Origin: an uncultured Gammaproteobacteria bacterium
GTDB lineage: Bacteria > Patescibacteriota > Microgenomatia > Levybacterales > GWA1-39-11
Length of the DNA: 64,000 bases
Direction: 5' to 3'
NCBI GenBank assembly: GCA_964531275.1
Contig: CAZHDZ010000004.1
Span: 73,887-137,886 of the forward strand
The notes under the pieces: generated by a model
Database searches by the model: none
The model's input: the letters and a program-made list of their open reading frames with translations, nothing else
What the model was told of the DNA's origin: nothing
Program-made: the position numbers and the translations under genes
Shown: one piece after another, positions 1 through 64,000 of the stretch
Layout of the letters: every line of letters starts with the position of its first letter
Position numbering within the stretch: position 1 is the first letter of the stretch

Positions 1-1127
1 TTGTCGATTGCCCTTTTGAGAGGACCCAAGCCTCCTTCTCTCAAACCATCAACTGTTAATTCTGTTCCATTAGCAACTGCCTGACGCGCTTCTTGCTCTA
101 TAGTATCAATTGTCCAATACCCATCTGGTCTTCTCAGCTCATTTAGGCCTAATTTAAATCTCCAATACGCTCTCCCCTTCTCTGATAGCACTGCGTCCAA
201 ACTAGACTCACCAAGTATTGTAAGTTCTTCACGCGTAGGTAAATGGTCTAGTCCTTCACCCTTAATAATTCTTCTTATCTCAAACTCAACATAACTTTCA
301 TCTTGCAAACTCCCCCTGGTACGAATGCGTTGTTCAAAGCCCAATTTCAACTGCCAGGCTTGAAAACCTCCATTTTGTCTAATTGCATTTACCAAGCTTG
401 ATTCACCGTTATCGATTAATTGCTGAGGTGTTGGAAAACTATCTAAGCTATATTTTGCCATGAAACTTCTTATGAGCTGGGCAACATTGGCTTCATTTCT
501 CATTGAACCTCTTTCCCGACGTGGATTTTCAAAACCCATTCTCGTGCGATAATATTGAATAGATTTTGCAGAAATTGCTCTCGACAATTTCCATTCTTTT
601 AGCGCACCTAGGACTTTTTGATTAGGAAATGTAGTTAATCCATGAGCCTCCATAACCCTACGAATGTCCAGCTCAATTTCGGCATCACTTTCAAAACCTT
701 GTCTATTTGGATCCAAAGCTTCACCTTGTGATTGTGTTTGAAATTGACGGGTTTCTGTATTAAAAACTGAGCGAGCAAGGACCACACTCGAATCGTCCTG
801 CTTCTTTACAACTACTGTCAAATTTCCATCTTCATCTAGTGATGGCTCTAGAAGGACAGTATCACCCTCTTTAAAACCTGTACTTCTTAGAGCAATCCGT
901 ACACCACGTTTATTAAATTTACCTACATGAACAATTCGATTACCGTTTAATGTTCTGGTGAAAGGTGTTAGTTGATCTGCCCCAATCTCTCCGCGTAGAT
1001 ACTCAACGATATTACTTTGTCCTGTGAGCAATGCATCTGGTGCACTCTCTTGCAATACTTCTGTGAGTCCCAGTCCTGCATTAAATTGCCCATGCTCTTG
1101 TCCTGGAATTGGTTGTCCTTCACTCAT
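1..1127 (-). CDS. Paralog 1 of a tandem repeat-protein family (N-terminal part only; C-terminus lies beyond the window start). HEAR-like helical repeats.
   Basis: Reverse-strand ORF has no stop before the window edge. It starts MSEGQPIPGQEH at 1127 in an ATGA overlap with the stop of the next gene. The translation contains several ~50-aa repeats (GYWTIDTIEQEARQAV..., WQLKLGFE..., YWRFKLGL...) homologous to the three downstream paralogs. Confidence 0.6.
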   Translation of the reverse strand, partial: MSEGQPIPGQEHGQFNAGLGLTEVLQESAPDALLTGQSNIVEYLRGEIGADQLTPFTRTLNGNRIVHVGKFNKRGVRIALRSTGFKEGDTVLLEPSLDEDGNLTVVVKKQDDSSVVLARSVFNTETRQFQTQSQGEALDPNRQGFESDAEIELDIRRVMEAHGLTTFPNQKVLGALKEWKLSRAISAKSIQYYRTRMGFENPRRERGSMRNEANVAQLIRSFMAKYSLDSFPTPQQLIDNGESSLVNAIRQNGGFQAWQLKLGFEQRIRTRGSLQDESYVEFEIRRIIKGEGLDHLPTREELTILGESSLDAVLSEKGRAYWRFKLGLNELRRPDGYWTIDTIEQEARQAVANGTELTVDGLREGGLGPLKRAID

Positions 1128-2569
1128 GTCTCTTCCTCCAATCCTTTCATTAATTCGTCTGCTTGGTCAGGATTAGCCCCTAGGTCATGCTTTGTTAATC
1201 CTAATTTTTCCCTCAAAGCCTTGCGTCCACCAGGATAATGTTTTGCTATTGCAGCTGAAAGTCCACTATTCTTATTATCTATCATTAAGGTAGGCGTAAT
1301 ATCCCCATGTAGCTGAAAAAACTCAAAAGCTTCTCTTTCTATCCTTTCTGGATTCCATACAGAGGGAATCTCCTCAAGTTTTATTCCCAAAGCGTTCCTC
1401 AACTCGACTATACCTCCAGGATAATATCTTCCAATTACATACAAAAGGTCAGAATTTCCGCTAGCCTCCAATACTCTACCCGTCAATCGAGCTCCCGTAC
1501 TACAATATTCTTCTACTGCCTTCTTAATCTTATCTTCTGTCCAATATCCTTCTGGGTATTGAGAGAGTGCAACTCCCAATCTTTCTTTTAAGGCGTTCAT
1601 ACCTCCGGGATACTGAGCTGAAATTATTGGTCCTAGCTGACTCCCCTTCTCTCTTAGGGCTGGGACCGTTAATGCACCTTCTTTTATATAAAAATCTAGT
1701 GCTTCCTTTTCGATATTCGCGGGGTCTTGCCAATACCCATTTGGTTTTCTTCCTGGACTTATACCTAGTAACGTTTTTACTGCATCCATTCCTCCTTCAT
1801 ATTTTGTAATTGCTGATGAAAGAGAAGATGAGTCATTTTCAGCCAAAAGCTGATGAGAAATATCACCATGCTCTCTATAGAACTCGGCTGCACTCTGCAC
1901 TACCCTTTCCGATGTCCAAAATCCCTTGGGCTTATGTCCTCCCTCAACCAGTCCCAGCTTTTCTCTTAGTGCTCCTGTGGCCCCAGGATAATAAGAACTA
2001 ATTGCTGAGCTTAAATCTGCACGCCCTATTTGTTTTAAATACTCATGATTTATTTTCCCTCCGTTTGCAATGAGATTACGCGCCTCGTTCTCAATTGATT
2101 CAGGCGTCCAAAACCCTAATTCTTTATGCGGAGCATCTATTCCCAACTCTTCTCGTATCTTTTGAATTCCGCCCGGGTAGTGAATAGTTATTGCAGCTCC
2201 CAACCCTGACTGCTTGGCTTTCCCTAAGGCGTACACAGAAAGCTTGCCTGTTTCCTGATAAAATTTGAGCGCTTGCGACCGTATATCACTAAGTGCTTGA
2301 TCGGGATTCTCCCTTATCATTGCTGACCATAACGTTCTTTTTGCCGCTGATGCACCACCGTCTTCTTCCACTACGCCAGGTTCAACAACGGGAGAAAATA
2401 GACCATTCTTCATGTCATGGTCAATTAATGGACTAATCACCGTATCGCTATCCTTCTTTTCAACTAGAGGTTGCTCTGCAACCTGAGCGGTTGGATTTAT
2501 GATAGAGCCTTCAAGTGTAGACTGTTGCAAATTGACTTCTTCTTGCTGAATTGGCTCACCTTCGCTCAT
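1124..2569 (-). CDS. Paralog 2 of the repeat-protein family (481 aa), about eight tandem ~50-aa repeats.
   Basis: Repeat consensus: KPxGYW(T/S)xExIxxEAxxF...G.L....L...G.S.L..AI...YPGG...LRxKLG. C-terminal tail ISPDQADELMKGLEEET. ATGA start/stop overlaps on both sides. Confidence 0.7.
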   Translation of the reverse strand: MSEGEPIQQEEVNLQQSTLEGSIINPTAQVAEQPLVEKKDSDTVISPLIDHDMKNGLFSPVVEPGVVEEDGGASAAKRTLWSAMIRENPDQALSDIRSQALKFYQETGKLSVYALGKAKQSGLGAAITIHYPGGIQKIREELGIDAPHKELGFWTPESIENEARNLIANGGKINHEYLKQIGRADLSSAISSYYPGATGALREKLGLVEGGHKPKGFWTSERVVQSAAEFYREHGDISHQLLAENDSSSLSSAITKYEGGMDAVKTLLGISPGRKPNGYWQDPANIEKEALDFYIKEGALTVPALREKGSQLGPIISAQYPGGMNALKERLGVALSQYPEGYWTEDKIKKAVEEYCSTGARLTGRVLEASGNSDLLYVIGRYYPGGIVELRNALGIKLEEIPSVWNPERIEREAFEFFQLHGDITPTLMIDNKNSGLSAAIAKHYPGGRKALREKLGLTKHDLGANPDQADELMKGLEEET

Positions 2570-3759
2570 ATCTCCTCCTCCAATCCCCTCATTAATTCAT
2601 CTGCTTGGTCTGGGGAGATTTTCCCAAAATTTTCCTCTTCTATGCCAAGATAACTATTTAAAGCTGTAAAACCTCCAGGATAATATTTGGTGATTGCACC
2701 CATAAGACCTCCTGCTCCTTTTTTCAAAAGAAGTCTTCGAGATATTCTTCCATAGGTACCAACAAACTTTTTAGCTTCTTCTAAAGCTTTTTCTGCAGAC
2801 CAATAACCTTCAGGTTGTGCTTGATTAATACCAAATTTTGCCTTGATACCCCTCATCCCACCAGGATATTTTTCTGAAATAGCATGACGCAAATCAAATC
2901 GTTTTTCTTTTGATAAAAGTGATTGGGACAAGCCTCCATTTGACATAATAAATTCGGACGCTTGCTTTTCAATTTCCTCCACTGTCCATGGAATTTCTCT
3001 TCCGAAAGTCTGAGATCCAAATCTCTGCCTCCACTTAGAATAACCCCCATTCCTAATAATAGCTGCACTCAATGATGCTTCACCCATAGAGTGCAATTGT
3101 TCAGCGCTGGGAATCTCTGACAAATGATGCTCTTCAATTAGTCTTAATATTTCTAATTCAATGTTACTTTCATTATTCCAATACCCACTTTCCTTCTTTT
3201 CGGGCAGTCTTTCAAAACCCAGTCTTTCTCTCCAATAATTAAATCCTCCATTTCTGGTTACAGCAGATACGAGAGTACTGGAACCAGAGCTCACTATTTC
3301 TAAGGCTGATGGAAAATGCCCAATTTTTTCGACTATCTTTCTTAATTCTCCATCGATATTTTGTGTGTCTGTCCAATAATCAGGCGGTTTTTGGGTAATA
3401 GTAAATCCCAACTGCTGTCGCCATTCTCTAAATCCACCAGACTCAGTCACTGCATGTGCAAGAGAGTTCTTGCCCATTCCCCTCAACTCCATTGGTGTTG
3501 GGAAATGGCCAACAGAATCAATAATACTTCTTAATTCCCTTTCGATATTCGAGTTTTCCTTCCAATACCCTTGGGCCATTCTTTCAGAAGGCTGAATGTC
3601 ATCCACAACTGGTAGATCTTGCACCAACGATGGTTCTTGAACTGTTATTGTCTGGTCAATTAATATTGGTCCTTCTGCCAAGTCGGGTAACGAGACAATG
3701 GTATCTCCCGTAAATTCATTTTCTAAGTTTGAAACTATTACCCTATCTTGCTCACTCAT
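2566..3759 (-). CDS. Paralog 3 of the repeat-protein family (397 aa).
   Basis: Same GYW...E.NIE.E and YPGG...G repeat architecture. Conserved tail SPDQADELMRGLEEEI. Starts MSEQD. Translationally coupled by ATGA overlaps. Confidence 0.7.
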   Translation of the reverse strand: MSEQDRVIVSNLENEFTGDTIVSLPDLAEGPILIDQTITVQEPSLVQDLPVVDDIQPSERMAQGYWKENSNIERELRSIIDSVGHFPTPMELRGMGKNSLAHAVTESGGFREWRQQLGFTITQKPPDYWTDTQNIDGELRKIVEKIGHFPSALEIVSSGSSTLVSAVTRNGGFNYWRERLGFERLPEKKESGYWNNESNIELEILRLIEEHHLSEIPSAEQLHSMGEASLSAAIIRNGGYSKWRQRFGSQTFGREIPWTVEEIEKQASEFIMSNGGLSQSLLSKEKRFDLRHAISEKYPGGMRGIKAKFGINQAQPEGYWSAEKALEEAKKFVGTYGRISRRLLLKKGAGGLMGAITKYYPGGFTALNSYLGIEEENFGKISPDQADELMRGLEEEI

Positions 3760-4958
3760 ATCTCTTCCTCCAATCCTTGCAAAAATGTGTCTGCCTGATC
3801 AGGGGAAATAGTTAATTCAGCCTCTTTGCTCAATTTTTCTTTTAATGCCTCATATCCTCCTGGATATCCATTACCAATAAAATAAGCAAGACTACCTAAA
3901 CCTGATCTCACGAGCTCTCCTCTAGTTAGATGTACTCCCTTATCCAGTGCAGCCCGCGCTTCATTCTCAATATTAGATACGTCACTCCAATAACCATTTG
4001 CTTTTCTTACAGTTAAACCTAATTTTTCCCTTAAACCACTGTATCCTGCTGGATACTCCCGTTTGATTGCAGCCGCAAGAGCAGTGTAACCCTCCCTATG
4101 TAATGCGTCTTTTTTTATATCAATCCCTTTTTCTAATGCAGCGCGCGCTTCATTCTCAATAATTCCAGGATTCTGCCAATATCCAGGGGCTCTTTGCCTT
4201 GATGGTTGGTTAAACTTCCCTCTCCAAAAGGCTACTCCTTGATTTGCCATCGCCAGACCAAGGCTGGCATTTTTTCTGAGTTCAGTGTGAGTTGGAAAAT
4301 GGCCATATTCTTCAATGTGCCTTTTCAACTCATTTTCAATATTACTTTCATGGGTCCAGAATCCAGGGGGTTTACGTCCTCCAAATTCTGTACCTAAATA
4401 TTTTCTTAAAGCATACATTCCACCTGGGTACTTTTTGGAAATTGCTTGTAACAAATCGTCTCTTTTTAAGCTTCTTAGATTTGTTGCATTAAATACTTCC
4501 ATCCCGCCAACCAATGACATTGCCTCAGCTTCGATATTTTTGGGATCATCCCAATATCCTGCCGGCTTATTTTCTCTAGTTCTATCATCTTGCATATCCC
4601 TCCTTAATCCCGCAAAGCTTCCGGGATAATATTTTGAAATAACAGTTCCCAGCCCTGAATTGCCACTTATATTTAGTCCGTCTTGTGTTAAAGAAATACC
4701 TTCACTTACTAGCACCGAACTTCGTTGTTGTACATATAGCTTCAAAGTCTCAGGGGCTTCTGCTAATTTTTTCCAATCAATATAACCACGCGATTCTATT
4801 GGTGGAATAATTTCGGAAATTGGACTTTGACCTAAGGGTTGTTGAACTACAAATTCACCCTCCTTTTCAAGATTAGGGTTTTCTTTAATATCCAGAGATG
4901 ACCCTTCAAGAATCTGAGTGTCAGGAACTTGATTTATATTTACTTCTCCCTCGCTCAT
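3756..4958 (-). CDS. Paralog 4 of the repeat-protein family (400 aa).
   Basis: Starts MSEGEV. Repeats include GYWDDPKNIEAEA, GFWTHESNIENE, GYWQNPGIIENEA and GYWSDVSNIENEA. Tail ISPDQADTFLQGLEEEI. Confidence 0.7.
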   Translation of the reverse strand: MSEGEVNINQVPDTQILEGSSLDIKENPNLEKEGEFVVQQPLGQSPISEIIPPIESRGYIDWKKLAEAPETLKLYVQQRSSVLVSEGISLTQDGLNISGNSGLGTVISKYYPGSFAGLRRDMQDDRTRENKPAGYWDDPKNIEAEAMSLVGGMEVFNATNLRSLKRDDLLQAISKKYPGGMYALRKYLGTEFGGRKPPGFWTHESNIENELKRHIEEYGHFPTHTELRKNASLGLAMANQGVAFWRGKFNQPSRQRAPGYWQNPGIIENEARAALEKGIDIKKDALHREGYTALAAAIKREYPAGYSGLREKLGLTVRKANGYWSDVSNIENEARAALDKGVHLTRGELVRSGLGSLAYFIGNGYPGGYEALKEKLSKEAELTISPDQADTFLQGLEEEI

Positions 4959-4978
4959 GAAGTTATTATATAAAGATT

Positions 4979-6250
4979 TTACTCTATCTCGTAGATTGGG
5001 AAGTTGCGGAAAGAATCAATCGCTTCTTGTAAATGTCTCTCTGTCTGCGCATACATATCAAATATATTCTCATTATTTTTTACCTCATCATCAACTCTTT
5101 TTTTCAAAAATAAGCCGGCCCTAGCATCCTGAGGAGCCCCTAATATCTTTGCGATTAATGAGACGTTTCTATTATTCACTCTCTTTATTACACCGGATTT
5201 ATTGGATTTCACCTCGTGTGTTTTTGGTCCAGCATGAAGTTTTGAAGAAATAATAGTAGGGTCACCCTTTTGAGCCTCGATTATATCCATCATTTTCTTA
5301 TGAGCAACCCCGCTTATTAATATACTTTCTGCCCATTTCTCAGTGCTCTCGTATTTTTTAGCCTCTTCTTTGATCTTTTCATCAGCACTTTCAAGACATA
5401 AAGTCAAAAGTTCACCAGCAAGTTTTAGAGATTTTTTCTCCAGTGCCATAGGTCTCGTAGGATCCTGCTCAAGCACTTTAAGTGCATCGGCAGCTTCTAA
5501 AAGTGGTCCAATACCATTTCCTGCAGGCTCATATGCATGAGACAGAATTGCCTCAAGTTTTATATTGAATTTTTTGGCAATGAATTTAAATTTCTTGGCT
5601 AAATTCTCGCCGTCTTCCTTGTGGTGTACTTTCATGGTACGGCCATAAGGGATATCAATTACAACGTGATTGGAGCCAAATGCTATCTTTTTCGCCATAA
5701 CAGACACCAAAATCTTGTCAAAACTCTCAAGCGCCAAGGGTTCTTCAACATGTATTATCTGGTCATCAGCAGGTGCAATTTTAAAGCTTCCTCCCCATAC
5801 AATACAGGCATTTGTCTTTTCAACAATTCTATATATGTCATCCTCAGTAAAAGTAACGCTGGCAAGACATTCCATCGAATCCGCAGTACCAGCAGGGGTA
5901 GTGATGGCCCTAGAAGAGCTTTTAGGAATCAAAAATCCTGCACTTGCAATAATTGGCACAATTATCATGGTGGCTCTGGTCCCAGGAAGACCACCGATAG
6001 AATGTTTGTCGGCAACAACCCCTTTAAATTTAAGCTTGTCACCCGTCTCAATCATTGCCTTGGTGAGATAGTAAATCTCATCATAGGTAAAGCCCTTAGA
6101 GTATCCTGAAGCAGCAAAATAGGTAGTTAAGACATCACCCAATCGTTCATTTGCAATCTCATCCATGATCGCAAAAATCTCCTTATAGTTAAGCTCTTTG
6201 CCAACTAATTTTTTTTGTATTGCCTTTAGCGCCAGCGCATTGGGTACCAT
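4979..6250 (-). CDS. AMP phosphorylase / thymidine phosphorylase family protein (archaeal-type nucleoside phosphorylase).
   Basis: 423 aa. Motifs DKHSIGGLPGTRATMIIVPIIASAG and TTPAGTADSMECLA are typical of the pyrimidine-nucleoside / AMP phosphorylase family. Confidence 0.75.
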   Translation of the reverse strand: MVPNALALKAIQKKLVGKELNYKEIFAIMDEIANERLGDVLTTYFAASGYSKGFTYDEIYYLTKAMIETGDKLKFKGVVADKHSIGGLPGTRATMIIVPIIASAGFLIPKSSSRAITTPAGTADSMECLASVTFTEDDIYRIVEKTNACIVWGGSFKIAPADDQIIHVEEPLALESFDKILVSVMAKKIAFGSNHVVIDIPYGRTMKVHHKEDGENLAKKFKFIAKKFNIKLEAILSHAYEPAGNGIGPLLEAADALKVLEQDPTRPMALEKKSLKLAGELLTLCLESADEKIKEEAKKYESTEKWAESILISGVAHKKMMDIIEAQKGDPTIISSKLHAGPKTHEVKSNKSGVIKRVNNRNVSLIAKILGAPQDARAGLFLKKRVDDEVKNNENIFDMYAQTERHLQEAIDSFRNFPIYEIE

Positions 6251-6257
6251 AAATAAT

Positions 6258-6327
6258 AATTTTCAATTTCTAAATTCCAATTTTCAAGTTAGTTTGATCA
6301 ATTGGTATTTGATCATTGGCCATTAAC
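6258..6327. repeat. Copy A of a ~70-bp intergenic direct repeat (contains TAAATTCCAATTTTCAA).
   Basis: Aligns with 6558..6632 at about 80% identity. The core TCTAAATTCCAATTTTCAA is identical and recurs exactly 300 bp downstream. Confidence 0.6.
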
Positions 6328-6557
6328 AATTTATGCACCTGGCTTAAATTGTTCCAGGGCTACTTTTAAGAATCCTTTTATAACCCTTAATAGATGATAC
6401 AGGAAAAAAGATATAACTCTATTCACAGATGGCCAAATATTATAAAAAAATCTGTATATTCTGTCTTTCCATAAGGAAAGAGTATAGGCACGTTGCATTT
6501 GCTGATCTTCTGTTGAGGGCGTGTATTGCTGTTGATTGTTTGGATCCATACTTTGTT

Positions 6558-6632
6558 AATTCTCAAATTCTAAATTCCAATTTTCAAACTTTTTGGTTAT
6601 TGGTTTTTGATTATTGGTCATTGTTCTGCTGT
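6558..6632. repeat. Copy B of the ~70-bp direct repeat. Overlaps the 3' end of the sortase gene.
   Basis: Same core motif as 6258..6327. The pair flanks a 230-bp segment. Confidence 0.6.
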
Positions 6633-7375
6633 AGGCTCGCTCGAATAACAAGCCTTTTCCAAGTGGTGCCGGGAGGGGTACAGGTTATGAGGGTTATATA
6701 GCTATTGTCATAACTTTGGGAGAAGATATTTGGATCTTTTGGATCCGTAATCCCAATAGAAAATACTTTATAAGTATAGTCTTTACCATTAACAGTCAGA
6801 ACAAAGTCATCTCCTTCTTTTAACGTATGGAGTTTTGCAAAAATTGCCATGTAATTTTTAGGGTCAAACCATTGGGGAAGAGTTGAATGGCCAAATATTA
6901 CTGACGTTCCCTTTTCGATGGGACTTTTTGAAGTGGTAAAATACTGCACCAAATGCTTTGAAAGATCAAAATCGATAGCCGAAACTTTTGCCTTGTTAAT
7001 TCCTTGGGAAGGAATTGAGAATTCATACTCATCGACTTTCTTTACCTCAGCTTGAGTCTGTGCATGAACAACTTCTTGATTTGCTTGATACGGGAACCAA
7101 TTTCTTGCATCTTTATAGTCTGAAGTGACATTCTTAAATCCATGGCTAACAAGCCCTCCTAATGGACTAGAACCATTTAGGACATATCTCTGAGGTATAG
7201 GCGACTGAATCTCGCTCCCCGCAAAGGCTGATGAAAGATAGAGGTGATATGAGATCAATGGAAAGAAGAAGTAAAGGAGTGTTACTATTCCAAGACCGAT
7301 AATAAATAGCCCAAGTAACTTTTTCTTGTTGTGATAAAAAGAAGACCCACCTCTTCCATATGAATATCTATGCAT
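6611..7375 (-). CDS. Sortase-family transpeptidase.
   Basis: N-terminal TM helix, a conserved His region, and the sortase active-site motif ITLITCTPPGT followed by a conserved Arg (VIRA). Confidence 0.65.
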   Translation of the reverse strand: MHRYSYGRGGSSFYHNKKKLLGLFIIGLGIVTLLYFFFPLISYHLYLSSAFAGSEIQSPIPQRYVLNGSSPLGGLVSHGFKNVTSDYKDARNWFPYQANQEVVHAQTQAEVKKVDEYEFSIPSQGINKAKVSAIDFDLSKHLVQYFTTSKSPIEKGTSVIFGHSTLPQWFDPKNYMAIFAKLHTLKEGDDFVLTVNGKDYTYKVFSIGITDPKDPNIFSQSYDNSYITLITCTPPGTTWKRLVIRASLQQNNDQ

Positions 7376-7377
7376 GG

Positions 7378-9624
7378 TTATTGCGTCTTAACCTCAATAC
7401 TAATATTTCCTGGATTTAGAGGCACAATTTGAGGCAAAAATGGAATAGCATTTTCAAATTGAATTGACGCATCTGAAATACCGGGAGTTTGCTTTAGACT
7501 ATCAAGGGCTTCTTTTGATCCTTTCCCCGCAACAATTTTAGGCACTGATTTTTCATCAAGTGATGGCTTGAAAATAGCGTTATACGAAAGTTTTGCTGAG
7601 AGATCTTTTCCGTCTTGCTTGATATCTGAGATTTTAATTGTACTTTCATTATCTGAAAGCTTAAATTCATCGGGTACATCAAATTCATCCGATGAAGAAA
7701 TGAAATTGAGAAGCTCTTCCTTGTTGTAGACTCCCAATGTATATGTTACTGAAGCATTTAACTTCAATGTCTTTGCAGTATCATTCTCTTTTCTGTCAAA
7801 TTTTTTCTCCTTAAAGTCAAAGGAAAGATACATTGGGACCATTGCGTCTTTCTCAGACAAAGATCCTTCTGCTTCTCCTTTTGCTTTATCAAAAAGTCTT
7901 TCAATAACTGATGTTTCAAGTGTCTGCAAGTCTTTCTTAGAAACTACCTGTATCTCTTCCTTTGTTCCGCCTGAGAATGCAGAATCATTTCTTCCGAAAA
8001 CATCAGAAGTAGAAAGGCCCTTTATTGTAAAGTTTGTTTGGGATGGAAGGTTATACTCTTTACCAAAACTCGAAGCTGCAACTTTTGCCTGAGCGCTTTG
8101 GAAAGATGTCGCAAAAGAGCTGGTCGAGGCAATACTAACCGCATCGTTAAGAGTAAATTCAAGATTGTTTGAGGAAGTAATAGTCGATCCTTTTTCTAGT
8201 TGCTTGGGGCTTTCTGTCTTGTTAAAAATGGTTACTGTACCAGTCGCTTTTTGACCGGTATCTTTCTTGCCTGTGGTTTCTTGGGCCTGCTCTCCGCTTG
8301 CCTCTTGCTCTATTGTAGAAATCTTAAGTATTTTATCCTCAAAAGATGAACTACCGCTTGTACTTAATGTTATATCCATCTGATCTTGAGCAAATTCTTT
8401 TTGATCCGTAAATACAATTACCTTCACCTTTACAATTGCTGTGTAATAAATCACAAGAACAACTATCACGACAATAAGCGCAATCAAAGGAATTATAAAT
8501 TGTCTTCCACTACCGATCATTTTTGGGAAGCGAGATAGTGATCTTGGAGTAAAAAAAGAAGCCAATGACTCCTTAAAACCTCTTCGTGCACTACTATGGC
8601 CTTCTACTTCTTCGGGGATGTCCTCCTCATATTCACTTTCAGCAACCTCAGTTTGCTCAATACCATGATGCTTTATAACTGCATGTGAAGTATTATCTTC
8701 ACTAAATTTAAAGCCATCTTCCTCAGGGGTAGTTGGCGACACCTCAGATACTACTTGAGAAGCAACTAGAGCAATGTCTTCGTCTTTCAAAAATCCGAAA
8801 TCATTACTACTCGATTCTTTTACCTCCCCTACTTCTATGTCTTCTTCTCTTGAAGGCGTGACCATTTCACCACTTATCGTTACGTTGAGTTGAGATGCTA
8901 CTCCCGTTATTATTGCTTGATTTTCAAATCCCTTCTCAAGAATAGTCACCTGAGGCAAGTGCATAAATGGAAGTTCTTTCGTCCAGTGATGTGACAGGAA
9001 TTTCTGAGAAACTGCCTCAGCCTCCTTATTGTGAAGAAGAATTATCTTTGGGGGAAGTACATCAAGCTTTGTTACTTGGGAAAGCAATTTTTCAACGGTA
9101 GCCTCAACACCATCCTCTACAATTCCGTGCTTAACATCAATGATATTCCCCCCTCTTACGATAAATACTGTTAAATACTTCTCCGAAAGTTCAACAAAAA
9201 TACCACTGATTGGAGCTCCTTCTTTCTTTTGCAATGCGGCTGTTATTGCCTCAATTGAGACGATAAAACCCATAGGGGTAAGTGCTAGTTCTTGGCTTAT
9301 TTTTTTAAGTTGCGTCAGTCTTTCGGACTTGATTCTTCCTTCCTCAACCCATGAGTAAGGAACTGCAAATATAGTCTTTTCTAAATTCGCACCCTCTGGA
9401 AGGCTCATCTCAATACGCGAAATGACTGTATCACATACAACAATAAGATCTTCTGCAGATGATTGTTCAAGATCTACTGGTGCTTCATGAGAGGAAAGGA
9501 TAATGAGAGTTTTTTCTTGTTCTTTAAAAAGGATAGAGGAAACCTTATCCGACTCAAAAATTAGAGCCAGAAAAAATTCAGTAGTAACAGTCTTTGTTAA
9601 GAATGGTATGGCAGGAAACTTCAT
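7378..9624 (-). CDS. Large hypothetical membrane protein (748 aa): N-terminal cytoplasmic domain, single TM, Ser/Thr-rich extracellular region.
   Basis: Long ORF with one strong hydrophobic helix (FIIPLIALIVVIVVLVIYY) and no recognisable catalytic motif. Abuts the sortase gene. Confidence 0.45.
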   Translation of the reverse strand: MKFPAIPFLTKTVTTEFFLALIFESDKVSSILFKEQEKTLIILSSHEAPVDLEQSSAEDLIVVCDTVISRIEMSLPEGANLEKTIFAVPYSWVEEGRIKSERLTQLKKISQELALTPMGFIVSIEAITAALQKKEGAPISGIFVELSEKYLTVFIVRGGNIIDVKHGIVEDGVEATVEKLLSQVTKLDVLPPKIILLHNKEAEAVSQKFLSHHWTKELPFMHLPQVTILEKGFENQAIITGVASQLNVTISGEMVTPSREEDIEVGEVKESSSNDFGFLKDEDIALVASQVVSEVSPTTPEEDGFKFSEDNTSHAVIKHHGIEQTEVAESEYEEDIPEEVEGHSSARRGFKESLASFFTPRSLSRFPKMIGSGRQFIIPLIALIVVIVVLVIYYTAIVKVKVIVFTDQKEFAQDQMDITLSTSGSSSFEDKILKISTIEQEASGEQAQETTGKKDTGQKATGTVTIFNKTESPKQLEKGSTITSSNNLEFTLNDAVSIASTSSFATSFQSAQAKVAASSFGKEYNLPSQTNFTIKGLSTSDVFGRNDSAFSGGTKEEIQVVSKKDLQTLETSVIERLFDKAKGEAEGSLSEKDAMVPMYLSFDFKEKKFDRKENDTAKTLKLNASVTYTLGVYNKEELLNFISSSDEFDVPDEFKLSDNESTIKISDIKQDGKDLSAKLSYNAIFKPSLDEKSVPKIVAGKGSKEALDSLKQTPGISDASIQFENAIPFLPQIVPLNPGNISIEVKTQ

Positions 9625-11481
9625 TTAACTCACTTTTACATAAAGACGTCTTACCCCACGGGCAACGCCTTCTTCCTTAAGTATATCAAATGACTGGATA
9701 AGATCTGTATGCTCAACATGAGGACCTCCACAGAACTCTATGGAATAAGCTTTCTCTTTTTCTGAGTGTGGGTTTGGCCCGCCAATAAAGTATATTTTTA
9801 CGTCTTTTGCATATTTGTCATCAAATAACCCGATTGCTCCTAGGTCTCGAGCCTTCTGAAGAGGCATAATCTCAAAATGCACAGAAAGATCTTCTGCTAT
9901 TTTCTTATCTACAATTTCCTTAACTTTTTGCAATTCTTCTGGGGTTACTTTTTTATCATATGTAAAATCGAATCGCACTCTTTCTGACGTGATATTACTT
10001 CCCGTCTGATGCACTGAGTCCCCCAGAATGTCACGAAGGGCCTGATGCATGAGATGTGTCGCTGTATGCCCTTTAACAGTTAATTCTGAATGGTCTGCAA
10101 GACCACCAGCAAATTTTTGCGATGAACCAGCTCGAGAATTTTCCTGATGCTTTTTAATAAGCTCTGAAAGCTCTTTATCATCAAATGTATACCCAAGGCT
10201 TTTAAGCTGAGTTGGACCAAGACCATAGCTTGCCATAGATTTAAATGCTAAATCTGCAGAAATTAATGTAACTCCCATTAATTCATCTCCAACAGTTACT
10301 TCTTCGGTAATTCTTGATAACTCTTTTTCTATAAGCTTTTTTCCGCCAGCGAGTGCTTTTTGATATGTCTGCTCCTCTTCAAGAATTATATTTTTAATCT
10401 CGATGAACTGGTCTTTAAGAATCGGATCAGTAGGAGCATATTGCTCTACAATTTTTTCCAAGACCGACGAAATGTCTTTTCCAGAAAGTAGGTAGAAATT
10501 ATCTAGTCCTCTTCTTATTAAGCGGCGCAGAATATACCCTTGTTCTTTGTTTGAAGGTTTTACTCCATTCGATGCAATAAAAATGGAAGCAGTCATATGA
10601 TCCAAAACAATTCTCATTTCACGAAATTCCTTCGCATAATCTTTACCTGTAATCTCTGCTATTTTTTCAATAATTGGATAGAAAAGACTTGATCTAAATA
10701 CATCTTGCTTGTTCTCGGTAGCAGCAACGAGTCGCTCAAGACCTCCACCAAAATCTACATTTTGTTTTGGTAGATCTTCAAATCCATTTTCGGTCTTGAT
10801 GTATTGCATAAATACCGAATTGCCAATTTCCAAATATCTTCCGCAATCACAATTTACATGACAATGTAAATTCTTAAATGGGCTATTCTCATGAAGTCCT
10901 AATTCCTCCCCAAAGTCATAAAACATTTCGCTATCAGGTCCACCTGGCTCTCCATTTGGCATCTTATCTGGAGTTCCTGCACGAGACCACCAATTCTTCT
11001 CAACACCATATTCAAAGATTTTATCTTTTGGGTCTAGGCCTTTTTTTGTAAAAAGTTCTTTCCAAATTTCAATACTCTCGGTGTCTTTTTCAACTGTATC
11101 CGATCCCTCAAAAACAGTGACAAATAATTTCTTTGGATCAAGATTTAATTCTTCTGTTAAGAATTCAAAAAACCAAGGAAGTTGTTCTTTCTTAAAATAA
11201 TCTCCAAGAGACCAATTTCCAAGCATTCTAAAAAATGTTGTATGTCTGTTATCTCCTATTTCATCGATATCTTGAGCGCGAAAACTATTTTGAGCATTTA
11301 CTAATCTTTTTCCAGAAGGATGCTCTTCGCCGAGAAGAAATGGTACAAGCGGTTGCATTCCTGATGATGTAAAAAGAGTTGTCGGGTCATTCTGTGGCAC
11401 GAGTGAAGAATTCTCAATGCGTGCGTGTCCACGCTTTTCAAAAAATGAAATGTATTTATTAAGAATTTCTGAAGCTGTCAT
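9625..11481 (-). CDS. alaS: Alanine--tRNA ligase (short form, 618 aa).
   Basis: Class II AlaRS motifs FTSSGMQPLVPF and RHTTFFRMLGNWSLGDYFK. Editing-domain HTATHLMHQALRDILG. Confidence 0.9.
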   Translation of the reverse strand: MTASEILNKYISFFEKRGHARIENSSLVPQNDPTTLFTSSGMQPLVPFLLGEEHPSGKRLVNAQNSFRAQDIDEIGDNRHTTFFRMLGNWSLGDYFKKEQLPWFFEFLTEELNLDPKKLFVTVFEGSDTVEKDTESIEIWKELFTKKGLDPKDKIFEYGVEKNWWSRAGTPDKMPNGEPGGPDSEMFYDFGEELGLHENSPFKNLHCHVNCDCGRYLEIGNSVFMQYIKTENGFEDLPKQNVDFGGGLERLVAATENKQDVFRSSLFYPIIEKIAEITGKDYAKEFREMRIVLDHMTASIFIASNGVKPSNKEQGYILRRLIRRGLDNFYLLSGKDISSVLEKIVEQYAPTDPILKDQFIEIKNIILEEEQTYQKALAGGKKLIEKELSRITEEVTVGDELMGVTLISADLAFKSMASYGLGPTQLKSLGYTFDDKELSELIKKHQENSRAGSSQKFAGGLADHSELTVKGHTATHLMHQALRDILGDSVHQTGSNITSERVRFDFTYDKKVTPEELQKVKEIVDKKIAEDLSVHFEIMPLQKARDLGAIGLFDDKYAKDVKIYFIGGPNPHSEKEKAYSIEFCGGPHVEHTDLIQSFDILKEEGVARGVRRLYVKVS

Positions 11482-11525
11482 GTAGTAGGTATTGTAGCAG
11501 AATGAGGTAAAAAACTCGAGAAGGT

Positions 11526-12137
11526 CTACTGATGTTCTGGAATGACTCCCGCATCCCCACCAAATCCATATTGCTGAATAATACCCGTTAGCTCACTTAC
11601 GCTTGGCAATGTGTTCGCGACATTATAGTAATCTGCGGGAGACAGGGTTGTACATTTATTTTGCTGTGCGCCTTCAGCAGCACGCCAAAGTAGTCCGCAA
11701 ATTTGGGGATCAACATTCAAGAAGGGATCTATCCCTTCGCCTTGTGGAATAGATCGGCTTTTGAGCTCAGCCCTGCCCGCCTCAATATCTACAGTTAGAC
11801 CAAGCCCTCTTGCCCTCACCTCATCAAGAGCCTCTTTTACTTCTGGGCTTTCATAGGCCGCAAGCATAACGTGCTCTGGCAACAATACTGCGTGTCCAAG
11901 AGCTGCCGCTTCGTCTTCAGCCTTAATGAGAGTTCTTATCATCTCATCTGAAAATGTTGGCATGTCAACTTGAGCGAGCCTTTCGTTGAGAAGAGTAAAG
12001 ATTACATGTGGTTGTCTTTCTGCACTTTCCTCAAACTCAGCTCCATTTGCAGTAATTGTTGGAGGTCCACCAGCACCCTCCATTCGGGTTTCGGTTTGAT
12101 AAATATGTGGTTGTCTTTCTAGTAACGCTGCGCTCAT
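11526..12137 (-). CDS. Stand-alone Clp N-terminal (Clp_N) domain protein.
   Basis: Clp_N repeat-like segments (LGHAVLLPEHVMLAAYESPEVKEALDEVRARGL). Two ERQPH motifs. GC visibly higher than flanking DNA. Confidence 0.55.
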   Translation of the reverse strand: MSAALLERQPHIYQTETRMEGAGGPPTITANGAEFEESAERQPHVIFTLLNERLAQVDMPTFSDEMIRTLIKAEDEAAALGHAVLLPEHVMLAAYESPEVKEALDEVRARGLGLTVDIEAGRAELKSRSIPQGEGIDPFLNVDPQICGLLWRAAEGAQQNKCTTLSPADYYNVANTLPSVSELTGIIQQYGFGGDAGVIPEHQ

Positions 12138-12167
12138 ACAGACATACTATTATACACGGTAAAATTA

Positions 12168-12647
12168 CTACCGTAACTCTTTTAATCGTTCGTCAAGATT
12201 TCTTGAGCTATTATTCTCAAACGCTATATGAGACACACTAACTTCCTCCCACTTTTTCATATAATCATCCAGTAAATTTTCACCAAAAAAATGATTTTTT
12301 CTTTGTGAAATTCTTTTTTTGTGAACAATTGATGGTGCAGTCACTAAAATGAGCTTGATCTGGCCAGAAAAAGCACTTAGAACATATTCTCGAGATGTAT
12401 TATCTGGAAGACTATCCCCTAGAGCAATGTTGTCGTGATGCTTTTGAAGCTTTTTTATATGATCTATAATTCGCTCAAGCTTTAATAGCCTATCCTGCCT
12501 CGTGAACTTTTTATTCAATAATTTCTCTCTATCTTCATCTGTTAAAAAATCGTCGGCATCAAGATAAGAAAATTTTTCAATTACAGCTAACCTCTTCGCG
12601 CAATAATCTTTCCCAATTCCAGGAAATCCAAAAAACCAATAAATCAT
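12168..12647 (-). CDS. P-loop NTPase / small nucleotide-kinase-like protein.
   Basis: Walker A motif GFPGIGKDY near the N-terminus. 159 aa. Confidence 0.5.
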   Translation of the reverse strand: MIYWFFGFPGIGKDYCAKRLAVIEKFSYLDADDFLTDEDREKLLNKKFTRQDRLLKLERIIDHIKKLQKHHDNIALGDSLPDNTSREYVLSAFSGQIKLILVTAPSIVHKKRISQRKNHFFGENLLDDYMKKWEEVSVSHIAFENNSSRNLDERLKELR

Positions 12648-12663
12648 ACTCCAACATTATAAT

Positions 12664-13119
12664 ATGCCTTACCTATGGTACAATCCGCCTATGAATTTCG
12701 AGCGTTTTAGAACTTCAAAATCAAACATGCTAAGAAACTCTGCATATAGCATTGGCATTGCGGGAAGCATCTGCTTAGGTGGTGGATTAGTTGGTGCAAT
12801 AAATTCTCGTAGTGAAATGAGGGATGGTCTCTCTCAATTTGAAAGTGCACACCTCGTAAGTGACCAAACCCCATACCCTGCAACAGATTTGGATAGAAAA
12901 ATGTACAAAAAGTTAACATTTGATCCTTATGTCGGTGAAAGTGGACTTACGAGCCTTACCCCTAATCAGCATGAATTTTTAACTGATGCTTATGAGAGCA
13001 AGCTTGACTACGATGTATTTATTAACCTAATGGGAGCTGGCGCAGTATTAATACTACCGGGATTGGTATGTATTGCAAATGAACTTAATTCTTGTGCAGC
13101 GCAAAAAAATATTAGATAA
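12664..13119 (+). CDS. Hypothetical membrane protein.
   Basis: 151-aa ORF with two hydrophobic segments. It is the only plus-strand gene in a long minus-strand block. Confidence 0.35.
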   Translation: MPYLWYNPPMNFERFRTSKSNMLRNSAYSIGIAGSICLGGGLVGAINSRSEMRDGLSQFESAHLVSDQTPYPATDLDRKMYKKLTFDPYVGESGLTSLTPNQHEFLTDAYESKLDYDVFINLMGAGAVLILPGLVCIANELNSCAAQKNIR

Positions 13120-13735
13120 ATTCTTTAAGTGGGCAATCAACGTGTTTGCATGATGCTTTACAATACACCCTTCCGTAATAGATCATGCCAAGTCCAAATT
13201 CACGCCAATCTTTTTGAGGGATAATTGCCATCAAATCTTTCTCAATTTTTACTGGATCCTTCTGAGAAGAAAGTCCAAATAAATTTGACAGCCTTCTGAC
13301 ATGAGTATCAACAACAACTCCCTCTGATTTTCCAAATGCTTCCTGCAAAATTACATTGGCTGTTTTACGTCCTATAAATGGTAAGGCAATTAGCTCCTCC
13401 ATGGTCTGTGGCATATTGCCGTTATATTTTTCAGTCACTATTTTTGCTGCTTCAAGAATTGCTTTTGCTTTTCCTTTATGGAAATTTATACTTTTAATAT
13501 CCTGATCAAATGCTTCAAAAGTTGCCTTGTAATAATCATCTAATTTTTTATATTTCTTAAAAAGGGTCTCAGTTACCTTATTTACCCCAACATCTGTCTG
13601 CTGGGCTGACAACGCTACTGCTACATATAATTCCCAAGGATTTGAGTGCACAAGGGGAGTCTTTGGATCTGGAAAAAGTTTCTTAAGCTCTTCAGTAATT
13701 TTGATAGCCTTTGTTTTTGTATCCATATCAACCAA
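13112..13735 (-). CDS. nth: Endonuclease III (HhH-GPD DNA glycosylase/lyase).
   Basis: HhH-GPD signature LIALPFIGRKTANVILQEAFG, preceded by LSAQQTDVGVNKVT. C-terminal Cys cluster CKASCKHVDCP. Confidence 0.8.
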   Translation of the reverse strand: MVDMDTKTKAIKITEELKKLFPDPKTPLVHSNPWELYVAVALSAQQTDVGVNKVTETLFKKYKKLDDYYKATFEAFDQDIKSINFHKGKAKAILEAAKIVTEKYNGNMPQTMEELIALPFIGRKTANVILQEAFGKSEGVVVDTHVRRLSNLFGLSSQKDPVKIEKDLMAIIPQKDWREFGLGMIYYGRVYCKASCKHVDCPLKEFI

Positions 13736-14681
13736 TTATACCTGCAAGAACGGAGGCTAACTTTTCAGAATCATGTCTTAAAAATTGTCCGTCTCGTAAA
13801 AGGTCGGCTCTCACAATATTTTCATTTTTCAAATTATCTTCAACGAATTCCACTTGCTCTTCTTCATATCTTTTCACAATATCCCCCGTTGGACGATTAG
13901 TATTTACAGTTACAATATCGATCCTTCCTTTTCCAATATACTCTTCCATTCTTCCTACAAAATCCTGAGCTTTAAAGCCGTTGGTCTCTCCAAATTTAGT
14001 CATGATATTTACGTTATATATAACCTTTGCTTTCGACTTTCCAATTGCATCAGACACCCCCTCAACTACAAGATTCGGCAAAATACTAGTAAATACATCT
14101 CCTGGACCTAAAATAATTACATCAGCCTTTTCTATAGCCAATATTGCTTCAGGGTTTGCGGTAGCTGTAGGCTCAAGATGCACTTCTTTTATCTGTAGTT
14201 TTCCATCGTGTTTTGGAATGTCGATGTTTGTTTCACCCTCAATCGCTTTCCCATTCGTAAGTGTTGCGATAAGCCTAGTCCTTGTAAAAGTGACAGGCAA
14301 AACTTGACCCTTGATATTGAGTATTTCTCCCGCTTCTTTTACCCCCTTACCAAAGTCCCCAGTTATTTTTTCAAGTGCGGTTAGCAGAAGGTTACCAAGA
14401 CTATGCCCCTTAAGAGATGATTCTTCATCAAAGCGGAAATTGAAGAGTTCTGATAATATTTTTCTGTTGGAATCTGAAAGGGCAATTAATGCACGACGTA
14501 TATCTCCTGGAGGTAACGTCCCAAATTCCTCTCGAAGTACTCCGGTTGATCCACCATCGTCAGACATGCTAACTATTGCAGAAAGGTCGTATGGATACTC
14601 ACGCAGACCCGATAGGACAGTGTATCCTCCCGTTCCGCCGCCAATGAATACTACGCGCTTCATATTTTTCTTTGGAATCAT
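13728..14681 (-). CDS. YvcK/CofD-family protein (UPF0052, gluconeogenesis factor-like).
   Basis: N-terminal VVFIGGGTGGYTVLSGL and SDDGGSTGVLR motifs are diagnostic of the YvcK/CofD family. Confidence 0.8.
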   Translation of the reverse strand: MIPKKNMKRVVFIGGGTGGYTVLSGLREYPYDLSAIVSMSDDGGSTGVLREEFGTLPPGDIRRALIALSDSNRKILSELFNFRFDEESSLKGHSLGNLLLTALEKITGDFGKGVKEAGEILNIKGQVLPVTFTRTRLIATLTNGKAIEGETNIDIPKHDGKLQIKEVHLEPTATANPEAILAIEKADVIILGPGDVFTSILPNLVVEGVSDAIGKSKAKVIYNVNIMTKFGETNGFKAQDFVGRMEEYIGKGRIDIVTVNTNRPTGDIVKRYEEEQVEFVEDNLKNENIVRADLLRDGQFLRHDSEKLASVLAGIIG

Positions 14682-15349
14682 TTACTTAAGAGCTTGGTGT
14701 AGCCACCTTTATATTTGGGGTGTTCTTTCTTGTAATCGTCTCCATGTCCAATATCTTCAACAATCGGAATGTTCCGACTGCAAAGTCCTGTCTTTGCACA
14801 ATCTTCTGGGAACCATGTCTCATAAAAAATGTCAGCAAGTTTTACGAATTTTTTAACCCCCATTGCCTCAGCGCTGACACCTTTATTTGCAGCAACTGCT
14901 CCAACTCCTACAATTTTTCCACCCGCATTATTTACCGTCTCAATCGTTGCTTTGATTGAGGACATTTGGTTGATAATGTCTTCAAGAATTAATACTCTTT
15001 TACCTTTTACAGCCTCAGCAAACCCTTGTCTTTCAAATGCGAATGTCTTTACCTGAGCTCCCTTTACCTTATCTGCCCACACACCCAAAACTTCCTTTTT
15101 TGTTAACTTAGAAAGATGATATGCACCCCAATGTGAAAATGGAATTGCACCGACTGCAGGAGAGACAATTGTTTCAATTTTGTCATCTTTAAATGGTGTA
15201 ACTAGTTGCTTTATTAACTTATTTACTAACAGAACATGAACCATGAGAGGATCAATATTGCAGTAACCAGCAAGATGCTTTCCGCTTGTACCTACAAAAT
15301 GTCCTTCATAGATACATCCAATTTTTTCTAATTCTTTTTTGGCGTTCAT
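14678..15349 (-). CDS. pyrE: Orotate phosphoribosyltransferase-like type I PRTase.
   Basis: GHFVGTSGKH substrate loop and PRPP-binding motif VLILEDIINQMSS. Adjacent to pyrF. Confidence 0.65.
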   Translation of the reverse strand: MNAKKELEKIGCIYEGHFVGTSGKHLAGYCNIDPLMVHVLLVNKLIKQLVTPFKDDKIETIVSPAVGAIPFSHWGAYHLSKLTKKEVLGVWADKVKGAQVKTFAFERQGFAEAVKGKRVLILEDIINQMSSIKATIETVNNAGGKIVGVGAVAANKGVSAEAMGVKKFVKLADIFYETWFPEDCAKTGLCSRNIPIVEDIGHGDDYKKEHPKYKGGYTKLLSK

Positions 15350-15363
15350 TAGAACAGATTATA

Positions 15364-16170
15364 TCACTTAGCAAGACCCGCGTTAATTTGGTCGCGAAGG
15401 TTCTCAGTTTCGGCACGCGCTACACGGGCAAAATCGGGTCCATTTGATGCAAAAATAATACCCCGTGAAGAACTTATTATGAAATTTTTCTTAACTGCCT
15501 TCACCGTCTCTATGACATCTCCTCCCTGCGCTCCAACTCCGGGAATAAGTATTGGAATTTTGCTAGAAATATCTCTTACCTTCTTAAGCTCTCGAGGATA
15601 CGTTGCGCCAACAACTAGTCCAACGTTATCTTTCATATTCCAATGATTAGCTACTTGGAATGCTACTTTTTCGTAAAGTAACGTGTTGCTTGTTTCTAGG
15701 TCTTGAAATTCCCCAGCTCCTGGATTTGAAGTTCTACAAAGAACAAAAACCCCCTTGTCTGCATCATTTATGAATGGGTCTAGAGCTTCTTGTCCCAAAT
15801 AGGGATGAACTGTAATTGAATCTGTTTGCAAGTACTCAAATGCAAACTTCTTATACCCTTCATTTGTATTGCCAATATCAGCTCGTTTTGCATCAAAAAT
15901 AATCACAATATCAGGGTAATTTTTAACTATATAGGAGGTAGTCAAATGAAGCTGCTCTACACCCGAAGCTCCTTCTGCTTCATAAAATGCTGAGTTAGGC
16001 TTATAGGCAGCCACTAAATCGTGTGTGGCATCAATTATTGCCTTATTGAATTCAAAAATTTTATTTCTAGAAGGCACCGCGCTTGGTATTTTTTCAACAA
16101 CAGGATCAAGCCCAATACATACGAATTTTCCTTCACTCCACTTGTTCTTTAGTTTGTCGATAAATTTCAT
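15364..16170 (-). CDS. pyrF: Orotidine 5'-phosphate decarboxylase (type 2).
   Basis: Motifs FVCIGLDP and IIFDAKRADIGNT (catalytic Lys/Asp). Confidence 0.8.
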   Translation of the reverse strand: MKFIDKLKNKWSEGKFVCIGLDPVVEKIPSAVPSRNKIFEFNKAIIDATHDLVAAYKPNSAFYEAEGASGVEQLHLTTSYIVKNYPDIVIIFDAKRADIGNTNEGYKKFAFEYLQTDSITVHPYLGQEALDPFINDADKGVFVLCRTSNPGAGEFQDLETSNTLLYEKVAFQVANHWNMKDNVGLVVGATYPRELKKVRDISSKIPILIPGVGAQGGDVIETVKAVKKNFIISSSRGIIFASNGPDFARVARAETENLRDQINAGLAK

Positions 16171-16226
16171 ATAAATACAAAAAAAACTGCCAGGGGCAGC
16201 TTTAACATATATATACCATATCTTTA

Positions 16227-16520
16227 TTAGCTTTTCCTAATTCCTTTAAACAGTCTTTTCCTTCGAGATAAAGCTTCTTCAGATGACTGTTTCGTTGGTC
16301 CCTTGGCTGCATCCATTTCACCGCTCATCACTTCTTCTTCCTCATCATTAAGAATTGTTTCTATATCATCAAGATTAATTGTGTTACCCACATAATCAAG
16401 GCCATAATCAGCAATATCTTTTAGAATTTTACGCCCCTTTTTGGTACTGATCAGTGCGCCGATTGCACCCCCGATTATAAGTCCTAACAATAATCCACTT
16501 GGTCCTTTTTTCTCATTCAT
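16227..16520 (-). CDS. YtxH-like small membrane protein.
   Basis: N-terminal glycine-zipper TM (LLLGLIIGGAIGALIS) followed by a charged helix. Confidence 0.5.
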   Translation of the reverse strand: MNEKKGPSGLLLGLIIGGAIGALISTKKGRKILKDIADYGLDYVGNTINLDDIETILNDEEEEVMSGEMDAAKGPTKQSSEEALSRRKRLFKGIRKS

Positions 16521-16522
16521 AG

Positions 16523-16786
16523 TTATTCCTTTCTTCTCCTAAAAAGTGACACGATACTCGCCAAGGACCCAATAGCCGATGCTCCACCAAACATATTGGA
16601 GAAAGACTCAATCTGACTTGTAACATTTGTTGAGATGTTCTCAGCATTTTCAAGAATATTATTCGTACGACGAATTGTCTGGCGAAGATCCTTGAGGATA
16701 TAGAAGACCTGAATTCCCAATACTACAAAGAGAATCGTTAAAAGAACGATAACAAAAAGTAGTACAGCTTGGACAGTATCTATCAT
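16523..16786 (-). CDS. DUF948/YtxH-like small membrane protein.
   Basis: 87 aa with an N-terminal TM and a coiled segment. Overlaps its neighbour by a TGA/ATG junction. Confidence 0.45.
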   Translation of the reverse strand: MIDTVQAVLLFVIVLLTILFVVLGIQVFYILKDLRQTIRRTNNILENAENISTNVTSQIESFSNMFGGASAIGSLASIVSLFRRRKE

Positions 16787-16891
16787 AATTAGCAGTCTAA
16801 CACGTTATCATGTGAAAATTTCAAAATCAATATACACCAACTAGTTCAAATCAGTACAAATATAGGTCACTTTCTTGATATACTGAATGTT

Positions 16892-17797
16892 ATGCATCCA
16901 CTAGTTGTTGAAAATTTAACAAAAACATATGGCGACTTTAAGGCCGTTGATTCTATCTCTTTTAACCTCGCGGAGGGTGAAATCTTGGGTTTTTTAGGTC
17001 CAAATGGAGCTGGCAAAACAACGACTCTTCAAATGCTTATTGGATCACTAAAACCAACTGATGGAAATATTCTGTATTTTGGTAAATCTCTTTTTACTAA
17101 TCGTGAAGAAATCCTTGAGCGCATTAATTATTCTACTGCATACACAAGTCTTCCTTGGAATTTATCAGTTGAAGAAAATCTAACGTTTATTTCCCATCTG
17201 TATTCAATTAAAAATAGAAAGAAACAGCTTGAAAAGATCGTTGAGACATTTAAGCTTTCAACTCTAATGAAAAGAAGAGTGGAAGGTCTGTCGGCCGGTC
17301 AAAAAACTCGAGTAAATCTTGCTAAAGCCTTTATAAATTCACCCAAAGTACTCCTTTTAGACGAACCTACAGCATCTCTTGATCCAGATATAGCAAAATA
17401 TATTAGAGATTTTATTTTAGATCAAAGGAAGGAAGACAAAGTTTCTGTGATTTTTACCTCACACAACATGAATGAGGTTGAAGAAATATGTGACAGGGTT
17501 ATTTTTATCAATGGAGGAAAGATAATCGCAAATGACACACCTATGCAGTTGGCCAAAAAAATTGATGCCGTCGAGATAGAATTATTACCTCAGGACTTAG
17601 TAGCTACTTCTGAATTTTGCAAAAAAAATAACATTTCTTTTACTAACGAAAAGAGACATATAAAAATTGCGACAATAGAAAAAAATATCGTCAAAATTCT
17701 TCGCATGCTTTCTGAAAATAATATCGAATATGATGAAATTAGCATAAACAAACCTACTCTTGAAGACTATTTTTTAAAAGTATCACTTAATAAATAA
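16892..17797 (+). CDS. ABC transporter ATP-binding protein (ABC-2 type).
   Basis: Walker A GPNGAGKTTT, signature LSAGQKTRV, Walker B LLLDEPTASLD. Confidence 0.85.
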   Translation: MHPLVVENLTKTYGDFKAVDSISFNLAEGEILGFLGPNGAGKTTTLQMLIGSLKPTDGNILYFGKSLFTNREEILERINYSTAYTSLPWNLSVEENLTFISHLYSIKNRKKQLEKIVETFKLSTLMKRRVEGLSAGQKTRVNLAKAFINSPKVLLLDEPTASLDPDIAKYIRDFILDQRKEDKVSVIFTSHNMNEVEEICDRVIFINGGKIIANDTPMQLAKKIDAVEIELLPQDLVATSEFCKKNNISFTNEKRHIKIATIEKNIVKILRMLSENNIEYDEISINKPTLEDYFLKVSLNK

Positions 17798-17798
17798 T

Positions 17799-18584
17799 AT
17801 GAAGCTATCTCGAATTTTTGGAATGGTATTAAGACACTTCTTTAACTTAAGAAGAAGTTTTGATCGTCTCAGTGACGTGTTTTATTGGCCCGTGTTAGAT
17901 ATTGTTATCTGGGGACTAACCGGATACTATATTGTTTCCCTTGCTCCCAACTCCTCTGTGCAAATCAATGCAATTATTTGCGGGGTCCTTTTATGGATCA
18001 TCCCTTGGAGAGCACAAAATGAAGTGGCAATAAATGTACTTGCGGAGTTATGGGATAGAAATCTACCTAACATTTTCGTAACCCCTCTTAAATTCTCCGA
18101 GTGGATCTCTGCTCTTTTTATTATGGGTGTTATTAAGGGGGCAATTAGTCTTGCATTTGCCTCACTTGTCGCATTTGTTATGTATGGAGTCAATATTTTT
18201 ATTTATGGTCCATATTTACTACTATTTGCTATCGTGTTATTTGGTTTTGGGTGTACAATCGGGCTTCTAGTAAGCTCAGTTGTTCTGAGATTTGGATCCA
18301 GAATCCAGACTCTCGCGTGGACTGTTCCATGGGCTGTTGCGCCATTTTCAGCAATTTATTTCCCAGTTTCGATTCTTCCTCAATGGGGACAATCTATAGC
18401 GCATGTCCTGCCCTCCAGCTACATATATGAAACAGGCAGACAACTTATTTTTGAAAAAACATTTAACTGGGGTGCGTACGGTATGAGCCTTGCTTTATGC
18501 ACAATATATTTTGTAATATCGCTTATTATCTTTCATTGGAGTTATAAAAAAGCGCTTGAGAAAGGCCTACAAAGTATTAACTAG
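17799..18584 (+). CDS. ABC-2 family transporter permease.
   Basis: Six predicted TM helices. Immediately follows the ABC ATPase. Confidence 0.7.
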   Translation: MKLSRIFGMVLRHFFNLRRSFDRLSDVFYWPVLDIVIWGLTGYYIVSLAPNSSVQINAIICGVLLWIIPWRAQNEVAINVLAELWDRNLPNIFVTPLKFSEWISALFIMGVIKGAISLAFASLVAFVMYGVNIFIYGPYLLLFAIVLFGFGCTIGLLVSSVVLRFGSRIQTLAWTVPWAVAPFSAIYFPVSILPQWGQSIAHVLPSSYIYETGRQLIFEKTFNWGAYGMSLALCTIYFVISLIIFHWSYKKALEKGLQSIN

Positions 18585-18787
18585 TCCCGATGCTTCAATA
18601 GTTCTTCTTGCGTTCTTTCGCTTCCCGTTTTTGAATCGATTACGATATAAAAAAGCGCTTGAGAAAGGCCTACAAAGTATTAACTAGTCCCGATGCTTCA
18701 ATAGTTCTTCTTGCGTTCTTTCGCTTCCCGTTTTTGAATCGATTACGATATAAAAAAGCGCTTGAGAAAGGCCTACAAAGTATTAGT
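18543..18787. repeat. Perfect tandem repeat of a 103-bp unit (2.4 copies) covering the last 14 codons plus stop of the permease gene and the convergent intergenic spacer.
   Basis: The unit TATAAAAAAGCGCTTGAGAAAGGCCTACAAAGTATTAACTAG...GAATCGATTACGA starts at 18543, 18646 and 18749. The third copy is truncated at the stop codon of the convergent minus-strand gene. Confidence 0.9.
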
Positions 18788-19413
18788 TAACGGACAGTAA
18801 CATTCAGAATCTTTCGTGTGTTTTTTCCATTTCTATTTTTTGAATCGATTACTATTTGTCTTTGTCCCTCAAATAAATAGAGTGTTTTTTTAAATGTACC
18901 ATCAAGCGAGACATAAGATTCTTGATTGTTAATAAGAACCGTTGCGTATGGATCGGTTTTGCCGCTTACATCAACAATATTATTTCTCACAACTATTTTG
19001 TCTTTAGGAGAAATTACTTCAAGTCTTGGACCTAAGAAGAACGAACTGTATTGCAAGCCAATATAACCAAATATAACAAGCACTACAAGACCAATAATAA
19101 TATTTCGTGGGGTAAGAATAACAATACGTTTTACACTTTTCTCCTGACTCTTGAATGTCGGAAGCATCTTATTCTTGCTACCCTCATATTCACGTCTAAA
19201 AAGTGCTGCCGCCTTCACTTTGTCTATACCTAAAAGAGACGCATAATTTTTAACAAATCCTAAAGCATAACTTTCAGAAGGAAGCTTTTCATATTCACCA
19301 TTTTCGATAGCAATAATAAATAGTTTTTTTATTTTTGTTGCCCTAACAACTTGATCAACAGAATATCCTTTCTCAATACGAGTATCGGAAAGTATCTCAG
19401 AAATTTTTCTCAT
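18787..19413 (-). CDS. RodZ-like HTH (XRE-type) membrane protein.
   Basis: N-terminal helix-turn-helix (GYSVDQVVRATKIKKLFIIAIENGEYEKLPSESYALGFVKNYA), a central TM helix and a C-terminal beta-rich domain. Confidence 0.55.
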   Translation of the reverse strand: MRKISEILSDTRIEKGYSVDQVVRATKIKKLFIIAIENGEYEKLPSESYALGFVKNYASLLGIDKVKAAALFRREYEGSKNKMLPTFKSQEKSVKRIVILTPRNIIIGLVVLVIFGYIGLQYSSFFLGPRLEVISPKDKIVVRNNIVDVSGKTDPYATVLINNQESYVSLDGTFKKTLYLFEGQRQIVIDSKNRNGKNTRKILNVTVR

Positions 19414-19427
19414 AAATATAATGCGTT

Positions 19428-21626
19428 CTACTGATTATTATTGTCTTCCGTCGCGGGGCCACTGAGGAATTCGTCAGCATTTCTTACTAGAACATCTCTT
19501 GGTTTTGATCCATCTGCAGGTCCAACGACACCAGCTTCTTCTAATTGCTCGAGCAAACGGGCTGCTCTATTAAATCCGACTTGCAAGCGTCGCTGAATAA
19601 GCGATGCGCTTGCTCTATCATGTTGAGAAATCATACGCACCGTCTGCTCAAAAAGCTCGTCTCTTCCTTCATCGCCACCTACCGTAGTTATTCCACCACG
19701 ACCCTTTATATTAACTGCTTGCTGAATAACCTCTTGAGTGTATTCTACAGGAATACCCTTTGACTTAATAAAGTTAGTAAGACGTTTTACATCTTGATCC
19801 GAAACAAAAGTACCCTGAATTCTTGTAGGTCTGGCTTGATCTGGAGGGACATATAACATATCTCCTTTTCCAAGAAGTTTTTCAGCTCCTGGGCCATCAA
19901 TAATAACCTTTGAGTCAATTCCTGAAGATACATTAAATGCTATGCGACATGGGATATTTGCCTTAATAAGACCGGTTATAACATCCACCGATGGACGCTG
20001 TGTTGCAAGAACAAGATGTATTCCGGTAGCACGAGCCATCTGTGCAAGACGGGCAATACTATCTTCAACCTCGACAGGAGCAAGCGCCATAAGATCTGCT
20101 AATTCGTCCATAACGATGATGATGTAAGGTATTGCCTGAAAACCAGCAAGCTCATTGTAACTATCAAGATTTTTAACTCCGGCTTCTGCAAATTTTGTAT
20201 ATCGCTTATCCATCTCTTTAAGTGCCCATTTAAGTGCAGATACTGATTGGTCTGCCTCAACAATCACTGGGGAGAGTAAATGAGGTATATCATTGTATCC
20301 TGTTAACTCGACTCTTTTAGGATCTATCATGATGAATTTAACTTCGGAAGGAGAGGCCCTAAAAAGAATTGATGAAATAAATGCATTTACCATAACGGAT
20401 TTACCAGATCCAGTAGTACCTGCGATAAGTACATGGGGCATCTTTGAAATATCTGCAACGACCGGATCTCCTGACACATTAAGCCCTAACGGTACGGCAA
20501 GTTTTGATTTTGTCTCTTGCATCTTTTTTGTTTCAAGCATCGCCCGAAGACCAACGAATTCCAGGGACGTATTTGGAATTTCGATTCCCACAAGACTTCT
20601 TCCGGGGATAGGAGCTTCAATTCTAATTTGTCCACCAGGAGCCTCTGTTGCAAGTGCAAGGTCATTTGATAAGGTAGTTATCTTTGTAAGCTTTGTTCCT
20701 TCCGGAATACGAATAGCATACTGGGTAACGGATGGACCGACATTAATCTCGGCAACCTGGGCTTTGACTCCAAAACTTTGAAGAGTTCTTTCAATTGTCC
20801 CCGCAGTCCTCTTAACATCCCCTGTGTCTCTTTTCTTTTCTTTATTTTCTGTCAGAAGTGAGAATGGAGGGTATTCCCACATTCCCATTTCCAACGGCTT
20901 ATTAAGAATCATCTCTTCAGGAAGAACTCCCTTCTTTGGCATTGGCGCAGGTGCCATTGTTGGGGCAGCTGACTTTGCTGGAGCGGCGGCTGCCTCAAGC
21001 TTTGCCTCAGATATCTTAACGTCACTACTATCATCAATTCCCTTAATTTTCATTGGAGTCATATCAGTTGCAAATTTATCCTTGGTCTTAAGCAACGGCA
21101 CCGTTGCTTTTCCAACTCCACTTCCAGCACCCTTTATTGAATTGAAAAGATACATTCCTATCTCTGTAAAAGATAGGTTCATGCACACAACAAACCCTAT
21201 AAAAGCACCCAATGCAAAGAGGAGCACGCTTAAGATCGGTCCGATAATGCTACTAAGATAATAAAAAAGATCATGTCCAACCATCCCGCTTTGAAATAAT
21301 CCCAATATAGAAATCGTAAAAACAATAAATCCAATAGAGATATTTGGACGAGAAAGACTATTTTTCATCTGCAATATGAATAAGGCGACCAAGACACAAA
21401 CAATTGGAATCAAAAATGAGAAAAACCCAAAAAAGTTAATTAAGAAGTCATTAAGTTGCATCAAGGCTGATCCGCTTCGAGTGTAAGAGACAACGCAGGC
21501 AATCGCTGCAAAGACAAGGCTAATCGCAGATACTGTATAAACTGTTCCCTTTTTGAGTTTTAGGCCACCACCACCACTTCTTCTTTTGTATGAACCCCTC
21601 TTCTTTACTTTTTTCTTTTTGGCCAT
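19428..21626 (-). CDS. ftsK: DNA translocase FtsK/SpoIIIE.
   Basis: N-terminal TM helices, Walker A GTTGSGKS, Walker B IIVMDELADLM, and a C-terminal gamma winged helix (ASASLIQRRLQVGFNRAARLLEQLEEAGVV). Confidence 0.9.
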   Translation of the reverse strand: MAKKKKVKKRGSYKRRSGGGGLKLKKGTVYTVSAISLVFAAIACVVSYTRSGSALMQLNDFLINFFGFFSFLIPIVCVLVALFILQMKNSLSRPNISIGFIVFTISILGLFQSGMVGHDLFYYLSSIIGPILSVLLFALGAFIGFVVCMNLSFTEIGMYLFNSIKGAGSGVGKATVPLLKTKDKFATDMTPMKIKGIDDSSDVKISEAKLEAAAAPAKSAAPTMAPAPMPKKGVLPEEMILNKPLEMGMWEYPPFSLLTENKEKKRDTGDVKRTAGTIERTLQSFGVKAQVAEINVGPSVTQYAIRIPEGTKLTKITTLSNDLALATEAPGGQIRIEAPIPGRSLVGIEIPNTSLEFVGLRAMLETKKMQETKSKLAVPLGLNVSGDPVVADISKMPHVLIAGTTGSGKSVMVNAFISSILFRASPSEVKFIMIDPKRVELTGYNDIPHLLSPVIVEADQSVSALKWALKEMDKRYTKFAEAGVKNLDSYNELAGFQAIPYIIIVMDELADLMALAPVEVEDSIARLAQMARATGIHLVLATQRPSVDVITGLIKANIPCRIAFNVSSGIDSKVIIDGPGAEKLLGKGDMLYVPPDQARPTRIQGTFVSDQDVKRLTNFIKSKGIPVEYTQEVIQQAVNIKGRGGITTVGGDEGRDELFEQTVRMISQHDRASASLIQRRLQVGFNRAARLLEQLEEAGVVGPADGSKPRDVLVRNADEFLSGPATEDNNNQ

Positions 21627-21724
21627 AGTATGTCATTATAGCAATAATCAAATTCCAATTCACCAAAGTATTTAGAGCCTAATATGATAAGTGAATTTGA
21701 AAATTGGTATTTGGAATTTTAAAA

Positions 21725-23428
21725 TTAGATGTTCCAGGCCTTCTCTTTATATTCTTGAATGCAGCGATTTGTATTGAAGAATGCACCTAGCGTTATTGCA
21801 TGTTTCATCCTGTGCATCCAATCGTTTTTATTATTGTAATAAAGAGGAATAATTTCATTCTGTAGCTTATTGTACATATCATCAATATCCTGCTTGTCAT
21901 CATTTATAGGGGCAAGACTCGTATCATTTGGCCCGATTGAAAACCCAGACTCGCTATCCATCTCGTAACCCTCAATCCACCATCCATCAAGAACAGAAAA
22001 ATTCAGCACACCATTTAATGCTGCTTTCATACCACTAGTGCCTGATGCCTCAAGAGGTCTTCTTGGAGTGTTGAGCCATACATCCGACCCTCTAACCAAC
22101 TGACGGGCAAGTAGTGGGGAATAATTCTCTAGATATACAACTTTTATACGTCCTCTCAATTTTTTAGAAATATCAATAATCTCCTTTACAAAATTTTTGG
22201 CCATCTCGTCTCCGGGGGCTGCTTTACCACATTGAATGATCTGCAATTTACCATCACCAATGGTAAGTAGCCTCTCAAGATCAGAATACAGTAATAGTGG
22301 TCGCTTATAAGGAACGAGGCGTCTGGCAAGAGATATAGTCAGAATATCTATATCGAATTGTTCTGGCTCTGGTGGATTTTCCCTTTCCTCCTCACTATTA
22401 ACTGAGGTTAGATGATTGTTAACATGATCCAAAAGCCTGCTTTTCTCCGCCTGATGTGCACGCCATAATTCTTCATCAGGAATCTTATCAACTGCCTCTT
22501 TAAATACGCCGGGATTATGTATCCATTCTGGCAGGAATTTATCATATAAATTTGCGAGCTCTGTACCTATCCACGTCCTGTGATGCACGCCATTTGTAAT
22601 TGCCTTTATGTGGAACTGAGGGAACATTGCAGCCGTAACCTGTCCGTGTTTCTGGCTAACACCAAAAGCAACATTGCTCATACTCATACCAAGAATTGTT
22701 GTATGCAATTCTTTTTCGCTCGCAATTTTTTTTATATGCCAAGGCAAATTGTCTCCTGCTATCTTGTGTGCGTAATCGTAATCAAATTTGTCATGCCCTT
22801 CAGGAATTGGCGTATGCGTAGTAAAGACACACAATTTTTTTACAGCCTCGTCGTCAAATCCCTTTTCAGAAAGCAACCCAAGTGGAACAAAAGAAGCATG
22901 GCCTTCATTCATATGAAATGTTTTGACGTCATGATATCCAAGACTTCTTAGCATCTTAACGCCACCGATTCCCAGGAGCACTTCTTGATCTAGTCTTACT
23001 CCACCCCCATACAGATTTTGCGTAAGACTTTTGGCATATTCAGAGTTATCTATAAAATCTGTATCTAGAAGATAGACGGGAACCACAAATTCATCAATTC
23101 CTGTTATGTCATACCTCCAGCAACCAACAATAACTTTTTGTCCTTGGATAGTAACTTCAACTCTATTTGGTAACTTTGTGAGTTGATCATTCTTATGCCA
23201 GACCAAAGACTCGTAATCCTGAGATCCTTCTGTAGTAATAACCTGACGATAGGTGCTGTCATTGTAAACCAAAGACATCCCAACTACAGGCACTTTCATG
23301 TCTGCACAAGAGCGCATAAGGTCTCCAGCCAATACCCCAAGTCCGCCGGCATAGGTTGGAATATCTGATTCCAACATAAATTCCATTGAGAAGTAAGCAC
23401 AATCGAGGGTGGGACGTTTTGTTTCCAT
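21725..23428 (-). CDS. Alpha-glucan (glycogen/maltodextrin) phosphorylase, GT35 short type.
   Basis: PLP-site motif EASGTSGMKAALNG. N-terminal YFSMEFMLESDIPTYAGGLGVLAGD. Confidence 0.85.
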   Translation of the reverse strand: METKRPTLDCAYFSMEFMLESDIPTYAGGLGVLAGDLMRSCADMKVPVVGMSLVYNDSTYRQVITTEGSQDYESLVWHKNDQLTKLPNRVEVTIQGQKVIVGCWRYDITGIDEFVVPVYLLDTDFIDNSEYAKSLTQNLYGGGVRLDQEVLLGIGGVKMLRSLGYHDVKTFHMNEGHASFVPLGLLSEKGFDDEAVKKLCVFTTHTPIPEGHDKFDYDYAHKIAGDNLPWHIKKIASEKELHTTILGMSMSNVAFGVSQKHGQVTAAMFPQFHIKAITNGVHHRTWIGTELANLYDKFLPEWIHNPGVFKEAVDKIPDEELWRAHQAEKSRLLDHVNNHLTSVNSEEERENPPEPEQFDIDILTISLARRLVPYKRPLLLYSDLERLLTIGDGKLQIIQCGKAAPGDEMAKNFVKEIIDISKKLRGRIKVVYLENYSPLLARQLVRGSDVWLNTPRRPLEASGTSGMKAALNGVLNFSVLDGWWIEGYEMDSESGFSIGPNDTSLAPINDDKQDIDDMYNKLQNEIIPLYYNNKNDWMHRMKHAITLGAFFNTNRCIQEYKEKAWNI

Positions 23429-23538
23429 GGGCAGTAATTTATTGTAGCGTATTTTGAGCCAGAGAGGAATATTCTTTACAAAAAGTCTAGTAGCAGTAAG
23501 TCAAACTCCAAAAAATAGCCCTATGTCCAAAATCCATA

Positions 23539-23970
23539 TTATTTAACCTTAAAATATAAAATCCCATCTTTCTGTGTTTTCCCATTGCTTAGCATGTATA
23601 ACGAATATACAAGTGGAACTAAAATCAAACCCCTAAATGCCACCCTGGCCAAATTAGAATCTAATTTAAAACCAGGTGCAATAAAACCCAAATCTACTAT
23701 TTTCGCGATCTGTGGGAGAAGAAAACTAAGAATCAAAGTTACTACAACTAAGAAAAGGGTGATCCTCCAAATTTTTCTGTTGCTTACCTTCATAGCAAAG
23801 GCGTAGATAATTATTCCATATACTCCAATTGCCGATAAAACCAACCCCAATATATAAAAGGGGCTTGTAAGCATTGCTGGATCGACAGCATTTGCTACAA
23901 GATAAAACCACATTAGAAATTGGTATATCAGATAGAATAAATATAGAACAGCAAGTGTTTTCCAAAACAT
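23539..23970 (-). CDS. Hypothetical integral membrane protein.
   Basis: 143 aa, four predicted TM helices. Confidence 0.4.
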   Translation of the reverse strand: MFWKTLAVLYLFYLIYQFLMWFYLVANAVDPAMLTSPFYILGLVLSAIGVYGIIIYAFAMKVSNRKIWRITLFLVVVTLILSFLLPQIAKIVDLGFIAPGFKLDSNLARVAFRGLILVPLVYSLYMLSNGKTQKDGILYFKVK

Positions 23971-24078
23971 AGGCTCATCAATCGTAACATACTCAAGAAT
24001 TAATAGACAATCATCTCAAATTGTTCTTCCAAAGAACATACTGTCACCGTTACACATCGCACTCATGGTGTGTAATTG

Positions 24079-24939
24079 TTAGTTGGCAAATTTAATAGTC
24101 GTTTCGGGGAGTTGGATTTCTGGTATTTCTACTCTTAAGCGTTCTATATCTTCTTTGTCCATTTTGAAATCAAAGGACTTTAGATTTTCCATTAAGTGAC
24201 TTTGGTTACTCATCTTGGAGATCACTATAATGTCCTGGGAAATTAGCCAATTTATGACAATTTGAGGCCTGCTCTTGCCATACTTTTTACACATCTCTTC
24301 TATTACTGAAATTTCCTTCTCAATAAGAGCCCCTCTTTCGATGGGTCTATATGCCATGACCATAATGTCATTTTCGCGGCAGTAGTCGACTGCATCCTGG
24401 AGATTTTGGTAAGCCAAATTGTAATGAAGTTGATTAACAACGATTTTATTTTTTGTCACGGACTGAGCTTCTTTTAACTCTTCAACCGTAAAATTACTCA
24501 CTCCAATTTCCCGAATAAGACCCTTTTCTTTCAATTCGTCTAAAGCCCTAAATGTTTCCTTTATTGGAAATTGTGGGTTAGGAGCATGGACCAAATAAAG
24601 ATCTAAATAATCAGTTCTTAGTCTTTCAAGAGACTTATGACATGCACTTATTACTTCTTCATACGAAAGGTTACCCTTAAAAACTTTACTAACTATGAAT
24701 AATTTATCTCTATCAAATCCCTTTATAGCAGCACCAACCAATTCCTCAGCGTGCCCAGCTCCATACAGTTCTGCAGTATCAATAAGTGTTACTCCTAGTT
24801 CTAGGGCTATGCGAATACCTTTTCTATCTTGCTCGTCATTTTTAGTATCAACAGTAAGCATTCCTCCCACCTTCCACGTTCCGATTCCAAAAACAGGCAT
24901 AGTAAAGCCGCTTTTTAGACTTTTTGTAGGTATATTCAT
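24079..24939 (-). CDS. Aldo/keto reductase.
   Basis: AKR motifs MPVFGIGTWKVGG, IDTAELYG and VSNF. Confidence 0.85.
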   Translation of the reverse strand: MNIPTKSLKSGFTMPVFGIGTWKVGGMLTVDTKNDEQDRKGIRIALELGVTLIDTAELYGAGHAEELVGAAIKGFDRDKLFIVSKVFKGNLSYEEVISACHKSLERLRTDYLDLYLVHAPNPQFPIKETFRALDELKEKGLIREIGVSNFTVEELKEAQSVTKNKIVVNQLHYNLAYQNLQDAVDYCRENDIMVMAYRPIERGALIEKEISVIEEMCKKYGKSRPQIVINWLISQDIIVISKMSNQSHLMENLKSFDFKMDKEDIERLRVEIPEIQLPETTIKFAN

Positions 24940-24993
24940 TGGGGTTAGTATAACAGAGTTCTTGAATTAAATAGATTGTGATACAGTAAATCT

Positions 24994-27432
24994 ATGGAAG
25001 AAATAGAAAGCCAAAAAGAACAATCGGGGATTATATCAGAACCCCCAATTCTAGCTTCAAAAAATCCTACAAGCCCCTCAATCTTTTGGATTAAAAAAAA
25101 TAGAGTTATTGTTGCAATTTTGGGAATTGTTCTTATAGCGGTCCTTGCTGCTGTAGCCTATAAAATGTTTTTCGGAAATTCTGTAACAAGCCTTCTTTAT
25201 CAGAATAAAACTTCCGATTCACCAACTGATTACAATATTAATTACTCTTTTGCAGAATATAAAATTTCAAATACAAAATTCCAGCCAAGTCTTCCAGACT
25301 ATTCGATAGGGCTTTCTGAGATTTCAAATCTTACTGCTTTTGAAGGTGCAACAAAAGTGCCCTTTAACGATGGCCAGAAGACTGCTCTTGCAACAACCAA
25401 TTTCTTCATATCAAAAAATACCGATAAGTTCTGGGGTGATAATCTTGAAGACGCAACCAGCCGCAACGATGACTGGACACAACTATATTCAACGATAGGT
25501 GGAGGAGGAATCTGGGAACGAAAACCTGAAAATTCCGTATTTATATCTTCGGATTTCTTACTTCATGTGTATCACAAGCTTTTAGAAATGCAGTTTGAAT
25601 ATATAGAAAATACAAAGTTCTACCCGCTTCTTAAAGATATAACAGATACAGCATTTGAAAAAGCTGTTGGAGAATATAAGACTTCAGATAACGAAAATAA
25701 GCAAAGCTTCGAGCGAGTAATTGCTTATTTTGCAGTGCCAAAGGCAATCCTTGATGCGGCGCAGAGCGAATTTAGTACAGAAAAAAGCGTAGACACCAAA
25801 GTCGACACTAAAGATGCTATGACCAATGCTCTTACCGCATTAAAAGGTCAAATGCCAACAACCTCCTACGAGCAGGCACAGACAGAACTGAATCGAATAA
25901 TTGAGTCAAAAGATAATTCACCATCAAAAATATTTGGACAGTATCTAGGTAATACCAATGTTTCTGTTAACCACGATTATTCTCAATACACACCACGCAG
26001 TCATTACAATAAAAATTCCGTTTTAAGAAGTTACTTCAGAGCCATGATGTGGTATGGAAGAAATAATTTTGCCCTAGAAAGTCCGGAGCTTACCAGAGAT
26101 GCTCTAAATATAAGCTTGATCATGAAAAATTCTGGACAACTTAAAAATTGGGAATACATATATATACCAACTGCATTTCTTGTTGGAAAGTCTGATGACT
26201 TGGGTATATTTGAATATTCAGAAGCTCTAAAAGGACAAAAAGCTGGAAAGGTTACAAAGCAAGTTGTTGCTAAAGTCCAGAAGGATATGAGTCAATACAC
26301 CGGCCCTAAAATCCAGTCATCCATTATGATTGGTCCTGGAGTAATGGATCTTACAAAAGATGAATTACTTAGCAAAACAAAAGGATTTTACTTTATGGGA
26401 CAGCGATTTACACCGGACGCTCTAATATATACAACGCTTACTCAAGGGGATGAAAAACCAGATCCAGCAACTAACCAGTATCTTCCAAGTATGACAACAG
26501 CTCTTATGGCAATGGATATTTTAGGGAGCAAAACATCTAAAACTCATGTAAATGAATGGATACAAACAAATGCCCAGAATGCTGATAAAGTCCTTGCTAA
26601 CAGACTCACTCTTTTAAGAGACGAATTTGCGAAAATACCTGATACCGTTTGGACGCAAAATATTTATTGGGGCTGGCTTCATACAATACGCTCTCTATTC
26701 ACAGAAGATCTGAACAAAAAAGGGTATCCTAACTTCGTTAAATCTGAAGACTGGAATAACAAGAATCTTCAAACAGCTTTAGGGTCTTATACAGAACTCA
26801 AGCATGACACCCTTCTTTATGCAAAACAATCGTATGCAGAAATGGGAGGCGGAGGGCCTCTTGAGAACCCACCACCAGTTCCAAAGGGATATGTAGAACC
26901 AAATATTCAATTCCTAGACCGTCTTATTGCCCTTACCGAAATGACAAGCAAGGGATTGAGCAATAGAGATTTGATAGATGGAACATTTAAATCTCGCAAC
27001 GAAGATTTTCTCGCAGCTGTAAAATTCTTCAAAGGAATTGCTGTTAAAGAACTTCAGAATGAAAAAATTACCGATGAAGAATTCGAGATCTTAAGAGGCA
27101 AGGGAGGATCCCTCACCCATATTCTTAGCGCACTTCCGGGCGAGGAAATGCTTGAAAAAAATGCACGCTCGGCACTTATTGCAGATATCCATACAGATGC
27201 TAAGAATCAGGAAATATTATACGAGGCAGATGGAATTCCAAACTACATATGGGTTGCCGTAAAAGACCAGAACGGAACAAGACTTACAAAGGGATTGGTA
27301 TACAGCTATTATGAATTTACAAATCCTTTGGGAAAGCGTCTTAATGATGAGGACTGGAGAAAGCTAAATTACACAAGGGATAAATCTGGTCTTCCTCAAT
27401 CACCTCTTTGGGTGCAATCTCTAATTAAATGA
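24994..27432 (+). CDS. Large hypothetical membrane-anchored/secreted protein (812 aa).
   Basis: N-terminal signal anchor (VIVAILGIVLIAVLAAVAY). No catalytic motif recognised. Confidence 0.45.
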   Translation: MEEIESQKEQSGIISEPPILASKNPTSPSIFWIKKNRVIVAILGIVLIAVLAAVAYKMFFGNSVTSLLYQNKTSDSPTDYNINYSFAEYKISNTKFQPSLPDYSIGLSEISNLTAFEGATKVPFNDGQKTALATTNFFISKNTDKFWGDNLEDATSRNDDWTQLYSTIGGGGIWERKPENSVFISSDFLLHVYHKLLEMQFEYIENTKFYPLLKDITDTAFEKAVGEYKTSDNENKQSFERVIAYFAVPKAILDAAQSEFSTEKSVDTKVDTKDAMTNALTALKGQMPTTSYEQAQTELNRIIESKDNSPSKIFGQYLGNTNVSVNHDYSQYTPRSHYNKNSVLRSYFRAMMWYGRNNFALESPELTRDALNISLIMKNSGQLKNWEYIYIPTAFLVGKSDDLGIFEYSEALKGQKAGKVTKQVVAKVQKDMSQYTGPKIQSSIMIGPGVMDLTKDELLSKTKGFYFMGQRFTPDALIYTTLTQGDEKPDPATNQYLPSMTTALMAMDILGSKTSKTHVNEWIQTNAQNADKVLANRLTLLRDEFAKIPDTVWTQNIYWGWLHTIRSLFTEDLNKKGYPNFVKSEDWNNKNLQTALGSYTELKHDTLLYAKQSYAEMGGGGPLENPPPVPKGYVEPNIQFLDRLIALTEMTSKGLSNRDLIDGTFKSRNEDFLAAVKFFKGIAVKELQNEKITDEEFEILRGKGGSLTHILSALPGEEMLEKNARSALIADIHTDAKNQEILYEADGIPNYIWVAVKDQNGTRLTKGLVYSYYEFTNPLGKRLNDEDWRKLNYTRDKSGLPQSPLWVQSLIK

Positions 27433-28301
27433 GTCGAAAATTGATTCTTATTTTTATTGCATTCGCAGCTATTAGCTCTTTTGTTTTTCTTACTATTAAA
27501 AACCCAAAAAACCCAGAACCTACGAAAGTTGAATACCTTGAAAGCTATTTTAAAAATCTAGATGACTACAATGCATCTTTTACTAAGTTTGCAAAGACCA
27601 GTAAGCTTCCAATAAATATCGTAATAACGAGCCATCATTTCTTAGCTCGTGATGTTATTGCGCAGACATTATCAAATGTTGATCCGAAAAGAATTGAGAA
27701 AGTGATAATTATCGCCCCAGACCACTTTCAAAAACTTTCAAATACTAAATATCTTGCTCAGACAATTGATAACGACTGGATAACGCCTTTTGGAATTATG
27801 AAAGCGGATAAGGAGTTGATCAAAAATATTTCAAAAGAAAAAGAAGTTTATTTTGACATCAATACATTTAGAAGCGAGCACGGAATTTACACTCTAGTTC
27901 CTTTTGCAAAAAAGCTATTTGCTAATGCGACAATTACCCCAATCGTCCTAAAGGCTTCTTCAGATTTTGATAAATTTTATGATTTAGGGCAGCATGTTCT
28001 TGGTCTAGTTGATTTTAATAAAACCCTACTTATTATCAGCAGCGACTTTTCCCATGAAGCATCAGTACAAAAAGCTTCTGAAAATGATAAAAAAAGTATC
28101 AGTGCTCTACAGACTATAGATATTAAAAAAATAAATCAAATTGAAAACGACTGCGGACAATGCATTGCTTTTATGTACGGTTTCATGGGTAAGAGTAATA
28201 CTTTTGTAATTGTCAAAAACACAAATTCATATGACGTTTCGGGTCATAGTCCTGAGAGTGTTACCAGTTACGTTAGCGGGTATTATAAAAAAACTAATTA
28301 G
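27429..28301 (+). CDS. MEMO1/AmmeMemoRadiSam protein B-like protein with N-terminal membrane anchor.
   Basis: Motifs VIIIAPDHF and IISSDFSHE resemble the Memo-family GPSH / SSDFSHWG metal-site motifs. Start overlaps the upstream stop. Confidence 0.4.
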   Translation: MSRKLILIFIAFAAISSFVFLTIKNPKNPEPTKVEYLESYFKNLDDYNASFTKFAKTSKLPINIVITSHHFLARDVIAQTLSNVDPKRIEKVIIIAPDHFQKLSNTKYLAQTIDNDWITPFGIMKADKELIKNISKEKEVYFDINTFRSEHGIYTLVPFAKKLFANATITPIVLKASSDFDKFYDLGQHVLGLVDFNKTLLIISSDFSHEASVQKASENDKKSISALQTIDIKKINQIENDCGQCIAFMYGFMGKSNTFVIVKNTNSYDVSGHSPESVTSYVSGYYKKTN

Positions 28302-29185
28302 TTGCCTACCCACTGTGGTTGCGCGAATTCCTTAATGTATGTTGGGATTTTTTCTTCATTTTGAAGCTTATCATCACTGAATTTTAAATTCACAACAAGT
28401 CCTTTTCTTGTCTCCTCACTCCACATTTGATCAAATACAAGATTGCCCAGGGAATAATATACAGGCTTACCGATAATATGATCGCTCTCCTGCACCCAAT
28501 GCGGGTGGTGCCCGGCAATAACGTCAGCACCATTTTCAACTAAAATCTTTGCGATTTCTTTTTGCAGGGAAGTAGAATTTGCACTATATTCATTTCCCCA
28601 ATGCACACCAACAATAAGTAGATCTACAGAAAGCGCTGAATTTCTAACTAATAGATAGTCTTTGTCTGTGGGCTCTTTGGTTACAAAATCAAAACCCAAA
28701 AATCCAAAAGAATATCCATTAACTTTTCTAATTACAAGGTTATTGTCTCCAACATAATCTATTCTATTCTTTTTGAGATATTCTTTCGTTTGCTCAAAAC
28801 CATCTCTTCCATAGTTATACGTATGGTTATTGGCAAGATTTACAATATCGATACCCGCATATACAAGTCCCTCTACCATCTTTGGGTCTGCACAAAACTT
28901 AAATCCCGAATCTATAAATGGACAACTCTTAACAACAGGATTTTCTAGATTTACAAAGGTTAAATCAGCATTCCCAATTTTCGGATAGATTTTTTCAAAA
29001 GGGTACCTCGGATTTTTTATTGACATGCTATGTGACATTACGCTTCTTCCAAGCATCACATCCCCAGCAATAGTAATTGTTGTAGTGCTTGGTTTTTTGT
29101 GATTGGCTGAATTTGAGCTATATACAATAAAACTTAACACTAAGAAGAACACTACAAAAATACCAAAGAGAATAAATTCTTTCAC
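28298..29185 (-). CDS. CapA/PgsA-family metallophosphoesterase-like protein (poly-gamma-glutamate capsule synthesis family).
   Basis: Motifs NLENPV, NLANNHTYNYG, GVHWGNEYS and DVIAGHHPHWVQ. N-terminal TM anchor. Confidence 0.7.
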   Translation of the reverse strand: MKEFILFGIFVVFFLVLSFIVYSSNSANHKKPSTTTITIAGDVMLGRSVMSHSMSIKNPRYPFEKIYPKIGNADLTFVNLENPVVKSCPFIDSGFKFCADPKMVEGLVYAGIDIVNLANNHTYNYGRDGFEQTKEYLKKNRIDYVGDNNLVIRKVNGYSFGFLGFDFVTKEPTDKDYLLVRNSALSVDLLIVGVHWGNEYSANSTSLQKEIAKILVENGADVIAGHHPHWVQESDHIIGKPVYYSLGNLVFDQMWSEETRKGLVVNLKFSDDKLQNEEKIPTYIKEFAQPQWVGN

Positions 29186-29222
29186 AAATTAAGTATAGCA
29201 ACATAAATGGATATTCTTTTAT

Positions 29223-30041
29223 ATGTATAATACTCATATGAAATTTGTTTGCGTTGGAGAGGTAGCAATTGATAGATATATCGGGGGAAGTGATCACGCA
29301 GGGGGGAATACTTTTAATGTTGCAAAAGTACTTAAAAGAATAGACCCGACAAACGATGTTTTTCTTGTTAGTGCTATCGGTAGTGATGAGGAGGGGAAGT
29401 ATCTTTTAGAAAAAATTATGGAAACTGGTGTTGCTCCGATACTCCAAATGACTAAGGAAAAGAGCTCTCTGATTGAAATAAGGATAGCAGATAATGACAG
29501 GTACTTACAAAAATATGCTGCAGGAGTTATCGAGAAATTTGAGCTTGATAAAACTCAAATAGAAGTATTGGAAAATTCAGATGTTGCTATATATGTTTGT
29601 TTTAAAGAAATAGAACACCTATTTGTAAATTCTTTGTCTTATCCTAAAAAGGCACTAAAAGTCGCAGATTTTACTGATCTACTTGACTACAATAAGGATC
29701 TCTCAATTGTCAGAAAAACAATAAATAAACTTGATGTACTATTTTTTGGACTAAAAAAAAGTGATACAAAACTGATTAACGAACTTGAATCTTTATCATC
29801 AAAATTTGATAAATTAATCATAGTGACATTAGGAGAACATGGCTCGGTTGCATTTTTTGAGAATAAAAAATTTGAAGTACCTGCCCAAAAAGTCATAAAT
29901 GTCATTGACCCAACAGGCGCTGGCGATACTTTTCTTGCAACTTTCGTTAACTCATACGCAAAAGGTAAAAATATAAAGCTCTCACTTAAAAAAGCTTCGA
30001 TTGAAGCCTCAAAAACAATTCAAAGAATGGGGGTACTATGA
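29223..30041 (+). CDS. PfkB-family carbohydrate/nucleoside kinase.
   Basis: C-terminal ribokinase-family signature DPTGAGDTFLATFV. Confidence 0.75.
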   Translation: MYNTHMKFVCVGEVAIDRYIGGSDHAGGNTFNVAKVLKRIDPTNDVFLVSAIGSDEEGKYLLEKIMETGVAPILQMTKEKSSLIEIRIADNDRYLQKYAAGVIEKFELDKTQIEVLENSDVAIYVCFKEIEHLFVNSLSYPKKALKVADFTDLLDYNKDLSIVRKTINKLDVLFFGLKKSDTKLINELESLSSKFDKLIIVTLGEHGSVAFFENKKFEVPAQKVINVIDPTGAGDTFLATFVNSYAKGKNIKLSLKKASIEASKTIQRMGVL

Positions 30042-30739
30042 GCAAATTTATAGAAACATTTGGAAACCAACCTGTACTACTTCCAGTAATTCACGTAGTA
30101 AGTGAAAGACAAGCTCTGGAAAATGCACGAATTCTTTCGCAAGAAAATGTTAGAGGAAGCTTTCTTATAAGTATGGATGGGATGCCCAACAGCAAACTTT
30201 TAGAAATACACAGCAGAGTAAAGAGTGAATACCCAAAACTATGGCTGGGCATAAATTTGCTTACCACCCCAATAAAAAGAGTTTTTGAAAAAATTGATGA
30301 CCGAGTCGATGGAGTATGGACAGATAATGCAATGATTCACGAAGGATCACAAGGACAAGAAGACGCTCAGGAAATTGCTGAAGCACGCATCAAAAGCGGC
30401 TGGGAGGGATTATACTTTGGAGGAGTTGCTTTCAAGGGCCAGAGGAAAGTAGACAATCCTGCAAGAGCTGCAATGATAGCGGGTGAATATATGGATGTTG
30501 TGACGACTAGTGGTGAAAGAACCGGGAAACCCCCAGAAGTTACTAAAATATCCGATATGAAAAACGCTATTGGAAATACACCTTTAGGAATAGCGAGCGG
30601 AATCTCGATTGACAACATAAGTGACTATATTCCTATAGCTGATTGCTTCCTGGTAGCTTCAAGTATGCTTCAACCTGGGACTGATAATTTTGATAGAGGT
30701 AAAGTTAGGGATCTACAAGGACTCTTTACACTTCGATAA
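30038..30739 (+). CDS. BtpA/SgcQ-like TIM-barrel protein.
   Basis: N-terminal LPVIHV segment and overall size and fold resemble the BtpA family. Overlaps the upstream PfkB kinase stop. Confidence 0.35.
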   Translation: MSKFIETFGNQPVLLPVIHVVSERQALENARILSQENVRGSFLISMDGMPNSKLLEIHSRVKSEYPKLWLGINLLTTPIKRVFEKIDDRVDGVWTDNAMIHEGSQGQEDAQEIAEARIKSGWEGLYFGGVAFKGQRKVDNPARAAMIAGEYMDVVTTSGERTGKPPEVTKISDMKNAIGNTPLGIASGISIDNISDYIPIADCFLVASSMLQPGTDNFDRGKVRDLQGLFTLR

Positions 30740-32420
30740 CAATGGGGATGACAAGAGGCTCTCTTTTCATTCTATAAAGCAGATTCTCGCTCGTTCTTTG
30801 GATTATCTTTCTATATACTCCCATATTATTACTTTTTGGAGATTTTTGACTGAGCTCAAGAAGCAGTTCTTCATTGAGCTGCTTTACAAATCCATCTTTT
30901 TCAGGGAATACAAATCCTCGAGCTATAATATCGGGCTTTGACACAACTTTTCCAGTCTCTCCCTCAATTTCAACAACCACTATCATAATTCCCTCCTCAG
31001 ATATTTTCTGGCGATCCACAAGAATAAATTTCTCCATTTCCTCACCGGTTATTTGATCGACATATACAGTGGCCAATGGAATTTTTGCACCATAGCGAAA
31101 AGCTGTTTTTGTAAAAATGACTTCCTGCCCATACTCTGGAAGTACAACGTCTTGGTCACGCATTCCAAGATCCTTCATAAGCCCTCTAAATGCGACCATG
31201 TGTCTATAATTTCCTCCGATCGGAAAAGCAAATCTAGGATAGGTAAGAGTTGCAAGAAGCTTTATGTCATTTTGAGAACCGTGTCCTGATACGTGAAATT
31301 CATCTGACATATCTGAATGGATAACACGTGCTCCTTTTTTAGCAATAGTGTCAATTAACTTATAAATATTTACTTCATTTCCCGGGATTGGATCTGCCGA
31401 GAAAATAACAGTATCGTTTTTATCTATTCGCAACGCTTTATCATTGTCATTAGCAACTCTAACGAGTGCTGATTCTTCTTGAGCTTGGCTTCCAGGAATC
31501 AAGATCATAACCTTTGAAGGGTCCATAGACATCACCTGCTGGGGTTTTACTTCCATATTTGCTGGAAGCTTTACGTATCCAAGTTGTCGACCGATATCTC
31601 GAGCTTTTATAAAAGATCTTCCCATAAAACATACTTTTCTATTAAATTTAAGTGCTCCTTCGATTGCCTGATTCATACGAGAAATATTTGAAGAGTAGGT
31701 ACTTACGAATACTCTGCCTTTTGTACGTCTAAATTCTGCTTCAAAGCTATCTGAAATCTTTCTTTCAGACTTTGAGTGACCCTCACGCTCAGCACCGAGA
31801 CAATCAGAAAGCATACAAAGAACTCCTTCTGTCCCAGTTGCAGCGATTCCATGTACATCTGAGGGCTTGCCGTCAGGAGGTGTTAGATCAAATTTATAAT
31901 CACTTCCATGATAAAAATTACCGACTGGTGTTTTTATAAATATATTAGAGGTATCCATTACGCTATGAGTTATATGAAGGAATCTGACCATAAAAGATCC
32001 CAATTTAAAGTCTTTCTTAAATTTAACCTCTACTACCCTTTGACTCAATCCAAAATCCTTTAATTTCTCGTTAGTAAATGCTGTAGTAAGAGGCGTTGCA
32101 TATATAGGAAAATCTGGCAATTGACCTATTACAAACGGTACACCACCAATATGATCTTCATGTCCATGTGTCAGAAGCAATCCAACGATTTTTTTACCTT
32201 GAGTAAGGAGCTTCTTAAGGTGGGTTATGTCGGGAATTAAAAAGTCTACTCCTGGGGTGCTTGCATCAGGAAAACCCATTCCACAATCAACAATAAGAAT
32301 GTCATTACCATAAATATATAGGTACATATTCTTGGTAACTGATCCTATTCCGCCAAGAGGAAGTATCGTTACAGAACTCTGGGGCATTGGGGGTGGCGTT
32401 ACTATAGTACTACTATCCAT
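30726..32420 (-). CDS. rnj: Ribonuclease J (metallo-beta-lactamase / beta-CASP).
   Basis: Motif HGHEDHIGG with the preceding VDCGMGFP. 564 aa, typical RNase J length. Confidence 0.9.
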   Translation of the reverse strand: MDSSTIVTPPPMPQSSVTILPLGGIGSVTKNMYLYIYGNDILIVDCGMGFPDASTPGVDFLIPDITHLKKLLTQGKKIVGLLLTHGHEDHIGGVPFVIGQLPDFPIYATPLTTAFTNEKLKDFGLSQRVVEVKFKKDFKLGSFMVRFLHITHSVMDTSNIFIKTPVGNFYHGSDYKFDLTPPDGKPSDVHGIAATGTEGVLCMLSDCLGAEREGHSKSERKISDSFEAEFRRTKGRVFVSTYSSNISRMNQAIEGALKFNRKVCFMGRSFIKARDIGRQLGYVKLPANMEVKPQQVMSMDPSKVMILIPGSQAQEESALVRVANDNDKALRIDKNDTVIFSADPIPGNEVNIYKLIDTIAKKGARVIHSDMSDEFHVSGHGSQNDIKLLATLTYPRFAFPIGGNYRHMVAFRGLMKDLGMRDQDVVLPEYGQEVIFTKTAFRYGAKIPLATVYVDQITGEEMEKFILVDRQKISEEGIMIVVVEIEGETGKVVSKPDIIARGFVFPEKDGFVKQLNEELLLELSQKSPKSNNMGVYRKIIQRTSENLLYRMKREPLVIPIVIEV

Positions 32421-32477
32421 TGATGCTTAATTATAACCTAATTAGATCAAAACTTATACTTGTATTGGAGCTCGTCC

Positions 32478-33560
32478 CTAGATACTTATGAAGCTTTTTA
32501 CGTTACTATTATTGATGATGAATTTCTGACCGTGAGGAATTTTTCCAAGCATCATGTAATAGACGGTCTTCCTAACAATTCCCTGTATTAGCCTTTGGAG
32601 TCCACGAATTCCTGGATCATATCCAAGAGGTCTTACTAATGCTTCCGGCCATACTTCATCTGCAATTTCAAATTCAGCAGGAGTAAGACCCGAATCCCTC
32701 AACACCTTAGGGAGAACATATGTTTTTCCAATAACAATTTTCTCATCATCCGTATATGAAGGCATCTGTATAATCTCAAGCCTGTCAACAACAGCGGTAG
32801 AGATATCTTTCGTATTATTGCTGGTTGCGATAAATAATACCTGAGACAGATCAACTGGAAAATCAATAAAGTGATCTGTAAATGCTTTATTTTGCAATGG
32901 ATCAAGAAGCTCTACAAGCACACCCATTATGTCTGATCTTGATTCTTCACTAACCCTATCAATTTCATCAAGAAGAATAACTGGATTTGAAGTACCCGCA
33001 CGTCTCAAGGCCTTGATCACAAAGCCGGGCTCACTATCAGAATACAACCTCGATTTTCCTCTTAATTGTGCTGCACTTCCCATGCCACCAAATGGAATTC
33101 TTTCTATTTTTCTTCCTAAAGCCTCTGCAATTGAGTATGCAATAGTTGTTTTACCAACTCCAGCAAGACCAACCAAAGACAATATTGGAGCACGCGCAAT
33201 GATATCTGACCCTGCTTGACCAGCTCGCGCTTTTGTCAAAATCATAATCGACAAAAATTCCAAAATCTGTTCTTTTACAACCTCAAGACCATAATGGTTG
33301 TGATCAAGAATTTGCTTTGCATGATTAAGGTCTAATATATCCTCTGATACCTTCCCCCACGGAATAGCTGTAATCCAGGTAATGTATCGAGAGATAGTAT
33401 CGTATTCTGTGTAAAAAGAAGGTTGATCTTTAACAACCCTAAGCCTTGCAACCATTGCGCGAGCAGAAAGATTTAGGTCCTCGGGAAGCTTTGCATTTGC
33501 AATAAGAGCATCTAATTTTGCGATTTGGCCAGCGGCATCCGGCGTTGGGGCAGTATCCAT
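32478..33560 (-). CDS. Lon-family AAA+ ATPase module without an N-domain or protease domain.
   Basis: Collinear with the Lon central region: YITWITAIPWGK, HYGLEVVKEQILEFLS, Walker A GLAGVGKTT, FGGMGSAAQLRGKSRLYSDSEPGFVIKALRRAGTSNPVILLDEIDRV, sensor region. The protein ends before any Ser-Lys protease domain. Confidence 0.7.
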   Translation of the reverse strand: MDTAPTPDAAGQIAKLDALIANAKLPEDLNLSARAMVARLRVVKDQPSFYTEYDTISRYITWITAIPWGKVSEDILDLNHAKQILDHNHYGLEVVKEQILEFLSIMILTKARAGQAGSDIIARAPILSLVGLAGVGKTTIAYSIAEALGRKIERIPFGGMGSAAQLRGKSRLYSDSEPGFVIKALRRAGTSNPVILLDEIDRVSEESRSDIMGVLVELLDPLQNKAFTDHFIDFPVDLSQVLFIATSNNTKDISTAVVDRLEIIQMPSYTDDEKIVIGKTYVLPKVLRDSGLTPAEFEIADEVWPEALVRPLGYDPGIRGLQRLIQGIVRKTVYYMMLGKIPHGQKFIINNSNVKSFISI

Positions 33561-33601
33561 ACTTTTAGTATAGCAAAATTAGGGTATAATAAGGCCACTG
33601 C

Positions 33602-34411
33602 ATGGTACTTCCCATCATTACCTCTGCCCCTCATGACGCAGACAGCTTCGGTCCTTTCTCTTCTCGTGTGAAATTAAGTCCATGGCAACTAGGTGAGTTT
33701 TCAGACAAATACACTGCTGTTACTGCATATAATCACAACGCTATAGGAAATTTAAAATCCATAGTATCAAGAGGACTTGGAAGTCTTAATCAGCCACGAG
33801 ATCTATCACTTTTTAAATTAAAAGATTTTCATGGAAATACAATTTGGAAAGATGAGGCAGAACTTTCCGAGAAAGAAAAAAAGGAATGCTTTGAAAAATA
33901 TCATGATCGCTATCACAATGATATTGAACGACTCATTAAAAGATCCAAAACTCTCGGCTTTGACAAAGTCATTTTATGGGATCATCATGATACCGGAGAT
34001 TTTGACGAGAAGACGCAAAAAAGAGATAGAAAATTGCCTGGTGAAGAAAGAACCATGCCAAAATTCATTCTTTCAAATTTTGGAATGCAGCATACAGGAG
34101 AACTGAATCCAGAGAATGAATTCACATCATGCCCACCAGAATTTATTCAGCAAGTTCAAGACTATATGGCATATGAATTTGATTTACCCCACTCTGAGGT
34201 TGAGATAAATACCTCTTACAAAGGTGGTCACATAATACAAACCTATGGAAATCCTAAAAATGACTTTGGGAATACAGTTGTTGGAATTCAGATCGAATAC
34301 AATAGAGGATTTATCATGGATCAGCGCACAAGATTACCGTATAAAGATAAATTAAAAGAATTCAATGAAAAATTTAATCGGGTAATGGAAAAGGCTTGTG
34401 GACTAATCTAG
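33602..34411 (+). CDS. Hypothetical protein, possibly N-formylglutamate amidohydrolase-like hydrolase.
   Basis: N-terminal ITSAPHDAD and WDHHDTGD metal-site-like motifs. Weak family resemblance only. Confidence 0.3.
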   Translation: MVLPIITSAPHDADSFGPFSSRVKLSPWQLGEFSDKYTAVTAYNHNAIGNLKSIVSRGLGSLNQPRDLSLFKLKDFHGNTIWKDEAELSEKEKKECFEKYHDRYHNDIERLIKRSKTLGFDKVILWDHHDTGDFDEKTQKRDRKLPGEERTMPKFILSNFGMQHTGELNPENEFTSCPPEFIQQVQDYMAYEFDLPHSEVEINTSYKGGHIIQTYGNPKNDFGNTVVGIQIEYNRGFIMDQRTRLPYKDKLKEFNEKFNRVMEKACGLI

Positions 34412-34418
34412 GATAGGC

Positions 34419-36845
34419 TTAACTTCTCCAATCGTCGCGCTTGCCGCCTTCGTAAGTTGGCTTTTTATCTACGCTACTTGTACGTCTTGCACCAAAACTT
34501 CTTCCGCCAGCTGGTCTACTAGAACCGCTTCTCGATCCACCAAATCCTCCACCAGAGCTTCTTCCTCCACCGCTAAAATCTCTTCTAGGTCCACCTGATC
34601 CACCTCTTGAGCCACCATATCCTCCGCCACTTCTTGGGGGTCCTCCACGGAATCCTCCACCTGAGCGTCCTCCACGATCTCCGCCTCTGTCTCCTCCACG
34701 GTCACCATTTCCTTCGCTTCCTTCAGGTCTCTTTGATGGTTTATCTGCATCTTCTCCAAATTTCATAGAAAGGTTAAGTCTGCCCATATCATCAATTTCC
34801 TTAACTCTAACTTTAACTTTTTGATCAAGAGCAACTACGTCTGCTGGATCTTGAACGTAATCTGTAGACATTTCAGATACATGAACAAGCCCTTCTTTGC
34901 CTGGTAGAATTTCAACAAAAGCTCCGAAGTTCATCATTCTCTTAACTGTTCCTTCATATTCCTCTCCTGGTTTTACTTCGTGAGTAAGACCTTCTATCCA
35001 TTCGACAGCTTTTCTAACTGCTTCCTCATCAACAGCTGAAATAGATACGCTTCCATCATCTTCTACATCAACTTGAGCTCCAGTTGAAGCAATAATGCTC
35101 TTTATCATTTTTCCGCCAGGTCCGATTAATCCACCGATCTTTTCAGGATCAATCTTAACCATCTTAATCTTTGGCGCAAATTCACTAACGTCTTTTCTTG
35201 ATTCAGAAATCGCCTTCATCATGACCTTTAGGATTTCAAGTCTAGCCTTTTTAGCTCGCTCAAATACTTCTGCAATCATGTCGTCAGTAAGCGCATCCTT
35301 CTTAACGTCCAATTGGATTGCTGTAATTCCGTCTTTTGTACCTGCAACTTTAAAATCCATGTCGCCTGCAAAATCTTCAAGACCGATAATATCAGTAAGT
35401 ATTTTGTACTTATCATCCAATGTCATAAGTCCGATCGCAATACCCGCAACTGGATTTGTTATAGGAACACCAGCATCCATAAGAGCAAGTGTTGATCCAC
35501 AAGCAGATGCCATAGAGGTTGATCCATTGGATGAAAGAACTTCTGACACAACTCTTATTGCATAAGGAAATACATCAAGAGGAGGAAGAACAGCTTGAAT
35601 TGCACGTTCTGCAAGTGCTCCATGACCAATTTCACGTCTATTTGGGCTTCCGATTCTTCCTGTCTCACCAACTGAGAATGGAGGGAATGTGTAATGATGC
35701 ATGTATCTGTGAGTTTCTTCACCGTCTAGAGTCTCTACGAGCTGGCTAAATGAAGATGCAGCAAGAGTTGCAATTGAAAGTACTTGTGTCTGACCTCTTG
35801 AGAAAAGAGCTGATCCATGGACTCTTGGAATGTATCCAACAGACGAGGTGATATCTCTTACTTCATCAATCTTACGTCCATCAAATCTCTTCTCTTTTTC
35901 AACGATATTTTCTCGGATTATTTTTTTGAAAACATAATCAACAGCTTCAAATATCTTCTTTTTGTCAATTGTTTCTCCCTCTTTCTTTCCTTTTGCCTCA
36001 GCCTCTGCAATAACTTCAACAATTTTTTGAAGATCTCCTGATACATTTTCTCCCAATTCACCTTCAAGAACGTCAACTATATTTTTCTTGTAAGTTTTTT
36101 CTACTAGTGTTACATAATCAGCCTTTGCTTCATCTTTAACCAAGTCGATTTTAGCAACTCCAATTTCTTTTGTTACCTCATTTATAAATTCAACAATCTT
36201 GCTTCCCCACTCTCTTGCCATTGTTACAGCACTTAAAGCAACATCTTCTGGAGTTTGTAGTGCTCCAGCCTCAACCATAAGAGTATGCCCGGTTGAGCTA
36301 GCAGTTAGAACCAAGTCAAGCGAAAGTTGATTTGCAACGTCTGGATTAGTTACCGGGGTATTTTTTTCGTCAGCTGCAAGAACTCCTACGCGCATTGCGC
36401 CAACTGGTCCGTTCCATGGAATCTTTGAGAATGAAAGTGCTGCGCTAACAGCATTAATAGCGAGAATATCAGGATCATTTACTCCATCAACAGACAGAAC
36501 GTTGACAATAACCTGGACATCTTTCTTCAGTTCTTTTGGAAATAGGGGTCGGATTGATCGGTCAATAAGTCTTCCTGTAAGAACAGCTTCGTCTGTTGGA
36601 CGTCCTTCTCTCTTAACCCATCGAGACCCTTTTATCTTTCCGCCTGCATATAAATGCTCTACGTAATCAACTGATAAAGGGAAGTAATCAAGAGTTGTAT
36701 CATTTCGACCCATGCTAACTGTTGCAAGAAGAGTAGTGTCTCCCATTCGGGCAAATACACTTGAAGTAGCAAGCTGTGCTAGCTCACCCATTTCAAAGGT
36801 CATTGTTTTACCGTTTACGTCAAACGATTTAGAAATTTTTTTCAT
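34419..36845 (-). CDS. pnp: Polynucleotide phosphorylase with a C-terminal Gly/Arg-rich (RGG) tail.
   Basis: Two RNase PH domains, a KH domain and an S1 domain (GTVKRMMNFGAFVEILPGKEGLVHVSEM). About 90-aa tail of GDRGG / RGG / SGGG repeats. Confidence 0.9.
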   Translation of the reverse strand: MKKISKSFDVNGKTMTFEMGELAQLATSSVFARMGDTTLLATVSMGRNDTTLDYFPLSVDYVEHLYAGGKIKGSRWVKREGRPTDEAVLTGRLIDRSIRPLFPKELKKDVQVIVNVLSVDGVNDPDILAINAVSAALSFSKIPWNGPVGAMRVGVLAADEKNTPVTNPDVANQLSLDLVLTASSTGHTLMVEAGALQTPEDVALSAVTMAREWGSKIVEFINEVTKEIGVAKIDLVKDEAKADYVTLVEKTYKKNIVDVLEGELGENVSGDLQKIVEVIAEAEAKGKKEGETIDKKKIFEAVDYVFKKIIRENIVEKEKRFDGRKIDEVRDITSSVGYIPRVHGSALFSRGQTQVLSIATLAASSFSQLVETLDGEETHRYMHHYTFPPFSVGETGRIGSPNRREIGHGALAERAIQAVLPPLDVFPYAIRVVSEVLSSNGSTSMASACGSTLALMDAGVPITNPVAGIAIGLMTLDDKYKILTDIIGLEDFAGDMDFKVAGTKDGITAIQLDVKKDALTDDMIAEVFERAKKARLEILKVMMKAISESRKDVSEFAPKIKMVKIDPEKIGGLIGPGGKMIKSIIASTGAQVDVEDDGSVSISAVDEEAVRKAVEWIEGLTHEVKPGEEYEGTVKRMMNFGAFVEILPGKEGLVHVSEMSTDYVQDPADVVALDQKVKVRVKEIDDMGRLNLSMKFGEDADKPSKRPEGSEGNGDRGGDRGGDRGGRSGGGFRGGPPRSGGGYGGSRGGSGGPRRDFSGGGRSSGGGFGGSRSGSSRPAGGRSFGARRTSSVDKKPTYEGGKRDDWRS

Positions 36846-36953
36846 TTATTTTTTTTATTCTTACCCCCCAACAACAAACAAGTAATTGTGGATTTATATT
36901 TCTTTACTTTGCGAGGTCAACATTCTTCGTTTCCGAAGTAAAGCAAGCTTCGC

Positions 36954-37223
36954 TTATTTTGCGAGGCCGACTTTTTTTCCTATGCCTTCAGCACGGTTTT
37001 TGTCAACTTTTACAAGGAAATTAAAAAGTCTTCTTCTCTTTGATAACATATTTAAAAGTCCGCGTCTACTGTGAAAGTCTTTTTGATGAATTTTCAAGTG
37101 ATCTGTCAATTTTGTAATCTTGTGAGTAAGTAATGCAATCTGCACTTCAGGAGATCCTGTGTCCCCTTCAATGACTGCATTGTCTTTAATAATAACTGTT
37201 TTTTCGTCGGTTGTTAACGGCAT
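36954..37223 (-). CDS. rpsO: 30S ribosomal protein S15.
   Basis: TGSPEVQIALLTHKITKLTDHLKIHQKDFHSRRGLLNMLSKRRRLFNFL matches the S15 consensus. Start taken at the internal MPLTTDEK, because the longer ORF would overlap the upstream gene. Confidence 0.85.
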   Translation of the reverse strand: MPLTTDEKTVIIKDNAVIEGDTGSPEVQIALLTHKITKLTDHLKIHQKDFHSRRGLLNMLSKRRRLFNFLVKVDKNRAEGIGKKVGLAK

Positions 37224-37259
37224 GACAAGTATTTTAACAAATATGAACCTGGAATACAA

Positions 37260-38678
37260 CTAATTGTTGTTCTTGGAGCTTTTGAAGACTTTTGGCATCA
37301 ACCAATCATCAGGTACTTCACTTGGAGAAGGGGTGTTATATTGTCCTTCTTCAGGCATTTGATCATCACGCAATGGGGCACTCATCATTGGCTCATTTAT
37401 GTTCATCGTAGGTTCATTTACGACCTGCGCGTCCTGAATTTGAGGTTCTTGATATTGATCTTCAAATTGCATTGGTTCTTGTACGGGCTGTTGATTTATC
37501 ATAGGCATTTGATTATTCACTTGCTCTTGAATTTGATTATTTACTGGTCTATTTTGGGTCTGCCTGTTCTGATTAAATTGTTGACCCCCACCAGAACGAC
37601 GAGCATTTTCATCATTAATTTTTCTCAAAAGCTCTTCTATGTCTCTTGAATTTTGCCCAAACTGTTGCTGAGGTCTTTGTTGTTGCGGCTGTTGCTGTTG
37701 CGGTTGCTGAGTAGGTCTATTTTGATTAAATTGCTGTTGAGGTCTTTGTTGTTGTGGCTGTGGTCTTTGACCAGAATTATGTCTTGGTTGTTGATTTCGA
37801 TTTTGCATATGCATTGCAGGAAAATCGTTGTCTGCTACGCGAGATTGCTGTCTATTTTGATTATGAGCAGGCCTATCCTGTTGTCTTCTGTCTTGTTGCA
37901 TTCCACCTTGAGGCTGAGCTACTTCACCCTTTCTTTGTGCTCCTACATACATAGCAGCAGATGCAGCTTCAAAGGCAAGAGGGGAAGTGTTTGGTTTTGT
38001 AAAGTTTCTCGTAGCAAATAGCACTCCGTCCAATATGTTTTGAGCTGAATCAACCTCCGCTGGCAAAGCAAGGTCTTTAATAATTTTTCCTACAATTTCA
38101 GAAAGCGAAGAAAAACTCTCATCGACAATAACAACGTCTCCAAATCGGCTATTACCTGAGAAGTTATCAATATTTACAATTTTTACACTACTAGTGTCTG
38201 TAATTTGAGAAATTTCATCAATTGTCCCAACACCAACAGCAATAAGAGCAGCAGGAGCACCCCCATCCCAAATTAGTCTTACGTCTTTTAGGTCAAAAGG
38301 CGTAATGCTTTTTCCAGGAGCAGCTGTCAAGTGAAAATTTATATTTGTTGGATTTTGAGGATCTGGATGCTCGGTGAAAAGAACTTTCTCAACCTCACCT
38401 TTGATATAGGGAAGAGATATGACTAATTTTGAATTATTTCCAGCAACAAAACCTTCTTTAACCTTATCAATTCCCACAAGCCCACTAACCTCAACAGTTG
38501 GAGATTTTTTAGATACAATCTGAATTTTTTTCCCGGCTTGAGTAAGAGTAAGATACAAACTTAAAGCGGCAGCATATGTATCAAGATTTTGATGTGAACC
38601 AATAACAATACCAAGGTCGTTTTGTTGTCCCAAAAACTCCTTTAGAAGTCCTATTTCCTGCGCAATTGACGGGTTCAT
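37260..38678 (-). CDS. DHH/NrnA-like domain protein (motifs degenerate) with a ~200-aa Gln/Pro-rich low-complexity C-terminal tail.
   Basis: Occupies the DHH-phosphoesterase slot in the nusA-infB-...-rpsO-pnp arrangement. The N-terminal ~250-aa globular region has NIDNF where the DHH motif would be. Tail is QQQRPQQQFNQNRPTQQPQQQQPQQQ... Confidence 0.35.
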   Translation of the reverse strand: MNPSIAQEIGLLKEFLGQQNDLGIVIGSHQNLDTYAAALSLYLTLTQAGKKIQIVSKKSPTVEVSGLVGIDKVKEGFVAGNNSKLVISLPYIKGEVEKVLFTEHPDPQNPTNINFHLTAAPGKSITPFDLKDVRLIWDGGAPAALIAVGVGTIDEISQITDTSSVKIVNIDNFSGNSRFGDVVIVDESFSSLSEIVGKIIKDLALPAEVDSAQNILDGVLFATRNFTKPNTSPLAFEAASAAMYVGAQRKGEVAQPQGGMQQDRRQQDRPAHNQNRQQSRVADNDFPAMHMQNRNQQPRHNSGQRPQPQQQRPQQQFNQNRPTQQPQQQQPQQQRPQQQFGQNSRDIEELLRKINDENARRSGGGQQFNQNRQTQNRPVNNQIQEQVNNQMPMINQQPVQEPMQFEDQYQEPQIQDAQVVNEPTMNINEPMMSAPLRDDQMPEEGQYNTPSPSEVPDDWLMPKVFKSSKNNN

Positions 38679-38726
38679 ATTTAATAAACTACAGGCCTAT
38701 ATTAAAGCTAATGCGATAAGTGCCAG

Positions 38727-40187
38727 CTAGTTATAGGATATTATCATATCACCTATAGTAAAGTCAACTTTTGGATCTATCATTATCCCACATTCATTCC
38801 CTTTACCAATTTCTTTTGCGTCTTTTTTTCCCTGTTTTAGTGAACTAATGCTACTTTCGGCAGATTCAACTTCACCTTTTTTAATAATAATCTTATCTCC
38901 TACAGCAAGTCTTCCCTCCGTTATTCTCACTCCTAGTATCTGGCCTTCGTTACCCTCAAATGTTGCTAAAATTTGAGCCTTTCCAAAAATCTTCCTTTGA
39001 GCACGTTCTTGAAGGAGTGCTGAAGCATCAGCAAGCTCATCTAATAGATTATAAATAATGTCATATGTGCGATAGAACGTATTATTAGATTCAGCCAAAA
39101 CCTTCGCTTGTTTTTCAATATCAACATTAAATCCAACAACGATTGCACTAAAGTCTCTTGACATAAGAATATCCGAAACCGAAATCTCTCCTCTACCCTC
39201 GAAGATGACCTGAATATCTGATGGAAGTGCAGCGCTAATAGCTTCAAATTCTCCGCTCGTTTGGGTTTTTATTATTACTGGCAATTTCTCTTCTGGCTTA
39301 CCTTTTTTCAGCATAGCTAAGAAATCAGCACCTACTTTTCTTTCAACTTGTGATGCAGCAACTGTTTCGGTTGCACTCACTGTATTTATAACACTACCTG
39401 CTGGAAGCACTTCAGTTAACCCCAATAGCTCAATAGCATCGCCTGGCAATGCTTCCTTTACTTGCTTTCCCATACTATCTATAAGAGCTCTTATTTTCCC
39501 CACCTCTTTAGCTTTCGTGAATACTTTATCTCCAACCGATATCGTTCCGTCCTTTACTATTAGTGAAGCCAAAATTCCTCTCCTTTTATCAAGTTTTGCT
39601 TCAATCACCACACCCGTAAAGGGAAGGGAAGCATCTTTTTTAGCTTCAGAAAAGTCATATACAATAACAATAAGATCTAAAAGGTCGGGTATTTTGTCTC
39701 CTGTTTTTGCACTAACGGCAATAAAAGGAACGTCTCCACCAAGTCCTTCTAAAAGAACGCCTTCTGATGCTAATTGCTGTTTTATTTTTTCAATATTTGC
39801 TCCGGGAGCATCTGCTTTAGTAAAGACAACAATAAATGGTAATTTTGAAGCTAGAATTTTCTCAATAGACTCTTTTGTTTGAGGCTTGATGCCATCATCA
39901 GAAGCAACGACTAGAAGTACAATGTCAGCGGCTGATACTCCGTGGGAGCGCATATTCGAAAATGCTTCATGACCTGGAGTATCTATAAAAGTTATATATC
40001 TCTTTTGCCCATCGTGGACAATTTCAATCTTGGATGCACCAATTGCTTGAGTAATACCTCCAGCCTCACCAGAAGCAATATTACTTTTTCTGAAAGAATC
40101 GAGCAATGTTGTCTTACCATGATCTACATGGCCAAGAACTGAAACTACAGGAGGATAGGGTATGTGTTGTGCAATATTTTTTTCCAT
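38727..40187 (-). CDS. infB: Translation initiation factor IF-2 (short form lacking the N-terminal extension).
   Basis: G-domain motifs VSVLGHVDHGKTTLLD, DTPGHEAF, TKAD. Followed by beta-barrel domains. Confidence 0.9.
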   Translation of the reverse strand: MEKNIAQHIPYPPVVSVLGHVDHGKTTLLDSFRKSNIASGEAGGITQAIGASKIEIVHDGQKRYITFIDTPGHEAFSNMRSHGVSAADIVLLVVASDDGIKPQTKESIEKILASKLPFIVVFTKADAPGANIEKIKQQLASEGVLLEGLGGDVPFIAVSAKTGDKIPDLLDLIVIVYDFSEAKKDASLPFTGVVIEAKLDKRRGILASLIVKDGTISVGDKVFTKAKEVGKIRALIDSMGKQVKEALPGDAIELLGLTEVLPAGSVINTVSATETVAASQVERKVGADFLAMLKKGKPEEKLPVIIKTQTSGEFEAISAALPSDIQVIFEGRGEISVSDILMSRDFSAIVVGFNVDIEKQAKVLAESNNTFYRTYDIIYNLLDELADASALLQERAQRKIFGKAQILATFEGNEGQILGVRITEGRLAVGDKIIIKKGEVESAESSISSLKQGKKDAKEIGKGNECGIMIDPKVDFTIGDMIISYN

Positions 40188-40211
40188 AGGTAAGAAGTGA
40201 TAACTATCATA

Positions 40212-41234
40212 CTAAGCTTTTTTTTCGGTAACAGGTGAGATCACTTCATCTGTTCCTTCAACTTCAATACTATAACCAGTTAGCTTGCTTGCCAATCGAA
40301 CATTCTGACCTTCTTTTCCGATAATTAACGGTAATTCCTCTTTTGGAGCTTTTACAACAACTGATTTTTCTTTTTCATTGACTTCAATTGTAAGATTTTT
40401 TGCTGGAGAAAGAGCGTTAGTAATATAACGAACATGATCATTGCTCCACTGGATAACATCAATCTTCTCAAGGCCATCAACAGCATCAATAACGGCTTGA
40501 ATTCTGACTCCTTTTTGACCTACACAGCTACCTACTGGGTCAATGCCTGACTGATCCGAAGCAACCGCAATTTTTGCTCTAGAGCCTGGCTCGCGCATAA
40601 TTTCTTTAATAACAACACTCCCTGCTGCAACTTCAGGAACTTCTCGACGGAGCAATCCTTCTAGCAAACCGTTGTGAGTTCTGGAAACTATAATCTCTCG
40701 ACCTCTCTTCTCATCTTCTGCAATCTCTACAATATATACGGCAAGCTTCTTATTGAGATAGTAATTTTCATTCTGAATTCTGTGAGATTGTGGAATAATT
40801 GCCTCAGCTTTACCGATATCAACTACGATTGCGCTTCCCGCAAAACGGAGAATCATACCATTTACTACAGTTCCGATTCTTTTTGTGTACTCAGCCATGA
40901 TCGCATCTTTTTCGCGCTCACGAATTTTTTGCAATAACACTTGCTTTGCAGTCTGAGTTGCAATTCTTCCAAAGCCTGGAGGCGTAACGTCTTTTCCTTC
41001 GTAGGTAATCTTTGTTTCTCCAGTATTTGAATTTATTTCTGCTGAATATTTAGCTGCTTCCTTTTCCGCTTCTTCTTCATCGAGTGCTTCAAGAACAGGA
41101 ATAACGTGATCTTTTTTATAAGCAGCAAGAATAGCAGTTTTAATGCTTTCCATGATTATCTCAGGATCTACTCCTCGTTCTGTTGCTATTTGATTTAGTG
41201 CGAGAGAAAACTCGCTTCTTTGTATTGCTGGCAT
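40212..41234 (-). CDS. nusA: Transcription termination/antitermination factor NusA.
   Basis: NusA N-domain, S1 domain (GTVVNGMILRFAGSAIVVDIG) and two KH domains. Start set at MPAIQRSE; the ORF could extend to 41273. Confidence 0.8.
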   Translation of the reverse strand: MPAIQRSEFSLALNQIATERGVDPEIIMESIKTAILAAYKKDHVIPVLEALDEEEAEKEAAKYSAEINSNTGETKITYEGKDVTPPGFGRIATQTAKQVLLQKIREREKDAIMAEYTKRIGTVVNGMILRFAGSAIVVDIGKAEAIIPQSHRIQNENYYLNKKLAVYIVEIAEDEKRGREIIVSRTHNGLLEGLLRREVPEVAAGSVVIKEIMREPGSRAKIAVASDQSGIDPVGSCVGQKGVRIQAVIDAVDGLEKIDVIQWSNDHVRYITNALSPAKNLTIEVNEKEKSVVVKAPKEELPLIIGKEGQNVRLASKLTGYSIEVEGTDEVISPVTEKKA

Positions 41235-41389
41235 AATTACGAAAAATGGTGGCAAGCTTTTGACTACCACCACGACTTCAACATTGTACTAGAAGCTGGT
41301 CATCAAGTCAAGGAAGTGAGGCTAAATTTAGCTATTGTGTAAAAATTTTAGTGATACACTTATTTCTATATTTATATAGATTGTTAGAC

Positions 41390-41420
41390 TTGACAATGCT
41401 CCTACCAAGGATCATATAAT
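41390..41420 (+). promoter_or_regulatory. Sigma70-like promoter (TTGACA, 19 bp spacer, TATAAT) directing transcription into the hairpin-repeat array.
   Basis: TTGACA at 41390..41395 and TATAAT at 41415..41420. Confidence 0.4.
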
Positions 41421-41463
41421 GAACAAGTTCTGTTTTGCCCCTGAACTTATTTTATTTGTTCCC

Positions 41464-41678
41464 ATTTGACCTGCCTACGTTTTTTGTGATGTGGTAGGCA
41501 AAAATTACATTTGACCTGCCTACGGAAAGCGCAAGCGATACGAGGCAAGTCCCAGACAATTTGACCTGCCTACGACGAGTTCCACGAGACGAGGCAGAAA
41601 AATAAATTAGACCTGCCTACGACGAGTTCCACGAGACGAGGCAGAAAAATAAATTAGACCTGCCTATGATACTGTTTA
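41464..41678 (+). repeat. Five direct repeats of ATT(T/A)GACCTGCCTACG (16 nt) with periods 55/50/47/47 bp. Each unit has a (G)AGGCA ... TGCCT(AC) inverted pair. The last two 47-bp units are identical.
   Basis: Repeats at 41464, 41519, 41569, 41616 and 41663. Stem GTAGGCA/TGCCTAC in unit 1, GAGGCA/TGCCTAC in later units. Confidence 0.75.
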
Positions 41679-41703
41679 ACTGCTCAGAATACTAAACAAC
41701 AGC

Positions 41704-41732
41704 ATTTATTTGCTGTTTTTTTGTGGTTAAGC
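41704..41732 (+). terminator. Rho-independent terminator/attenuator-like hairpin (AACAGCA-TTTATT-TGCTGTT + T7) between the repeat array and the downstream gene.
   Basis: 7-bp stem, 6-nt loop, followed by TTTTTTT. Confidence 0.45.
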
Positions 41733-41786
41733 AATTTTATATGCAACTTGGCAGGGGTATCTTTTTTTGAAAGGGGGTGAACATAT

Positions 41787-42380
41787 ATGAATATCAAACA
41801 AAAATTAACATCAGCAGCAGTTGCTGGAGCAATGATGGCGAGTGTAGTAGCCCCGTCAGCATTTGCTGCAAATACTGTTACTGTGAAAGGCGGAGGAGCT
41901 TTTAGCTCTTCAAAGGCTGTAGTTGTAAATAAAAAAACAACAACAGTTGGCCAATCAAACTCAACAGTCGTGCAAACAAATATCGGTCAGAAAGCCTCAA
42001 CAGGTGGCAATTCTTCCTCATTCAACACAGGAGGAACTAGCTCAATCAAAACCGGTAGCGCATCTAATACTGCAGGAGTACACGTTACTGGAGGAACAAA
42101 TACCTACACAACCGATTGCGGATGTGAAGGAAATGGTTCAACTACCATAACTGTAACCGGTGGAGGAGCTTTTAGCTCTTCAAAGGCAATAGTCAAAAAT
42201 ATTTCTACAACTACCGTTAGCCAGTCTAACTCAACAGTAGTAGGAACTTCAATTTGGCAAAGCTCTTCAACTGGACATAATAGCTCAAGCTTCAATACTA
42301 ATGGTGGAGGCACTATCGAAACAGAAGGAGCTACTAATACAGCAGCAGTTGTAGTTGGTGGATCTACAAACACTAACTAG
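41787..42380 (+). CDS. Secreted Asn/Thr/Gly/Ser-rich repeat protein (197 aa) with a signal peptide and a CGCEG motif. Member of the surface-protein family in this cluster.
   Basis: Strong RBS AAGGGGGTGA. Signal peptide AVAGAMMASVVAPSAFA. Two ~85-aa repeats (VTVKGGGAFSSSKAVV...STVVQTNIGQ...TGGNSSSFNTGG). Confidence 0.6.
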   Translation: MNIKQKLTSAAVAGAMMASVVAPSAFAANTVTVKGGGAFSSSKAVVVNKKTTTVGQSNSTVVQTNIGQKASTGGNSSSFNTGGTSSIKTGSASNTAGVHVTGGTNTYTTDCGCEGNGSTTITVTGGGAFSSSKAIVKNISTTTVSQSNSTVVGTSIWQSSSTGHNSSSFNTNGGGTIETEGATNTAAVVVGGSTNTN

Positions 42381-42405
42381 TAAAAAAGTTCTTGCAAGAA
42401 TTTTC

Positions 42406-42439
42406 AAACCCTCCCCTGATCAAGGAGGGTTTGTTTTTT
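42406..42439 (+). terminator. Rho-independent terminator (AAACCCTCC-loop-GGAGGGTTT + T-run).
   Basis: Perfect 9-bp stem followed by GTTTTTT. Lies 25 bp after the stop of 41787..42380. Confidence 0.7.
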
Positions 42440-42496
42440 AGTAAAAGGTCTAAGATTGCCTAGCCACAATACAAAAAATTAGTGGGAGGAATAATA

Positions 42497-42775
42497 TTAA
42501 AAAAACGAAAGAAAAATCATTAGAAGCATTGGGAGAAAGAGCATTAAGCAGAACAACCATAGTACTGAAGCAATCCTTATAGACAAAATTACTCGTGGAT
42601 CTTTAAGCTGTTTTAATCGGGCTTTTACTATTGCTCCATATAGAGGCACTCCGCCAAAAAGTTTTAATTTAGTTTCTTCAGTTTTAATCTCAAGATTTCG
42701 AATACTATCTGGTTTTATAATCAAAAAACAACAAACTGCAATGCAGAAAATCAAATAGATACCAAATAGTAGCAT
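42497..42775 (-). CDS. Small hypothetical membrane protein.
   Basis: 92 aa, two to three TM segments. Confidence 0.35.
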   Translation of the reverse strand: MLLFGIYLIFCIAVCCFLIIKPDSIRNLEIKTEETKLKLFGGVPLYGAIVKARLKQLKDPRVILSIRIASVLWLFCLMLFLPMLLMIFLSFF

Positions 42776-42788
42776 TGTTACATCTTAA

Positions 42789-43343
42789 CTATGATGGTTT
42801 TGCAAATACAAGAAGTCTTTGAAGAGCAGTCCCAATCGGAGTACATGTTTGAAGAATCAAGACATCTCCTTGGTCTTCTTTTAAATACTTTACGTCACTT
42901 GGCCAGACCGTTTTTTTTTCATACACCCTATATATATAGGAAAGACCATTTTTTCTGATGATAATTTCATCTCCATTCTTTACAAATTCCAACTTAAAAA
43001 AAGCAGTGTTATATCGAGTTATTCTCCATGGGACATCGGATGAGTGTGCAAACATATAAACAGTCCCCTTTTCTCCAGGCATACTAGTTCCTTTTGCCTG
43101 AGCTACCCCGTTCTTTAGCTTTTCTATATATTCACTCTCATTGAAAGGATCAACATTGGGAATTACTTTTGAGAAAATCTTTTGCGATGGAATTTCAATA
43201 GAAAAATCGGAAGAGATACGTTGCTCTTGAGATATGTTGGGAGGAAAGAAGAACTCCTTAATAAATGGATAATATATAAAATTTAGGCCAATAAGGGAGG
43301 CAACAATCAGAATGTTTCCTAATATTTTTGAATTCAAACGCAT
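42789..43343 (-). CDS. Sortase-family transpeptidase (second copy in the window).
   Basis: N-terminal TM, His region (YMFAHSSDVPW), active-site LILQTCTP, conserved Arg (LQRL). Confidence 0.65.
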   Translation of the reverse strand: MRLNSKILGNILIVASLIGLNFIYYPFIKEFFFPPNISQEQRISSDFSIEIPSQKIFSKVIPNVDPFNESEYIEKLKNGVAQAKGTSMPGEKGTVYMFAHSSDVPWRITRYNTAFFKLEFVKNGDEIIIRKNGLSYIYRVYEKKTVWPSDVKYLKEDQGDVLILQTCTPIGTALQRLLVFAKPS

Positions 43344-43384
43344 GTTCGTATATTAGTTTATAAACAAGCATTAATCAAATAGGC

Positions 43385-43413
43385 ACAAAAAAACCCTTTT
43401 AAAAGGGTTTTTG
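43385..43413 (-). terminator. Palindromic hairpin AAAACCCTTTT/AAAAGGGTTTT with flanking A/T runs. Terminator for the upstream minus-strand surface-protein gene, possibly bidirectional.
   Basis: Perfect 10-bp palindrome. On the minus strand it is followed by TTTTTTTGTG. Confidence 0.6.
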
Positions 43414-43433
43414 AGGTTAAAGATGGGCCACCA

Positions 43434-44546
43434 TTATGCAATAGCTGGTGGAGACTTAGAAGAGTAAAACCGCAGATACAGCCCAGCTAAGAACATGAAT
43501 ATAAATATGATTGTTGCAACAAAAGTTAATGGAATAGTAAGCCCAGTCCTTGGAAGACTTGTTCCCGGTGTGTTGCTTGAGCCTGCGCTACCACTTGCAC
43601 CCTGTACAATTGATGTTCCGGTTGAAGGATTCTGAGGTTGGGTAGGGCTTGTGGGCTGCTCCGGTTGTTCTGGAGTCTCACATTCACAATCAACGTCAAC
43701 TATGCTTGAGTTGATATTCTCATTCTCTACAGTTATATCGCTCTTTATATCTCCGGTTATAATAACTGAGTCCCCAAGATTTGCTAAAGTGCTATTGCCA
43801 CCAGTGTTCAATTCGTGCTCAATATTATTAAGAATATCTGCAATATTCAGAACCTCAATATCAATTTCACTATCATTATTAATAGCTGAATCATTCTCCG
43901 AGTATGCTCCATTACCCTCAATAACAATTGCTGACGTTCCAACAGATGAATCAACTGAATTAAAGCTATTGTTGATATTCTTATTTAAGACATTTGTGGT
44001 AGCTTTTATATTGCCCGTAACAATCGTTGAGTTGCCGCCATTAAATGAAGCTGAATTATTTCCGGTATTGGCATTAACTTTAATATTGTTAGTAATAGCT
44101 GCCCTATTTATCTGCCCAACACTTACCCCATTGTTATGATTTATGTAGGAAGAGTTATCTGATCCGGTACCATTGCCTGAGACTGTGCTACTTATGTTTT
44201 GTATGCAATTGCAGGTATTACCTATTGCCTTATTGGAGTTGATATTTTGATTATTAATAGCAGTCGTAGTATCAGCATTACCCGTAGATATAACTGAATC
44301 TCCATTTGTGTTTGAGGTAGCGGAATTATTGCCAGTATTGGCGTTAGCTGCAATATTGTTATTAATGTCTGCTGTATTATTCTGAGCTACGGATGTGTTA
44401 TTTGAAGATTCTACATGCACCTCGTTTGAAGATCCTGCCCCATTTCCCGTAACCTCAACAGTAATTTCCTCTGCTTTTATTTGAGTGACTAAGGTTAAAT
44501 TGAGAAGTAAACAGGCTGAGAAAATAACAGCCTTACGTAAAATCAC
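43434..44546 (-). CDS. Secreted Asn/Thr/Gly-rich repeat surface protein with a C-terminal LPRTG sorting signal (probable sortase substrate).
   Basis: Likely GTG start overlapping the upstream TGA (GTGA); the alternative ATG start at 44648 would overlap the upstream gene by ~100 nt. Signal peptide ILRKAVIFSACLLLNLTLVTQIKA. Repeats ANTGNNSA..NTNGDSVISTGNA. DCECE motif. LPRTG + TM + RFYSSK tail. Confidence 0.6.
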   Translation of the reverse strand: MILRKAVIFSACLLLNLTLVTQIKAEEITVEVTGNGAGSSNEVHVESSNNTSVAQNNTADINNNIAANANTGNNSATSNTNGDSVISTGNADTTTAINNQNINSNKAIGNTCNCIQNISSTVSGNGTGSDNSSYINHNNGVSVGQINRAAITNNIKVNANTGNNSASFNGGNSTIVTGNIKATTNVLNKNINNSFNSVDSSVGTSAIVIEGNGAYSENDSAINNDSEIDIEVLNIADILNNIEHELNTGGNSTLANLGDSVIITGDIKSDITVENENINSSIVDVDCECETPEQPEQPTSPTQPQNPSTGTSIVQGASGSAGSSNTPGTSLPRTGLTIPLTFVATIIFIFMFLAGLYLRFYSSKSPPAIA

Positions 44547-46732
44547 AGGAAGAGATGTATTCCTCGTAGCGCGAGTTTTTGGACAGGAACAAATGATTTT
44601 TTGAAAAGAAGTGCCATTCCAGCAAGTGGAAGTGCCATAATCAACCATGCAAGATTTATATGAAGTTTTTTATCAGCTACTGCTGCAGAACCGTCTTGCC
44701 CTACGCTTTTTGCAACAGTAGCCTCATGTAAGTTTGAACTCTTTGTGTTTGAACCTTTGACAGTTCCTACAACGTCGTCATTTTGATCTTCATAAGTAAC
44801 TGTGCCATTAGCAACTTCTACTTGAGCGTTACCCTTTGCACTAGCAACAGTAGATGAAGAATTTGAGTTTGAATGAGACGAAGCGCTATTACTGTTATTT
44901 TCAGATGAATTATTTGAAGAATGGCTTCTCTGCTGTTGTCCTGGGGCAACAAAGTCTCCGAGCCAAGATCCTCCTCCAAAGATGTTAATAACTGTTACAA
45001 ATAGCTTTCCTCCGCCTGTAATATTATTATTAACAAAGTTGACTATATTAGCTACAATTGTTGCATCTCCAGTCACAATATTTGAATCCCCACCTGTGTT
45101 GTAATTTGCCTGATTTCCGCCAGTGTTTGCTGATAGATTAAGCTCGTTATTTATGTTTGCAGTATTAGTCTGGGTTGTTGTGTTGCTGTTAGTGGTTGAA
45201 GCATTTGCATTATTGCCAGATCCTGCGCCGTTTGCATTATTTTTTGCTGTTACTGCCCCCGTTATTGGGTCTACCTCAAATTCCGTTCCTTCTGATCCTG
45301 CCATGCTTGCCCCATCTGCAGCTCCCATAATCTTTCCAAGCCATCGTCCTCCTTCATTAACTATAACTAACCACCAATTTCCACCTGCTATGTTGCTGTT
45401 TGCGATATTTAGAACATTAGCCGTTACGTCACTTGAACCAGTTACTATATTTGAATTTCCATCAGTATTAAAGTTACTGTCATTGTCTCCAGTTGTAGTA
45501 TTTAACTCAAGGTCGTTATTAATAGAAGCGTCATTAGATTGGAATGTGTTGTTGTTATTTGTTGTTGAAGTATTTGCATTATTGTCAGATCCAGCGCCGT
45601 TGCCTGTATTTGCAGCTGTTGTTGGCCCTCCACATGTTCCGCCACAAGCCGCATTCATTGCCTCTTCGGTAAGGATAATATCTCCAACTAAGTCTCCGAA
45701 GATATTAACTACTCCATATATTACGTTTCCAGCGATATTATTATTGGCGAATGTTAGGACATTCGCACTCACATTAGCGTCTCCAGTAGTTATTGATGAG
45801 TCTCCTCCGGTATTGAAGTTGGCTTCGTTGTCACCAGAATTTGCTGAAAGATTTAGTGTGCTTCCAACAGATGCATTATTATTCTGATTTGTACTGTTAT
45901 TATTTGTAGTTGAGGAATTTGCATTATTGTCAGAATTTGCACCATTGCCTGAATTATTTACACTAAGTGCTTGACCACCGCACCCTTGGATACAGTTTGC
46001 CCCAAAGTCTAAGATGATATCTCCATTGTGATCATCTGCAATATTAAATTCGCTTATCGCTACTCCGTCTACATTTGTATTAACAGCCGTAACTACAGTC
46101 CCAGTAGTATTTGCGTCTCCAGTAGTTACTGATGAGTCGCCTACGTTAAATGAGGTTGAATTACCCCCAGTAACAGTTGCTTGATTAAGGTTGTTAGAAA
46201 CATGAGCTCCGTTATTTTGATTTGTATTATTATTGTTAGTTGTTGAAGCGCTTGCATTATTATCAGATCCTGCTCCGTTTCCAGTGTTTGCTGCTGATGT
46301 CCCAGCTCCTCCAGCTCCTCCGTCGGTCGCTAAATTATTATTACCAGTAGTTGTAGTGGTTGAATTGTTATTTGCATCACCAGTATTTACAGCAGTATCT
46401 CCAACAGCTCCATTTGAAGAAGTCCCTTGACTAGATGTTGGATTCTGTTGATCTTGATTGGTCTGATTTGATTCATTATTGACTCCACCCTGCCAATTTC
46501 CACTTGGAGATTTTGGTGCTTGAGGAGCAGTAGGCATTTGTGGTGCTTGAGGAGCTACTGGTGCAGCCGGGGTTGCTGGTGAAGCTGGAGCAACAGGTGC
46601 CTCAGGTGCAGCTGGAGCAACAGGTGCAGCCGGCGTAGGAATTTCCTGGGCAAATGCAGCAGCAGGGACTAATACCTTTATGGTCAAAAGGAATATTAAA
46701 AGTGAACTTGCAATTGTTTTTCTTAATTTCAT
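44543..46732 (-). CDS. Large secreted Asn/Thr/Gly-rich repeat surface protein (729 aa) with an N-terminal Pro/Ala-rich linker and a C-terminal hydrophobic anchor (LPLAG-like).
   Basis: Signal peptide. PAAPVAPAAPEAPVAP linker. Four repeats of NTGNGAGSDNNA...TGDN.ANFNTGGDS.I.TGDA.V.ANVL..AN.NIAG. Confidence 0.6.
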   Translation of the reverse strand: MKLRKTIASSLLIFLLTIKVLVPAAAFAQEIPTPAAPVAPAAPEAPVAPASPATPAAPVAPQAPQMPTAPQAPKSPSGNWQGGVNNESNQTNQDQQNPTSSQGTSSNGAVGDTAVNTGDANNNSTTTTTGNNNLATDGGAGGAGTSAANTGNGAGSDNNASASTTNNNNTNQNNGAHVSNNLNQATVTGGNSTSFNVGDSSVTTGDANTTGTVVTAVNTNVDGVAISEFNIADDHNGDIILDFGANCIQGCGGQALSVNNSGNGANSDNNANSSTTNNNSTNQNNNASVGSTLNLSANSGDNEANFNTGGDSSITTGDANVSANVLTFANNNIAGNVIYGVVNIFGDLVGDIILTEEAMNAACGGTCGGPTTAANTGNGAGSDNNANTSTTNNNNTFQSNDASINNDLELNTTTGDNDSNFNTDGNSNIVTGSSDVTANVLNIANSNIAGGNWWLVIVNEGGRWLGKIMGAADGASMAGSEGTEFEVDPITGAVTAKNNANGAGSGNNANASTTNSNTTTQTNTANINNELNLSANTGGNQANYNTGGDSNIVTGDATIVANIVNFVNNNITGGGKLFVTVINIFGGGSWLGDFVAPGQQQRSHSSNNSSENNSNSASSHSNSNSSSTVASAKGNAQVEVANGTVTYEDQNDDVVGTVKGSNTKSSNLHEATVAKSVGQDGSAAVADKKLHINLAWLIMALPLAGMALLFKKSFVPVQKLALRGIHLFL

Positions 46733-46838
46733 ATTTTTATTTATTGTTTTAACTATCTTTTTTTTATTTTTATTCTATTCATCTTGGATTGTAGGGCACT
46801 TTGCCGAAGTGCTAGCATTGCACCCTACAAAACCAAAA

Positions 46839-48095
46839 TTAGTTAGACATTCCGAAGATTGCCCAAAGTGCTGCAAAGTTGAAAGAAAAGTCAACTTCTG
46901 GCATTTCTGGCATATCGAATGGAAGAGATCCAACTGAGTTAACGTTACCTGAGTTTGAAACTGAAGTTGAAGATTTTGCATTTCCAGTTACAATTGCTGG
47001 GTCAGTTTCGTGATCCACTGATCCTGTGTTGTATCCTGCTTCATTATCTCCTGTTTCTGCGTCATCAACATCAACATTGTTATCTAAGTTAGCTGCATTA
47101 TTTTGTGCAACTGCCTTAGCGTTAGCTAGGTTAAGTCCGATATAATTATCGTCCTTATCCCACCATTTGTGATCTGTGTCAGCGCCGTTTCCTGCAATTT
47201 TTGCAGTTACGTCGAATTCACATCCACAATCTACATCAGCGAAATTAAAGTTAACAGAATTGTCAACTCCAACTTCAACATCTGAGTTACCAGTAAGGAT
47301 AACTACGTCGCCTCCTGTATTAAAGTTAGCATCGTTGTCTCCTGTTTCGGCGTCAACATCAACTTCGTTGTCGATATCTGCATTGTTGTTTTGAGCAACA
47401 GATGTAGCATTTGTCATTGAAGCTAATATTTCATTGTCGCTTCCAGCGCCGTTTCCGACGATTGTGAAGCTAGCCTGTGGTGTTGGTGTAGCGCTCATGC
47501 CTCCACCTACTTGTGCTGAATTAACATTAGCAAGTGTAGAAACATCAACGTTTACCTTTGCATTACCAGTTTTGATAACAACATCGCCACCAGTATTTAG
47601 GCCTGCTTTGTTGTCTCCGGTTTCTGCATCTACATCTACGTTATTGTCAACGTTTGCTGTGTTATTCTGAGCAACGGTTGTAGCATTAACATTTGTTAGT
47701 CCTACTCCATTGTTAGACTTAGCTCCGTTTCCTGAGATTTTAACTTCAGTGTTTGAAGCACCACAACAATCAACATTTGCAATGTTCTTATTAAGATCAT
47801 TAGCAACTGTTGCGTTTACTTTTGCATCGCCAGTTTGAATACCTACGTTTCCGCCAGTATTGTAATTAGCTTTGTTATCTCCAGTATCTGCGTTGGTTTT
47901 TACTGTATTTGTAACATTAGCTGTGTTGTTCTGAGAAACGGTTGTAGTGTTGGTATTTTGAACAGCAACATTGCTGTCAGCTCCAGCTCCGTTTCCAGAG
48001 ATTTCGATAGTAGTAGCGAATGCTGGAGTTGCGATATTTGCAACCATAACTCCTGCTGTTACTACTGAGAAAATTTGTTTTTTGAAATTTGTCAT
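46839..48095 (-). CDS. Secreted Asn/Thr/Gly-rich repeat surface protein (418 aa) with VDCGCE / VDCCG motifs.
   Basis: Strong RBS GAGGAGGTG. Signal peptide VVTAGVMVANIATPAFA. About four ~75-aa repeats (ISGNGAGSDN...VAQNN.A.VDN.VDVDAETGDN.A..NTGGDVVI.TGNA.V). Confidence 0.65.
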   Translation of the reverse strand: MTNFKKQIFSVVTAGVMVANIATPAFATTIEISGNGAGADSNVAVQNTNTTTVSQNNTANVTNTVKTNADTGDNKANYNTGGNVGIQTGDAKVNATVANDLNKNIANVDCCGASNTEVKISGNGAKSNNGVGLTNVNATTVAQNNTANVDNNVDVDAETGDNKAGLNTGGDVVIKTGNAKVNVDVSTLANVNSAQVGGGMSATPTPQASFTIVGNGAGSDNEILASMTNATSVAQNNNADIDNEVDVDAETGDNDANFNTGGDVVILTGNSDVEVGVDNSVNFNFADVDCGCEFDVTAKIAGNGADTDHKWWDKDDNYIGLNLANAKAVAQNNAANLDNNVDVDDAETGDNEAGYNTGSVDHETDPAIVTGNAKSSTSVSNSGNVNSVGSLPFDMPEMPEVDFSFNFAALWAIFGMSN

Positions 48096-48218
48096 ATATA
48101 TTTCACCTCCTCTTTATTAAGATTTCTTTTTCAAGAGCACTTCGTCTCTCCCGCCTAGACTTGCTTGCGCGAGTCAGGTGGGATCTCCCGCCTATTTTTA
48201 TTCCCGGTAGCCCCAAGA

Positions 48219-48276
48219 AACAAAAAAACGGAGACTTCCGCACACAAAAACAATTGTGTGAAGAAGCCTCCGTTTG
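48219..48276 (-). terminator. Compound hairpin (AAACGGAG...CACACAA-AAAC-TTGTGTG...CTCCGTTT) followed on the minus strand by a T-run. Probable terminator of the small upstream gene.
   Basis: Nested 8-bp and 7-bp stems. CAAAAAAA on the plus strand gives TTTTTTTG immediately after the hairpin on the minus strand. Confidence 0.5.
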
Positions 48277-48345
48277 CGGTCAGCTCTCTAATTTATTAAC
48301 TTATACTCTATCTAAATTGGACTGTCAAGATCTAATTAGTTACTG

Positions 48346-48546
48346 TTATATAACTTTTACCGGATTTTGAAATTCCTTATTTTGTTCTAGATCCATACTT
48401 GTCTTATGTATATTTCTAACAGTTATCTGAGTGATAATTTTATTTTGAACGAAGATTTCGATACTGCCAAATTTTACGCTCTCCAAGGCAGTCTTTATCT
48501 CGTCTAGCAGATGGGCCGGTATTTGTTTTTGGTTTGCCTTCATCAT
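48346..48546 (-). CDS. Small hypothetical protein (66 aa).
   Basis: Intact ORF with a plausible terminator downstream. No homology recognised. Confidence 0.3.
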   Translation of the reverse strand: MMKANQKQIPAHLLDEIKTALESVKFGSIEIFVQNKIITQITVRNIHKTSMDLEQNKEFQNPVKVI

Positions 48547-48560
48547 GAGTCAAAACCTAT

Positions 48561-49460
48561 CTAGTATTTGAAGTTAAGATCAATAGTCTTTTTATCTCCA
48601 TCTATTTCTCCAACTTTAAGTTGGACTATCTTTTTTGCATCAGCTTCGTCAATTGCAACTCCAATTCGTGTGTATTTTGTAGAGATTGCCTGAACTTCGA
48701 CTGGATCATTATGTATATCTGGAGCAAGTTGTTCAGTCTTATTACTTTGCGCAACAAGTCTCACATAATCCCTTGTATTCAATTGTATGGTCTGCTTAAG
48801 ATTGTTAGTAATTTTCAAACTAAGAATAAGAAAGACTCGTCCATCAACTGCTGTTGCTCTTTGTCCCTGCACAATAATCTGTTTTTGTATTGACGCAGAC
48901 TGAACAACATAATCAAATGAACCAACCTCTTTTCCTTTGTCATCCTTTAACGGAAATACAAATTTTCTATCTAAATGAACAGTTGCTAGGGCATTAAGAT
49001 TCGCAGACTTTTTTGAATCATCACTTACAGGCCTGCTTTGAGCATCAGGAAGAGATCTAACAATACTTATAATAGCGGCCAACACAATAACTCCAGCGAC
49101 AACAGGGATTATTTTTTTGAAATTCAATTTCTTAAAATCAAATCCTCCATTATTCATTTTTGGGAATCTTAGTCGTCGTGCTCTTGATGAAGCTTGTGAG
49201 GATGCATTATTAACACTCGAAGAAATAGGGTTATATATATTTGAAAATAGTACAACAGCTCGCTCAGCTACTCTTTGCATAAAAGCTTCAACATTGATTG
49301 TCGGAAGAGAAAATGATAACTCTACTTTTTTTGTTGTTGTGATAGGCGTTGGTGTTGTCATATTTTCCAAAAAAAATGCCCCGCATCTACGGGGCAGTAA
49401 GTTCTTACGGATCTTAGCAAAAGGAATTAGGGCTGTCAAGATAGTTTTTGAGCAAAACAA
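48561..49460 (-). CDS. Hypothetical membrane-anchored protein with a C-terminal beta-rich (Ig-like) domain. Start uncertain.
   Basis: TM IIPVVAGVIVLAAIISIV. Divergently placed relative to the MacAB-like operon. Confidence 0.4.
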   Translation of the reverse strand: MFCSKTILTALIPFAKIRKNLLPRRCGAFFLENMTTPTPITTTKKVELSFSLPTINVEAFMQRVAERAVVLFSNIYNPISSSVNNASSQASSRARRLRFPKMNNGGFDFKKLNFKKIIPVVAGVIVLAAIISIVRSLPDAQSRPVSDDSKKSANLNALATVHLDRKFVFPLKDDKGKEVGSFDYVVQSASIQKQIIVQGQRATAVDGRVFLILSLKITNNLKQTIQLNTRDYVRLVAQSNKTEQLAPDIHNDPVEVQAISTKYTRIGVAIDEADAKKIVQLKVGEIDGDKKTIDLNFKY

Positions 49461-49491
49461 AGGAAACAGTCATTGGTTATAGATTTCTCAT

Positions 49492-50574
49492 GTGTATATA
49501 ATGGATTCTGGCAGTTTTTTTTGTATGGTAAAAAATAGACTAAATCATATATTCGAATTCATTAAGCATCATAAGATTATTTCTATTGTTGTTATCGCTG
49601 TAATTTTAATAGTAGCTTTTTTTCTGAGACCAAAACCCCCAAAAGATATTCCTACCGAGCCTGTAACTAGGCATGAAATTATTCAGTCAGTAGCAATAAC
49701 CGGAAGCGTCACTGCTGAAAAAAATGTAGATCTTGCATTTCAAATCCCTGGAAAACTCACAATTTTAAATGTTAAAAAGGGGGATACCGTCACCCAAGGA
49801 CAAACAATTGCACTTCTTGACCAAAGGACTTCTCTTAAGAATTTGAAAAAGGCACTTCTTGACTACTCTATACAAAGAAATACTTATGAAACTTTTGCAA
49901 AGAACCAGCAAGCCTACAAACCGAGTGACGCTCTTAACGAGAGCATGAGAAGAATTCTTGAAAATAATCAATACAATCTTGATATTGCTGTAAATTCTGT
50001 AGAGCTTCAGGATCTTGCTCGAGAACAGTCAATTCTTACTACACCAATATCTGGCATCATCACACGTGCGGATGCCAAAAGTAATGGCGTAAATATTGGA
50101 GTTACTACAGTATTTTCTGTTGTCGATCCGACTTCTCTCAGTTTTAGAATGGAAGTAGATGAAGCGGACATCAGCAAGATTGAGCCGGGCCAAGCAGTTG
50201 AAGTAATACTTAATTCTTATCCAGACAAAACATTTAAGCTGAAGGTTTCTGACATCGATTTTGTTACTCATACAACTTCAACCGGTGGAAATGCTTTTGA
50301 TGTCAAGGCAGCAATCTCCTCACAAGTCAATTCCCCACTGCGTGTCGGCATGAATGGAAATGCTACGATCATCACAAACAAAAAAAGCAATGTGATAACA
50401 ATCCCTTTGGCAAGCCTACTTGACGATAACACTGTATACATAAAAGAGGGAATGAGCTATACGAAGAAAAAAGTAAAACTCGGTATTCAAAGTGATACTG
50501 AAGCTGAGGTTATTTCGGGTCTATCGGAAGGCAATATTTTAGTATTAGATCCCTCACAAATCCCTGCCAAATAA
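49492..50574 (+). CDS. HlyD/MacA-family periplasmic adaptor (membrane fusion protein).
   Basis: N-terminal TM, coiled-coil region, biotinyl/lipoyl-like and beta-barrel segments. Precedes a MacB-type ABC pair. Confidence 0.7.
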   Translation: MYIMDSGSFFCMVKNRLNHIFEFIKHHKIISIVVIAVILIVAFFLRPKPPKDIPTEPVTRHEIIQSVAITGSVTAEKNVDLAFQIPGKLTILNVKKGDTVTQGQTIALLDQRTSLKNLKKALLDYSIQRNTYETFAKNQQAYKPSDALNESMRRILENNQYNLDIAVNSVELQDLAREQSILTTPISGIITRADAKSNGVNIGVTTVFSVVDPTSLSFRMEVDEADISKIEPGQAVEVILNSYPDKTFKLKVSDIDFVTHTTSTGGNAFDVKAAISSQVNSPLRVGMNGNATIITNKKSNVITIPLASLLDDNTVYIKEGMSYTKKKVKLGIQSDTEAEVISGLSEGNILVLDPSQIPAK

Positions 50575-50580
50575 TCCGAC

Positions 50581-51255
50581 ATGAACCAAAAAACTGTAAT
50601 AAAGCTTGAAAATGTAACGAAGGATTATGTGACTGGGGATGTTGTAACCCAAGTTTTAAAAGGCGTTACCCTTACCGTTAATCGAGGAGACTTCATAGCA
50701 ATCACAGGAAGATCGGGAAGTGGCAAGTCAACCCTCATGAATATTATTGGGCTTTTGGATACCCCAACTTCCGGTAAATATATTCTCAATAATACAGCTG
50801 TTGAAAATTTTAGCGAAGATGAGTTGTCAGCAATACGTAACAAGCAGATAGGATTTGTATTTCAATCCTTCAATCTACTCTCACGCTCCACCACTCTTGA
50901 AAATGTAATTTTGCCTTCTATATATGCGGGGACGCCCGAAAAAGTTCGGGTTGCACGAGCCAAAGAAATACTAGCAAAGCTTGGTCTTTCTGAACGCATG
51001 AATAATCGTCCAAATCAACTATCTGGAGGGCAGCAACAAAGAGTAGCAATAGCCCGCTCATTGATGAATGATCCGGATTTTATTTTGGCCGATGAGCCAA
51101 CCGGCAATCTTGATACAAGTTCAGGAAATGATGTGATGGGAATATTAAAAGAACTCAACGGTCAAGGCAAAACAATAGTACTTATCACACACGAAATGGA
51201 TATAGCACGCCAAGCAAAAAAAATAATAAAGATGGTCGACGGCGCGATTTCTTAA
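50581..51255 (+). CDS. ABC transporter ATP-binding protein (MacB/LolD/FtsE type).
   Basis: Walker [11 protein letters not shown], signature [15 protein letters not shown], Walker [12 protein letters not shown]. Confidence 0.85.
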
Positions 51256-51256
51256 T

Positions 51257-52450
51257 ATGGAAGTAAAAGAATTATTCAGACTTTCTTATAGATCTCTAGT
51301 TGCAAACAAATTGCGAAGTTTTTTAACAACCCTTGGCATTATCATTGGAGTATTTGCAATTATCATGTTAGTTTCTGTTGGAACTGGCCTCCAGACATAC
51401 ATTACAAATCAAGTCCAGGGATTTGGATCAAACCTTATTTTTATCATTCCTGGAAGTGGTACAGGAGGAAGAACGCCAGGGGGTGTTGTAATCAACAAAT
51501 TAGTGGTTTCTGATGCGGTAAATATTTCCACAAAGCTAAGGTCCTACGCAACTGTAGCCCCCGTATTCCAACAAGCAGCTGGAGTAAAGTATAAGAACAA
51601 AACAGAAAAAGGAGTGTCGATTTTAGGTACAACAGCCAATTACGATGACACTGTGAAAAATGCATATGTTGAAGTAGGTACATTTTTCACGGAAAGCCAA
51701 GCACGATCTGGAGCAAACGTTGCGGTAATAGGAACTTCCATAAAAGACGGTTTATTCCCGAATGAGTCTCCAATTGGGAAACGCATGTATATAGGGAATA
51801 ATATCTATACAATTATCGGAATTCTTAACAAAAGAGGGGCCATATTTGGCATTGATCAAGATAAGGTTGCAGTAATTCCATTGGCAGCTTCCCGCAAACA
51901 ATTTGGAGTCAATCAAATTAATGCAATTTATGTCTCTGCCAATAATGAAAATCAAATACGATTCATCGAACGACAGGTAAAATCAGTGTTATTACGAAGA
52001 CTTACTGAAGATGACTTTACTGTACAATCCGCTGAATCGAGCCTTGAGATTGTTGGAAATGTTACAAATATTCTGTCATTGGCACTAGGGGGAATTGCAG
52101 CAATATCTCTTTTAGTAGGAGGTATCGGCGTTGCAAATATCATGCTTGTTTCGGTTACTGAGAGGACCCGGGAAATTGGTCTTAGAAAAGCGTTGGGTGC
52201 AAAAAGAGCTGACATTTTAAAACAATTTTTACTTGAAGCTGTCATCCTCTCTCTCATAGGAGGCACTGTGGGAATTATTTTAGGACTTATAGGGTCATTT
52301 ATTCTGGCACAGATTCTAGTTTCATCAGTTACACCATGGTCAGTAATTCTTGCTTTCACTTTCTCAATACTCATCGGCGTTATCTTCGGTATGGCACCTG
52401 CTATTCGAGCTTCAAAATTATCCCCAATAGATGCACTCAGGTACGAGTAA
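51257..52450 (+). CDS. ABC transporter permease, FtsX/MacB-like.
   Basis: N-terminal TM, large periplasmic domain, and a C-terminal FtsX four-TM bundle (LALGGIAAISLLVGGIGVANIMLVSVTERTREIGLRKALGA). Confidence 0.8.
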   Translation: MEVKELFRLSYRSLVANKLRSFLTTLGIIIGVFAIIMLVSVGTGLQTYITNQVQGFGSNLIFIIPGSGTGGRTPGGVVINKLVVSDAVNISTKLRSYATVAPVFQQAAGVKYKNKTEKGVSILGTTANYDDTVKNAYVEVGTFFTESQARSGANVAVIGTSIKDGLFPNESPIGKRMYIGNNIYTIIGILNKRGAIFGIDQDKVAVIPLAASRKQFGVNQINAIYVSANNENQIRFIERQVKSVLLRRLTEDDFTVQSAESSLEIVGNVTNILSLALGGIAAISLLVGGIGVANIMLVSVTERTREIGLRKALGAKRADILKQFLLEAVILSLIGGTVGIILGLIGSFILAQILVSSVTPWSVILAFTFSILIGVIFGMAPAIRASKLSPIDALRYE

Positions 52451-52496
52451 TCCCCTTGTCGTTTGCGCTCAAAAATGATACAATCTGTATCTTAAT

Positions 52497-54002
52497 ATGG
52501 CAACTTCCAAAAGAAGGTTGCCGAGCTCAAGAAGATCTGCCCCGGTCTCCCGCTTTGAAAGGTTTGGCGATATCAAACAAACAGTTGATTCAAGAATTTC
52601 TGATTTGAAAATCAAAAAACGCTACAACAATAGCGTTGCTTTTGCGCAGAAAAAACCTTTTACAAGCTTTTTCATTGTCCTTGGAGCCTTACTTCTTATT
52701 ATCATTCTCGGAAGCACTATCTTTAGCGTTAAAAGTCCAAAGATCGAAGGAAGAACCATGCCAAAGAACGTAAATGTTTATAGACTTGGAGCCTCTCCAA
52801 GAATTTCTGTACAGGGTGAAGTTAAAAAAGGTGGCGTTGTTAAGATAGTCGCCTCAACTCCCGGAATTGTTAATTCAATTAATGTATATGAAGGGGACTC
52901 TATTGAAAAAGGAACAGTTATCCTCAATCTTGCATCTAATTATGAAGGTGCAAATGCTGCGACTCTTCAACGCCAGCTTGCAGGATCATCTTATCAAAAC
53001 ACTAAAGATACGTATGATACACAAAAAGACCTTATTCAAAAACAACGAGATCTTGCAAATCTACAAAGCACAAACGCTGAAGGCATAAGGAAAATAACCC
53101 AAACATCGATTGAAGAAACAGAGCAACTTATTAATCTCAACTCAGAACTTATAAATCCTATTAAATCTCAGATTGCATCTCTTCAAAGTAGCAACGGCAG
53201 CCCTACGCAAATTGCAGAACTTCAGTCATTGCAGTCACAACTACAAGGAGGCATTAATCAGCTACAGTCAGCGCTTCGCGCAAGCAGGCTTCAAGTTGAT
53301 CCGAGCAAAGCCCCAGTTGCACTTGAAAAAATTGGACATGAAATTGCCCTAAAACAAATAGCTCTACAAGAAAGAGCATTGAAATTTGGACTTGAAGCAG
53401 CAGGAATACAATTCAGACTTGCCCAAGTTCAGGAGTCAACTATGTATCCTTCGTCTCCATTCAATGCAGTTGTACAAAAGATTAATGTCAAAGTTGGGGA
53501 CTCAGTTAATCCTGGTGCAACACTTGCAACACTAGCAGGGGACAGCGGAGACGTTGTAGTTGATGCAAAGGTTCCGAAAGAAATAGCTGAAAAAGTTTCG
53601 AAAATTGAAAAGGCTGTTATTGATATAAATGGAAAGAAAATTGAACTAATGCCTTCCTATGTATCAACAGAGGCAACTGATGGTCAATTATATTCTGTTC
53701 TCTTTACCTTGCCTACTGAATACAAAAAGCTCTTTACTGATAGCTCATTCGTAAGTGTCTCACTACCCATTGGAGAAACCATAGGATCGACAATACCGTT
53801 TGTGCCGGTTGATAGCGTTTTTCAGACACAGGATGAGGCATTTGTTTTCGTAATAGAAGGTGGGAAAGCACGATCAAGAAAAGTAAAACTCGGACCAGTT
53901 ACCGGAAGTTATGTCACCATCGAACAAGGATTAACGTCTCGTGATCAGGTAATTCTTAATAGAACTGTTATTGATGGAGATTCTGTAAAAGTTCAGAACT
54001 AA
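52497..54002 (+). CDS. Efflux RND periplasmic adaptor subunit (HlyD-like) with an N-terminal cytoplasmic extension.
   Basis: Single TM and a long coiled-coil. C-terminal beta-barrel domains. Directly precedes the RND pump gene. Confidence 0.55.
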   Translation: MATSKRRLPSSRRSAPVSRFERFGDIKQTVDSRISDLKIKKRYNNSVAFAQKKPFTSFFIVLGALLLIIILGSTIFSVKSPKIEGRTMPKNVNVYRLGASPRISVQGEVKKGGVVKIVASTPGIVNSINVYEGDSIEKGTVILNLASNYEGANAATLQRQLAGSSYQNTKDTYDTQKDLIQKQRDLANLQSTNAEGIRKITQTSIEETEQLINLNSELINPIKSQIASLQSSNGSPTQIAELQSLQSQLQGGINQLQSALRASRLQVDPSKAPVALEKIGHEIALKQIALQERALKFGLEAAGIQFRLAQVQESTMYPSSPFNAVVQKINVKVGDSVNPGATLATLAGDSGDVVVDAKVPKEIAEKVSKIEKAVIDINGKKIELMPSYVSTEATDGQLYSVLFTLPTEYKKLFTDSSFVSVSLPIGETIGSTIPFVPVDSVFQTQDEAFVFVIEGGKARSRKVKLGPVTGSYVTIEQGLTSRDQVILNRTVIDGDSVKVQN

Positions 54003-54007
54003 TATGT

Positions 54008-57000
54008 ATGAGCACATCCAAGTATTTACAAAAATTAAAGTTTGATCCACGTTTATCGAATTCGTTTTTCGCGAAGTATCTTTCCAATTTCAGACTAGTA
54101 ACGCTTGTTGTCCTTGCTGTAATTGCTTTTGGCGCATCAGCATATGCTTCTCTTCCAAGAAAATTAAATCCGACAATTAATATTCCGCTTGTTATTGTGT
54201 CGACAGTTCTTCCGGGAGGAAGCCCTTCAGACATAGAATCTCTTATCAGCGTGCCAATCGAGGATGCTGTAAATGGTATTGAGAAAATCAAGCAGGTCAC
54301 ATCTTCTTCCCGAGATTCAGTATCTATAGTTACTATTGAATTTGAATCGGGAACAGATCCTGAAAAGGCAAAGACTGAAGTAGACTCTGCTGTTAAATCT
54401 ATTTCAGATCTTCCTGAAGACGCTTTAGATCCGACCGTTACAAAACTAGACTTTGAAAATCAACCTATTTGGACATTTAATTTAGTGTCTTCTCGTGATG
54501 ACAGAGCAAGTCTTATCCGTTTTTCAAGAGACCTAAAAAATGATCTTGAAGAATTGGCAACAATTGATAGAGTCGCTATCACTGGAATTGATGAACAAGA
54601 AATTCAAGTAATTCTAAAACCTGAAGTTATTAGCTCATATGGAATAAATCCACTTCAGCTAACTAGCACTATCAAAAATAGTCTTAGCTCCTTCCCAGCA
54701 GGAACCGTAAGAACAAAGGACTCGACCTTCTCTCTCACCATAGACCAAGGAGCTATAACCGTAAATGACATTAGGGATATAAAAATTTCACTGGATGGAT
54801 CTATTGTTCCCCTTGGGGATATAGCAGAAATAAAAGAAGTCTCAAAGCCTGATCAGAATCAGTCTTACATCATGACCGAAGGCAAGGTTCATTCATCAGT
54901 TAGCTTTAACGTCTTCAGAGTTACGTCAACTAATATTGAGCGCGCAAGTGGTGATGCTGAAAAATTGGTGGACCAAAAACTCGAGGAAGAGGGTGGAAGA
55001 TTTTCTATCAGAACAATAACTAATGCTTCAGAAGTTCTAACGGAAGAATTCGGAAACCTTATAAGAGACGTTATCATTACAATTATTTTGGTTTTTGGGG
55101 TACTCCTCGTATTCTTAGGTATCCGTCAGGCCCTGATATCAATGCTTTCTGTTCCACTAACATTTTTAATTACGTTTCTTGTTATGCAATTTGCAGGAAT
55201 CGAATTTTCGTTTCTTGCTACCTTTTCCCTACTACTCTCTCTAGGACTTTTGGTTGATGACACTATCGTTGTTATTTCTGCCATGACTTCTTATTTCAGA
55301 ACTAAAAAATTCACTCCATACGAGACCGCACTCTTGGTCTTTCGAGACTTTAAAGTAGCAATTCTTACAACTACCATTACAACTGTATGGGCATTCGTTC
55401 CTCTTATATTAGGGACAGGAATTATCGGGGAATTCATAAAGCCTATTCCAATAGTTGTGTCATCAGCTCTTCTTGGATCTCTTTTTGTGGCATTCTTTAT
55501 AACAATTCCTTTCATGGTCTTCTTATTAAAGCCAACTCTACCATTTAGAGTAAAAGTTCTTTTTATAGGATTACTTTTTGCAGCTATTATCTATGGCCTT
55601 TTTTACATAGTGCTTCCTCAATCTAATATTGTCCTAATAGAAATTCTTGCATTCATATTTTTTGCTTTTGCTGTTTTCAAATTATGGGGGCACTCAAAAG
55701 AAAGAATTCTAAATGAAGTGAACACGAGATTTAATACTGAATTTGATTTCAGAAGTGCGCTTAGTAATGGTCTTTTACACTTCGATGTGATTGAGAAAAG
55801 ATATCATGTAGTTCTTGAAAAAATTCTGCACTCAAGAAAGGCACGAAGAAATACAGTGTTATTTGTAGGAATCTTTTTACTTTTTTCTTTCTTGCTGCTC
55901 CCATTTGGATTTGTAAAAAATGAATTCTTCCCCAAGACCGATGAAGATAATTTATATATCTCTATAGAATTTCCTACCGGGACAAATGCCGAGACATCTA
56001 GAGAGAAAGGGTTGACATTCTTCAACTCTCTTAAAAATATTCCTGAAGCAGAATTTATAACCCTAGAGACAGGCCAAGGATATTCATCTGACCAAGGACC
56101 AGGTGGAAGTGGAGGGAACAGTGTCCTTTTCTCTTTTGCCTTAGATCCAAAAAGAGAAAAGACCTCATCGGACTTAGCAACTGAGCTTCGAAATAAATTT
56201 GCCAACTACGATGATGGAAAAATTTCAGTCAATGAAGTATCTGGTGGACCACCAGCAGGATCGGATCTTCAAATAAAGCTATTTGGGCCTGATCTGTCGG
56301 CCCTAGACTCCTATGCAGGAAAAATTCAGAATTATCTCTCAAAGCAAAAAGGCGTAACGAATATCGATAAGACGATAAAGCCTGGAACTTCAAAATTAGT
56401 ATTTATTCCTGACCAGACAAAGCTTGCAAGCAATAACATGACCCTTGATCAATTAGGTATTTGGTTGAGAATTTTCGCTTCAGGATTCCAAGCAGATACT
56501 CTTAAGATGCCTGATGAAACAGATCTAACGCAAGACATAACGATAAGACTTGGAGGATCTACGCAAAATATCGAAGATATCTCAAGGATTGCAATACCTA
56601 CACAAAATGGATCAGTACTTCTTACGTCTCTAGGAAAGCTTGAGCTTCGCACGAATCCAACCCTTATTACTCGTGAAGATGGTAAAAGAACTTTATCGGT
56701 AACAGCAGGAGTAATTGCTGGAAATAATGTTGCGGCTATGAACGCTGATCTTGAAAAATATGCTGATAGTCTAAATCTCCCCCAAGGATATGGATGGGCA
56801 ACAGGAGGAGCAAATGAGGAGAATCAGAATTCGGTTAACTCAATCCTGCAAGCAATGCTTCTTTCATTTGTTCTTATTATTGCAACGCTAGTTCTTCAAT
56901 TTTCATCATTTAGACGCGCTCTTATTGTTATGCTTGTTATCCCACTATCGATAACAGGAGTATTTATAATTTTTGCGTTAACAAATACGCCACTTTCTTT

Positions 57001-57340
57001 CCCGGCTCTTATTGGAGTACTGGCGCTTTTTGGAATTGTTGTTAAAAATTCTATTCTTGTTGTTGATAAGATCCTGACAAATCAAGCAACAGGCATGCCA
57101 TTTGTAGACTCGATAGTTGAAGCGTCAACTTCCAGGCTAGAACCAATCGCACTTACCTCTATTGCAACAATTGTTGGACTTATCCCAATAACTCTTTCTG
57201 ACCCTCTATGGCGTGGTCTTGGTGGAGCAATTATTGCAGGCCTAGCCTTCTCTGGAACGATCATGTTGTTCTTTATCCCTGTTGTGTATTACATGATTTA
57301 TTCCAGATATCACAAGGACGAGCTTCCAAAGAATGGGTGA
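54008..57340 (+). CDS. RND-family efflux transporter permease (AcrB/HAE-like), 1110 aa.
   Basis: 12-TM architecture with two large periplasmic loops. N-terminal AcrB-like sequence (PRKLNPTINIPLVIVSTVLPGGSPSDIESLISVPIEDAV). Confidence 0.85.
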   Translation: MSTSKYLQKLKFDPRLSNSFFAKYLSNFRLVTLVVLAVIAFGASAYASLPRKLNPTINIPLVIVSTVLPGGSPSDIESLISVPIEDAVNGIEKIKQVTSSSRDSVSIVTIEFESGTDPEKAKTEVDSAVKSISDLPEDALDPTVTKLDFENQPIWTFNLVSSRDDRASLIRFSRDLKNDLEELATIDRVAITGIDEQEIQVILKPEVISSYGINPLQLTSTIKNSLSSFPAGTVRTKDSTFSLTIDQGAITVNDIRDIKISLDGSIVPLGDIAEIKEVSKPDQNQSYIMTEGKVHSSVSFNVFRVTSTNIERASGDAEKLVDQKLEEEGGRFSIRTITNASEVLTEEFGNLIRDVIITIILVFGVLLVFLGIRQALISMLSVPLTFLITFLVMQFAGIEFSFLATFSLLLSLGLLVDDTIVVISAMTSYFRTKKFTPYETALLVFRDFKVAILTTTITTVWAFVPLILGTGIIGEFIKPIPIVVSSALLGSLFVAFFITIPFMVFLLKPTLPFRVKVLFIGLLFAAIIYGLFYIVLPQSNIVLIEILAFIFFAFAVFKLWGHSKERILNEVNTRFNTEFDFRSALSNGLLHFDVIEKRYHVVLEKILHSRKARRNTVLFVGIFLLFSFLLLPFGFVKNEFFPKTDEDNLYISIEFPTGTNAETSREKGLTFFNSLKNIPEAEFITLETGQGYSSDQGPGGSGGNSVLFSFALDPKREKTSSDLATELRNKFANYDDGKISVNEVSGGPPAGSDLQIKLFGPDLSALDSYAGKIQNYLSKQKGVTNIDKTIKPGTSKLVFIPDQTKLASNNMTLDQLGIWLRIFASGFQADTLKMPDETDLTQDITIRLGGSTQNIEDISRIAIPTQNGSVLLTSLGKLELRTNPTLITREDGKRTLSVTAGVIAGNNVAAMNADLEKYADSLNLPQGYGWATGGANEENQNSVNSILQAMLLSFVLIIATLVLQFSSFRRALIVMLVIPLSITGVFIIFALTNTPLSFPALIGVLALFGIVVKNSILVVDKILTNQATGMPFVDSIVEASTSRLEPIALTSIATIVGLIPITLSDPLWRGLGGAIIAGLAFSGTIMLFFIPVVYYMIYSRYHKDELPKNG

Positions 57341-57355
57341 TGATATACTCTCTTC

Positions 57356-58159
57356 GTGAACCCCGAAATTAAAGCATTTCAAAAGAAAATTTACGCTTTT
57401 TTCAAAGATAACAGACGGGATTTTCCATGGCGAAATACAACCGATCCTTATAAGATTTTGGTATCTGAAGTCATGCTTCAACAGACCCAAACCTCTCGTG
57501 TAGTTGAAAAGTATCTTGCCTTCATAAAAAGTTTTCCTGATACTAAAACCCTTGCAGGAGCAACATTTCCTGAGGTCTTACGGCTTTGGCAGGGGCTTGG
57601 CTATAATAGGCGGGCGATGTGGCTTAAAAAGTCATCTGAAATTATCTCAAAAGACTTAGGAGGTATTTTTCCAAACACTCAGAAAGAACTAACAAAACTT
57701 CCAGGTATCGGAACGAATACTGCAGGTGCTATTGTCGCCTTTGCATTTAATGAGCCGGTTGTATTTATCGAAACAAATATTAGGCGTGTTTTTATTCATG
57801 ACTTTTTTAAAGACGCTGAGAATATTTCAGACGAAGAGATCCTTCCCCTTATTGAAGAAGCTCTTCCTCCGAAAGACGTACGCGAATGGTACTATGCCTT
57901 AATGGACTACGGAGTATTTCTTGCAAAGCAGACTATCAATCCAAATCGAAAGAGCAAACACTACTCAGTACAATCTAAATTTAAAGGATCAATGCGCCAA
58001 ACAAGAGGGGAAATATTAAAAGAGCTATTAATAGGAAGTCAGGAATCAAAAGACGTAAAAAATAAAATAAAAAGTGAGCATTTCAAAATAGCTCTTGAAC
58101 AGCTCATGGATGAAGGCTTTGTTGAAAAAAATGGGAAAGTATTACAATTGAAGTCTTGA
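57356..58159 (+). CDS. mutY: MutY-family adenine DNA glycosylase, catalytic HhH-GPD domain only (no Fe-S loop or NUDIX-like C-domain).
   Basis: VSEVMLQQTQTSRVVEKYLAFIKSFP, LWQGLGYNRRA and LPGIGTNTAGAIVAFAF are collinear with the MutY N-terminal domain. 267 aa. Confidence 0.7.
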   Translation: MNPEIKAFQKKIYAFFKDNRRDFPWRNTTDPYKILVSEVMLQQTQTSRVVEKYLAFIKSFPDTKTLAGATFPEVLRLWQGLGYNRRAMWLKKSSEIISKDLGGIFPNTQKELTKLPGIGTNTAGAIVAFAFNEPVVFIETNIRRVFIHDFFKDAENISDEEILPLIEEALPPKDVREWYYALMDYGVFLAKQTINPNRKSKHYSVQSKFKGSMRQTRGEILKELLIGSQESKDVKNKIKSEHFKIALEQLMDEGFVEKNGKVLQLKS

Positions 58160-58191
58160 TTTTAATACCACAATTCTCGTAAACTAATTAG

Positions 58192-58980
58192 GTGGCTATC
58201 GATAAACATTTCCTCAAAGAGAATAAACTCGTTGTAAATACTGCCTGGATACTTGGCCTTATACTCATATTCTTATGGGCGGTTAATTTCTTCAATATCG
58301 CTTACCCCCTTACTGTAACCTCAAAACAAAGCTCAGGAGAATTAGCTGTTGTAGGCGTTGGAAAAGTTGATACTACTCCAGATACAGCATCAGTTGATCT
58401 TGGAATTGTAGTAAATGACGCAAAGACAATTGAAGAGGCATCAACCCAGATCAATAAAGTTAACAATGATATAGTAACTGGTCTTACTGCACTAGGAATT
58501 GAAAAGGGAGATATCAAAACTTCCAATTATTCTATTAATCCTAACTACGATTACACAAGAGTTCCAAATGGCACAATCACAGGCTACAGTGGGAATACTA
58601 CAGTTACAGTAAAGGTAAAAGATACAACAAAATTACCTCAAGTAATTGAAGCAGGAACAAAGGGCGGTGCTAACCAAGTTATGGGCACTAACTACACCAT
58701 CGATAAGCCTGAAGATTATCAAGAACAAGCTCGTAAAAAGGCTATCCAAAATGCTAAAGAGCAGGCAAATAAAATGGCTTCAGAGTTAGGAATAAGACTA
58801 GGACGCGTCGTAAATATTGTTGAATCTTCAAGCAGCAATGGACCAATACCAATGATGTATGCAAAGTCAGCTGTTATGAATCTTGATGCACGAGGAGGAA
58901 CCAATGCTCCTATCCCAGAACTCCAACCAGGAACCCAAACAATCACCTCAACCGTTACCTTGTATTTCGAAACACGTTAG
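58192..58980 (+). CDS. SIMPL-domain protein (DUF541 / BP26-like).
   Basis: N-terminal TM, then VVGVGKVDTTPDTASVDLGIVVND, GYSGNTTVTVKVKD and a C-terminal QPGTQTITSTVTLYFE. Typical SIMPL layout. Confidence 0.75.
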   Translation: MAIDKHFLKENKLVVNTAWILGLILIFLWAVNFFNIAYPLTVTSKQSSGELAVVGVGKVDTTPDTASVDLGIVVNDAKTIEEASTQINKVNNDIVTGLTALGIEKGDIKTSNYSINPNYDYTRVPNGTITGYSGNTTVTVKVKDTTKLPQVIEAGTKGGANQVMGTNYTIDKPEDYQEQARKKAIQNAKEQANKMASELGIRLGRVVNIVESSSSNGPIPMMYAKSAVMNLDARGGTNAPIPELQPGTQTITSTVTLYFETR

Positions 58981-59058
58981 ACAATGTACCCTAAGCATGG
59001 TCGAAGGGTAACCCTCTACTTCGAGACTAGATAACCTTTTAAACACTTGCTGATGTAT

Positions 59059-59334
59059 TTATTGAATAATTTTTTGAAAGAAGTTGTTGATTCTATCAAG
59101 ATCTTTCAAGGTATATTTTTTTGGAATGTCATTGCCGAGGAGTACTCTGCGAGTTTCTAGAGAGCAAAGTGTGTATTTTATCTGAGTCGGAATTTTCTCT
59201 TCTGGCATTTCTGAGCTCATTATTAACTTTTTGAGCTTTGTTGCCAAATAGCTAAATTTTATTTCATCGTGCTTATACCTATCTATCAGAACAATGATTT
59301 CAAAAAATGATTCTTTGTTATTTTGAAAATCCAT
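59059..59334 (-). CDS. Small hypothetical protein (91 aa) at the distal end of the Rhs locus.
   Basis: Intact ORF. Position is consistent with an immunity-type gene but there is no direct evidence. Confidence 0.3.
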   Translation of the reverse strand: MDFQNNKESFFEIIVLIDRYKHDEIKFSYLATKLKKLIMSSEMPEEKIPTQIKYTLCSLETRRVLLGNDIPKKYTLKDLDRINNFFQKIIQ

Positions 59335-59471
59335 TTAAGTTTAGGTTAATTTAATCGTAAACCAAACTTATTAAAAAATAATTAAAAAAAATCTTATACG
59401 TGACTACGACATTAATTTAATATCAAAAGACATTAAGCTTCCTTTTATTCCGCAGGTGATGAAGGATGAGA

Positions 59472-59864
59472 CTAATAGCAATATTCTTTTATTCCTGTAA
59501 TTTTATTGTTAAGGTCGGCAAATATTCTTATTCCGCCACATGGAAGCCATCCTATTTTGTTGATAACTGAACTCTGGGTATAGTAGGTTAATCTAATATA
59601 AGCGTTTCCATTAGATCTAACGTTATATGTTCTTTGATCGTATGACCAATCAGTAACGTAGTCGATCTCAGCAGGTTTACCTGCGTAAGCAATAAGATTC
59701 TCGATACTTTTACCTTCAAGTCTTTTTTCTTCGTATAGCCCTGAAATTCTGTGATAATTAGCATTCAAGAAGCTAGAAACAAGAATAGTATATAAAACCA
59801 ATAGTAATACTATTGCGACAAGCAATTTAAGAACTGTAGTATATTTAAGTTTTAGTATGTACAT
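59472..59864 (-). CDS. Small membrane-anchored protein (130 aa). Candidate immunity protein for the adjacent orphan Rhs toxin module.
   Basis: Lies immediately downstream (same strand) of the orphan toxin ORF. N-terminal TM (LLVAIVLLLVLYTILV). Confidence 0.35.
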   Translation of the reverse strand: MYILKLKYTTVLKLLVAIVLLLVLYTILVSSFLNANYHRISGLYEEKRLEGKSIENLIAYAGKPAEIDYVTDWSYDQRTYNVRSNGNAYIRLTYYTQSSVINKIGWLPCGGIRIFADLNNKITGIKEYCY

Positions 59865-59873
59865 CGTAATGAA

Positions 59874-60428
59874 TTACCAGCAGACGTTTGGTTTCCATGC
59901 GTTACCTGTAATAGAACCGTCATTCAACTTATACGTACCAGAATAATCTCTTGGAGTTCCAGCTGCGTTTAACACAGCCTTAACTGCATTATTCAAGAGT
60001 TCTCTTGTGCCATTCACTGTATAAACTCCATTATTAGTTACCATTACGTCAACCCCGGTGCCATTCTTGTAGATTGAATCATTTGAGAAAATGACTCCAT
60101 CCTGAGGTCTTGGATCATTAGTCTTTGCTGGTAACCAATTGTACTCATCCGTATTCTCATTTTCAAGCTTAATCAACACTGCTTGATCCGAATTATTATA
60201 AACAGCCTCCCCACTCGGGTCTGACAAATTTATTGGATCTCCATTAGTAAAGTTGTAGCCATTTTGGGTTTGTGGATTCATAAGATCTCCTTCGACTGGA
60301 TCTCTGGAGATGAATCTTCCAATTGAAGGATCGTAATATCTAGCGCGCATGTAAGTAAGGGAGGTATTTGGGTCAAATTGCTCTCCTTTGTATTGAAAGT
60401 CATCTTCTCCAACTCCGCTTAATACATT
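59874..60428 (-). CDS. Orphan Rhs C-terminal module 2: 3' end of the Rhs core (RYYDP...DPxG) plus a distinct ~110-aa C-terminal toxin-like domain.
   Basis: DNA homology to the main rhs gene (62380..62520) and to orphan 1 (61260..61400) runs from ~60428 to the DPSG motif, then diverges. The ATG-bounded ORF is 59874..60350 (MRARYYDPSIGRFISRDPVEGDLMNPQTQNGYNFTNGDPINLSDPSGE...). Confidence 0.65.
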   Translation of the reverse strand, partial: NVLSGVGEDDFQYKGEQFDPNTSLTYMRARYYDPSIGRFISRDPVEGDLMNPQTQNGYNFTNGDPINLSDPSGEAVYNNSDQAVLIKLENENTDEYNWLPAKTNDPRPQDGVIFSNDSIYKNGTGVDVMVTNNGVYTVNGTRELLNNAVKAVLNAAGTPRDYSGTYKLNDGSITGNAWKPNVCW

Positions 60429-60461
60429 TCATATTAATAGAGAGTTGAACTAATAATTATT

Positions 60462-60785
60462 ATGAAGATTTGGTATACTACATCGCATATGGAAAATGCT
60501 TATTTAATAGCGGTAATTTTTTATACAATCCTGGCAGTACTAGTGCTTTGCGCAGAATTTAACTTTGTTAAGGTTTACAGAAAAAAAGGGTTTGAAAAAA
60601 AAGATTCAGAGCATAATACACTAGTTTTTTTATTGCTTCATTCAGAATACAATCTAAAAGCTTTATTTCTTGCATTTAATAAAATTCCAGATCAAGAAGT
60701 AGAAAAAGCAAGAAAAGCTTTCCTTGGATCTTTAGCACTAGCTATAATAGGTGTGTTTGGCCTTCAGATTTACTTCGCTTTATAA
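60462..60785 (+). CDS. Small two-TM membrane protein on the opposite strand between the two orphan Rhs modules.
   Basis: 107-aa ORF with two hydrophobic helices. Could be an immunity gene or a spurious ORF. Confidence 0.3.
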   Translation: MKIWYTTSHMENAYLIAVIFYTILAVLVLCAEFNFVKVYRKKGFEKKDSEHNTLVFLLLHSEYNLKALFLAFNKIPDQEVEKARKAFLGSLALAIIGVFGLQIYFAL

Positions 60786-60793
60786 TAAATCAA

Positions 60794-61588
60794 TCACCAC
60801 GCAGAACCTATTACAATAGTTTCGCTCTTACCTCCATGTATTCCTACGGGTAAAGAAATACCCCCATTCAAACCTACCTCTACAGCAGTGATATTGTTCG
60901 TCTCTAAGTTTTTTTCGAAAGATACATCTACTGGCCCTACCCAAAAACCTAGCTGACTACTAGTCCCATTAAGATCCGAAGGTTTTTTTACATTACTATC
61001 CCAATTGTAATAAACTGATCCACCCCCGCTAACTATATCAAAGGTACTACCCCCTATTGATGTGGACTTCGCCTTGCCCGTACCCTGAGGAGTACTAACG
61101 CTACAGTTTGAATATGACCCAGCCACTCCGACACCTCCCGATATACAGCCGCATATCCCGAAGGCATCTTTGCCAGATGGGTCGGAGAAGTTCACGGGGT
61201 CACCATTTGTAAAATTATATCCATTTTGTGTTTGTGGATTCATAAGATCTCCTTCGACTGGATCTCTGGAGATGAATCTTCCAATTGAAGGATCGTAGTA
61301 TCTTGAGCGCATGTAGGAAAGATTGGTATTTGGATCAAATTGTTCTCCTTTGTACTGAAAGTCATCTTCCCCTATTCCACTTAGTACATTTCCGTATGGG
61401 TCGTAAGATAGATCTTTAATATATTCTCCGTTGCTATCTGTAACAATTCTAATATTTCCAATTCCATCTTCTAAGTAGTATTCACGATTTCCACTACTTA
61501 CCCCACCTTCACTTATGAGTCCATTGCCGTAGAGATAATAATTATCAGTACTATTTGTAAGATCTTTGGTAACAAGTACTTTTTCCAA
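60794..61588 (-). CDS. Orphan Rhs C-terminal module 1: ~130 aa of the Rhs core 3' region plus a distinct Gly-rich ~125-aa C-terminal toxin-like domain.
   Basis: Near-identical to the main rhs gene from DLEKVLVTKDLTNSTDNYY through RYYDPSIGRFISRDPVEGDLMNPQTQNGYNFTNGDP, then unrelated. An in-frame TGA sits immediately upstream of the TTG/Leu at the homology boundary. Confidence 0.7.
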   Translation of the reverse strand: MEKVLVTKDLTNSTDNYYLYGNGLISEGGVSSGNREYYLEDGIGNIRIVTDSNGEYIKDLSYDPYGNVLSGIGEDDFQYKGEQFDPNTNLSYMRSRYYDPSIGRFISRDPVEGDLMNPQTQNGYNFTNGDPVNFSDPSGKDAFGICGCISGGVGVAGSYSNCSVSTPQGTGKAKSTSIGGSTFDIVSGGGSVYYNWDSNVKKPSDLNGTSSQLGFWVGPVDVSFEKNLETNNITAVEVGLNGGISLPVGIHGGKSETIVIGSAW

Positions 61589-61683
61589 ATCTCATAAGCT
61601 TTTTTGCATTTTATAACTATTTTATTATCTGCAAAAAAATCTAGATATGCGCATGAATAAGTTGAAGTAAATCAAAAATACTT

Positions 61684-61935
61684 CTATAAAAATTCTATAA
61701 TACCAAAAATGGATAATATTCCAAAAAATATGAAGACAAACCCAACAAATATATACATAATCGATGTATTTTGTTTAGTAGTCTCGCTATACTGCATCCT
61801 GATATGCAGAAGCTTATTTATTTTTTTTCTCTGTTCAACCGCAGCTCTTGAAAGCTTATCAGGATTAAATACTGAATACACACCAACCATTACAAGAATA
61901 ATGCCTGGCACCTTTGACATAAAATTTTCAATCAT
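61684..61935 (-). CDS. Small two-TM membrane protein directly downstream of the main rhs gene. Candidate Rhs immunity protein.
   Basis: 83 aa. TM helices GIILVMVGVYSVF and IMYIFVGFVFIFFGILSIFGII. Starts 16 bp after the rhs stop. Confidence 0.45.
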   Translation of the reverse strand: MIENFMSKVPGIILVMVGVYSVFNPDKLSRAAVEQRKKINKLLHIRMQYSETTKQNTSIMYIFVGFVFIFFGILSIFGIIEFL

Positions 61936-61950
61936 ATCGCAATTATAAAT

Positions 61951-64000
61951 CTATTTACATAAATTGCCATAAGTTTTTTGAATCATTGCAGATGCACCAC
62001 GCGCGCCTAATCCCGCTTCCGTAGTCATAGTTCCTGTCTTTGGATTTACATTTAATTGGTATGCTATAGGTACAGGTCCAGCCATGAAATTTGTCTGAAA
62101 CGATGCGTCCGTTCCGGGAGAAGGCTCCGCTTTTGAATATGTAACAGAGGCACCAATCCCACCAGGAAATGCAACACCTGCAGCATGATATAAATATACC
62201 CCTGTCTTATCTAGATCTACAAGCGCTCCCACTCCTATGGCTAAGGGTACAATACCAACGCTTACACCAACGTTAACATAGTCTTCTCCGCTAGGGTCCG
62301 CGTAATTTATTGAATCTCCGTTTGCAAAGTTGTAGCCATTTTGGGTTTGGGGACTCATAAGATCTCCTTCGACTGGATCTCTGGAAATGAAACGGCCAAT
62401 GTTTGAATCATAGTATCTTGCGCGCATGTAGGAAAGATTGGTATTTGGATCAAGTTGTTCTCCCTTGTATTGAAAGTCGTCTTCTCCTATTCCACTTAGT
62501 ACATTTCCGTATGGGTCGTAAGATAGATCTTTAATATATTCTCCGTTGCTATCTGTAACAATTCTAATATTTCCAATTCCATCTTCTAAGTAGTATTCAC
62601 GATTTCCACTACTTACCCCACCTTCACTTATGAGTCCATTGCCGTAGAGATAATAATTATCAGTACTATTTGTAAGATCTTTGGTAACAAGTACTTTTTC
62701 CAAATCTCCAGAAACATCATTTATATACTTTTTAGTAAGAGAAGAATTTTCTTTTTCTGCAACTCTCTTACCATTGCCGTCGTATAGAAAATGATACGTA
62801 GGGCTTCCAGATGCTGCATATGTTGCCAATTTATTTTCGAAGTTAAAAGTAAGTGTTTTGTTACCAAATCCAGTTATGTTGCCATTATTGTCATAAGAAT
62901 AGGATGTGCCGTCTTTTACTGTAAGCCTATTGTCATTATTGTATGTAAGAGCACTGCTGGATGCACCCAATGTTCCTGTTAGCATATTCCCAACCTTGTC
63001 ATATGTATAAGCAAATGAATTGCTTGCAGATGTTGCTGCTGTGAGTCTTCCTAATGGGTCATAAGTAAACTGAAAATTTGACGAAGCACCACCACTTGCT
63101 TCTGCTGGCTCAAGCGCTACAGCAACATGGTTTGATCTACCACCATAAGAGAGACTCCAATCCATATCGACCGCTGCTGGCCCACCGGATTGAATAATAC
63201 TAGAGCCACTTCCATTGTCATAAGAATTTGGATGACCGTTTTCTGACCAATCCAATTCATTGTCACCATCTTCAGTGGGGACAGGCTCTGATTCTATTAC
63301 ATCAATAATTACATTATTTGCCGAATTAGGTGTAATGCTAACGGAAGAATAATTACTGCTTTGAGATAGACTGTCTGATTCAACAGTGTAGGTCTGTTTG
63401 ACATTGTATATGGAGTAAGCTGCTAGAAAAGTGTAGTCCCCGCCACTAAGTCCTGATGTTACGATGCTACCACTTCCGCCTGCTGGCGCCTGCAAGCCCC
63501 ACATTTGTACGAATTCTCCATACTGACCGATTTGCTGAGCCAACTTAGTCAAAGCAACCCCTCCATATGTCACTCCAGTTGCCCCAGTTGCTCCTCCCCC
63601 TTGGTGAGAGCCGACTGATACAAGCAAGAATCTGTTTGAATTACTGCCATTGACCGGAAAACTGGAGAGAGTTACGTTACCCCCAGTATTGTGCGTTGAT
63701 TCTATCGTCCCATCAAGCTCGATAGTTGAACCTCCACCGCCCCCAATGCCTTCAGACGAAGCCTCGGCCGGTTCAAGAGCAACTGCAACATGGTTGGATC
63801 TTGCACCGTAAGAAAGCGCCCAATTCATATCAACCTCGGAAGGTCCCCCAGACTGAACTATGGTAGAGCCACTTCCATTGTCATAAGAATTTGGATGACC
63901 GTTTTCTGACCAATCCTCTATATTGGCTCCGTCAACAGTTGGCACAGGCTCTGACTGAATAGCATCAATTATCCAATTATCGGCTGAGTTTGGAGTGATG
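61951..64000 (-). CDS. Rhs/YD-repeat polymorphic toxin (partial; N-terminus beyond the window) with a unique Gly-rich hydrophobic C-terminal domain.
   Basis: YD repeats (YDPLGRLT, YTYDKVGNM, YSYDNNGNI, YHFLYDGNGKRV). Core end motif RARYYDSNIGRFISRDPVEGD...DPSGE. The ORF is still open at the window end. N-terminal region carries a repeated ~55-aa unit (DWSENGHPNSYDNGSGS...). Confidence 0.85.
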   Translation of the reverse strand, partial: ITPNSADNWIIDAIQSEPVPTVDGANIEDWSENGHPNSYDNGSGSTIVQSGGPSEVDMNWALSYGARSNHVAVALEPAEASSEGIGGGGGSTIELDGTIESTHNTGGNVTLSSFPVNGSNSNRFLLVSVGSHQGGGATGATGVTYGGVALTKLAQQIGQYGEFVQMWGLQAPAGGSGSIVTSGLSGGDYTFLAAYSIYNVKQTYTVESDSLSQSSNYSSVSITPNSANNVIIDVIESEPVPTEDGDNELDWSENGHPNSYDNGSGSSIIQSGGPAAVDMDWSLSYGGRSNHVAVALEPAEASGGASSNFQFTYDPLGRLTAATSASNSFAYTYDKVGNMLTGTLGASSSALTYNNDNRLTVKDGTSYSYDNNGNITGFGNKTLTFNFENKLATYAASGSPTYHFLYDGNGKRVAEKENSSLTKKYINDVSGDLEKVLVTKDLTNSTDNYYLYGNGLISEGGVSSGNREYYLEDGIGNIRIVTDSNGEYIKDLSYDPYGNVLSGIGEDDFQYKGEQLDPNTNLSYMRARYYDSNIGRFISRDPVEGDLMSPQTQNGYNFANGDSINYADPSGEDYVNVGVSVGIVPLAIGVGALVDLDKTGVYLYHAAGVAFPGGIGASVTYSKAEPSPGTDASFQTNFMAGPVPIAYQLNVNPKTGTMTTEAGLGARGASAMIQKTYGNLCK

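Follow-up and report, generated by a model that had tools for sequence, protein, structure and literature searches.

An Rhs polymorphic-toxin locus with two orphan cassettes and three rare, uncharacterised tip families

Rhs polymorphic toxins of enterobacteria, such as those of the Salmonella Typhimurium rhs-main/rhs-orphan locus and Dickeya dadantii RhsA/B, combine a YD-repeat shell, an Rhs-associated core, a variable C-terminal tip and an immunity gene; downstream lie fragments that keep only the 3' end of the core, and recombination between main and orphan cores alters the deployed toxin (PMC3967940, PMC3150448). Orphan arrays of the CDI type, cdiA-CT/cdiI, consist of start-less tip fragments, each with an immunity gene and a conserved demarcating motif, and near-identical modules occur in different strains at differing array positions (PMC3150448). 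WapA, the Sec-dependent Rhs protein of the monoderms Bacillus subtilis and Streptococcus suis, begins with a signal peptide, continues with a YD shell and core domain and ends in a polymorphic C-terminal toxin; its immunity gene lies downstream, and it uses no specialised secretion system (PMC12704120). In the Rhs protein Tse5 of Pseudomonas aeruginosa, the shell surrounds a small hydrophobic C-terminal fragment that forms pores and acts on membranes (PMC10684867). Here we describe a locus at one end of a 64,000-nt stretch of DNA (the window) that has these traits in common with the four systems, the immunity genes as candidates, the signal peptide as read from an orthologue and the membrane action as a prediction for one tip.

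The region is a genuine Rhs polymorphic-toxin locus, ordinary in kind, with one large toxin gene and two spare cassettes of tip and antidote (Table 1). We put at roughly 85% the probability that it is the 3' end of a WapA-like locus, that is, one whose Rhs protein is exported by Sec and not by a T6SS, with an orphan reservoir. A tblastn search of the 64-kb window with a 138-aa Rhs core gave exactly three matches, all on the minus strand (62700-62287, 61585-61172 and 60428-60210), and DNA alignment and a repeat finder agree on the same three copies (repeat family D1, spacing 962 and 1115 nt). The copies share the terminal motif RYYD(P/S)..GRFISRDP..NGYNF.NGD(P/S)....DPSG and all pass the curated cut-off of 32.5 bits for the Rhs-associated core family TIGR03696 (NCBIfam), with 65.8 bits for the main gene (aa 494-571 of the window fragment), 73.6 for orphan 1 and 47.4 for orphan 2 (profile positions 33-75). 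The main-gene fragment also matches PF05593 RHS_repeat (36.9 bits, cut-off 22), and in the PDB its residues 285-571 match teneurins as well as the Rhs shell structures 8h8a (2e-19) and 7q97, with E from 2e-19 to 1e-9. These matches bear out the sequence-only reading, which had taken the three repeated segments for Rhs core; its length of ~130 aa per copy fits the main gene and orphan 1, but the orphan 2 copy is about half as long.

Table 1 Positions of the features of the Rhs locus and its edge within the window
Feature	Position	Strand	Details
Main rhs gene, 3' part	61951-64000	-	683 codons; no stop in translation up to window end 64000
Tandem non-YD domain of ~221 aa inserted in YD shell	63088-64000	-	copy 2 complete, 63088-63729; copy 1 partial, 63730-64000
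Core 3' segment, main gene	62287-62708	-	422 nt (~140 aa), ends in DPSG; DNA alignment
Tip A, main gene	61951-62286	-	111 aa past DPSG, plus stop; Gly-rich, one hydrophobic segment VNVGVSVGIVPLAIGVGAL (hydropathy)
83-aa protein, putative immunity protein for tip A	61684-61935	-	2 TM; TM prediction, adjacency
Orphan 1, core fragment and tip B	60794-61593	-	tip B 60794-61171, 125 aa past DPSG, 18% Gly; 5' in-frame stop
Orphan 1 core fragment	61172-61593	-	422 nt (~140 aa)
107-aa protein, immunity candidate for tip B from position only	60462-60785	+	2 TM; opposite strand
Orphan 2, core fragment and tip C	59874-60434	-	tip C 59874-60209, 111 aa past DPSG, soluble; 5' in-frame stops
Orphan 2 core fragment	60210-60434	-	225 nt (75 aa)
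130-aa protein, putative immunity protein for tip C	59472-59864	-	N-terminal TM anchor (1 TM) and ~100-aa domain
91-aa protein, array end	59059-59334	-	soluble, no TM; in L001, L008, L007 (79% aa identity)
27-nt duplicate of 3' end of neighbouring SIMPL gene	59008-59034	+	first copy 58954-58980; alignment, single exact 21-mer match

Aligned at the DNA level, the three core copies lose identity at DPSG, where the variable C-terminal tip begins. No robust homology links any two of the tips: tip C is unrelated to tips A and B (z about 0, 500 shuffles), and tips A and B show only marginal local similarity (41 residues, BLASTP E 4e-4, z 4.4-4.6). Tips A, B and C are uncharacterised, very rare families, and none of them has a match in Pfam, NCBIfam or the PDB, in keeping with the earlier remark that they resemble no known toxin family. 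Two structure predictions, with pLDDT 41 and 33, did not reach usable confidence. Orphans 1 and 2 consist of the core 3' end and a tip, without the N-terminal delivery part or an initiation context of their own, and in-frame stop codons lie directly 5' of both core fragments. Promoter and terminator scans of the locus gave signals at chance level.

The part of the main gene inside the window is colinear with a complete 1964-aa rhs gene of a related genome, L008, that carries the same tip. This orthologue contains 10 RHS repeats (291 bits) and a weak match to the DUF6531 plug (18.4 bits, under the cut-off of 24.1). Its N-terminus, judged by inspection and hydropathy, reads MSKVTSKRIKLISKK followed by a hydrophobic stretch and is signal-like. 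A domain search found no PAAR or LXG domain in it, and residues 1-384 gave no Pfam domain, LysM/cell-wall-binding domains included. The window's gene, whose N-terminus lies beyond the window, probably has the same export signal, as read from this 90%-identical orthologue. Inserted in the YD shell is a tandem domain (direct repeat D2, period 663 nt, 77% identity) with no match in Pfam, NCBIfam or the PDB; two complete copies occur at this site in L008, and another relative, L021, has two CARDB domains there. A regex search for the Rhs aspartyl-protease motif DPxGx18(19)DPxG (PMC10684867) was negative for every core copy and also for the relatives L007 and L021. Between the conserved Asp of S[RK]DP and that of DPSG the distance is 27 residues, compared with 22-23 in the enterobacterial motif, an arrangement that we read as a spacing variant of the protease motif with putative cleavage.

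We then consider the tips together with the small proteins encoded beside them. Among 5.8 billion proteins, tip A has only near-identical copies, and it is homologous to two tips of L021 (z 13.3 and 8.0). Its dN/dS is 0.03, also between a main-gene copy and an orphan copy. Tip A is a putative membrane-active toxin because it is Gly-rich, has a hydrophobic segment and stands beside a two-TM partner, by analogy with the pore-forming Tse5-CT (PMC10684867); a search of the tip A family profile against the PDB found no Tse5 chain. In L007 and L008, as in the window, tip A is followed by the 83-aa gene. The product has a homologue (z 9.6) in L021, a 79-aa protein encoded after an A-family tip, and the dN/dS of the 83-aa gene is 0.19-0.27. 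A search of 1.84 billion representatives gave the tip C family only ~6 real relatives, each stand-alone or located after an Rhs core. The 130-aa protein has homologues downstream of C-family tips, both in L008 (36% identity, E 2e-18) and in L021 (49% identity, E 2e-43). For each of the A and C tip families, three genomes show co-variation between the tip and the protein encoded downstream.

Tip B is homologous to a 208-aa orphan tip, B', of L008 and L001 (z 7.6-7.9). The 107-aa ORF is the sole ORF of at least 40 aa in its gap, and more than 20 contigs carry its exact sequence in this position; its product has marginal similarity (z 2.8), and no clear homology, to the 116-aa protein after tip B' in L008. 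The small downstream proteins are named here as putative immunity partners on the strength of position and, for the A and C pairs, of co-variation. The exception is the 91-aa protein, which has no family match in Pfam or NCBIfam; its gene closes the array in all related genomes and is no obvious immunity partner. The array had been described as containing small membrane proteins, and this holds for the 83-, 107- and 130-aa proteins but not for the 91-aa protein.

The orphans might instead be small toxins translated independently from the Met of MRARYYDP and acting like toxin-antitoxin modules inside the producer, as reported for Salmonella rhs orphans (PMC7043789). Orphan 2 and several orphans of L001 and L008 do start with ATG at MRARYYDP. 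However, the same Met belongs to a conserved core motif of the full-length gene (SYMRARYYD) and is not a dedicated start, and the promoter signal does not exceed chance. All three putative immunity proteins are membrane-borne, one with a predicted external domain, which fits toxins that arrive from outside. We consider independent translation very unlikely.

Comparison of related genomes shows the same tip in both positions. L007 and L008 belong to one species, with 96.4% identity in the flanks and 98.7% in the shell; the L008 main gene carries tip A, and the L007 main gene carries a GIY-YIG nuclease tip (PF01541, 28.8 bits), with tip A and the 83-aa gene held as an orphan. The tip on the window's main gene is an orphan in a genome whose main gene bears another tip, which is direct comparative evidence for the proposed swapping of displaced modules onto the main gene. 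Tips B and C occur as orphans only in the genomes retrieved. Within each genome, the main core and the core of the long orphan show 100% identity over the first 223 nt (window), 355 nt (L008) or 195 nt (L007), compared with a difference of about 12% between orthologous cores of different genomes. This local identity points to ongoing recombination.

The array might also be chiefly a collection of immunity genes, with the orphan tips as decaying remnants of past displacements that are kept only through linked immunity genes, which would guard against the toxins of neighbours, and are not a functional reservoir. The orphans have no start and export signals, the immunity ORFs are intact and conserved, and in CDI systems orphan immunity is expressed without the orphan toxin (PMC3150448). 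Decay, however, is at odds with the intact ORF of every orphan tip, with the strong constraint on tip A between main and orphan copies, with the core identity seen in three genomes and with the alternation of tip A between main and orphan positions in conspecific strains. We regard this explanation as unlikely in its strict form, and it is partly compatible with a reservoir.

Cassettes are also shared between species. The window array is that of L008 with two modules missing, joined within a core repeat at about 61403-61424. From 59041 to 61403 the two are 99-100% identical, and from 61659 to 62258, the tip A cassette region, 97-98% identical, compared with about 80% in the flank; dS is 0.09-0.40 for tip A versus 1.35 for a flanking gene. 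In the identity profile, the 27-nt SIMPL duplicate marks the inner edge of both the array and the 99-100% block. These comparisons show that cassettes have moved on and off the main gene and have passed between species.

Part of this pattern could come from metagenome assembly, if the join of the long core to tip B and the block shared with L008 were a chimeric path through repeats that two co-occurring species have in common. Most assemblies break within the array (contig ends in L001-L006, L007 and L017), the right edge of the block falls in a core repeat, and the window-specific junction was found in no other assembly. Against this, more than 10 assemblies from differing assemblers and samples show the module order B-107-C-130-91, L008 spans the whole array on one contig, and three genomes share the join of the 83-aa gene to the long core fragment. 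At its left edge the block has no long repeat, only a 21-27-nt duplicate, and the tip A cassette, at 97-98% and not 100% identity, owes its high conservation to something other than chimerism. A partial artefact is therefore most improbable, and the array as a whole is not a product of collapsed repeats.

On the WapA-like reading, a main protein of ~1,960 aa (size from the orthologue) would be exported through its N-terminal signal sequence, the YD-repeat shell would enclose the C-terminal tip, and the aspartyl protease of the Rhs core would cut after DPSG. Tip A, currently on the main gene, would most likely be a membrane-inserting, depolarising toxin, from which the adjacent two-TM 83-aa protein would shield the producer. 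Two downstream cassettes without promoter or export, one of core, tip B and the 107-aa TM protein and the other of core, tip C and the 130-aa membrane-anchored protein, would serve as extra immunity and as a tip reservoir. Homologous recombination over the 225-422-nt core repeats could then load an orphan tip on the main gene or displace the current one.

The sequence-only reading called the gene set CPR-like, and the host may plausibly belong to the CPR, but the view that this makes a toxin arsenal notable is to be set against Rhs/YD toxins already noted in a CPR genome (PMC6031116). More speculatively, and quite improbably in full, the locus could be a two-site modular weapon of a probable CPR/Patescibacteria lineage. 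Its cassettes would move between species as units (97-100% identical versus ~80% for the backbone) and encode previously unknown toxins, which would act on the envelope, given that each of the three immunity candidates is a membrane protein. The shell would offer a second site for exchange, where tandem surface domains (two unknown domains of 221 aa here, two CARDB domains in L021) would decide which target cells, possibly host cells, are recognised. Should the host be a CPR episymbiont, the toxins could matter for competition or for dealings with hosts.

The system type, Rhs/WapA with orphan arrays, is known, and earlier work on Rhs, WapA and CDI has set out its architecture and evolutionary logic; what is new is the tips. 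The Rhs repertoire gains three extremely rare, uncharacterised tip families, two with co-varying putative immunity partners. The locus is also a clear natural case of tips being loaded and displaced within one species and of cassettes shared between species; it comes from an uncultured aquatic or groundwater lineage and has no T6SS or T7SS context. Unlike the enterobacterial Rhs loci, this one lacks a T6SS/PAAR context, and its orthologue has a putative Sec-type signal; the protease Asp spacing is 27 instead of 22-23 residues, the tips and immunity proteins are unrelated to described ones, and one candidate immunity gene is inverted. In contrast to WapA, no LysM/cell-wall-binding domain, SecF-like gene or sortase gene was detected here, the N-terminal 345 aa of the L008 orthologue have no known domain, the shell carries two tandem extra domains, and the tips are not tRNases. 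Tse5 is delivered by a T6SS and has no sequence similarity to tip A in the PDB profile search, and the membrane activity of tip A is proposed from its composition and two-TM partner. Finally, whereas the delivery protein of CDI systems is a CdiA filament with a VENN motif, the delivery protein here is an Rhs shell and the demarcating motif is DPSG.

A minus-strand rhs gene that runs off the end of the window is followed by two orphans, each made of a core fragment and its own C-terminal part (hereafter tip), and by four small genes. Repeat finding picks up a direct repeat in three copies here, spaced 962 and 1115 nt apart. By DNA alignment and by tblastn with the core (138 aa), the whole 64-kb window has three core copies and no others. 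The sequence-only reading had described three copies of one Rhs core segment. Three are indeed present, and the motif RYYD..GRFISRDP..NGYNF.NGD....DPSG closes all of them (3/3), with likeness ending at DPSG, but the copy in orphan 2 is reduced to its 3' end. TIGR03696, the NCBIfam model of the RHS repeat-associated core domain (curated cut-off 32.5 bits), scores 65.8 bits in the main gene, 73.6 in orphan 1 and 47.4 in orphan 2. Pfam RHS repeats are present in the main-gene fragment, and its residues 285-571 match Rhs shells of known structure at their C-terminal end (8h8a, 2e-19; 7q97; Tse15) and also teneurins. These results together bear out the Rhs identity of the repeated segments.

Layout of the rhs array, in window positions
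Feature	Position	Strand	Remark
Main rhs gene (tip A)	61951-64000	minus	3' 683 codons; ORF without stop up to 64000
Core copy, main gene	62287-62708		
83-aa ORF	61684-61935	minus	
Core copy, orphan 1	61172-61593		
Orphan 1 ORF (tip B)	60794-61588	minus	264 codons
107-aa ORF	60462-60785	plus	
Core copy, orphan 2	60210-60434		last 225 nt only
Orphan 2 ORF (tip C)	59874-60350	minus	158 aa
130-aa ORF	59472-59864	minus	
91-aa ORF	59059-59334	minus	

In-frame stop codons lie directly 5' of both orphan core fragments, which therefore have no shell, export signal or dedicated start, the features whose absence defines an orphan (PMC3967940, PMC3150448). The earlier observation of one core followed by different C-terminal domains, and its interpretation as an Rhs effector with displaced toxin modules, both hold. 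A promoter and terminator scan stayed at chance level. The immunity-candidate genes are AT-rich, with 30-32% GC versus 38.4% for the genome and 39-44% for the tips (59059-62286).

Exact look-ups with the proteins of orphan 1, orphan 2 and the 83-aa gene gave no entry, so N-terminal features of the main protein were read from its orthologue in L008. This metagenome contig of 66.8 kb covers the complete syntenic locus and was found through an exact match to the 107-aa protein. The L008 main gene encodes 1964 aa, shares ~90% DNA identity with its window counterpart and likewise ends in tip A. At the N-terminus of its product, basic residues precede a hydrophobic, signal-like stretch, and the protein carries 10 RHS repeats; the DUF6531 plug falls below threshold, and no PAAR, LXG or cell-wall-binding domain was detected. 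The signal-like start, in which it is like the Sec-dependent WapA-type Rhs toxins of monoderms, and the lack of these three domains therefore place the main protein, as far as its sequence tells, with that group and not with T6SS effectors (PMC12704120). The 199-aa product of L008 19445-20044 carries a signal peptide, has no family match and may be an accessory factor; its gene overlaps the main rhs start by 8 nt, suggesting translational coupling.

The literal enterobacterial protease motif DPxGx18DPxG (PMC10684867) is absent from the core copies. A conserved Asp pair, one in S[RK]DP and one in DPSG at a distance of 27 residues, is treated here as a putative spacing variant of that motif, at which we infer cleavage. 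Two tandem ~221-aa domains are inserted in the YD shell ~270 aa before this site (63088-64000; L008 main protein aa ~1150-1590). The inserted domain matches nothing in Pfam at E up to 10 and nothing below E 0.03 in PDB. The Rhs protein of L021, a groundwater locus that is more distantly related, carries two CARDB domains and PT-rich linkers at the equivalent shell position. The insertion point may serve as another modular site, perhaps one for binding targets.

The three tips and four small proteins have no matches in Pfam, NCBIfam or PDB sequences, and Pfam at E up to 10 gives no match for any tip. Likewise, PDB searches by profile or sequence with the tip A family, an alignment of tips A, B and B' (an L008 orphan tip related to B), the tip C family and the 130-aa family return nothing below E 0.03, and word-indexed searches with tips A and C recover near-identical copies only. 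Structure predictions are of low confidence (pLDDT 41 for orphan 2 from a 6-sequence alignment, 33 for the inserted domain from a single sequence), so no fold-level assignment is made.

Tip A (111 aa, 14% Gly) contains one hydrophobic Gly-rich segment. L021 has two relatives (z 13.3 and 8.0), one on its main gene and one on an orphan, and a small protein with two TM segments (72-83 aa) comes after each; the 83-aa protein of the window and the 79-aa protein of L021 align with z 9.6. Between the main copy in the window and the orphan copy in the related contig L007, tip A has a dN/dS of 0.03 and is under strong purifying selection. Tip C (111 aa) is soluble. Exhaustive phmmer with it gave 7 matches including a spurious one (P0040, a repeat protein), so that ~6 of the 1.84 billion representative proteins are real relatives, each located after an Rhs core or stand-alone. 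Homologues of the 130-aa membrane-anchored protein follow the tip C family in L008 (E 2e-18) and L021 (E 2e-43). For A and C, this co-variation of tip families with their downstream proteins supports a pairing of toxin and immunity protein. The 130-aa candidate is annotated with 97 aa in several L008-type contigs (L008 9010-9303 and contigs L017-L020, versus window 59472-59864), and an otherwise identical stretch shows a 1-nt length difference, due either to a sequencing error or to a frameshift with loss of the TM anchor.

Tip B (125 aa, 18% Gly) is related to B' (z 7.6-7.9), and its likeness to tip A is marginal. A single family of A and B is unproven: A-B comparisons give z 4.4-4.6, but A-B' gives -0.9, and the L021 tips of the A family show no link to B. 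From its position, the inverted 107-aa gene is a candidate partner of tip B. It is the only ORF between the two orphans, lies on the strand opposite to every other array gene and is exactly conserved in >20 contigs. Homology between its product and a 116-aa L008 protein is unsupported (E 0.98, z 2.8).

L007, a MAG contig that stops inside the main gene, was the sole relative from a genome-collection scan and is conspecific with L008 (flanks 96.4%, shell 98.7% identical). At the end of its main gene is a GIY-YIG nuclease tip (PF01541, 28.8 bits), with an LRR protein after it; tip A and the 83-aa gene sit downstream as an orphan. The main gene thus carries tip A in the window and L008, whereas L007 has this tip displaced. 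In the two L007 tips (GIY-YIG and one unknown; 1720-2081 and 4815-5168), DPSGEAV is followed immediately by a common Cys-rich N-terminal segment, A(A/V)ACRDGDCTNEAR, beyond which they diverge; the segment may be a shared pre-toxin or linker module.

L008 has four orphans (C', related to C, as well as B', B and C). The window array corresponds to that of L008 but lacks C' and B', and the junction lies within a core repeat at ~61403-61424. Main and long orphan cores are 100% identical over their first 223 nt in the window, 355 nt in L008 and 195 nt in L007, with differing breakpoints, and diverge towards the tip beyond that stretch in 3/3 genomes. Orthologous cores, in contrast, are ~12% different, a pattern which indicates concerted evolution through recombination between main gene and orphan.

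Housekeeping flanks of the window and L008 are ~80% identical, with a dS of 1.35 for the HhH-GPD gene. When the cassettes are compared (window 59041-62258, L008 8597-13890), identity is 99-100% over 59041-61403 and 97-98% in the cassette of tip A and the 83-aa gene (dS 0.09). The cassette ancestor is therefore much more recent than the genome ancestor, implying recent exchange between species. An assembly chimera could produce the 99-100% block but leaves the 97-98% identical cassette unexplained, and we consider it a minor alternative to cassette exchange. The cassette region has no DNA match in phage and plasmid collections, where no vector was found, and core and orphan 2 queries gave no matches in JGI metagenome scans. 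At the inner edge of the block and of the array, the last 27 nt of the neighbouring SIMPL gene are doubled 27 nt downstream (58954-58980 and 59008-59034); the second copy is degenerate in L007, and L008 has a single copy. The duplicate may be a scar of the array's original insertion. It was rejected as an att-like island border, since no second copy was found where the L008 locus ends on its other side.

The CPR-like host proposed from sequence fits a short AlaRS (618 aa, NF002436; 9625-11481) and a short IF-2 (486 aa; 38727-40187), both consistent with a reduced genome, together with RNase J, many large proteins without any family and related contigs from aquatic and groundwater metagenomes. 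These traits make such a host plausible; L007, however, is labelled 'uncultured Gammaproteobacteria', at odds with this assignment. Adjoining alaS, a 748-aa minus-strand protein (7378-9624) has a weak Baseplate_J match (26.5 bits), and several large ORFs nearby have no family.

The analysis demonstrates Rhs membership, an orphan architecture, recombination with exchange, and co-variation of pairs; beyond these, a mode of action can be proposed. The main protein would be exported by Sec and displayed at the surface, with its tip encapsulated and then freed by autoproteolysis. By analogy with the pore-forming tip of the Rhs toxin Tse5 (PMC10684867), tip A would insert in the membrane, and tip C may target the envelope because its partner is membrane-anchored. 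The small proteins would protect, and recombination across core repeats could load orphan tips. To a well-known kind of system, this locus adds three novel tip families, an unusual domain pair inserted in the shell, and a natural record that clearly shows how tips are displaced and cassettes shared between species. A YD/Rhs polymorphic toxin and its immunity gene have already been noted in a Saccharibacteria genome (PMC6031116), and orphan tip loading via recombination has been experimentally demonstrated in Salmonella (PMC3967940).

Follow-up and report, generated by a model that had tools for sequence, protein, structure and literature searches.

The 64,000-nt stretch of DNA analysed here (the window) includes the 3′ end of what is very probably a polymorphic Rhs/YD-repeat toxin locus built by C-terminal displacement, with two orphan modules. 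A full-length gene ending in the putative toxin tip CT-M is followed by the small ORF I-83 and then, on the same strand, by the two modules (Table 1). Each orphan module, probably promoterless, consists of a stub of the Rhs_assc_core, a different tip, and a small putative immunity ORF, with the 5′ end of the stub representing a breakpoint where core DNA once met unrelated DNA. As direct repeats of the main gene, the stubs could allow RecA-type recombination to delete or excise the cassette between them; such a deletion would switch the toxin by joining an orphan tip to the main gene's delivery part. The same repeats might allow cassettes to be inserted or replaced, possibly as circles, and gene conversion would hold the stubs identical to the resident main gene.

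Organization of the locus

Table 1. Features at the 3′ end of the Rhs locus, in window positions.
Feature	Position	Strand	Remarks
Main Rhs/YD-repeat toxin gene, 3′ part	61951..64000	-	5′ end beyond window
Main-gene core region in common with orphans	62708..62315	-	
DPSGE of main gene	62298..62284	-	
CT-M, putative toxin tip of main gene	~62286..61951	-	
I-83, 83-aa two-TM ORF, putative CT-M immunity gene	61684..61935	-	From ORF list; kept beside CT-M in L011 (4047-4298) and L089
Non-coding spacer after I-83	61683..61595	-	
J_long, orphan-1 junction	61592..61594	-	TGA in frame where main has GGA (62709-62707); homology from 61593
Orphan-1 core stub	61200..61593	-	Direct repeat of main 62708..62315 (BLASTN); TIGR03696 at aa 63-140
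CT-B, putative orphan-1 toxin tip, Gly-rich	60794..61199	-	Stop TGA 60796..60794; identical to L001/L089 cassette B
107-aa TM ORF between orphans 1 and 2	60462..60785	+	Called as gene in all related contigs
J_o2, orphan-2 junction	60429..60431	-	TGA in frame where main has GGA (62508-62506); homology from 60430
Orphan-2 core stub	60208..60430	-	TIGR03696 from model position 15; first start ATG 60350..60348
Orphan-2 putative toxin tip	59874..60207	-	Resembles CT-X of L001/L089 by eye
I-130, putative orphan-2 immunity gene, N-terminal TM segment	59472..59864	-	After orphan 2, same strand
91-aa ORF	59059..59334		Part of block 59054..61257
2204-nt block: CT-B, 107-aa ORF, orphan 2, I-130, 91-aa ORF	59054..61257	-	3 mismatches (99.9%) vs L001/L089

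Profile searches identify RHS repeats in the main gene (PF05593 RHS_repeat, E=4.6e-9; TIGR01643, E=6.6e-5) and place a TIGR03696 Rhs_assc_core domain at aa 494-571, directly before the variable tip. The same domain scores 65.8 bits in the main gene, 73.6 bits in orphan 1, and 68.9 bits in orphan 2, with a cutoff of 32.5. The PxxxxDPxGL motif at the boundary of core and tip is present as a variant (PVNFSDPSGK in orphan 1, PINLSDPSGE in orphan 2, and SINYADPSGE, with P replaced by S, in the main gene), its final L being E or K in all three window copies. BLASTN aligns 61593..61200 without gaps to 62708..62315 of the main gene (369/394 identical, 94%), and 60430..60208 to 62507..62285 (184/223, 83%). 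The 5′ part of the main gene can be judged from its ortholog in a related assembly, L089, which is complete at 1964 aa, has multiple RHS_repeat/TEN_YD-shell matches, and also ends in CT-M. By eye, the N-terminus of this ortholog has a hydrophobic segment, a predicted signal or TM sequence; the genes just upstream of it include no Pfam match to PAAR or VgrG that would indicate a T6SS link.

Candidate immunity genes differ between the two modules. I-130, beside orphan 2, is found as an exact protein on 14 contigs and by eye resembles I-127, which lies beside CT-X. Orphan 1 has no such ORF on its own strand, leaving the oppositely oriented 107-aa ORF as the only candidate for CT-B immunity. This ORF shows no similarity to I-116; CT-B itself has only a weak N-terminal match to CT-A (E=0.007). 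Pfam and NCBIfam searches assigned none of the tips CT-M and CT-B, the orphan-2 tip, or the ORFs I-83, 107-aa, I-130, and 91-aa to a family, and an exact-protein look-up gave no match for orphan 1, orphan 2, I-83 (with either of two possible starts), or the RND transporter. No Rfam family was found within 58900-64000, and no tRNA in the 64-kb window. The main-gene tip of L011, another related assembly, matches a GIY-YIG nuclease (E=1.5e-6), which confirms, at the level of predicted function, that the locus is of the toxin-cassette type.

The first-pass annotation had described the ends of the orphans as precise cassette boundaries and not the remains of decayed pseudogenes. This description holds up: the reading frames are intact, all three copies retain the Rhs_assc_core, and the same tips and immunity genes occupy other array positions elsewhere. 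Among 78 related loci, drawn from many phyla, about 9 have truncated core copies downstream.

Junctions between core stubs and unrelated DNA

As had been proposed, homology to the main gene is lost abruptly, not gradually, at both junctions, where pairwise comparison gives upstream identities of 0.23-0.33. For J_long, identity to the main gene is 0.33, 0.27, and 0.23 over the 30, 60, and 120 nt upstream, with a chance expectation of 0.27, and rises to 1.0 downstream; for J_o2, the corresponding values are 0.26-0.30 upstream and 0.79-0.85 downstream. The orphan-1 boundary had been placed at 61596; it is indeed sharp, but homology starts at 61593, 3 nt away. Likewise, the TGA at this boundary is in-frame but precedes GAT (Asp, the D of DLEKV), and the TTG that it was said to precede comes after, at 61588. 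For orphan 2, homology, thought to begin at about 60428, begins at 60430 (main 62507), and, as reported, no canonical start occurs before the ATG at 60350 (MRARYYDP). That annotation did not spell out the in-frame TGA at the orphan-2 junction, and it missed that the junctions appear to cluster where the TIGR03696 domain begins.

The suggestion that in-frame stops mark the junctions fared less well. A stop occupies the junction codon in 2 of 5 distinct junction types (binomial P ~0.05). In two of the five, J_B (ATGCGC/GACCC, the slash marking the start of homology) and J_M (ATGCAG followed by GGAGATGAC), an in-frame ATG lies two codons before the homology in place of a stop. The TGA codons are probably incidental features of the non-homologous flank. 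Some regularities at the junctions are not explained by simple illegitimate joining: the two window junctions have in common the pentamer TATGA and a change from GGA to TGA, and AAGCTTAT (as AA.AAGCTTAT) adjoins two different junctions. Such features hint that the junctions, instead of being random scars, might be products of a dedicated joining process, with some of them (J_B and J_M) having evolved in-frame ATG starts from which proteins of Rhs_assc_core plus tip would be made by themselves as addiction modules. We regard this proposal as improbable; if true, junctions of this kind would aid the spread of cassettes between species, as the 99.9% identity of the 2.2-kb block suggests. Separately, a 1-nt deletion (TGGA to TGA) as the source of both stops would extend the homology by 5 nt at J_o2 and by 5/7 nt at J_long, which is too short to decide.

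An alternative reading is that the junction TGAs are sense codons, with UGA encoding Gly or Trp under genetic code 25 or 4, such that the orphan ORFs would reach further upstream and orphan 1 would begin at the ATG of MQKSL-G-DLEKV. Both TGAs align with a Gly codon, GGA, in the main gene, and in orphan 1 an in-frame ATG precedes the TGA by five codons. However, homology ends at the TGA, the genes of the window are long and intact under code 11, and L011 lacks this upstream ATG, which in L089 is out of frame. Moreover, TGA terminates 18 of 59 long ORFs and is internal to none, which refutes codes 25 and 4 and leaves this reading a negligible likelihood.

The junctions could also be an artefact of assembly, with collapsed or mis-joined repeats producing false junctions or a false 100% identity. 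That the repeat troubles assemblers is evident from the short-read contigs L001-L009 and L090, all of which end inside the stub. Nonetheless, J_o2 is identical in L001-L009 and L089, with at least nine independent contigs that come from different samples and assemblers; J_long lies in colinear sequence in both L011 and L089; and the stub matches its own main gene in three independent assemblies. Misassembly at either junction, which the first-pass annotation had named as grounds for rejecting its reading, is therefore unlikely, and to attribute the junctions as a whole to such an artefact is scarcely credible on these comparisons.

Concerted evolution of the core stubs

Orphan 1 had been described as nearly identical to the main gene, which was taken to suggest recent duplication or gene conversion. 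Near-identity is borne out by the alignment, and the first 223 nt of the stub (61593..61371) are 100% identical to main 62708..62486. With 18% divergence immediately downstream, the chance of 223 consecutive matches is ~4e-20. The stub is nonetheless a mosaic, which the description had overlooked: 61593..61371 is identical to the main gene, 61297..61230 matches orphan 2 exactly, and the sequence from 61257 downward is identical to the B cassette of L089.

A perfect 223-nt repeat is what would be seen if the 3′ end of the main gene had been duplicated in tandem recently and had then diverged, leaving the orphans as young paralogous fragments. However, identity falls abruptly at 61370, with the remainder of the stub assembled from other copies, and the tips downstream of DPSG are unrelated among the main gene, orphan 1, and orphan 2. 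The window was also compared with three related public assemblies. J_long (TATGA/GAT) is also present at L011 4387-4392 and L089 7747-7752, in both cases with I-83 and the spacer upstream, and the stubs there match their own main gene and not that of the window. The perfect tract between stub and own main gene is 223 nt in the window, 355 nt in L089, and 199 nt in L011 (99.5% over 200 nt). Within a genome, stub and main gene are identical over these tracts, whereas between genomes the stubs are only ~88% identical; the old J_long junction has therefore undergone concerted evolution. These comparisons indicate that the orphan-1 junction is old and that gene conversion, not recent duplication, probably accounts for the identity of its stub to the resident main gene. 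Of the two origins first offered, gene conversion thus stands; a recent tandem duplication is largely refuted by the three-genome comparison and appears very improbable. A scan of metagenome_contigs with the J_long pattern and with the core pattern gave no match.

Sharing of cassettes between genomes

Divergence between the window and L089 changes in steps that coincide exactly with the junctions: identity is ~88% in the main core, ~97.5% across CT-M, I-83, and the spacer, 84-89% in the stub, and 99.9% in the block from CT-B to the 91-aa ORF. The housekeeping flanks of L001 and L089 are 80-88% identical to those of the window. Judged by these sequences, the putative toxin-immunity cassettes move and are shared between species. 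Position within the array also varies. In L011, CT-M is an orphan, although the window and L089 have it as the tip of the main gene. What follows the long stub is CT-B in the window, but CT-X in L089 and CT-Z in L011. No full-length gene ending in CT-B or in the orphan-2 tip was found in the genomes compared.

The array of the window corresponds to that of L089 minus CT-X, I-127, A, I-116, and J_B, i.e., two cassettes fewer, and the crossover of this difference lies between 61403 and 61258. Recombination between stubs would fit the two-cassette difference. The difference may reflect a deletion or an insertion, with either genome as donor or recipient.

Translation of the orphan modules

The orphans are probably silent, serving as a source of tips for the main gene. 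It is also conceivable that they are independently translated intracellular modules of the toxin/antitoxin type, with starts at or near the junction, in which case they would not be silent spares. Orphan 1 has a TTG two codons past the stop, orphan 2 has its ATG at 60350, J_B and J_M have the in-frame ATG described above, and there is a weak -35/-10-like site at 61635..61608. Moreover, there is a precedent in the main and orphan Rhs-CTs of Salmonella (PMC7043789). On the other hand, promoter-like sites number 16 against 14.4 expected, a promoter/terminator scan was not enriched over shuffles, and no obvious Shine-Dalgarno sequence can be discerned by eye. The TTG, the sole start near the orphan-1 junction, is not conserved, the same position being CTA in L011 and L089. 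We consider independent translation unlikely; it is compatible with the displacement model and not exclusive of it.

Comparison with known polymorphic toxin systems

Jackson et al. (2009; PMC2935791) described the enterobacterial rhs loci whose C-terminal tips are dissociated, for which a displacement model, core fragments of variable length, and identical cores have been reported. The present locus resembles these in having a full gene followed by same-strand strings of core fragment and tip, with or without a small ORF; in core fragments that vary in length and are identical to the resident core; in tips that recur in other positions and strains; and in a layout that fits excision and insertion via core homology. 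There are several differences. The host here is a low-GC (38%) uncultured bacterium; the protein is predicted, by eye from the L089 ortholog, to have an N-terminal signal or TM segment in place of a PAAR/VgrG link; the YD shell is separated from the core by extra repeats of ~220 aa; and the boundary motif is DPSG[EK] instead of DPxGL. Near-identity of cassettes across species and concerted evolution are seen here directly.

In Salmonella Typhimurium LT2, rhs-main recombines with rhs-CT-orphan across 522 bp that are 95% identical (Koskiniemi et al. 2014, PMC3967940), and recombination, toxicity, and internal promoters have been demonstrated experimentally (PMC3967940; Starsta et al. 2020, PMC7043789). 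The shared core is of similar extent here (394 bp at 94%, of which 223 bp are perfect), and the orphan may, like that of LT2, lack export and initiation signals of its own; recombination would join it to the main gene's delivery part. Unlike LT2, there are two orphans, and one putative immunity gene is inverted.

CDI orphans without translation initiation signals were reported by Poole et al. (2011, PMC3150448). Arrays of silent tip and immunity modules are likewise found in CDI cdiA-CT/cdiI loci (PMC3150448) and in the alternative-CT cassettes of Neisseria MafB (PMC4287609). These modules keep a short pre-toxin recombination handle, which is the VENN motif there and would be the Rhs_assc_core here. 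The delivery family and the conserved motif are different, delivery there relying on the two-partner secretion protein CdiA or on MafB.

Bacillus subtilis WapA is a Sec-exported YD-repeat toxin with an N-terminal signal sequence, an Rhs_assc_core, a polymorphic C-terminal toxin, and an adjacent immunity gene. The main protein of the window is predicted to have the same arrangement, a YD-repeat protein with an N-terminal signal, Rhs_assc_core, polymorphic C-terminal toxin, and adjacent immunity gene. Homologues of WapA are discussed in PMC12704120; in the locus studied here, by contrast, the orphan array is the focus.

Implications

The locus is an Rhs orphan array of the type known from Jackson 2009, from Poole 2011, and from Koskiniemi 2014, and its layout is real but ordinary. 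The old junction, the stubs that appear to be gene-converted, and the two-cassette difference all support the Jackson/Koskiniemi model and reveal no new mechanism. The locus also offers ready PCR targets. With cassettes almost unchanged between genomes that differ by 12-20% elsewhere, it illustrates cleanly, in a natural setting beyond the enterobacterial models, how arrays of polymorphic toxins evolve.

Organization of the Rhs locus

The minus-strand locus comprises a large, putative Rhs toxin gene (the main gene) followed by two orphan modules, each opening with a stub copied from the core-coding region of the main gene and ending in its own C-terminal tip. The visible part of the main protein carries RHS (PF05593) and YD (TIGR01643) repeats and the core domain TIGR03696 at aa 494–571; both orphans carry this domain too, orphan 1 in full and orphan 2 starting at model position 15. 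The three tips are mutually unrelated beyond a DPSG[EK] motif, and profile searches matched no known family to the tips or the small ORFs. The only ORF between the orphans encodes 107 aa with hydrophobic N- and C-terminal segments; if this candidate is the immunity gene for CT-B, the orphan-1 tip, its orientation is inverted relative to the toxin. The main gene also holds an internal direct repeat (663-nt spacing; 77% identity over the compared 240-nt segments) that encodes units of ~220 aa located between YD shell and core; the 2207-aa relative in L012 has three such units. ARAGORN detected neither tRNA nor tmRNA genes in the whole 64-kb window (1-64000).

Features of the Rhs locus and their conservation between the window and the related contig L089
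Feature	Window coordinates	Strand	Identity, window vs L089	Basis or other coordinates
Main gene	beyond 64000 to 61951	minus		ORF map
Internal repeat of main gene	63098-63337; 63761-64000	minus		
Main core			~88%	
CT-M (main tip) + I-83 + spacer	62300–61603		~97.5%	
I-83, small ORF behind CT-M	61935..61684	minus		ORF map
AA.AAGCTTAT sites	61595-61606			L001 959-967; L089 7738-7749
Orphan 1 ORF	61588..60794	minus		ORF map
Long stub (orphan 1)			84–89%	
High-identity block, 2204 nt	61257–59054		3 mismatches (99.9%)	L001 2175-4378
107-aa TM ORF, behind orphan-1 tip	60462..60785	plus, opposite strand		ORF map
Orphan 2 ORF	60350..59874	minus		ORF map
I-130, small ORF behind orphan-2 tip	59864..59472	minus		ORF map

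Homology junctions of the orphan modules

With BLASTN, each orphan gave one ungapped alignment with the main gene: 61593..61200 = 62708..62315 for orphan 1 (369/394, 94%) and 60430..60208 = 62507..62285 for orphan 2 (184/223, 83%). Compared column by column, identity jumped from chance to high inside one base, from 0.23–0.33 upstream (compositional expectation 0.27) to 1.00 downstream in orphan 1 and 0.79–0.85 in orphan 2. The pairwise alignment proposed in the first-pass annotation confirms abrupt breakpoints with in-frame stops at both orphans, and the feature is real and marks cassette boundaries, as claimed there. The junction codon is TGA in orphan 1 (61594..61592, opposite GGA at 62709..62707) and in orphan 2 (60431..60429, opposite GGA at 62508..62506), the latter not explicitly stated earlier; since UGA works as a normal stop in this genome, both are real stops. 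Both breakpoints stand, with coordinates shifted by 2–3 nt, and the codon after the orphan-1 TGA is GAT (Asp) rather than TTG. Orphan 2 indeed has no canonical start before the ATG at 60350.

Concerted evolution of the orphan-1 stub

Related arrays were recovered by exact look-up of the I-130 protein (L001–L010), by genome scan (L011) and by looking up the orphan-1 homologue P0001, which led to L089, a contig of 66.8 kb that contains the locus in full. Housekeeping genes are 100% identical among L001, L011 and L089, and only 80–88% identical between these and the window. The orphan-1 junction of the window (spacer…TATGA|GAT…) occurs, colinear, in L089 and L011. In each genome the 5' part of the stub is identical to the resident main gene (223 nt in the window, 199/200 nt in L011, 355 nt in L089), while the same segments are only ~88% identical between genomes. 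By this sequence comparison, the junction is old, and stub and main gene evolve in concert. The first-pass annotation had offered recent duplication or gene conversion; an old junction that carries a different perfect repeat in each of three genomes cannot be accounted for by recent duplication. Such repeats can be explained by the other alternative, gene conversion, which is upheld here, or by repeated homologous exchange between a stub and the main gene of its own genome. According to Jackson et al., the core regions of a given strain, whether attached or dissociated, “were always identical” (PMC2935791).

The stubs are mosaics of core copies. That of orphan 1 is main-like at 61593–61371, identical to orphan 2 at 61297–61230 and identical to cassette B of L089 from 61257 onward. 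The 3' part of the core has one variant in common among the X, A and B stubs of L001, and another in both window orphans.

Probable exchange of cassettes between genomes

The window array reads main–CT-M–I-83–spacer, long stub–CT-B–107aa (inverted), stub–orphan-2 tip–I-130 and a 91-aa ORF. In L089, and likewise L001, it reads main (1964 aa)–CT-M–I-83–spacer, long stub–CT-X–I-127, stub–CT-A–I-116, stub–CT-B–107aa (inverted), stub–orphan-2 tip–immunity and the 91-aa ORF. That of L011 reads main–GIY-YIG tip–LRR protein–103 aa, short stub–CT-M–I-83–spacer and long stub–CT-Z–I-111. The same long stub thus stands before three different tips, and CT-M is joined to the full gene in the window and L089 and is an orphan in L011. 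In L011 (1716-3084), a GIY-YIG nuclease domain (Pfam E=1.5e-6) forms the main tip, and a 320-aa leucine-rich-repeat protein follows it at the immunity-gene position. The ORF behind orphan 2 was called as 97 aa, not 130 aa, in L089 (11645-11938) and L090 (3682-3975), which suggests that this putative immunity gene is truncated or re-started in some strains.

Identity of the window to L089 changes in steps that fall exactly on the core/cassette borders. The high-identity block holds CT-B with the inverted 107-aa ORF, orphan 2 with I-130, and the 91-aa ORF; beside housekeeping flanks of 80–88%, it is a sign that orphan cassettes passed between species recently. The non-coding spacer behind I-83 shares the high identity of CT-M and I-83, which makes selection alone an unlikely cause. 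Most likely, judging from these steps, cassettes were exchanged after the species split, at two different times. Relative to L089, the window lacks CT-X, I-127, A, I-116 and the B junction; a single crossover between long stub and B stub (window 61403–61258), with deletion or excision, would yield the window array from an L089-type array, and the reverse event, insertion, would fit equally well. L011 and L089 have identical backbones and completely different toxin arrays, which indicates that the entire array region was replaced at strain level. Their 91-aa ORFs are only 79% identical, and the 3' ends of their SIMPL genes ~80%.

Junction types and in-frame stops

Five distinct junction types were found, at main-gene coordinates 62708 (long), ~62539 (A), 62518 (B), 62507 (orphan 2) and ~62482 (M), four of them within ~60 nt of the first TIGR03696 codon (62520–62518). 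A stop occupies the junction codon only in the long and orphan-2 types; the nearest upstream in-frame stop lies 7 (A), 17 (B) or 20 (M) codons away. Local intergenic DNA has stops at 0.07–0.10 per position, so that two of five has P≈0.05. While the first-pass annotation took in-frame stops as a defining mark of the junctions, they are best treated as incidental. The B (L001 2013-2030) and M (L011 3492-3500) junctions have an ATG, verified as in frame, two codons ahead of core homology; at the B junction, CTACATGCGCG repeats 11 nt of the core segment that encodes YMRAR. TATGA stands at both window junctions, and AA.AAGCTTAT adjoins the long and A junctions, which lie at different core positions. 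The L011 long junction has AAGCATAT instead.

Prevalence and relation to known systems

Among the 78 loci from the genome scan, a tblastn survey revealed additional core-end copies in 16, about nine of which have truncated copies downstream of a full copy. Loci with truncated copies come from Acidobacteriota, Paenibacillus, Ruminococcus, Woeseiaceae and Bathyarchaeia MAGs, and the stubs start at about residues 430–525 of the query. Orphan layout, missing initiation signals and main/orphan recombination have been described (PMC2935791, PMC3150448, PMC3967940); the 522 bp at 95% main/orphan identity in Salmonella (PMC3967940) are comparable to the orphan-1 alignment here. Internal starts can drive expression of such orphans (PMC7043789), and the window orphans may be expressed in this way. 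The mechanism is the known C-terminal displacement/orphan-module system, with putative toxin and immunity roles, and the locus adds a further example of it.

Follow-up and report, generated by a model that had tools for sequence, protein, structure and literature searches.

Glycine-rich C-terminal tips of a Patescibacteria Rhs toxin locus, their small two-TM partners and a predicted Vap-like fold

How might the C-terminal tips of an Rhs toxin act when they contain no recognisable enzyme, and why do small membrane proteins lie beside them? These questions are raised by the end of a 64,000-nucleotide stretch of DNA (the window), where one main Rhs gene and two orphan cassettes each carry a different tip. 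A preliminary description of this sequence proposed that two of the three, the tip of the main gene and orphan tip 1, are glycine-rich hydrophobic domains paired with proteins containing two transmembrane helices (two-TM proteins), and are membrane-targeting toxins. All peptides quoted in that description were found at the positions given for them.

The sequence covers the 3' end of an Rhs/YD polymorphic toxin locus with Sec export, in a Patescibacteria (CPR, Microgenomates-like) bacterium. The 3' part of the main Rhs/YD-repeat toxin gene lies at 61951..64000 on the minus strand and is cut by the window end, and its reading frame runs uninterrupted from 63999 to the stop codon at 61951. The fragment matches RHS_repeat (PF05593) with an E-value of 4.6e-9. 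Its full-length orthologue in the locus L001, at 90% DNA identity, encodes 1964 aa with an N-terminal Sec-type signal peptide and seven PF05593 stretches (E = 7.8e-89), and these repeats and the signal peptide are its sole domains. The Rhs-associated core of the main gene was located at 62287..62520 on the minus strand (TIGR03696, E = 3.6e-18, residues 494-571 of the partial translation). It ends in ...INYADPSGE, marking the tip boundary; its final 15 residues, together with the 110-aa main tip and the stop codon, fall within the interval 61951-62330. The same model matches the ORFs of orphan cassettes 1 and 2 (E = 1.4e-20 and 2e-12), where unrelated tips come after it, and an Rhs core stands before each of the three tips. 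Directly before the tips stands DPSGE or DPSGK, the residue after the glycine being E or K and not the usual L. The features expected of Rhs/YD polymorphic toxins, RHS/YD repeats and a TIGR03696 core ending in DPxG before a variable tip, are both present. Rfam gave no matches in the window.

Orphan cassette 1 (60794..61588, minus strand) consists of a 5' Rhs-core fragment (61172-61588) and its tip, while orphan cassette 2 (59874..60350, minus strand) has a short core fragment and a hydrophilic, Asn-rich tip at ~59877-60206. A 300-nt core repeat occurs in three copies, and the direct repeat 61179-61478 is 89% identical to 62294-62593; the core fragment of orphan cassette 1 is a recombination substrate. 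Using blastn, window positions 64000-61211 align with 5341-8132 of L001, and 61403-59008 with 10006-12402, giving a crossover zone at 61211..61403 (minus strand). Two cassettes of L001 are missing from the window through this natural deletion between core repeats, and at the junction the core fragment of the L001 orphanA cassette is joined to orphan tip 1. The region is 98.5% identical between the strains and the reading frames are intact. The Rhs architecture, the cassettes and their recombination can be read directly from the sequence. In such an arrangement a single tip would be expressed, and the spare cassettes lined up behind it, each of a tip with its immunity gene, would be swapped by recombination across the repeated core DNA.

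Orphan tip 2 is unrelated to the Gly-rich tips. It is hydrophilic, as first described (GRAVY -0.59, 15.5% Asn, a CW terminus), and shares 37% identity with the L001 orphanA tip. The 130-aa protein after it (59472..59864, minus strand) does have the membrane anchor ascribed to it, a single N-terminal hydrophobic segment, and is a candidate for the immunity protein of orphan tip 2; in L001, the 127-aa ORF after the orphanA tip shares 30% identity with it.

The two remaining tips are the main tip (61954..62283, minus strand, 110 aa) and orphan tip 1 (60797..61171, minus strand, 125 aa). Their glycine richness is real and moderate, at 14.5% and 18.4%, respectively, vs. 7.6% in the other proteins of the window; these values are reached by 2.7% and 0.6% of 110-aa windows, and the Rhs body itself has 12.8% Gly. 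The word "hydrophobic" was an overstatement: the main tip has a GRAVY of +0.26 and 12 charged residues, orphan tip 1 a GRAVY of +0.02 and 16 charged residues. Secondary-structure and TM predictions, which had been suggested as a check, give an all-beta domain for both tips, and only residues 2-25 of the main tip exceed a TM-like hydrophobicity threshold, with no such stretch in orphan tip 1. In the predicted strands, apolar residues alternate with Gly, Ser, Thr or charged residues, a pattern of soluble beta-barrels with polar or glycine outer faces. The tips are not hydrophobic membrane-spanning domains. In line with the reported absence of nuclease and deaminase motifs, no known enzymatic domain was detected in either tip with Pfam or NCBIfam. 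No model in these two collections, including glycine-zipper and other annotated membrane toxins, matched either tip at E <= 1. Sequence matches of the tips in the PDB to 'Bagel' propellers were repeat artefacts (E of at least 0.35 per stretch), the main tip otherwise found only chance transporter matches there at E <= 10, and a library of viral structures yielded nothing.

Are these tips members of a wider family? Word-index homologue searches with each tip alone returned self-matches only, and a scan of the genome collection with orphan tip 1 alone returned no matches. An exhaustive HMMER search found 52 cluster representatives of a ~120-aa C-terminal family in CPR bacteria, Actinobacteria and other lineages. 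All 52 are full-length matches at the extreme C-termini of proteins of up to 2183 aa, following DPxG directly or after a linker. A family profile built without orphan tip 1 recovers it at 71.1 bits (E = 4.5e-24, positions 4-130 of 135), with the pattern GxC...SxC...GGGG...SNA...L.G...G.S...P.E.HGG..T..W. The source annotations read only 'RHS repeat-associated protein' or 'hypothetical protein', and Pfam, NCBIfam and PDB sequence searches gave no match for the family. It is a widespread, unannotated C-terminal toxin domain. It was not found among the domains in the accessible part of the 2012 catalogue of such toxins, where Tox-WTIP is the only pore-former listed; Tox-WTIP consists of two helices and another catalogue entry, Ntox38, of 33-43 aa, and both were rejected as identities. 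The cysteines C7 and C23 are kept in 83% and 90% of family members, a pair that would fit a disulfide and action outside the cytoplasm. One proline is the only invariant residue. A serine (92%), a glutamate (85%) and a histidine (88%) are moderately conserved in the wider family and, judged from the alignment, could be catalytic; orphan tip 1 and its closest relative lack the serine and the glutamate (W77 and G110).

The main tip stands apart. Its own family is tiny, comprising P0001 and L098 with an invariant VTYSKAEPSPG motif, and its one distant relative, L098, is followed by a 74-aa two-TM ORF. As a candidate member of the orphan-tip-1 family it scored 3.4-4.9 bits against the profile, equalled by 34-81 of 1000 shuffles, and hhalign gave a probability of 0.7-2.7%. 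Two results are no more than hints of kinship: a BLASTP match between the two tips (E = 3e-4 over 41 aa), and Smith-Waterman z-scores above 3 with 5 of 51 family members, vs. 1 of 51 for a control tip. By sequence comparison, the main tip is not detectably a member of the orphan-tip-1 family, and kinship of the two tips is not demonstrable.

For orphan tip 1, AlphaFold2 (AF2) predicted a structure with a pLDDT of 88.4 and a pTM of 0.77, an eight-stranded beta-barrel with a short helix between strands 4 and 5. When this model was compared with the PDB using Foldseek, the only significant matches were VapB, VapD and VapG, each with a probability of 1.00 (E = 4e-4 to 4e-3, TM 0.55-0.70, ~120 aligned columns). 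Avidins and other simple up-and-down barrels were missing from the top matches. Orphan tip 1 is therefore confidently predicted to have the fold of the Vap proteins. The model of the main tip reached a pLDDT of only 42, and a fold search with this low-confidence model gave no significant match.

The Vaps, virulence-associated proteins of Rhodococcus (Prescottella) equi (Pfam R_equi_Vir; PDB 4cv7, 7b1z, 4csb, 5aeo), resemble the predicted orphan tip 1 in being Gly-rich, eight-stranded barrels of ~105-125 aa, in placing a short helix between strands 4 and 5, and in being secreted. They are described as barrels in which a helix joins two halves, with a glycine 'bald' surface; they have been likened to avidins, and a ligand-binding cavity has been suggested (PMC8329714). 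VapA attaches to liposomes, makes them permeable and collapses pH gradients; VapB has only weak membrane activity, and the mechanism of Vaps is incompletely understood (PMC10100859). Unlike the tips, Vaps stand alone, act on host phagolysosomes and have neither an immunity gene nor an Rhs carrier. Sequence kinship with Vaps was not found for either tip family, as there was no Pfam match at E <= 1 and HMM scores lay within those of shuffles; hhalign of the orphan-tip-1 family against the six Vaps of pVAPA1037 gave a probability of 0.05%. A local match between the main tip and VapA (SFQ.N..GP / LN.N) was rejected, at 1.6% by hhalign and not above shuffles. An internal duplication, as in Vaps, was undetected when the N- and C-terminal halves of the family were aligned with hhalign. 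We entertain only tentatively the idea that the ~120-aa Gly-rich tips are an old, widespread interbacterial toxin family with the otherwise unique Vap fold, and that the R. equi Vaps arose from membrane-active polymorphic-toxin tips or have a common origin with them. If so, the two-TM immunity proteins of CPR bacteria and the soluble ones of Actinobacteria would offer a genetic handle on membrane attack by the Vap fold.

We then turn to the partners. An 83-aa two-TM protein (61684..61935, minus strand) begins 15 nt after the main stop codon and is the candidate immunity protein for the main tip. The two hydrophobic helices first noted in this ORF are there, as two strongly hydrophobic segments (KD19 maximum 2.84) that flank a loop rich in Lys and Arg, and the ORF is conserved beside the same tip in L001. 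Orphan tip 1 is also paired with a two-TM protein, as had been proposed, but this candidate immunity protein, of 107 aa, is encoded on the plus strand (60462..60785), convergent with orphan cassette 1, and the two stop codons are 8 nt apart. Homologues of the 107-aa ORF occupy the same inverted position in L001-L006 and L088, and after P0008, the closest relative of orphan tip 1, comes a 99-aa homologue that is likewise encoded on the opposite strand. L094 contains a stand-alone copy, as expected of an orphan immunity gene. Tips of the orphanB type are followed by two-TM proteins of 113-117 aa. The partner types are not demonstrably homologous to one another: the 83-aa ORF gave z < 1 against the other two-TM proteins and E = 0.39 against the L098 partner, and the resemblance of the 107-aa to the 113-117-aa type is weak (z about 3, some profile scores being no higher than those of shuffles). 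Across organisms, the type of two-TM protein changes with the type of tip, and two-TM partners recur with matching tip subtypes in at least five independent loci. That each tip type keeps its own partner across unrelated organisms supports toxin-immunity pairs. The Actinobacterial members of the orphan-tip-1 family are instead followed by an overlapping, conserved, soluble ORF of 103-130 aa that has no TM segment. The evidence supports a reading of the two domains as Rhs C-terminal toxin tips with adjacent small two-TM proteins.

We infer that the tips are toxic, that their partners confer immunity and that the membrane is where they act. The main tip and orphan tip 1 would be small, Gly-rich, all-beta domains, most likely non-enzymatic, and each tip type would be neutralised in this lineage by its own small protein of two TM helices and a basic cytoplasmic loop. 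Since neutralisation would be by two-TM proteins, the toxin most likely acts at or in the cytoplasmic membrane of the target cell. The likely effect would be an ion or proton leak, such as VapA and the Rhs tip Tse5-CT cause; alternatively, the tip may bind a membrane-embedded target that the immunity protein shields. Action on the membrane is plausible, Tse5/Tsi5 being a precedent. Membrane-acting Gly-rich all-beta tips neutralised by two-TM partners are, in our judgement, the best explanation overall, with a probability of roughly 55%. The earlier proposal of membrane-targeting toxins keeps the conserved two-TM pairing, the Tse5/Tsi5 precedent and the predicted Vap-like fold on its side; against it stand the non-hydrophobic character of the tips, the soluble Actinobacterial partner, the Ser, Glu and His positions that could be catalytic, and a Vap likeness that is seen in a predicted model and has no counterpart in sequence.

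Could the tips instead be binding toxins that stay at the outer face of the membrane? They would then sequester something membrane-anchored in the envelope, for example a membrane protein or a lipid-linked precursor of the cell wall, without permeabilisation, and the two-TM protein would mask or replace the target. In favour of this are the compact barrel, predicted to be soluble and not to span the membrane, the conserved Cys pair, which would suit a role outside the cytoplasm, and, for Vaps, the comparison with avidins and the ligand-binding cavity that has been proposed (PMC8329714); membrane-located immunity proteins would be compatible too. However, PDB searches turned up no likeness to known binding toxins, lipid II binders among them, and the two-TM partners appear to expose almost nothing outside, their long Lys/Arg-rich loop being probably cytoplasmic. 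We regard outer-face binding as unlikely. The conserved, overlapping, soluble ORF of Actinobacteria, which is typical of cytoplasmic immunity proteins, together with the Ser, Glu and His conserved at 85-92%, would suit an enzyme not yet recognised as such, or a toxin whose target is cytoplasmic, leaving the two-TM neighbours as lineage-specific accessory or unrelated genes. We consider this account improbable: the Ser and Glu are replaced in orphan tip 1 and its closest relative, invariance is limited to the one Pro, searches matched neither an enzyme family nor an enzyme fold, and two-TM partners come back with their matching subtypes in those five or more independent loci. That the tips are decaying or low-complexity sequence and the small ORFs chance frames in AT-rich DNA is scarcely credible. 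A promoter and terminator scan of the window did not rise above chance (15 promoter-like sites vs. 13.2 expected from shuffled sequence) and the orphan cassettes have no obvious start of their own, but the idea is contradicted by the conservation data: the tip family is full-length over 52 clusters, the partner ORFs are conserved in unrelated organisms, and frames stay intact at 98.5% identity between strains. The high-confidence fold predicted for orphan tip 1 also speaks against it.

How does the membrane-acting reading compare with known systems? To our knowledge, the characterised WapA tips are nucleases with soluble immunity proteins, unlike the tips here. In its organisation, the locus does resemble the Sec-exported, WapA-type YD/Rhs toxins of monoderm bacteria: an N-terminal signal peptide is followed by YD repeats, the Rhs core and a variable tip, an immunity gene, here putative, lies downstream, and recombination exchanges the orphan cassettes of an array (PMC3482391). 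For the proposed activity, the closest precedent is Tse5 (RhsP1)/Tsi5 of Pseudomonas aeruginosa, an Rhs toxin whose C-terminal tip makes pores that conduct ions, with an immunity protein, Tsi5, for which two TM regions are predicted (PMC9637101, PMC10684867). Both systems combine an Rhs shell, a small tip, here most likely non-enzymatic, and, directly downstream, a gene for a two-TM protein with an immunity role, here putative; the target would in both be the cytoplasmic membrane. The tips gave no PDB sequence match to Tse5-CT, which has a solved structure (PMC10684867). Helices, both TM and amphipathic, are predicted for Tse5-CT, unlike the all-beta structure predicted for the non-hydrophobic tips here. 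Delivery differs as well: Tse5 depends on a T6SS and a PAAR-like domain, whereas the protein of this CPR bacterium carries a Sec signal peptide. Swappable tips in Rhs loci were already familiar, and Tse5/Tsi5 is a characterised case of a membrane-acting Rhs tip whose immunity protein is of the two-TM kind. To these, the present locus adds an unannotated toxin-tip family in CPR bacteria, Actinobacteria and other lineages, and puts toxin weaponry on record for CPR bacteria, a group about whose interactions with other cells little is understood. It also adds lineage-specific putative immunity solutions, including a candidate immunity gene on the opposite strand, and the confident prediction of the Vap fold, which has been called unique and whose mechanism is still debated. 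If the fold link is real, tip-immunity competition assays would provide a simple system for how Vap-type barrels disturb membranes.

The main Rhs gene is an open minus-strand frame that enters at the window end (64000) and terminates with a stop codon at position 61951. It contains RHS repeats (PF05593) and, at E = 3.6e-18, the Rhs-associated core (TIGR03696), which closes with ...INYADPSGE at 62284; the 110 residues past the core form the main tip (61954-62283, minus strand). Two further minus-strand ORFs, orphan 1 (60794-61588; TIGR03696, E = 1.4e-20) and orphan 2 (59874-60350; E = 2e-12), repeat the 3' part of the core before diverging into differing tips of their own, and a 300-nt core repeat is found at 60217-60516, 61179-61478 and 62294-62593. 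In L001, a contig from a near-identical strain, the complete Rhs protein has 1964 aa, with an N-terminal signal peptide and RHS repeats; the repeats were its sole match in a Pfam search, with no PAAR, VgrG or LXG domain. The locus encodes an Rhs toxin of the Sec type, and its cassettes are exchangeable. The Rhs protein also contains a repeated non-YD module (window 63098-63337 and 63761-64000; L001 1496-7390), ...ITPNSA.N.IID.I.SEPVPT.DG...DWSENGHPNSYDNGSGS...VALEPAEAS, spaced at ~220 aa, whose two window copies are 77% identical in DNA and lie just upstream of the last YD repeats.

The main tip and the 83-aa gene behind it are the same in L001 as in the window, but L001 then has two cassettes absent from the window: orphanA, with a tip related to orphan tip 2 and a 127-aa anchored protein, and orphanB, with a Gly-rich tip and a 116-aa protein with two transmembrane helices (two-TM). 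After these come orphan 1, the 107-aa gene, orphan 2 and the rest, in that order. A blastn comparison aligns window 64000-61211 to L001 5341-8132 and, at 98.5% identity, window 61403-59008 to L001 10006-12402, both colinearly. The colinear flanks, together with the ~190 nt of core repeat in common at the junction (window 61211-61403 vs. L001 8132-10006), show that two cassettes were lost from the window's strain through natural recombination of one core repeat with another. In every related contig the cassette array ends with a hydrophilic, basic 91-aa ORF (59059-59334, minus strand; weak TIGR04540 match, E = 0.05).

The host is a CPR bacterium of the Microgenomates group, judged by its PNPase, IF-2 and AlaRS. 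The PNPase is 98% identical to that of one MAG contig and 56-57% identical to those of Levybacteria and Gottesmanbacteria MAGs, with all more distant matches in Patescibacteria. IF-2 (486 aa) and AlaRS (618 aa) are short compared with typical bacterial lengths, which fits a reduced CPR genome. The MAGs nearest the window (L008-L013, L016-L019 and others) are titled 'uncultured Gammaproteobacteria bacterium', yet their PNPase groups with Patescibacteria, so these titles look like placeholders or mislabels. Elsewhere in the window, a 748-aa ORF (7378-9624, minus strand) with a Baseplate_J-like match (E = 4.8e-6) lies among co-directional ORFs (1124-11481); the run may represent a prophage or a tail-like injection system of this CPR genome.

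The preliminary description took the main tip and orphan tip 1 for Gly-rich hydrophobic domains. All the peptides it quoted are found in the sequence, and the Gly content bears it out: 14.5% in the main tip and 18.4% in orphan tip 1, values reached by 2.7% and 0.6% of 110-aa windows, respectively, compared with 8.2% in orphan tip 2, a mean of 7.6% in the remaining window proteins and 12.8% in the Rhs body itself. Hydrophobicity was overstated. The GRAVY scores are +0.26 and +0.02, and apolar residues in the tip strands alternate with Gly, Ser, Thr or charged residues. TM-like hydropathy is confined to residues 2-25 of the main tip, and a hydropathy scan of orphan tip 1 showed no such stretch. 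Both tips are soluble-type beta domains, not hydrophobic ones.

Orphan tip 1 belongs to a new tip family. Word-index searches with the tips returned self-matches only; adding the orphanB tip to the query recovered P0004, a protein from a groundwater metagenome. When 1.84 billion representatives were searched exhaustively with HMMER and a four-sequence profile (E <= 1e-3), 52 proteins were found, nearly all with full-length matches at the extreme C-terminus, which lie immediately behind DPxG or follow a linker. Several of the proteins have 973-2183 aa, though many are short. Their sources include low-GC sequences of CPR type as well as high-GC ones with the label Actinobacteria or Actinomycetota, and they appear under no other names than 'RHS repeat-associated protein' or 'hypothetical protein'. 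A Pfam search with ten members gave no relevant match, and a sequence search of the PDB found no relative of the family. Orphan tip 1 reaches 71 bits (E = 4.5e-24) with a profile from which it was left out. Glycines make up most of the conserved positions, which also include an S-N-A motif, L.G, G.S, E.HGG..T...W, a pair of Cys residues (83% and 90%) and a single invariant Pro; the conserved Ser and Glu are missing from orphan tip 1. One member, P0007, is the orphanB-type tip of a 2056-aa orthologue-like Rhs gene in contig L094, between a relaxase-like gene and genes for a T4SS pilin, PrgI, TraC and TraG (1140-1934, 10134-12896); given these neighbours, the gene probably sits on a conjugative element.

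Membership of the main tip in this family could not be demonstrated: its profile scores of 3.4-4.9 bits were reached by 34-81 of 1000 shuffles, and hhalign probabilities stayed below 3%. The sole hints of kinship are a BLASTP match to orphan tip 1 (E = 3e-4 over 41 residues) and Smith-Waterman z values above 3 for five of 51 members, compared with one of 51 for a control tip. An AlphaFold model of the main tip from a four-sequence alignment was unreliable (pLDDT 42), and a fold search with it gave no match. One relative came from a metagenome scan: L098, an orphan Rhs cassette of a different organism, whose best-matching segment is 48% identical (45% over the aligned tips) and in which the motif VTYSKAEPSPG is identical. 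A 74-aa two-TM ORF lies 35 nt downstream of the L098 tip; it has the layout of the 83-aa ORF, but the two sequences are not significantly similar (E = 0.39). With the hydrophobicity and one-family points corrected, the preliminary description was largely right.

For orphan tip 1, AlphaFold2 with a 48-sequence alignment gave a confident model (pLDDT 88.4, pTM 0.77) of eight predicted strands with a short helix between strands 4 and 5. When the model was compared with the PDB using Foldseek, five entries were returned at probability 1.00, all of them virulence-associated proteins (Vaps) of Rhodococcus equi, including VapB (7b1z, 4cv7), VapD (4csb) and VapG (5aeo), with E-values of 4e-4 to 4e-3, TM-scores up to 0.70 and ~120 aligned columns. 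GFPs came next, with probabilities under 0.3. A Vap is a compact barrel of eight strands, made of two Greek keys and a short helix linker, a topology called unique, and its surface has been described as 'bald' with glycine (PMC8329714). The top matches include no avidins or other up-and-down barrels, which argues that the model has this special topology. The predicted fold of orphan tip 1 is thus Vap-like. No sequence relation is detectable between the family and the Vaps: hhalign against the six Vaps of pVAPA1037 gave 0.05% probability, and HMM scores fell within shuffles. Our literature search found no paper linking Vaps with Rhs proteins, and the unannotated tip family and its predicted fold are worth following up.

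Subtype-matched two-TM neighbours of the tips are conserved. The 83-aa ORF (61684-61935, minus strand), 15 nt past the main stop codon, has two strongly hydrophobic stretches flanking a Lys/Arg-rich loop, in agreement with its earlier description as a two-TM protein. A small two-TM partner had also been proposed for orphan tip 1. No minus-strand ORF follows this tip in the window; a 107-aa ORF with the same layout of TM, basic loop and TM as the 83-aa ORF is present, but on the opposite strand (60462-60785, plus), convergent with orphan 1 and with the stop codons 8 nt apart. Behind the closest relative of orphan tip 1 (P0008 in contig L088, tip 62% identical), at the same 8-nt distance and likewise on the other strand, lies a 99-aa ORF homologous to the 107-aa one (L088 1283-1582, minus). 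For the orphanB-type tips of L001, L007, L089 and L094, the gene behind the tip is co-directional and encodes a two-TM protein of 113-117 aa; these proteins are homologous (BLASTP 1e-20 to 5e-9), resemble the 107-aa type weakly and have a YRKK motif after TM1 in common with it. In family member P0013 (238 aa), the reading frame continues from an orphanB-type tip into such a protein, either as a true fusion or through an error in sequencing or gene calling. In L094, an inverted 97-aa ORF homologous to the 107-aa type (9260-9553, minus) lies directly behind the cognate 113-aa gene with no matching tip nearby, apparently an orphan immunity gene. At all loci seen, which represent at least three different organisms, the candidate immunity gene of the orphan-tip-1 subtype is on the strand opposite the toxin cassette; for the remaining subtypes it is on the same strand.

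As described earlier, orphan tip 2 (59877-60206, minus strand) is hydrophilic (GRAVY -0.59) and is followed by a 130-aa ORF (59472-59864) with an N-terminal anchor, the only one in this partner. The partner also has 130 aa in L003-L006, and 97 aa without the anchor in L001 (11645-11938) and L002, where a frameshift or decay of a silent cassette's immunity gene may be responsible. Orphan tip 2 and its L001 relative (8031-8552) have a QDGVIF motif in common, and their profile matched the N-terminal part of ribonuclease Sa weakly and without significance (E about 0.15-0.4); by sequence, this tip might be an RNase.

The chief argument for an immunity function of the small membrane proteins is the co-variation of partner type with tip type. 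We infer that the tips are toxic, that their neighbours protect, and that the site of action is the cytoplasmic membrane. A toxin acting in the cytoplasm or as an enzyme is a rival explanation, and the Ser, Glu and His positions of the family speak for it, as do the actinobacterial members P0021 and P0045, whose downstream neighbour is a conserved ORF for a soluble protein of 103-130 aa without a TM segment (overlapping the end of the tip gene in L091; two copies 44% identical, E = 4e-21). Such soluble partners, set against the two-TM partners in CPR bacteria, indicate that the kind of immunity protein is lineage-specific. The main tip and orphan tip 1 of the window have no enzymatic signature, which, with the membrane location of their partners, favours action at or in the membrane. 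A binding toxin acting on an envelope target competes with this reading as well.

We put the probability of action at or in the membrane at about 0.55, and that of Vap-like permeabilisation specifically lower. The membrane targeting proposed in the preliminary description is thereby plausible and better grounded, though not demonstrated, and draws on two known systems besides the partners. One is the pore-forming Rhs tip Tse5 of Pseudomonas aeruginosa with its immunity protein Tsi5 (PMC9637101). The other is VapA, which binds and permeabilises liposomes and collapses pH gradients, activities that are weaker in VapB and VapN (PMC10100859).
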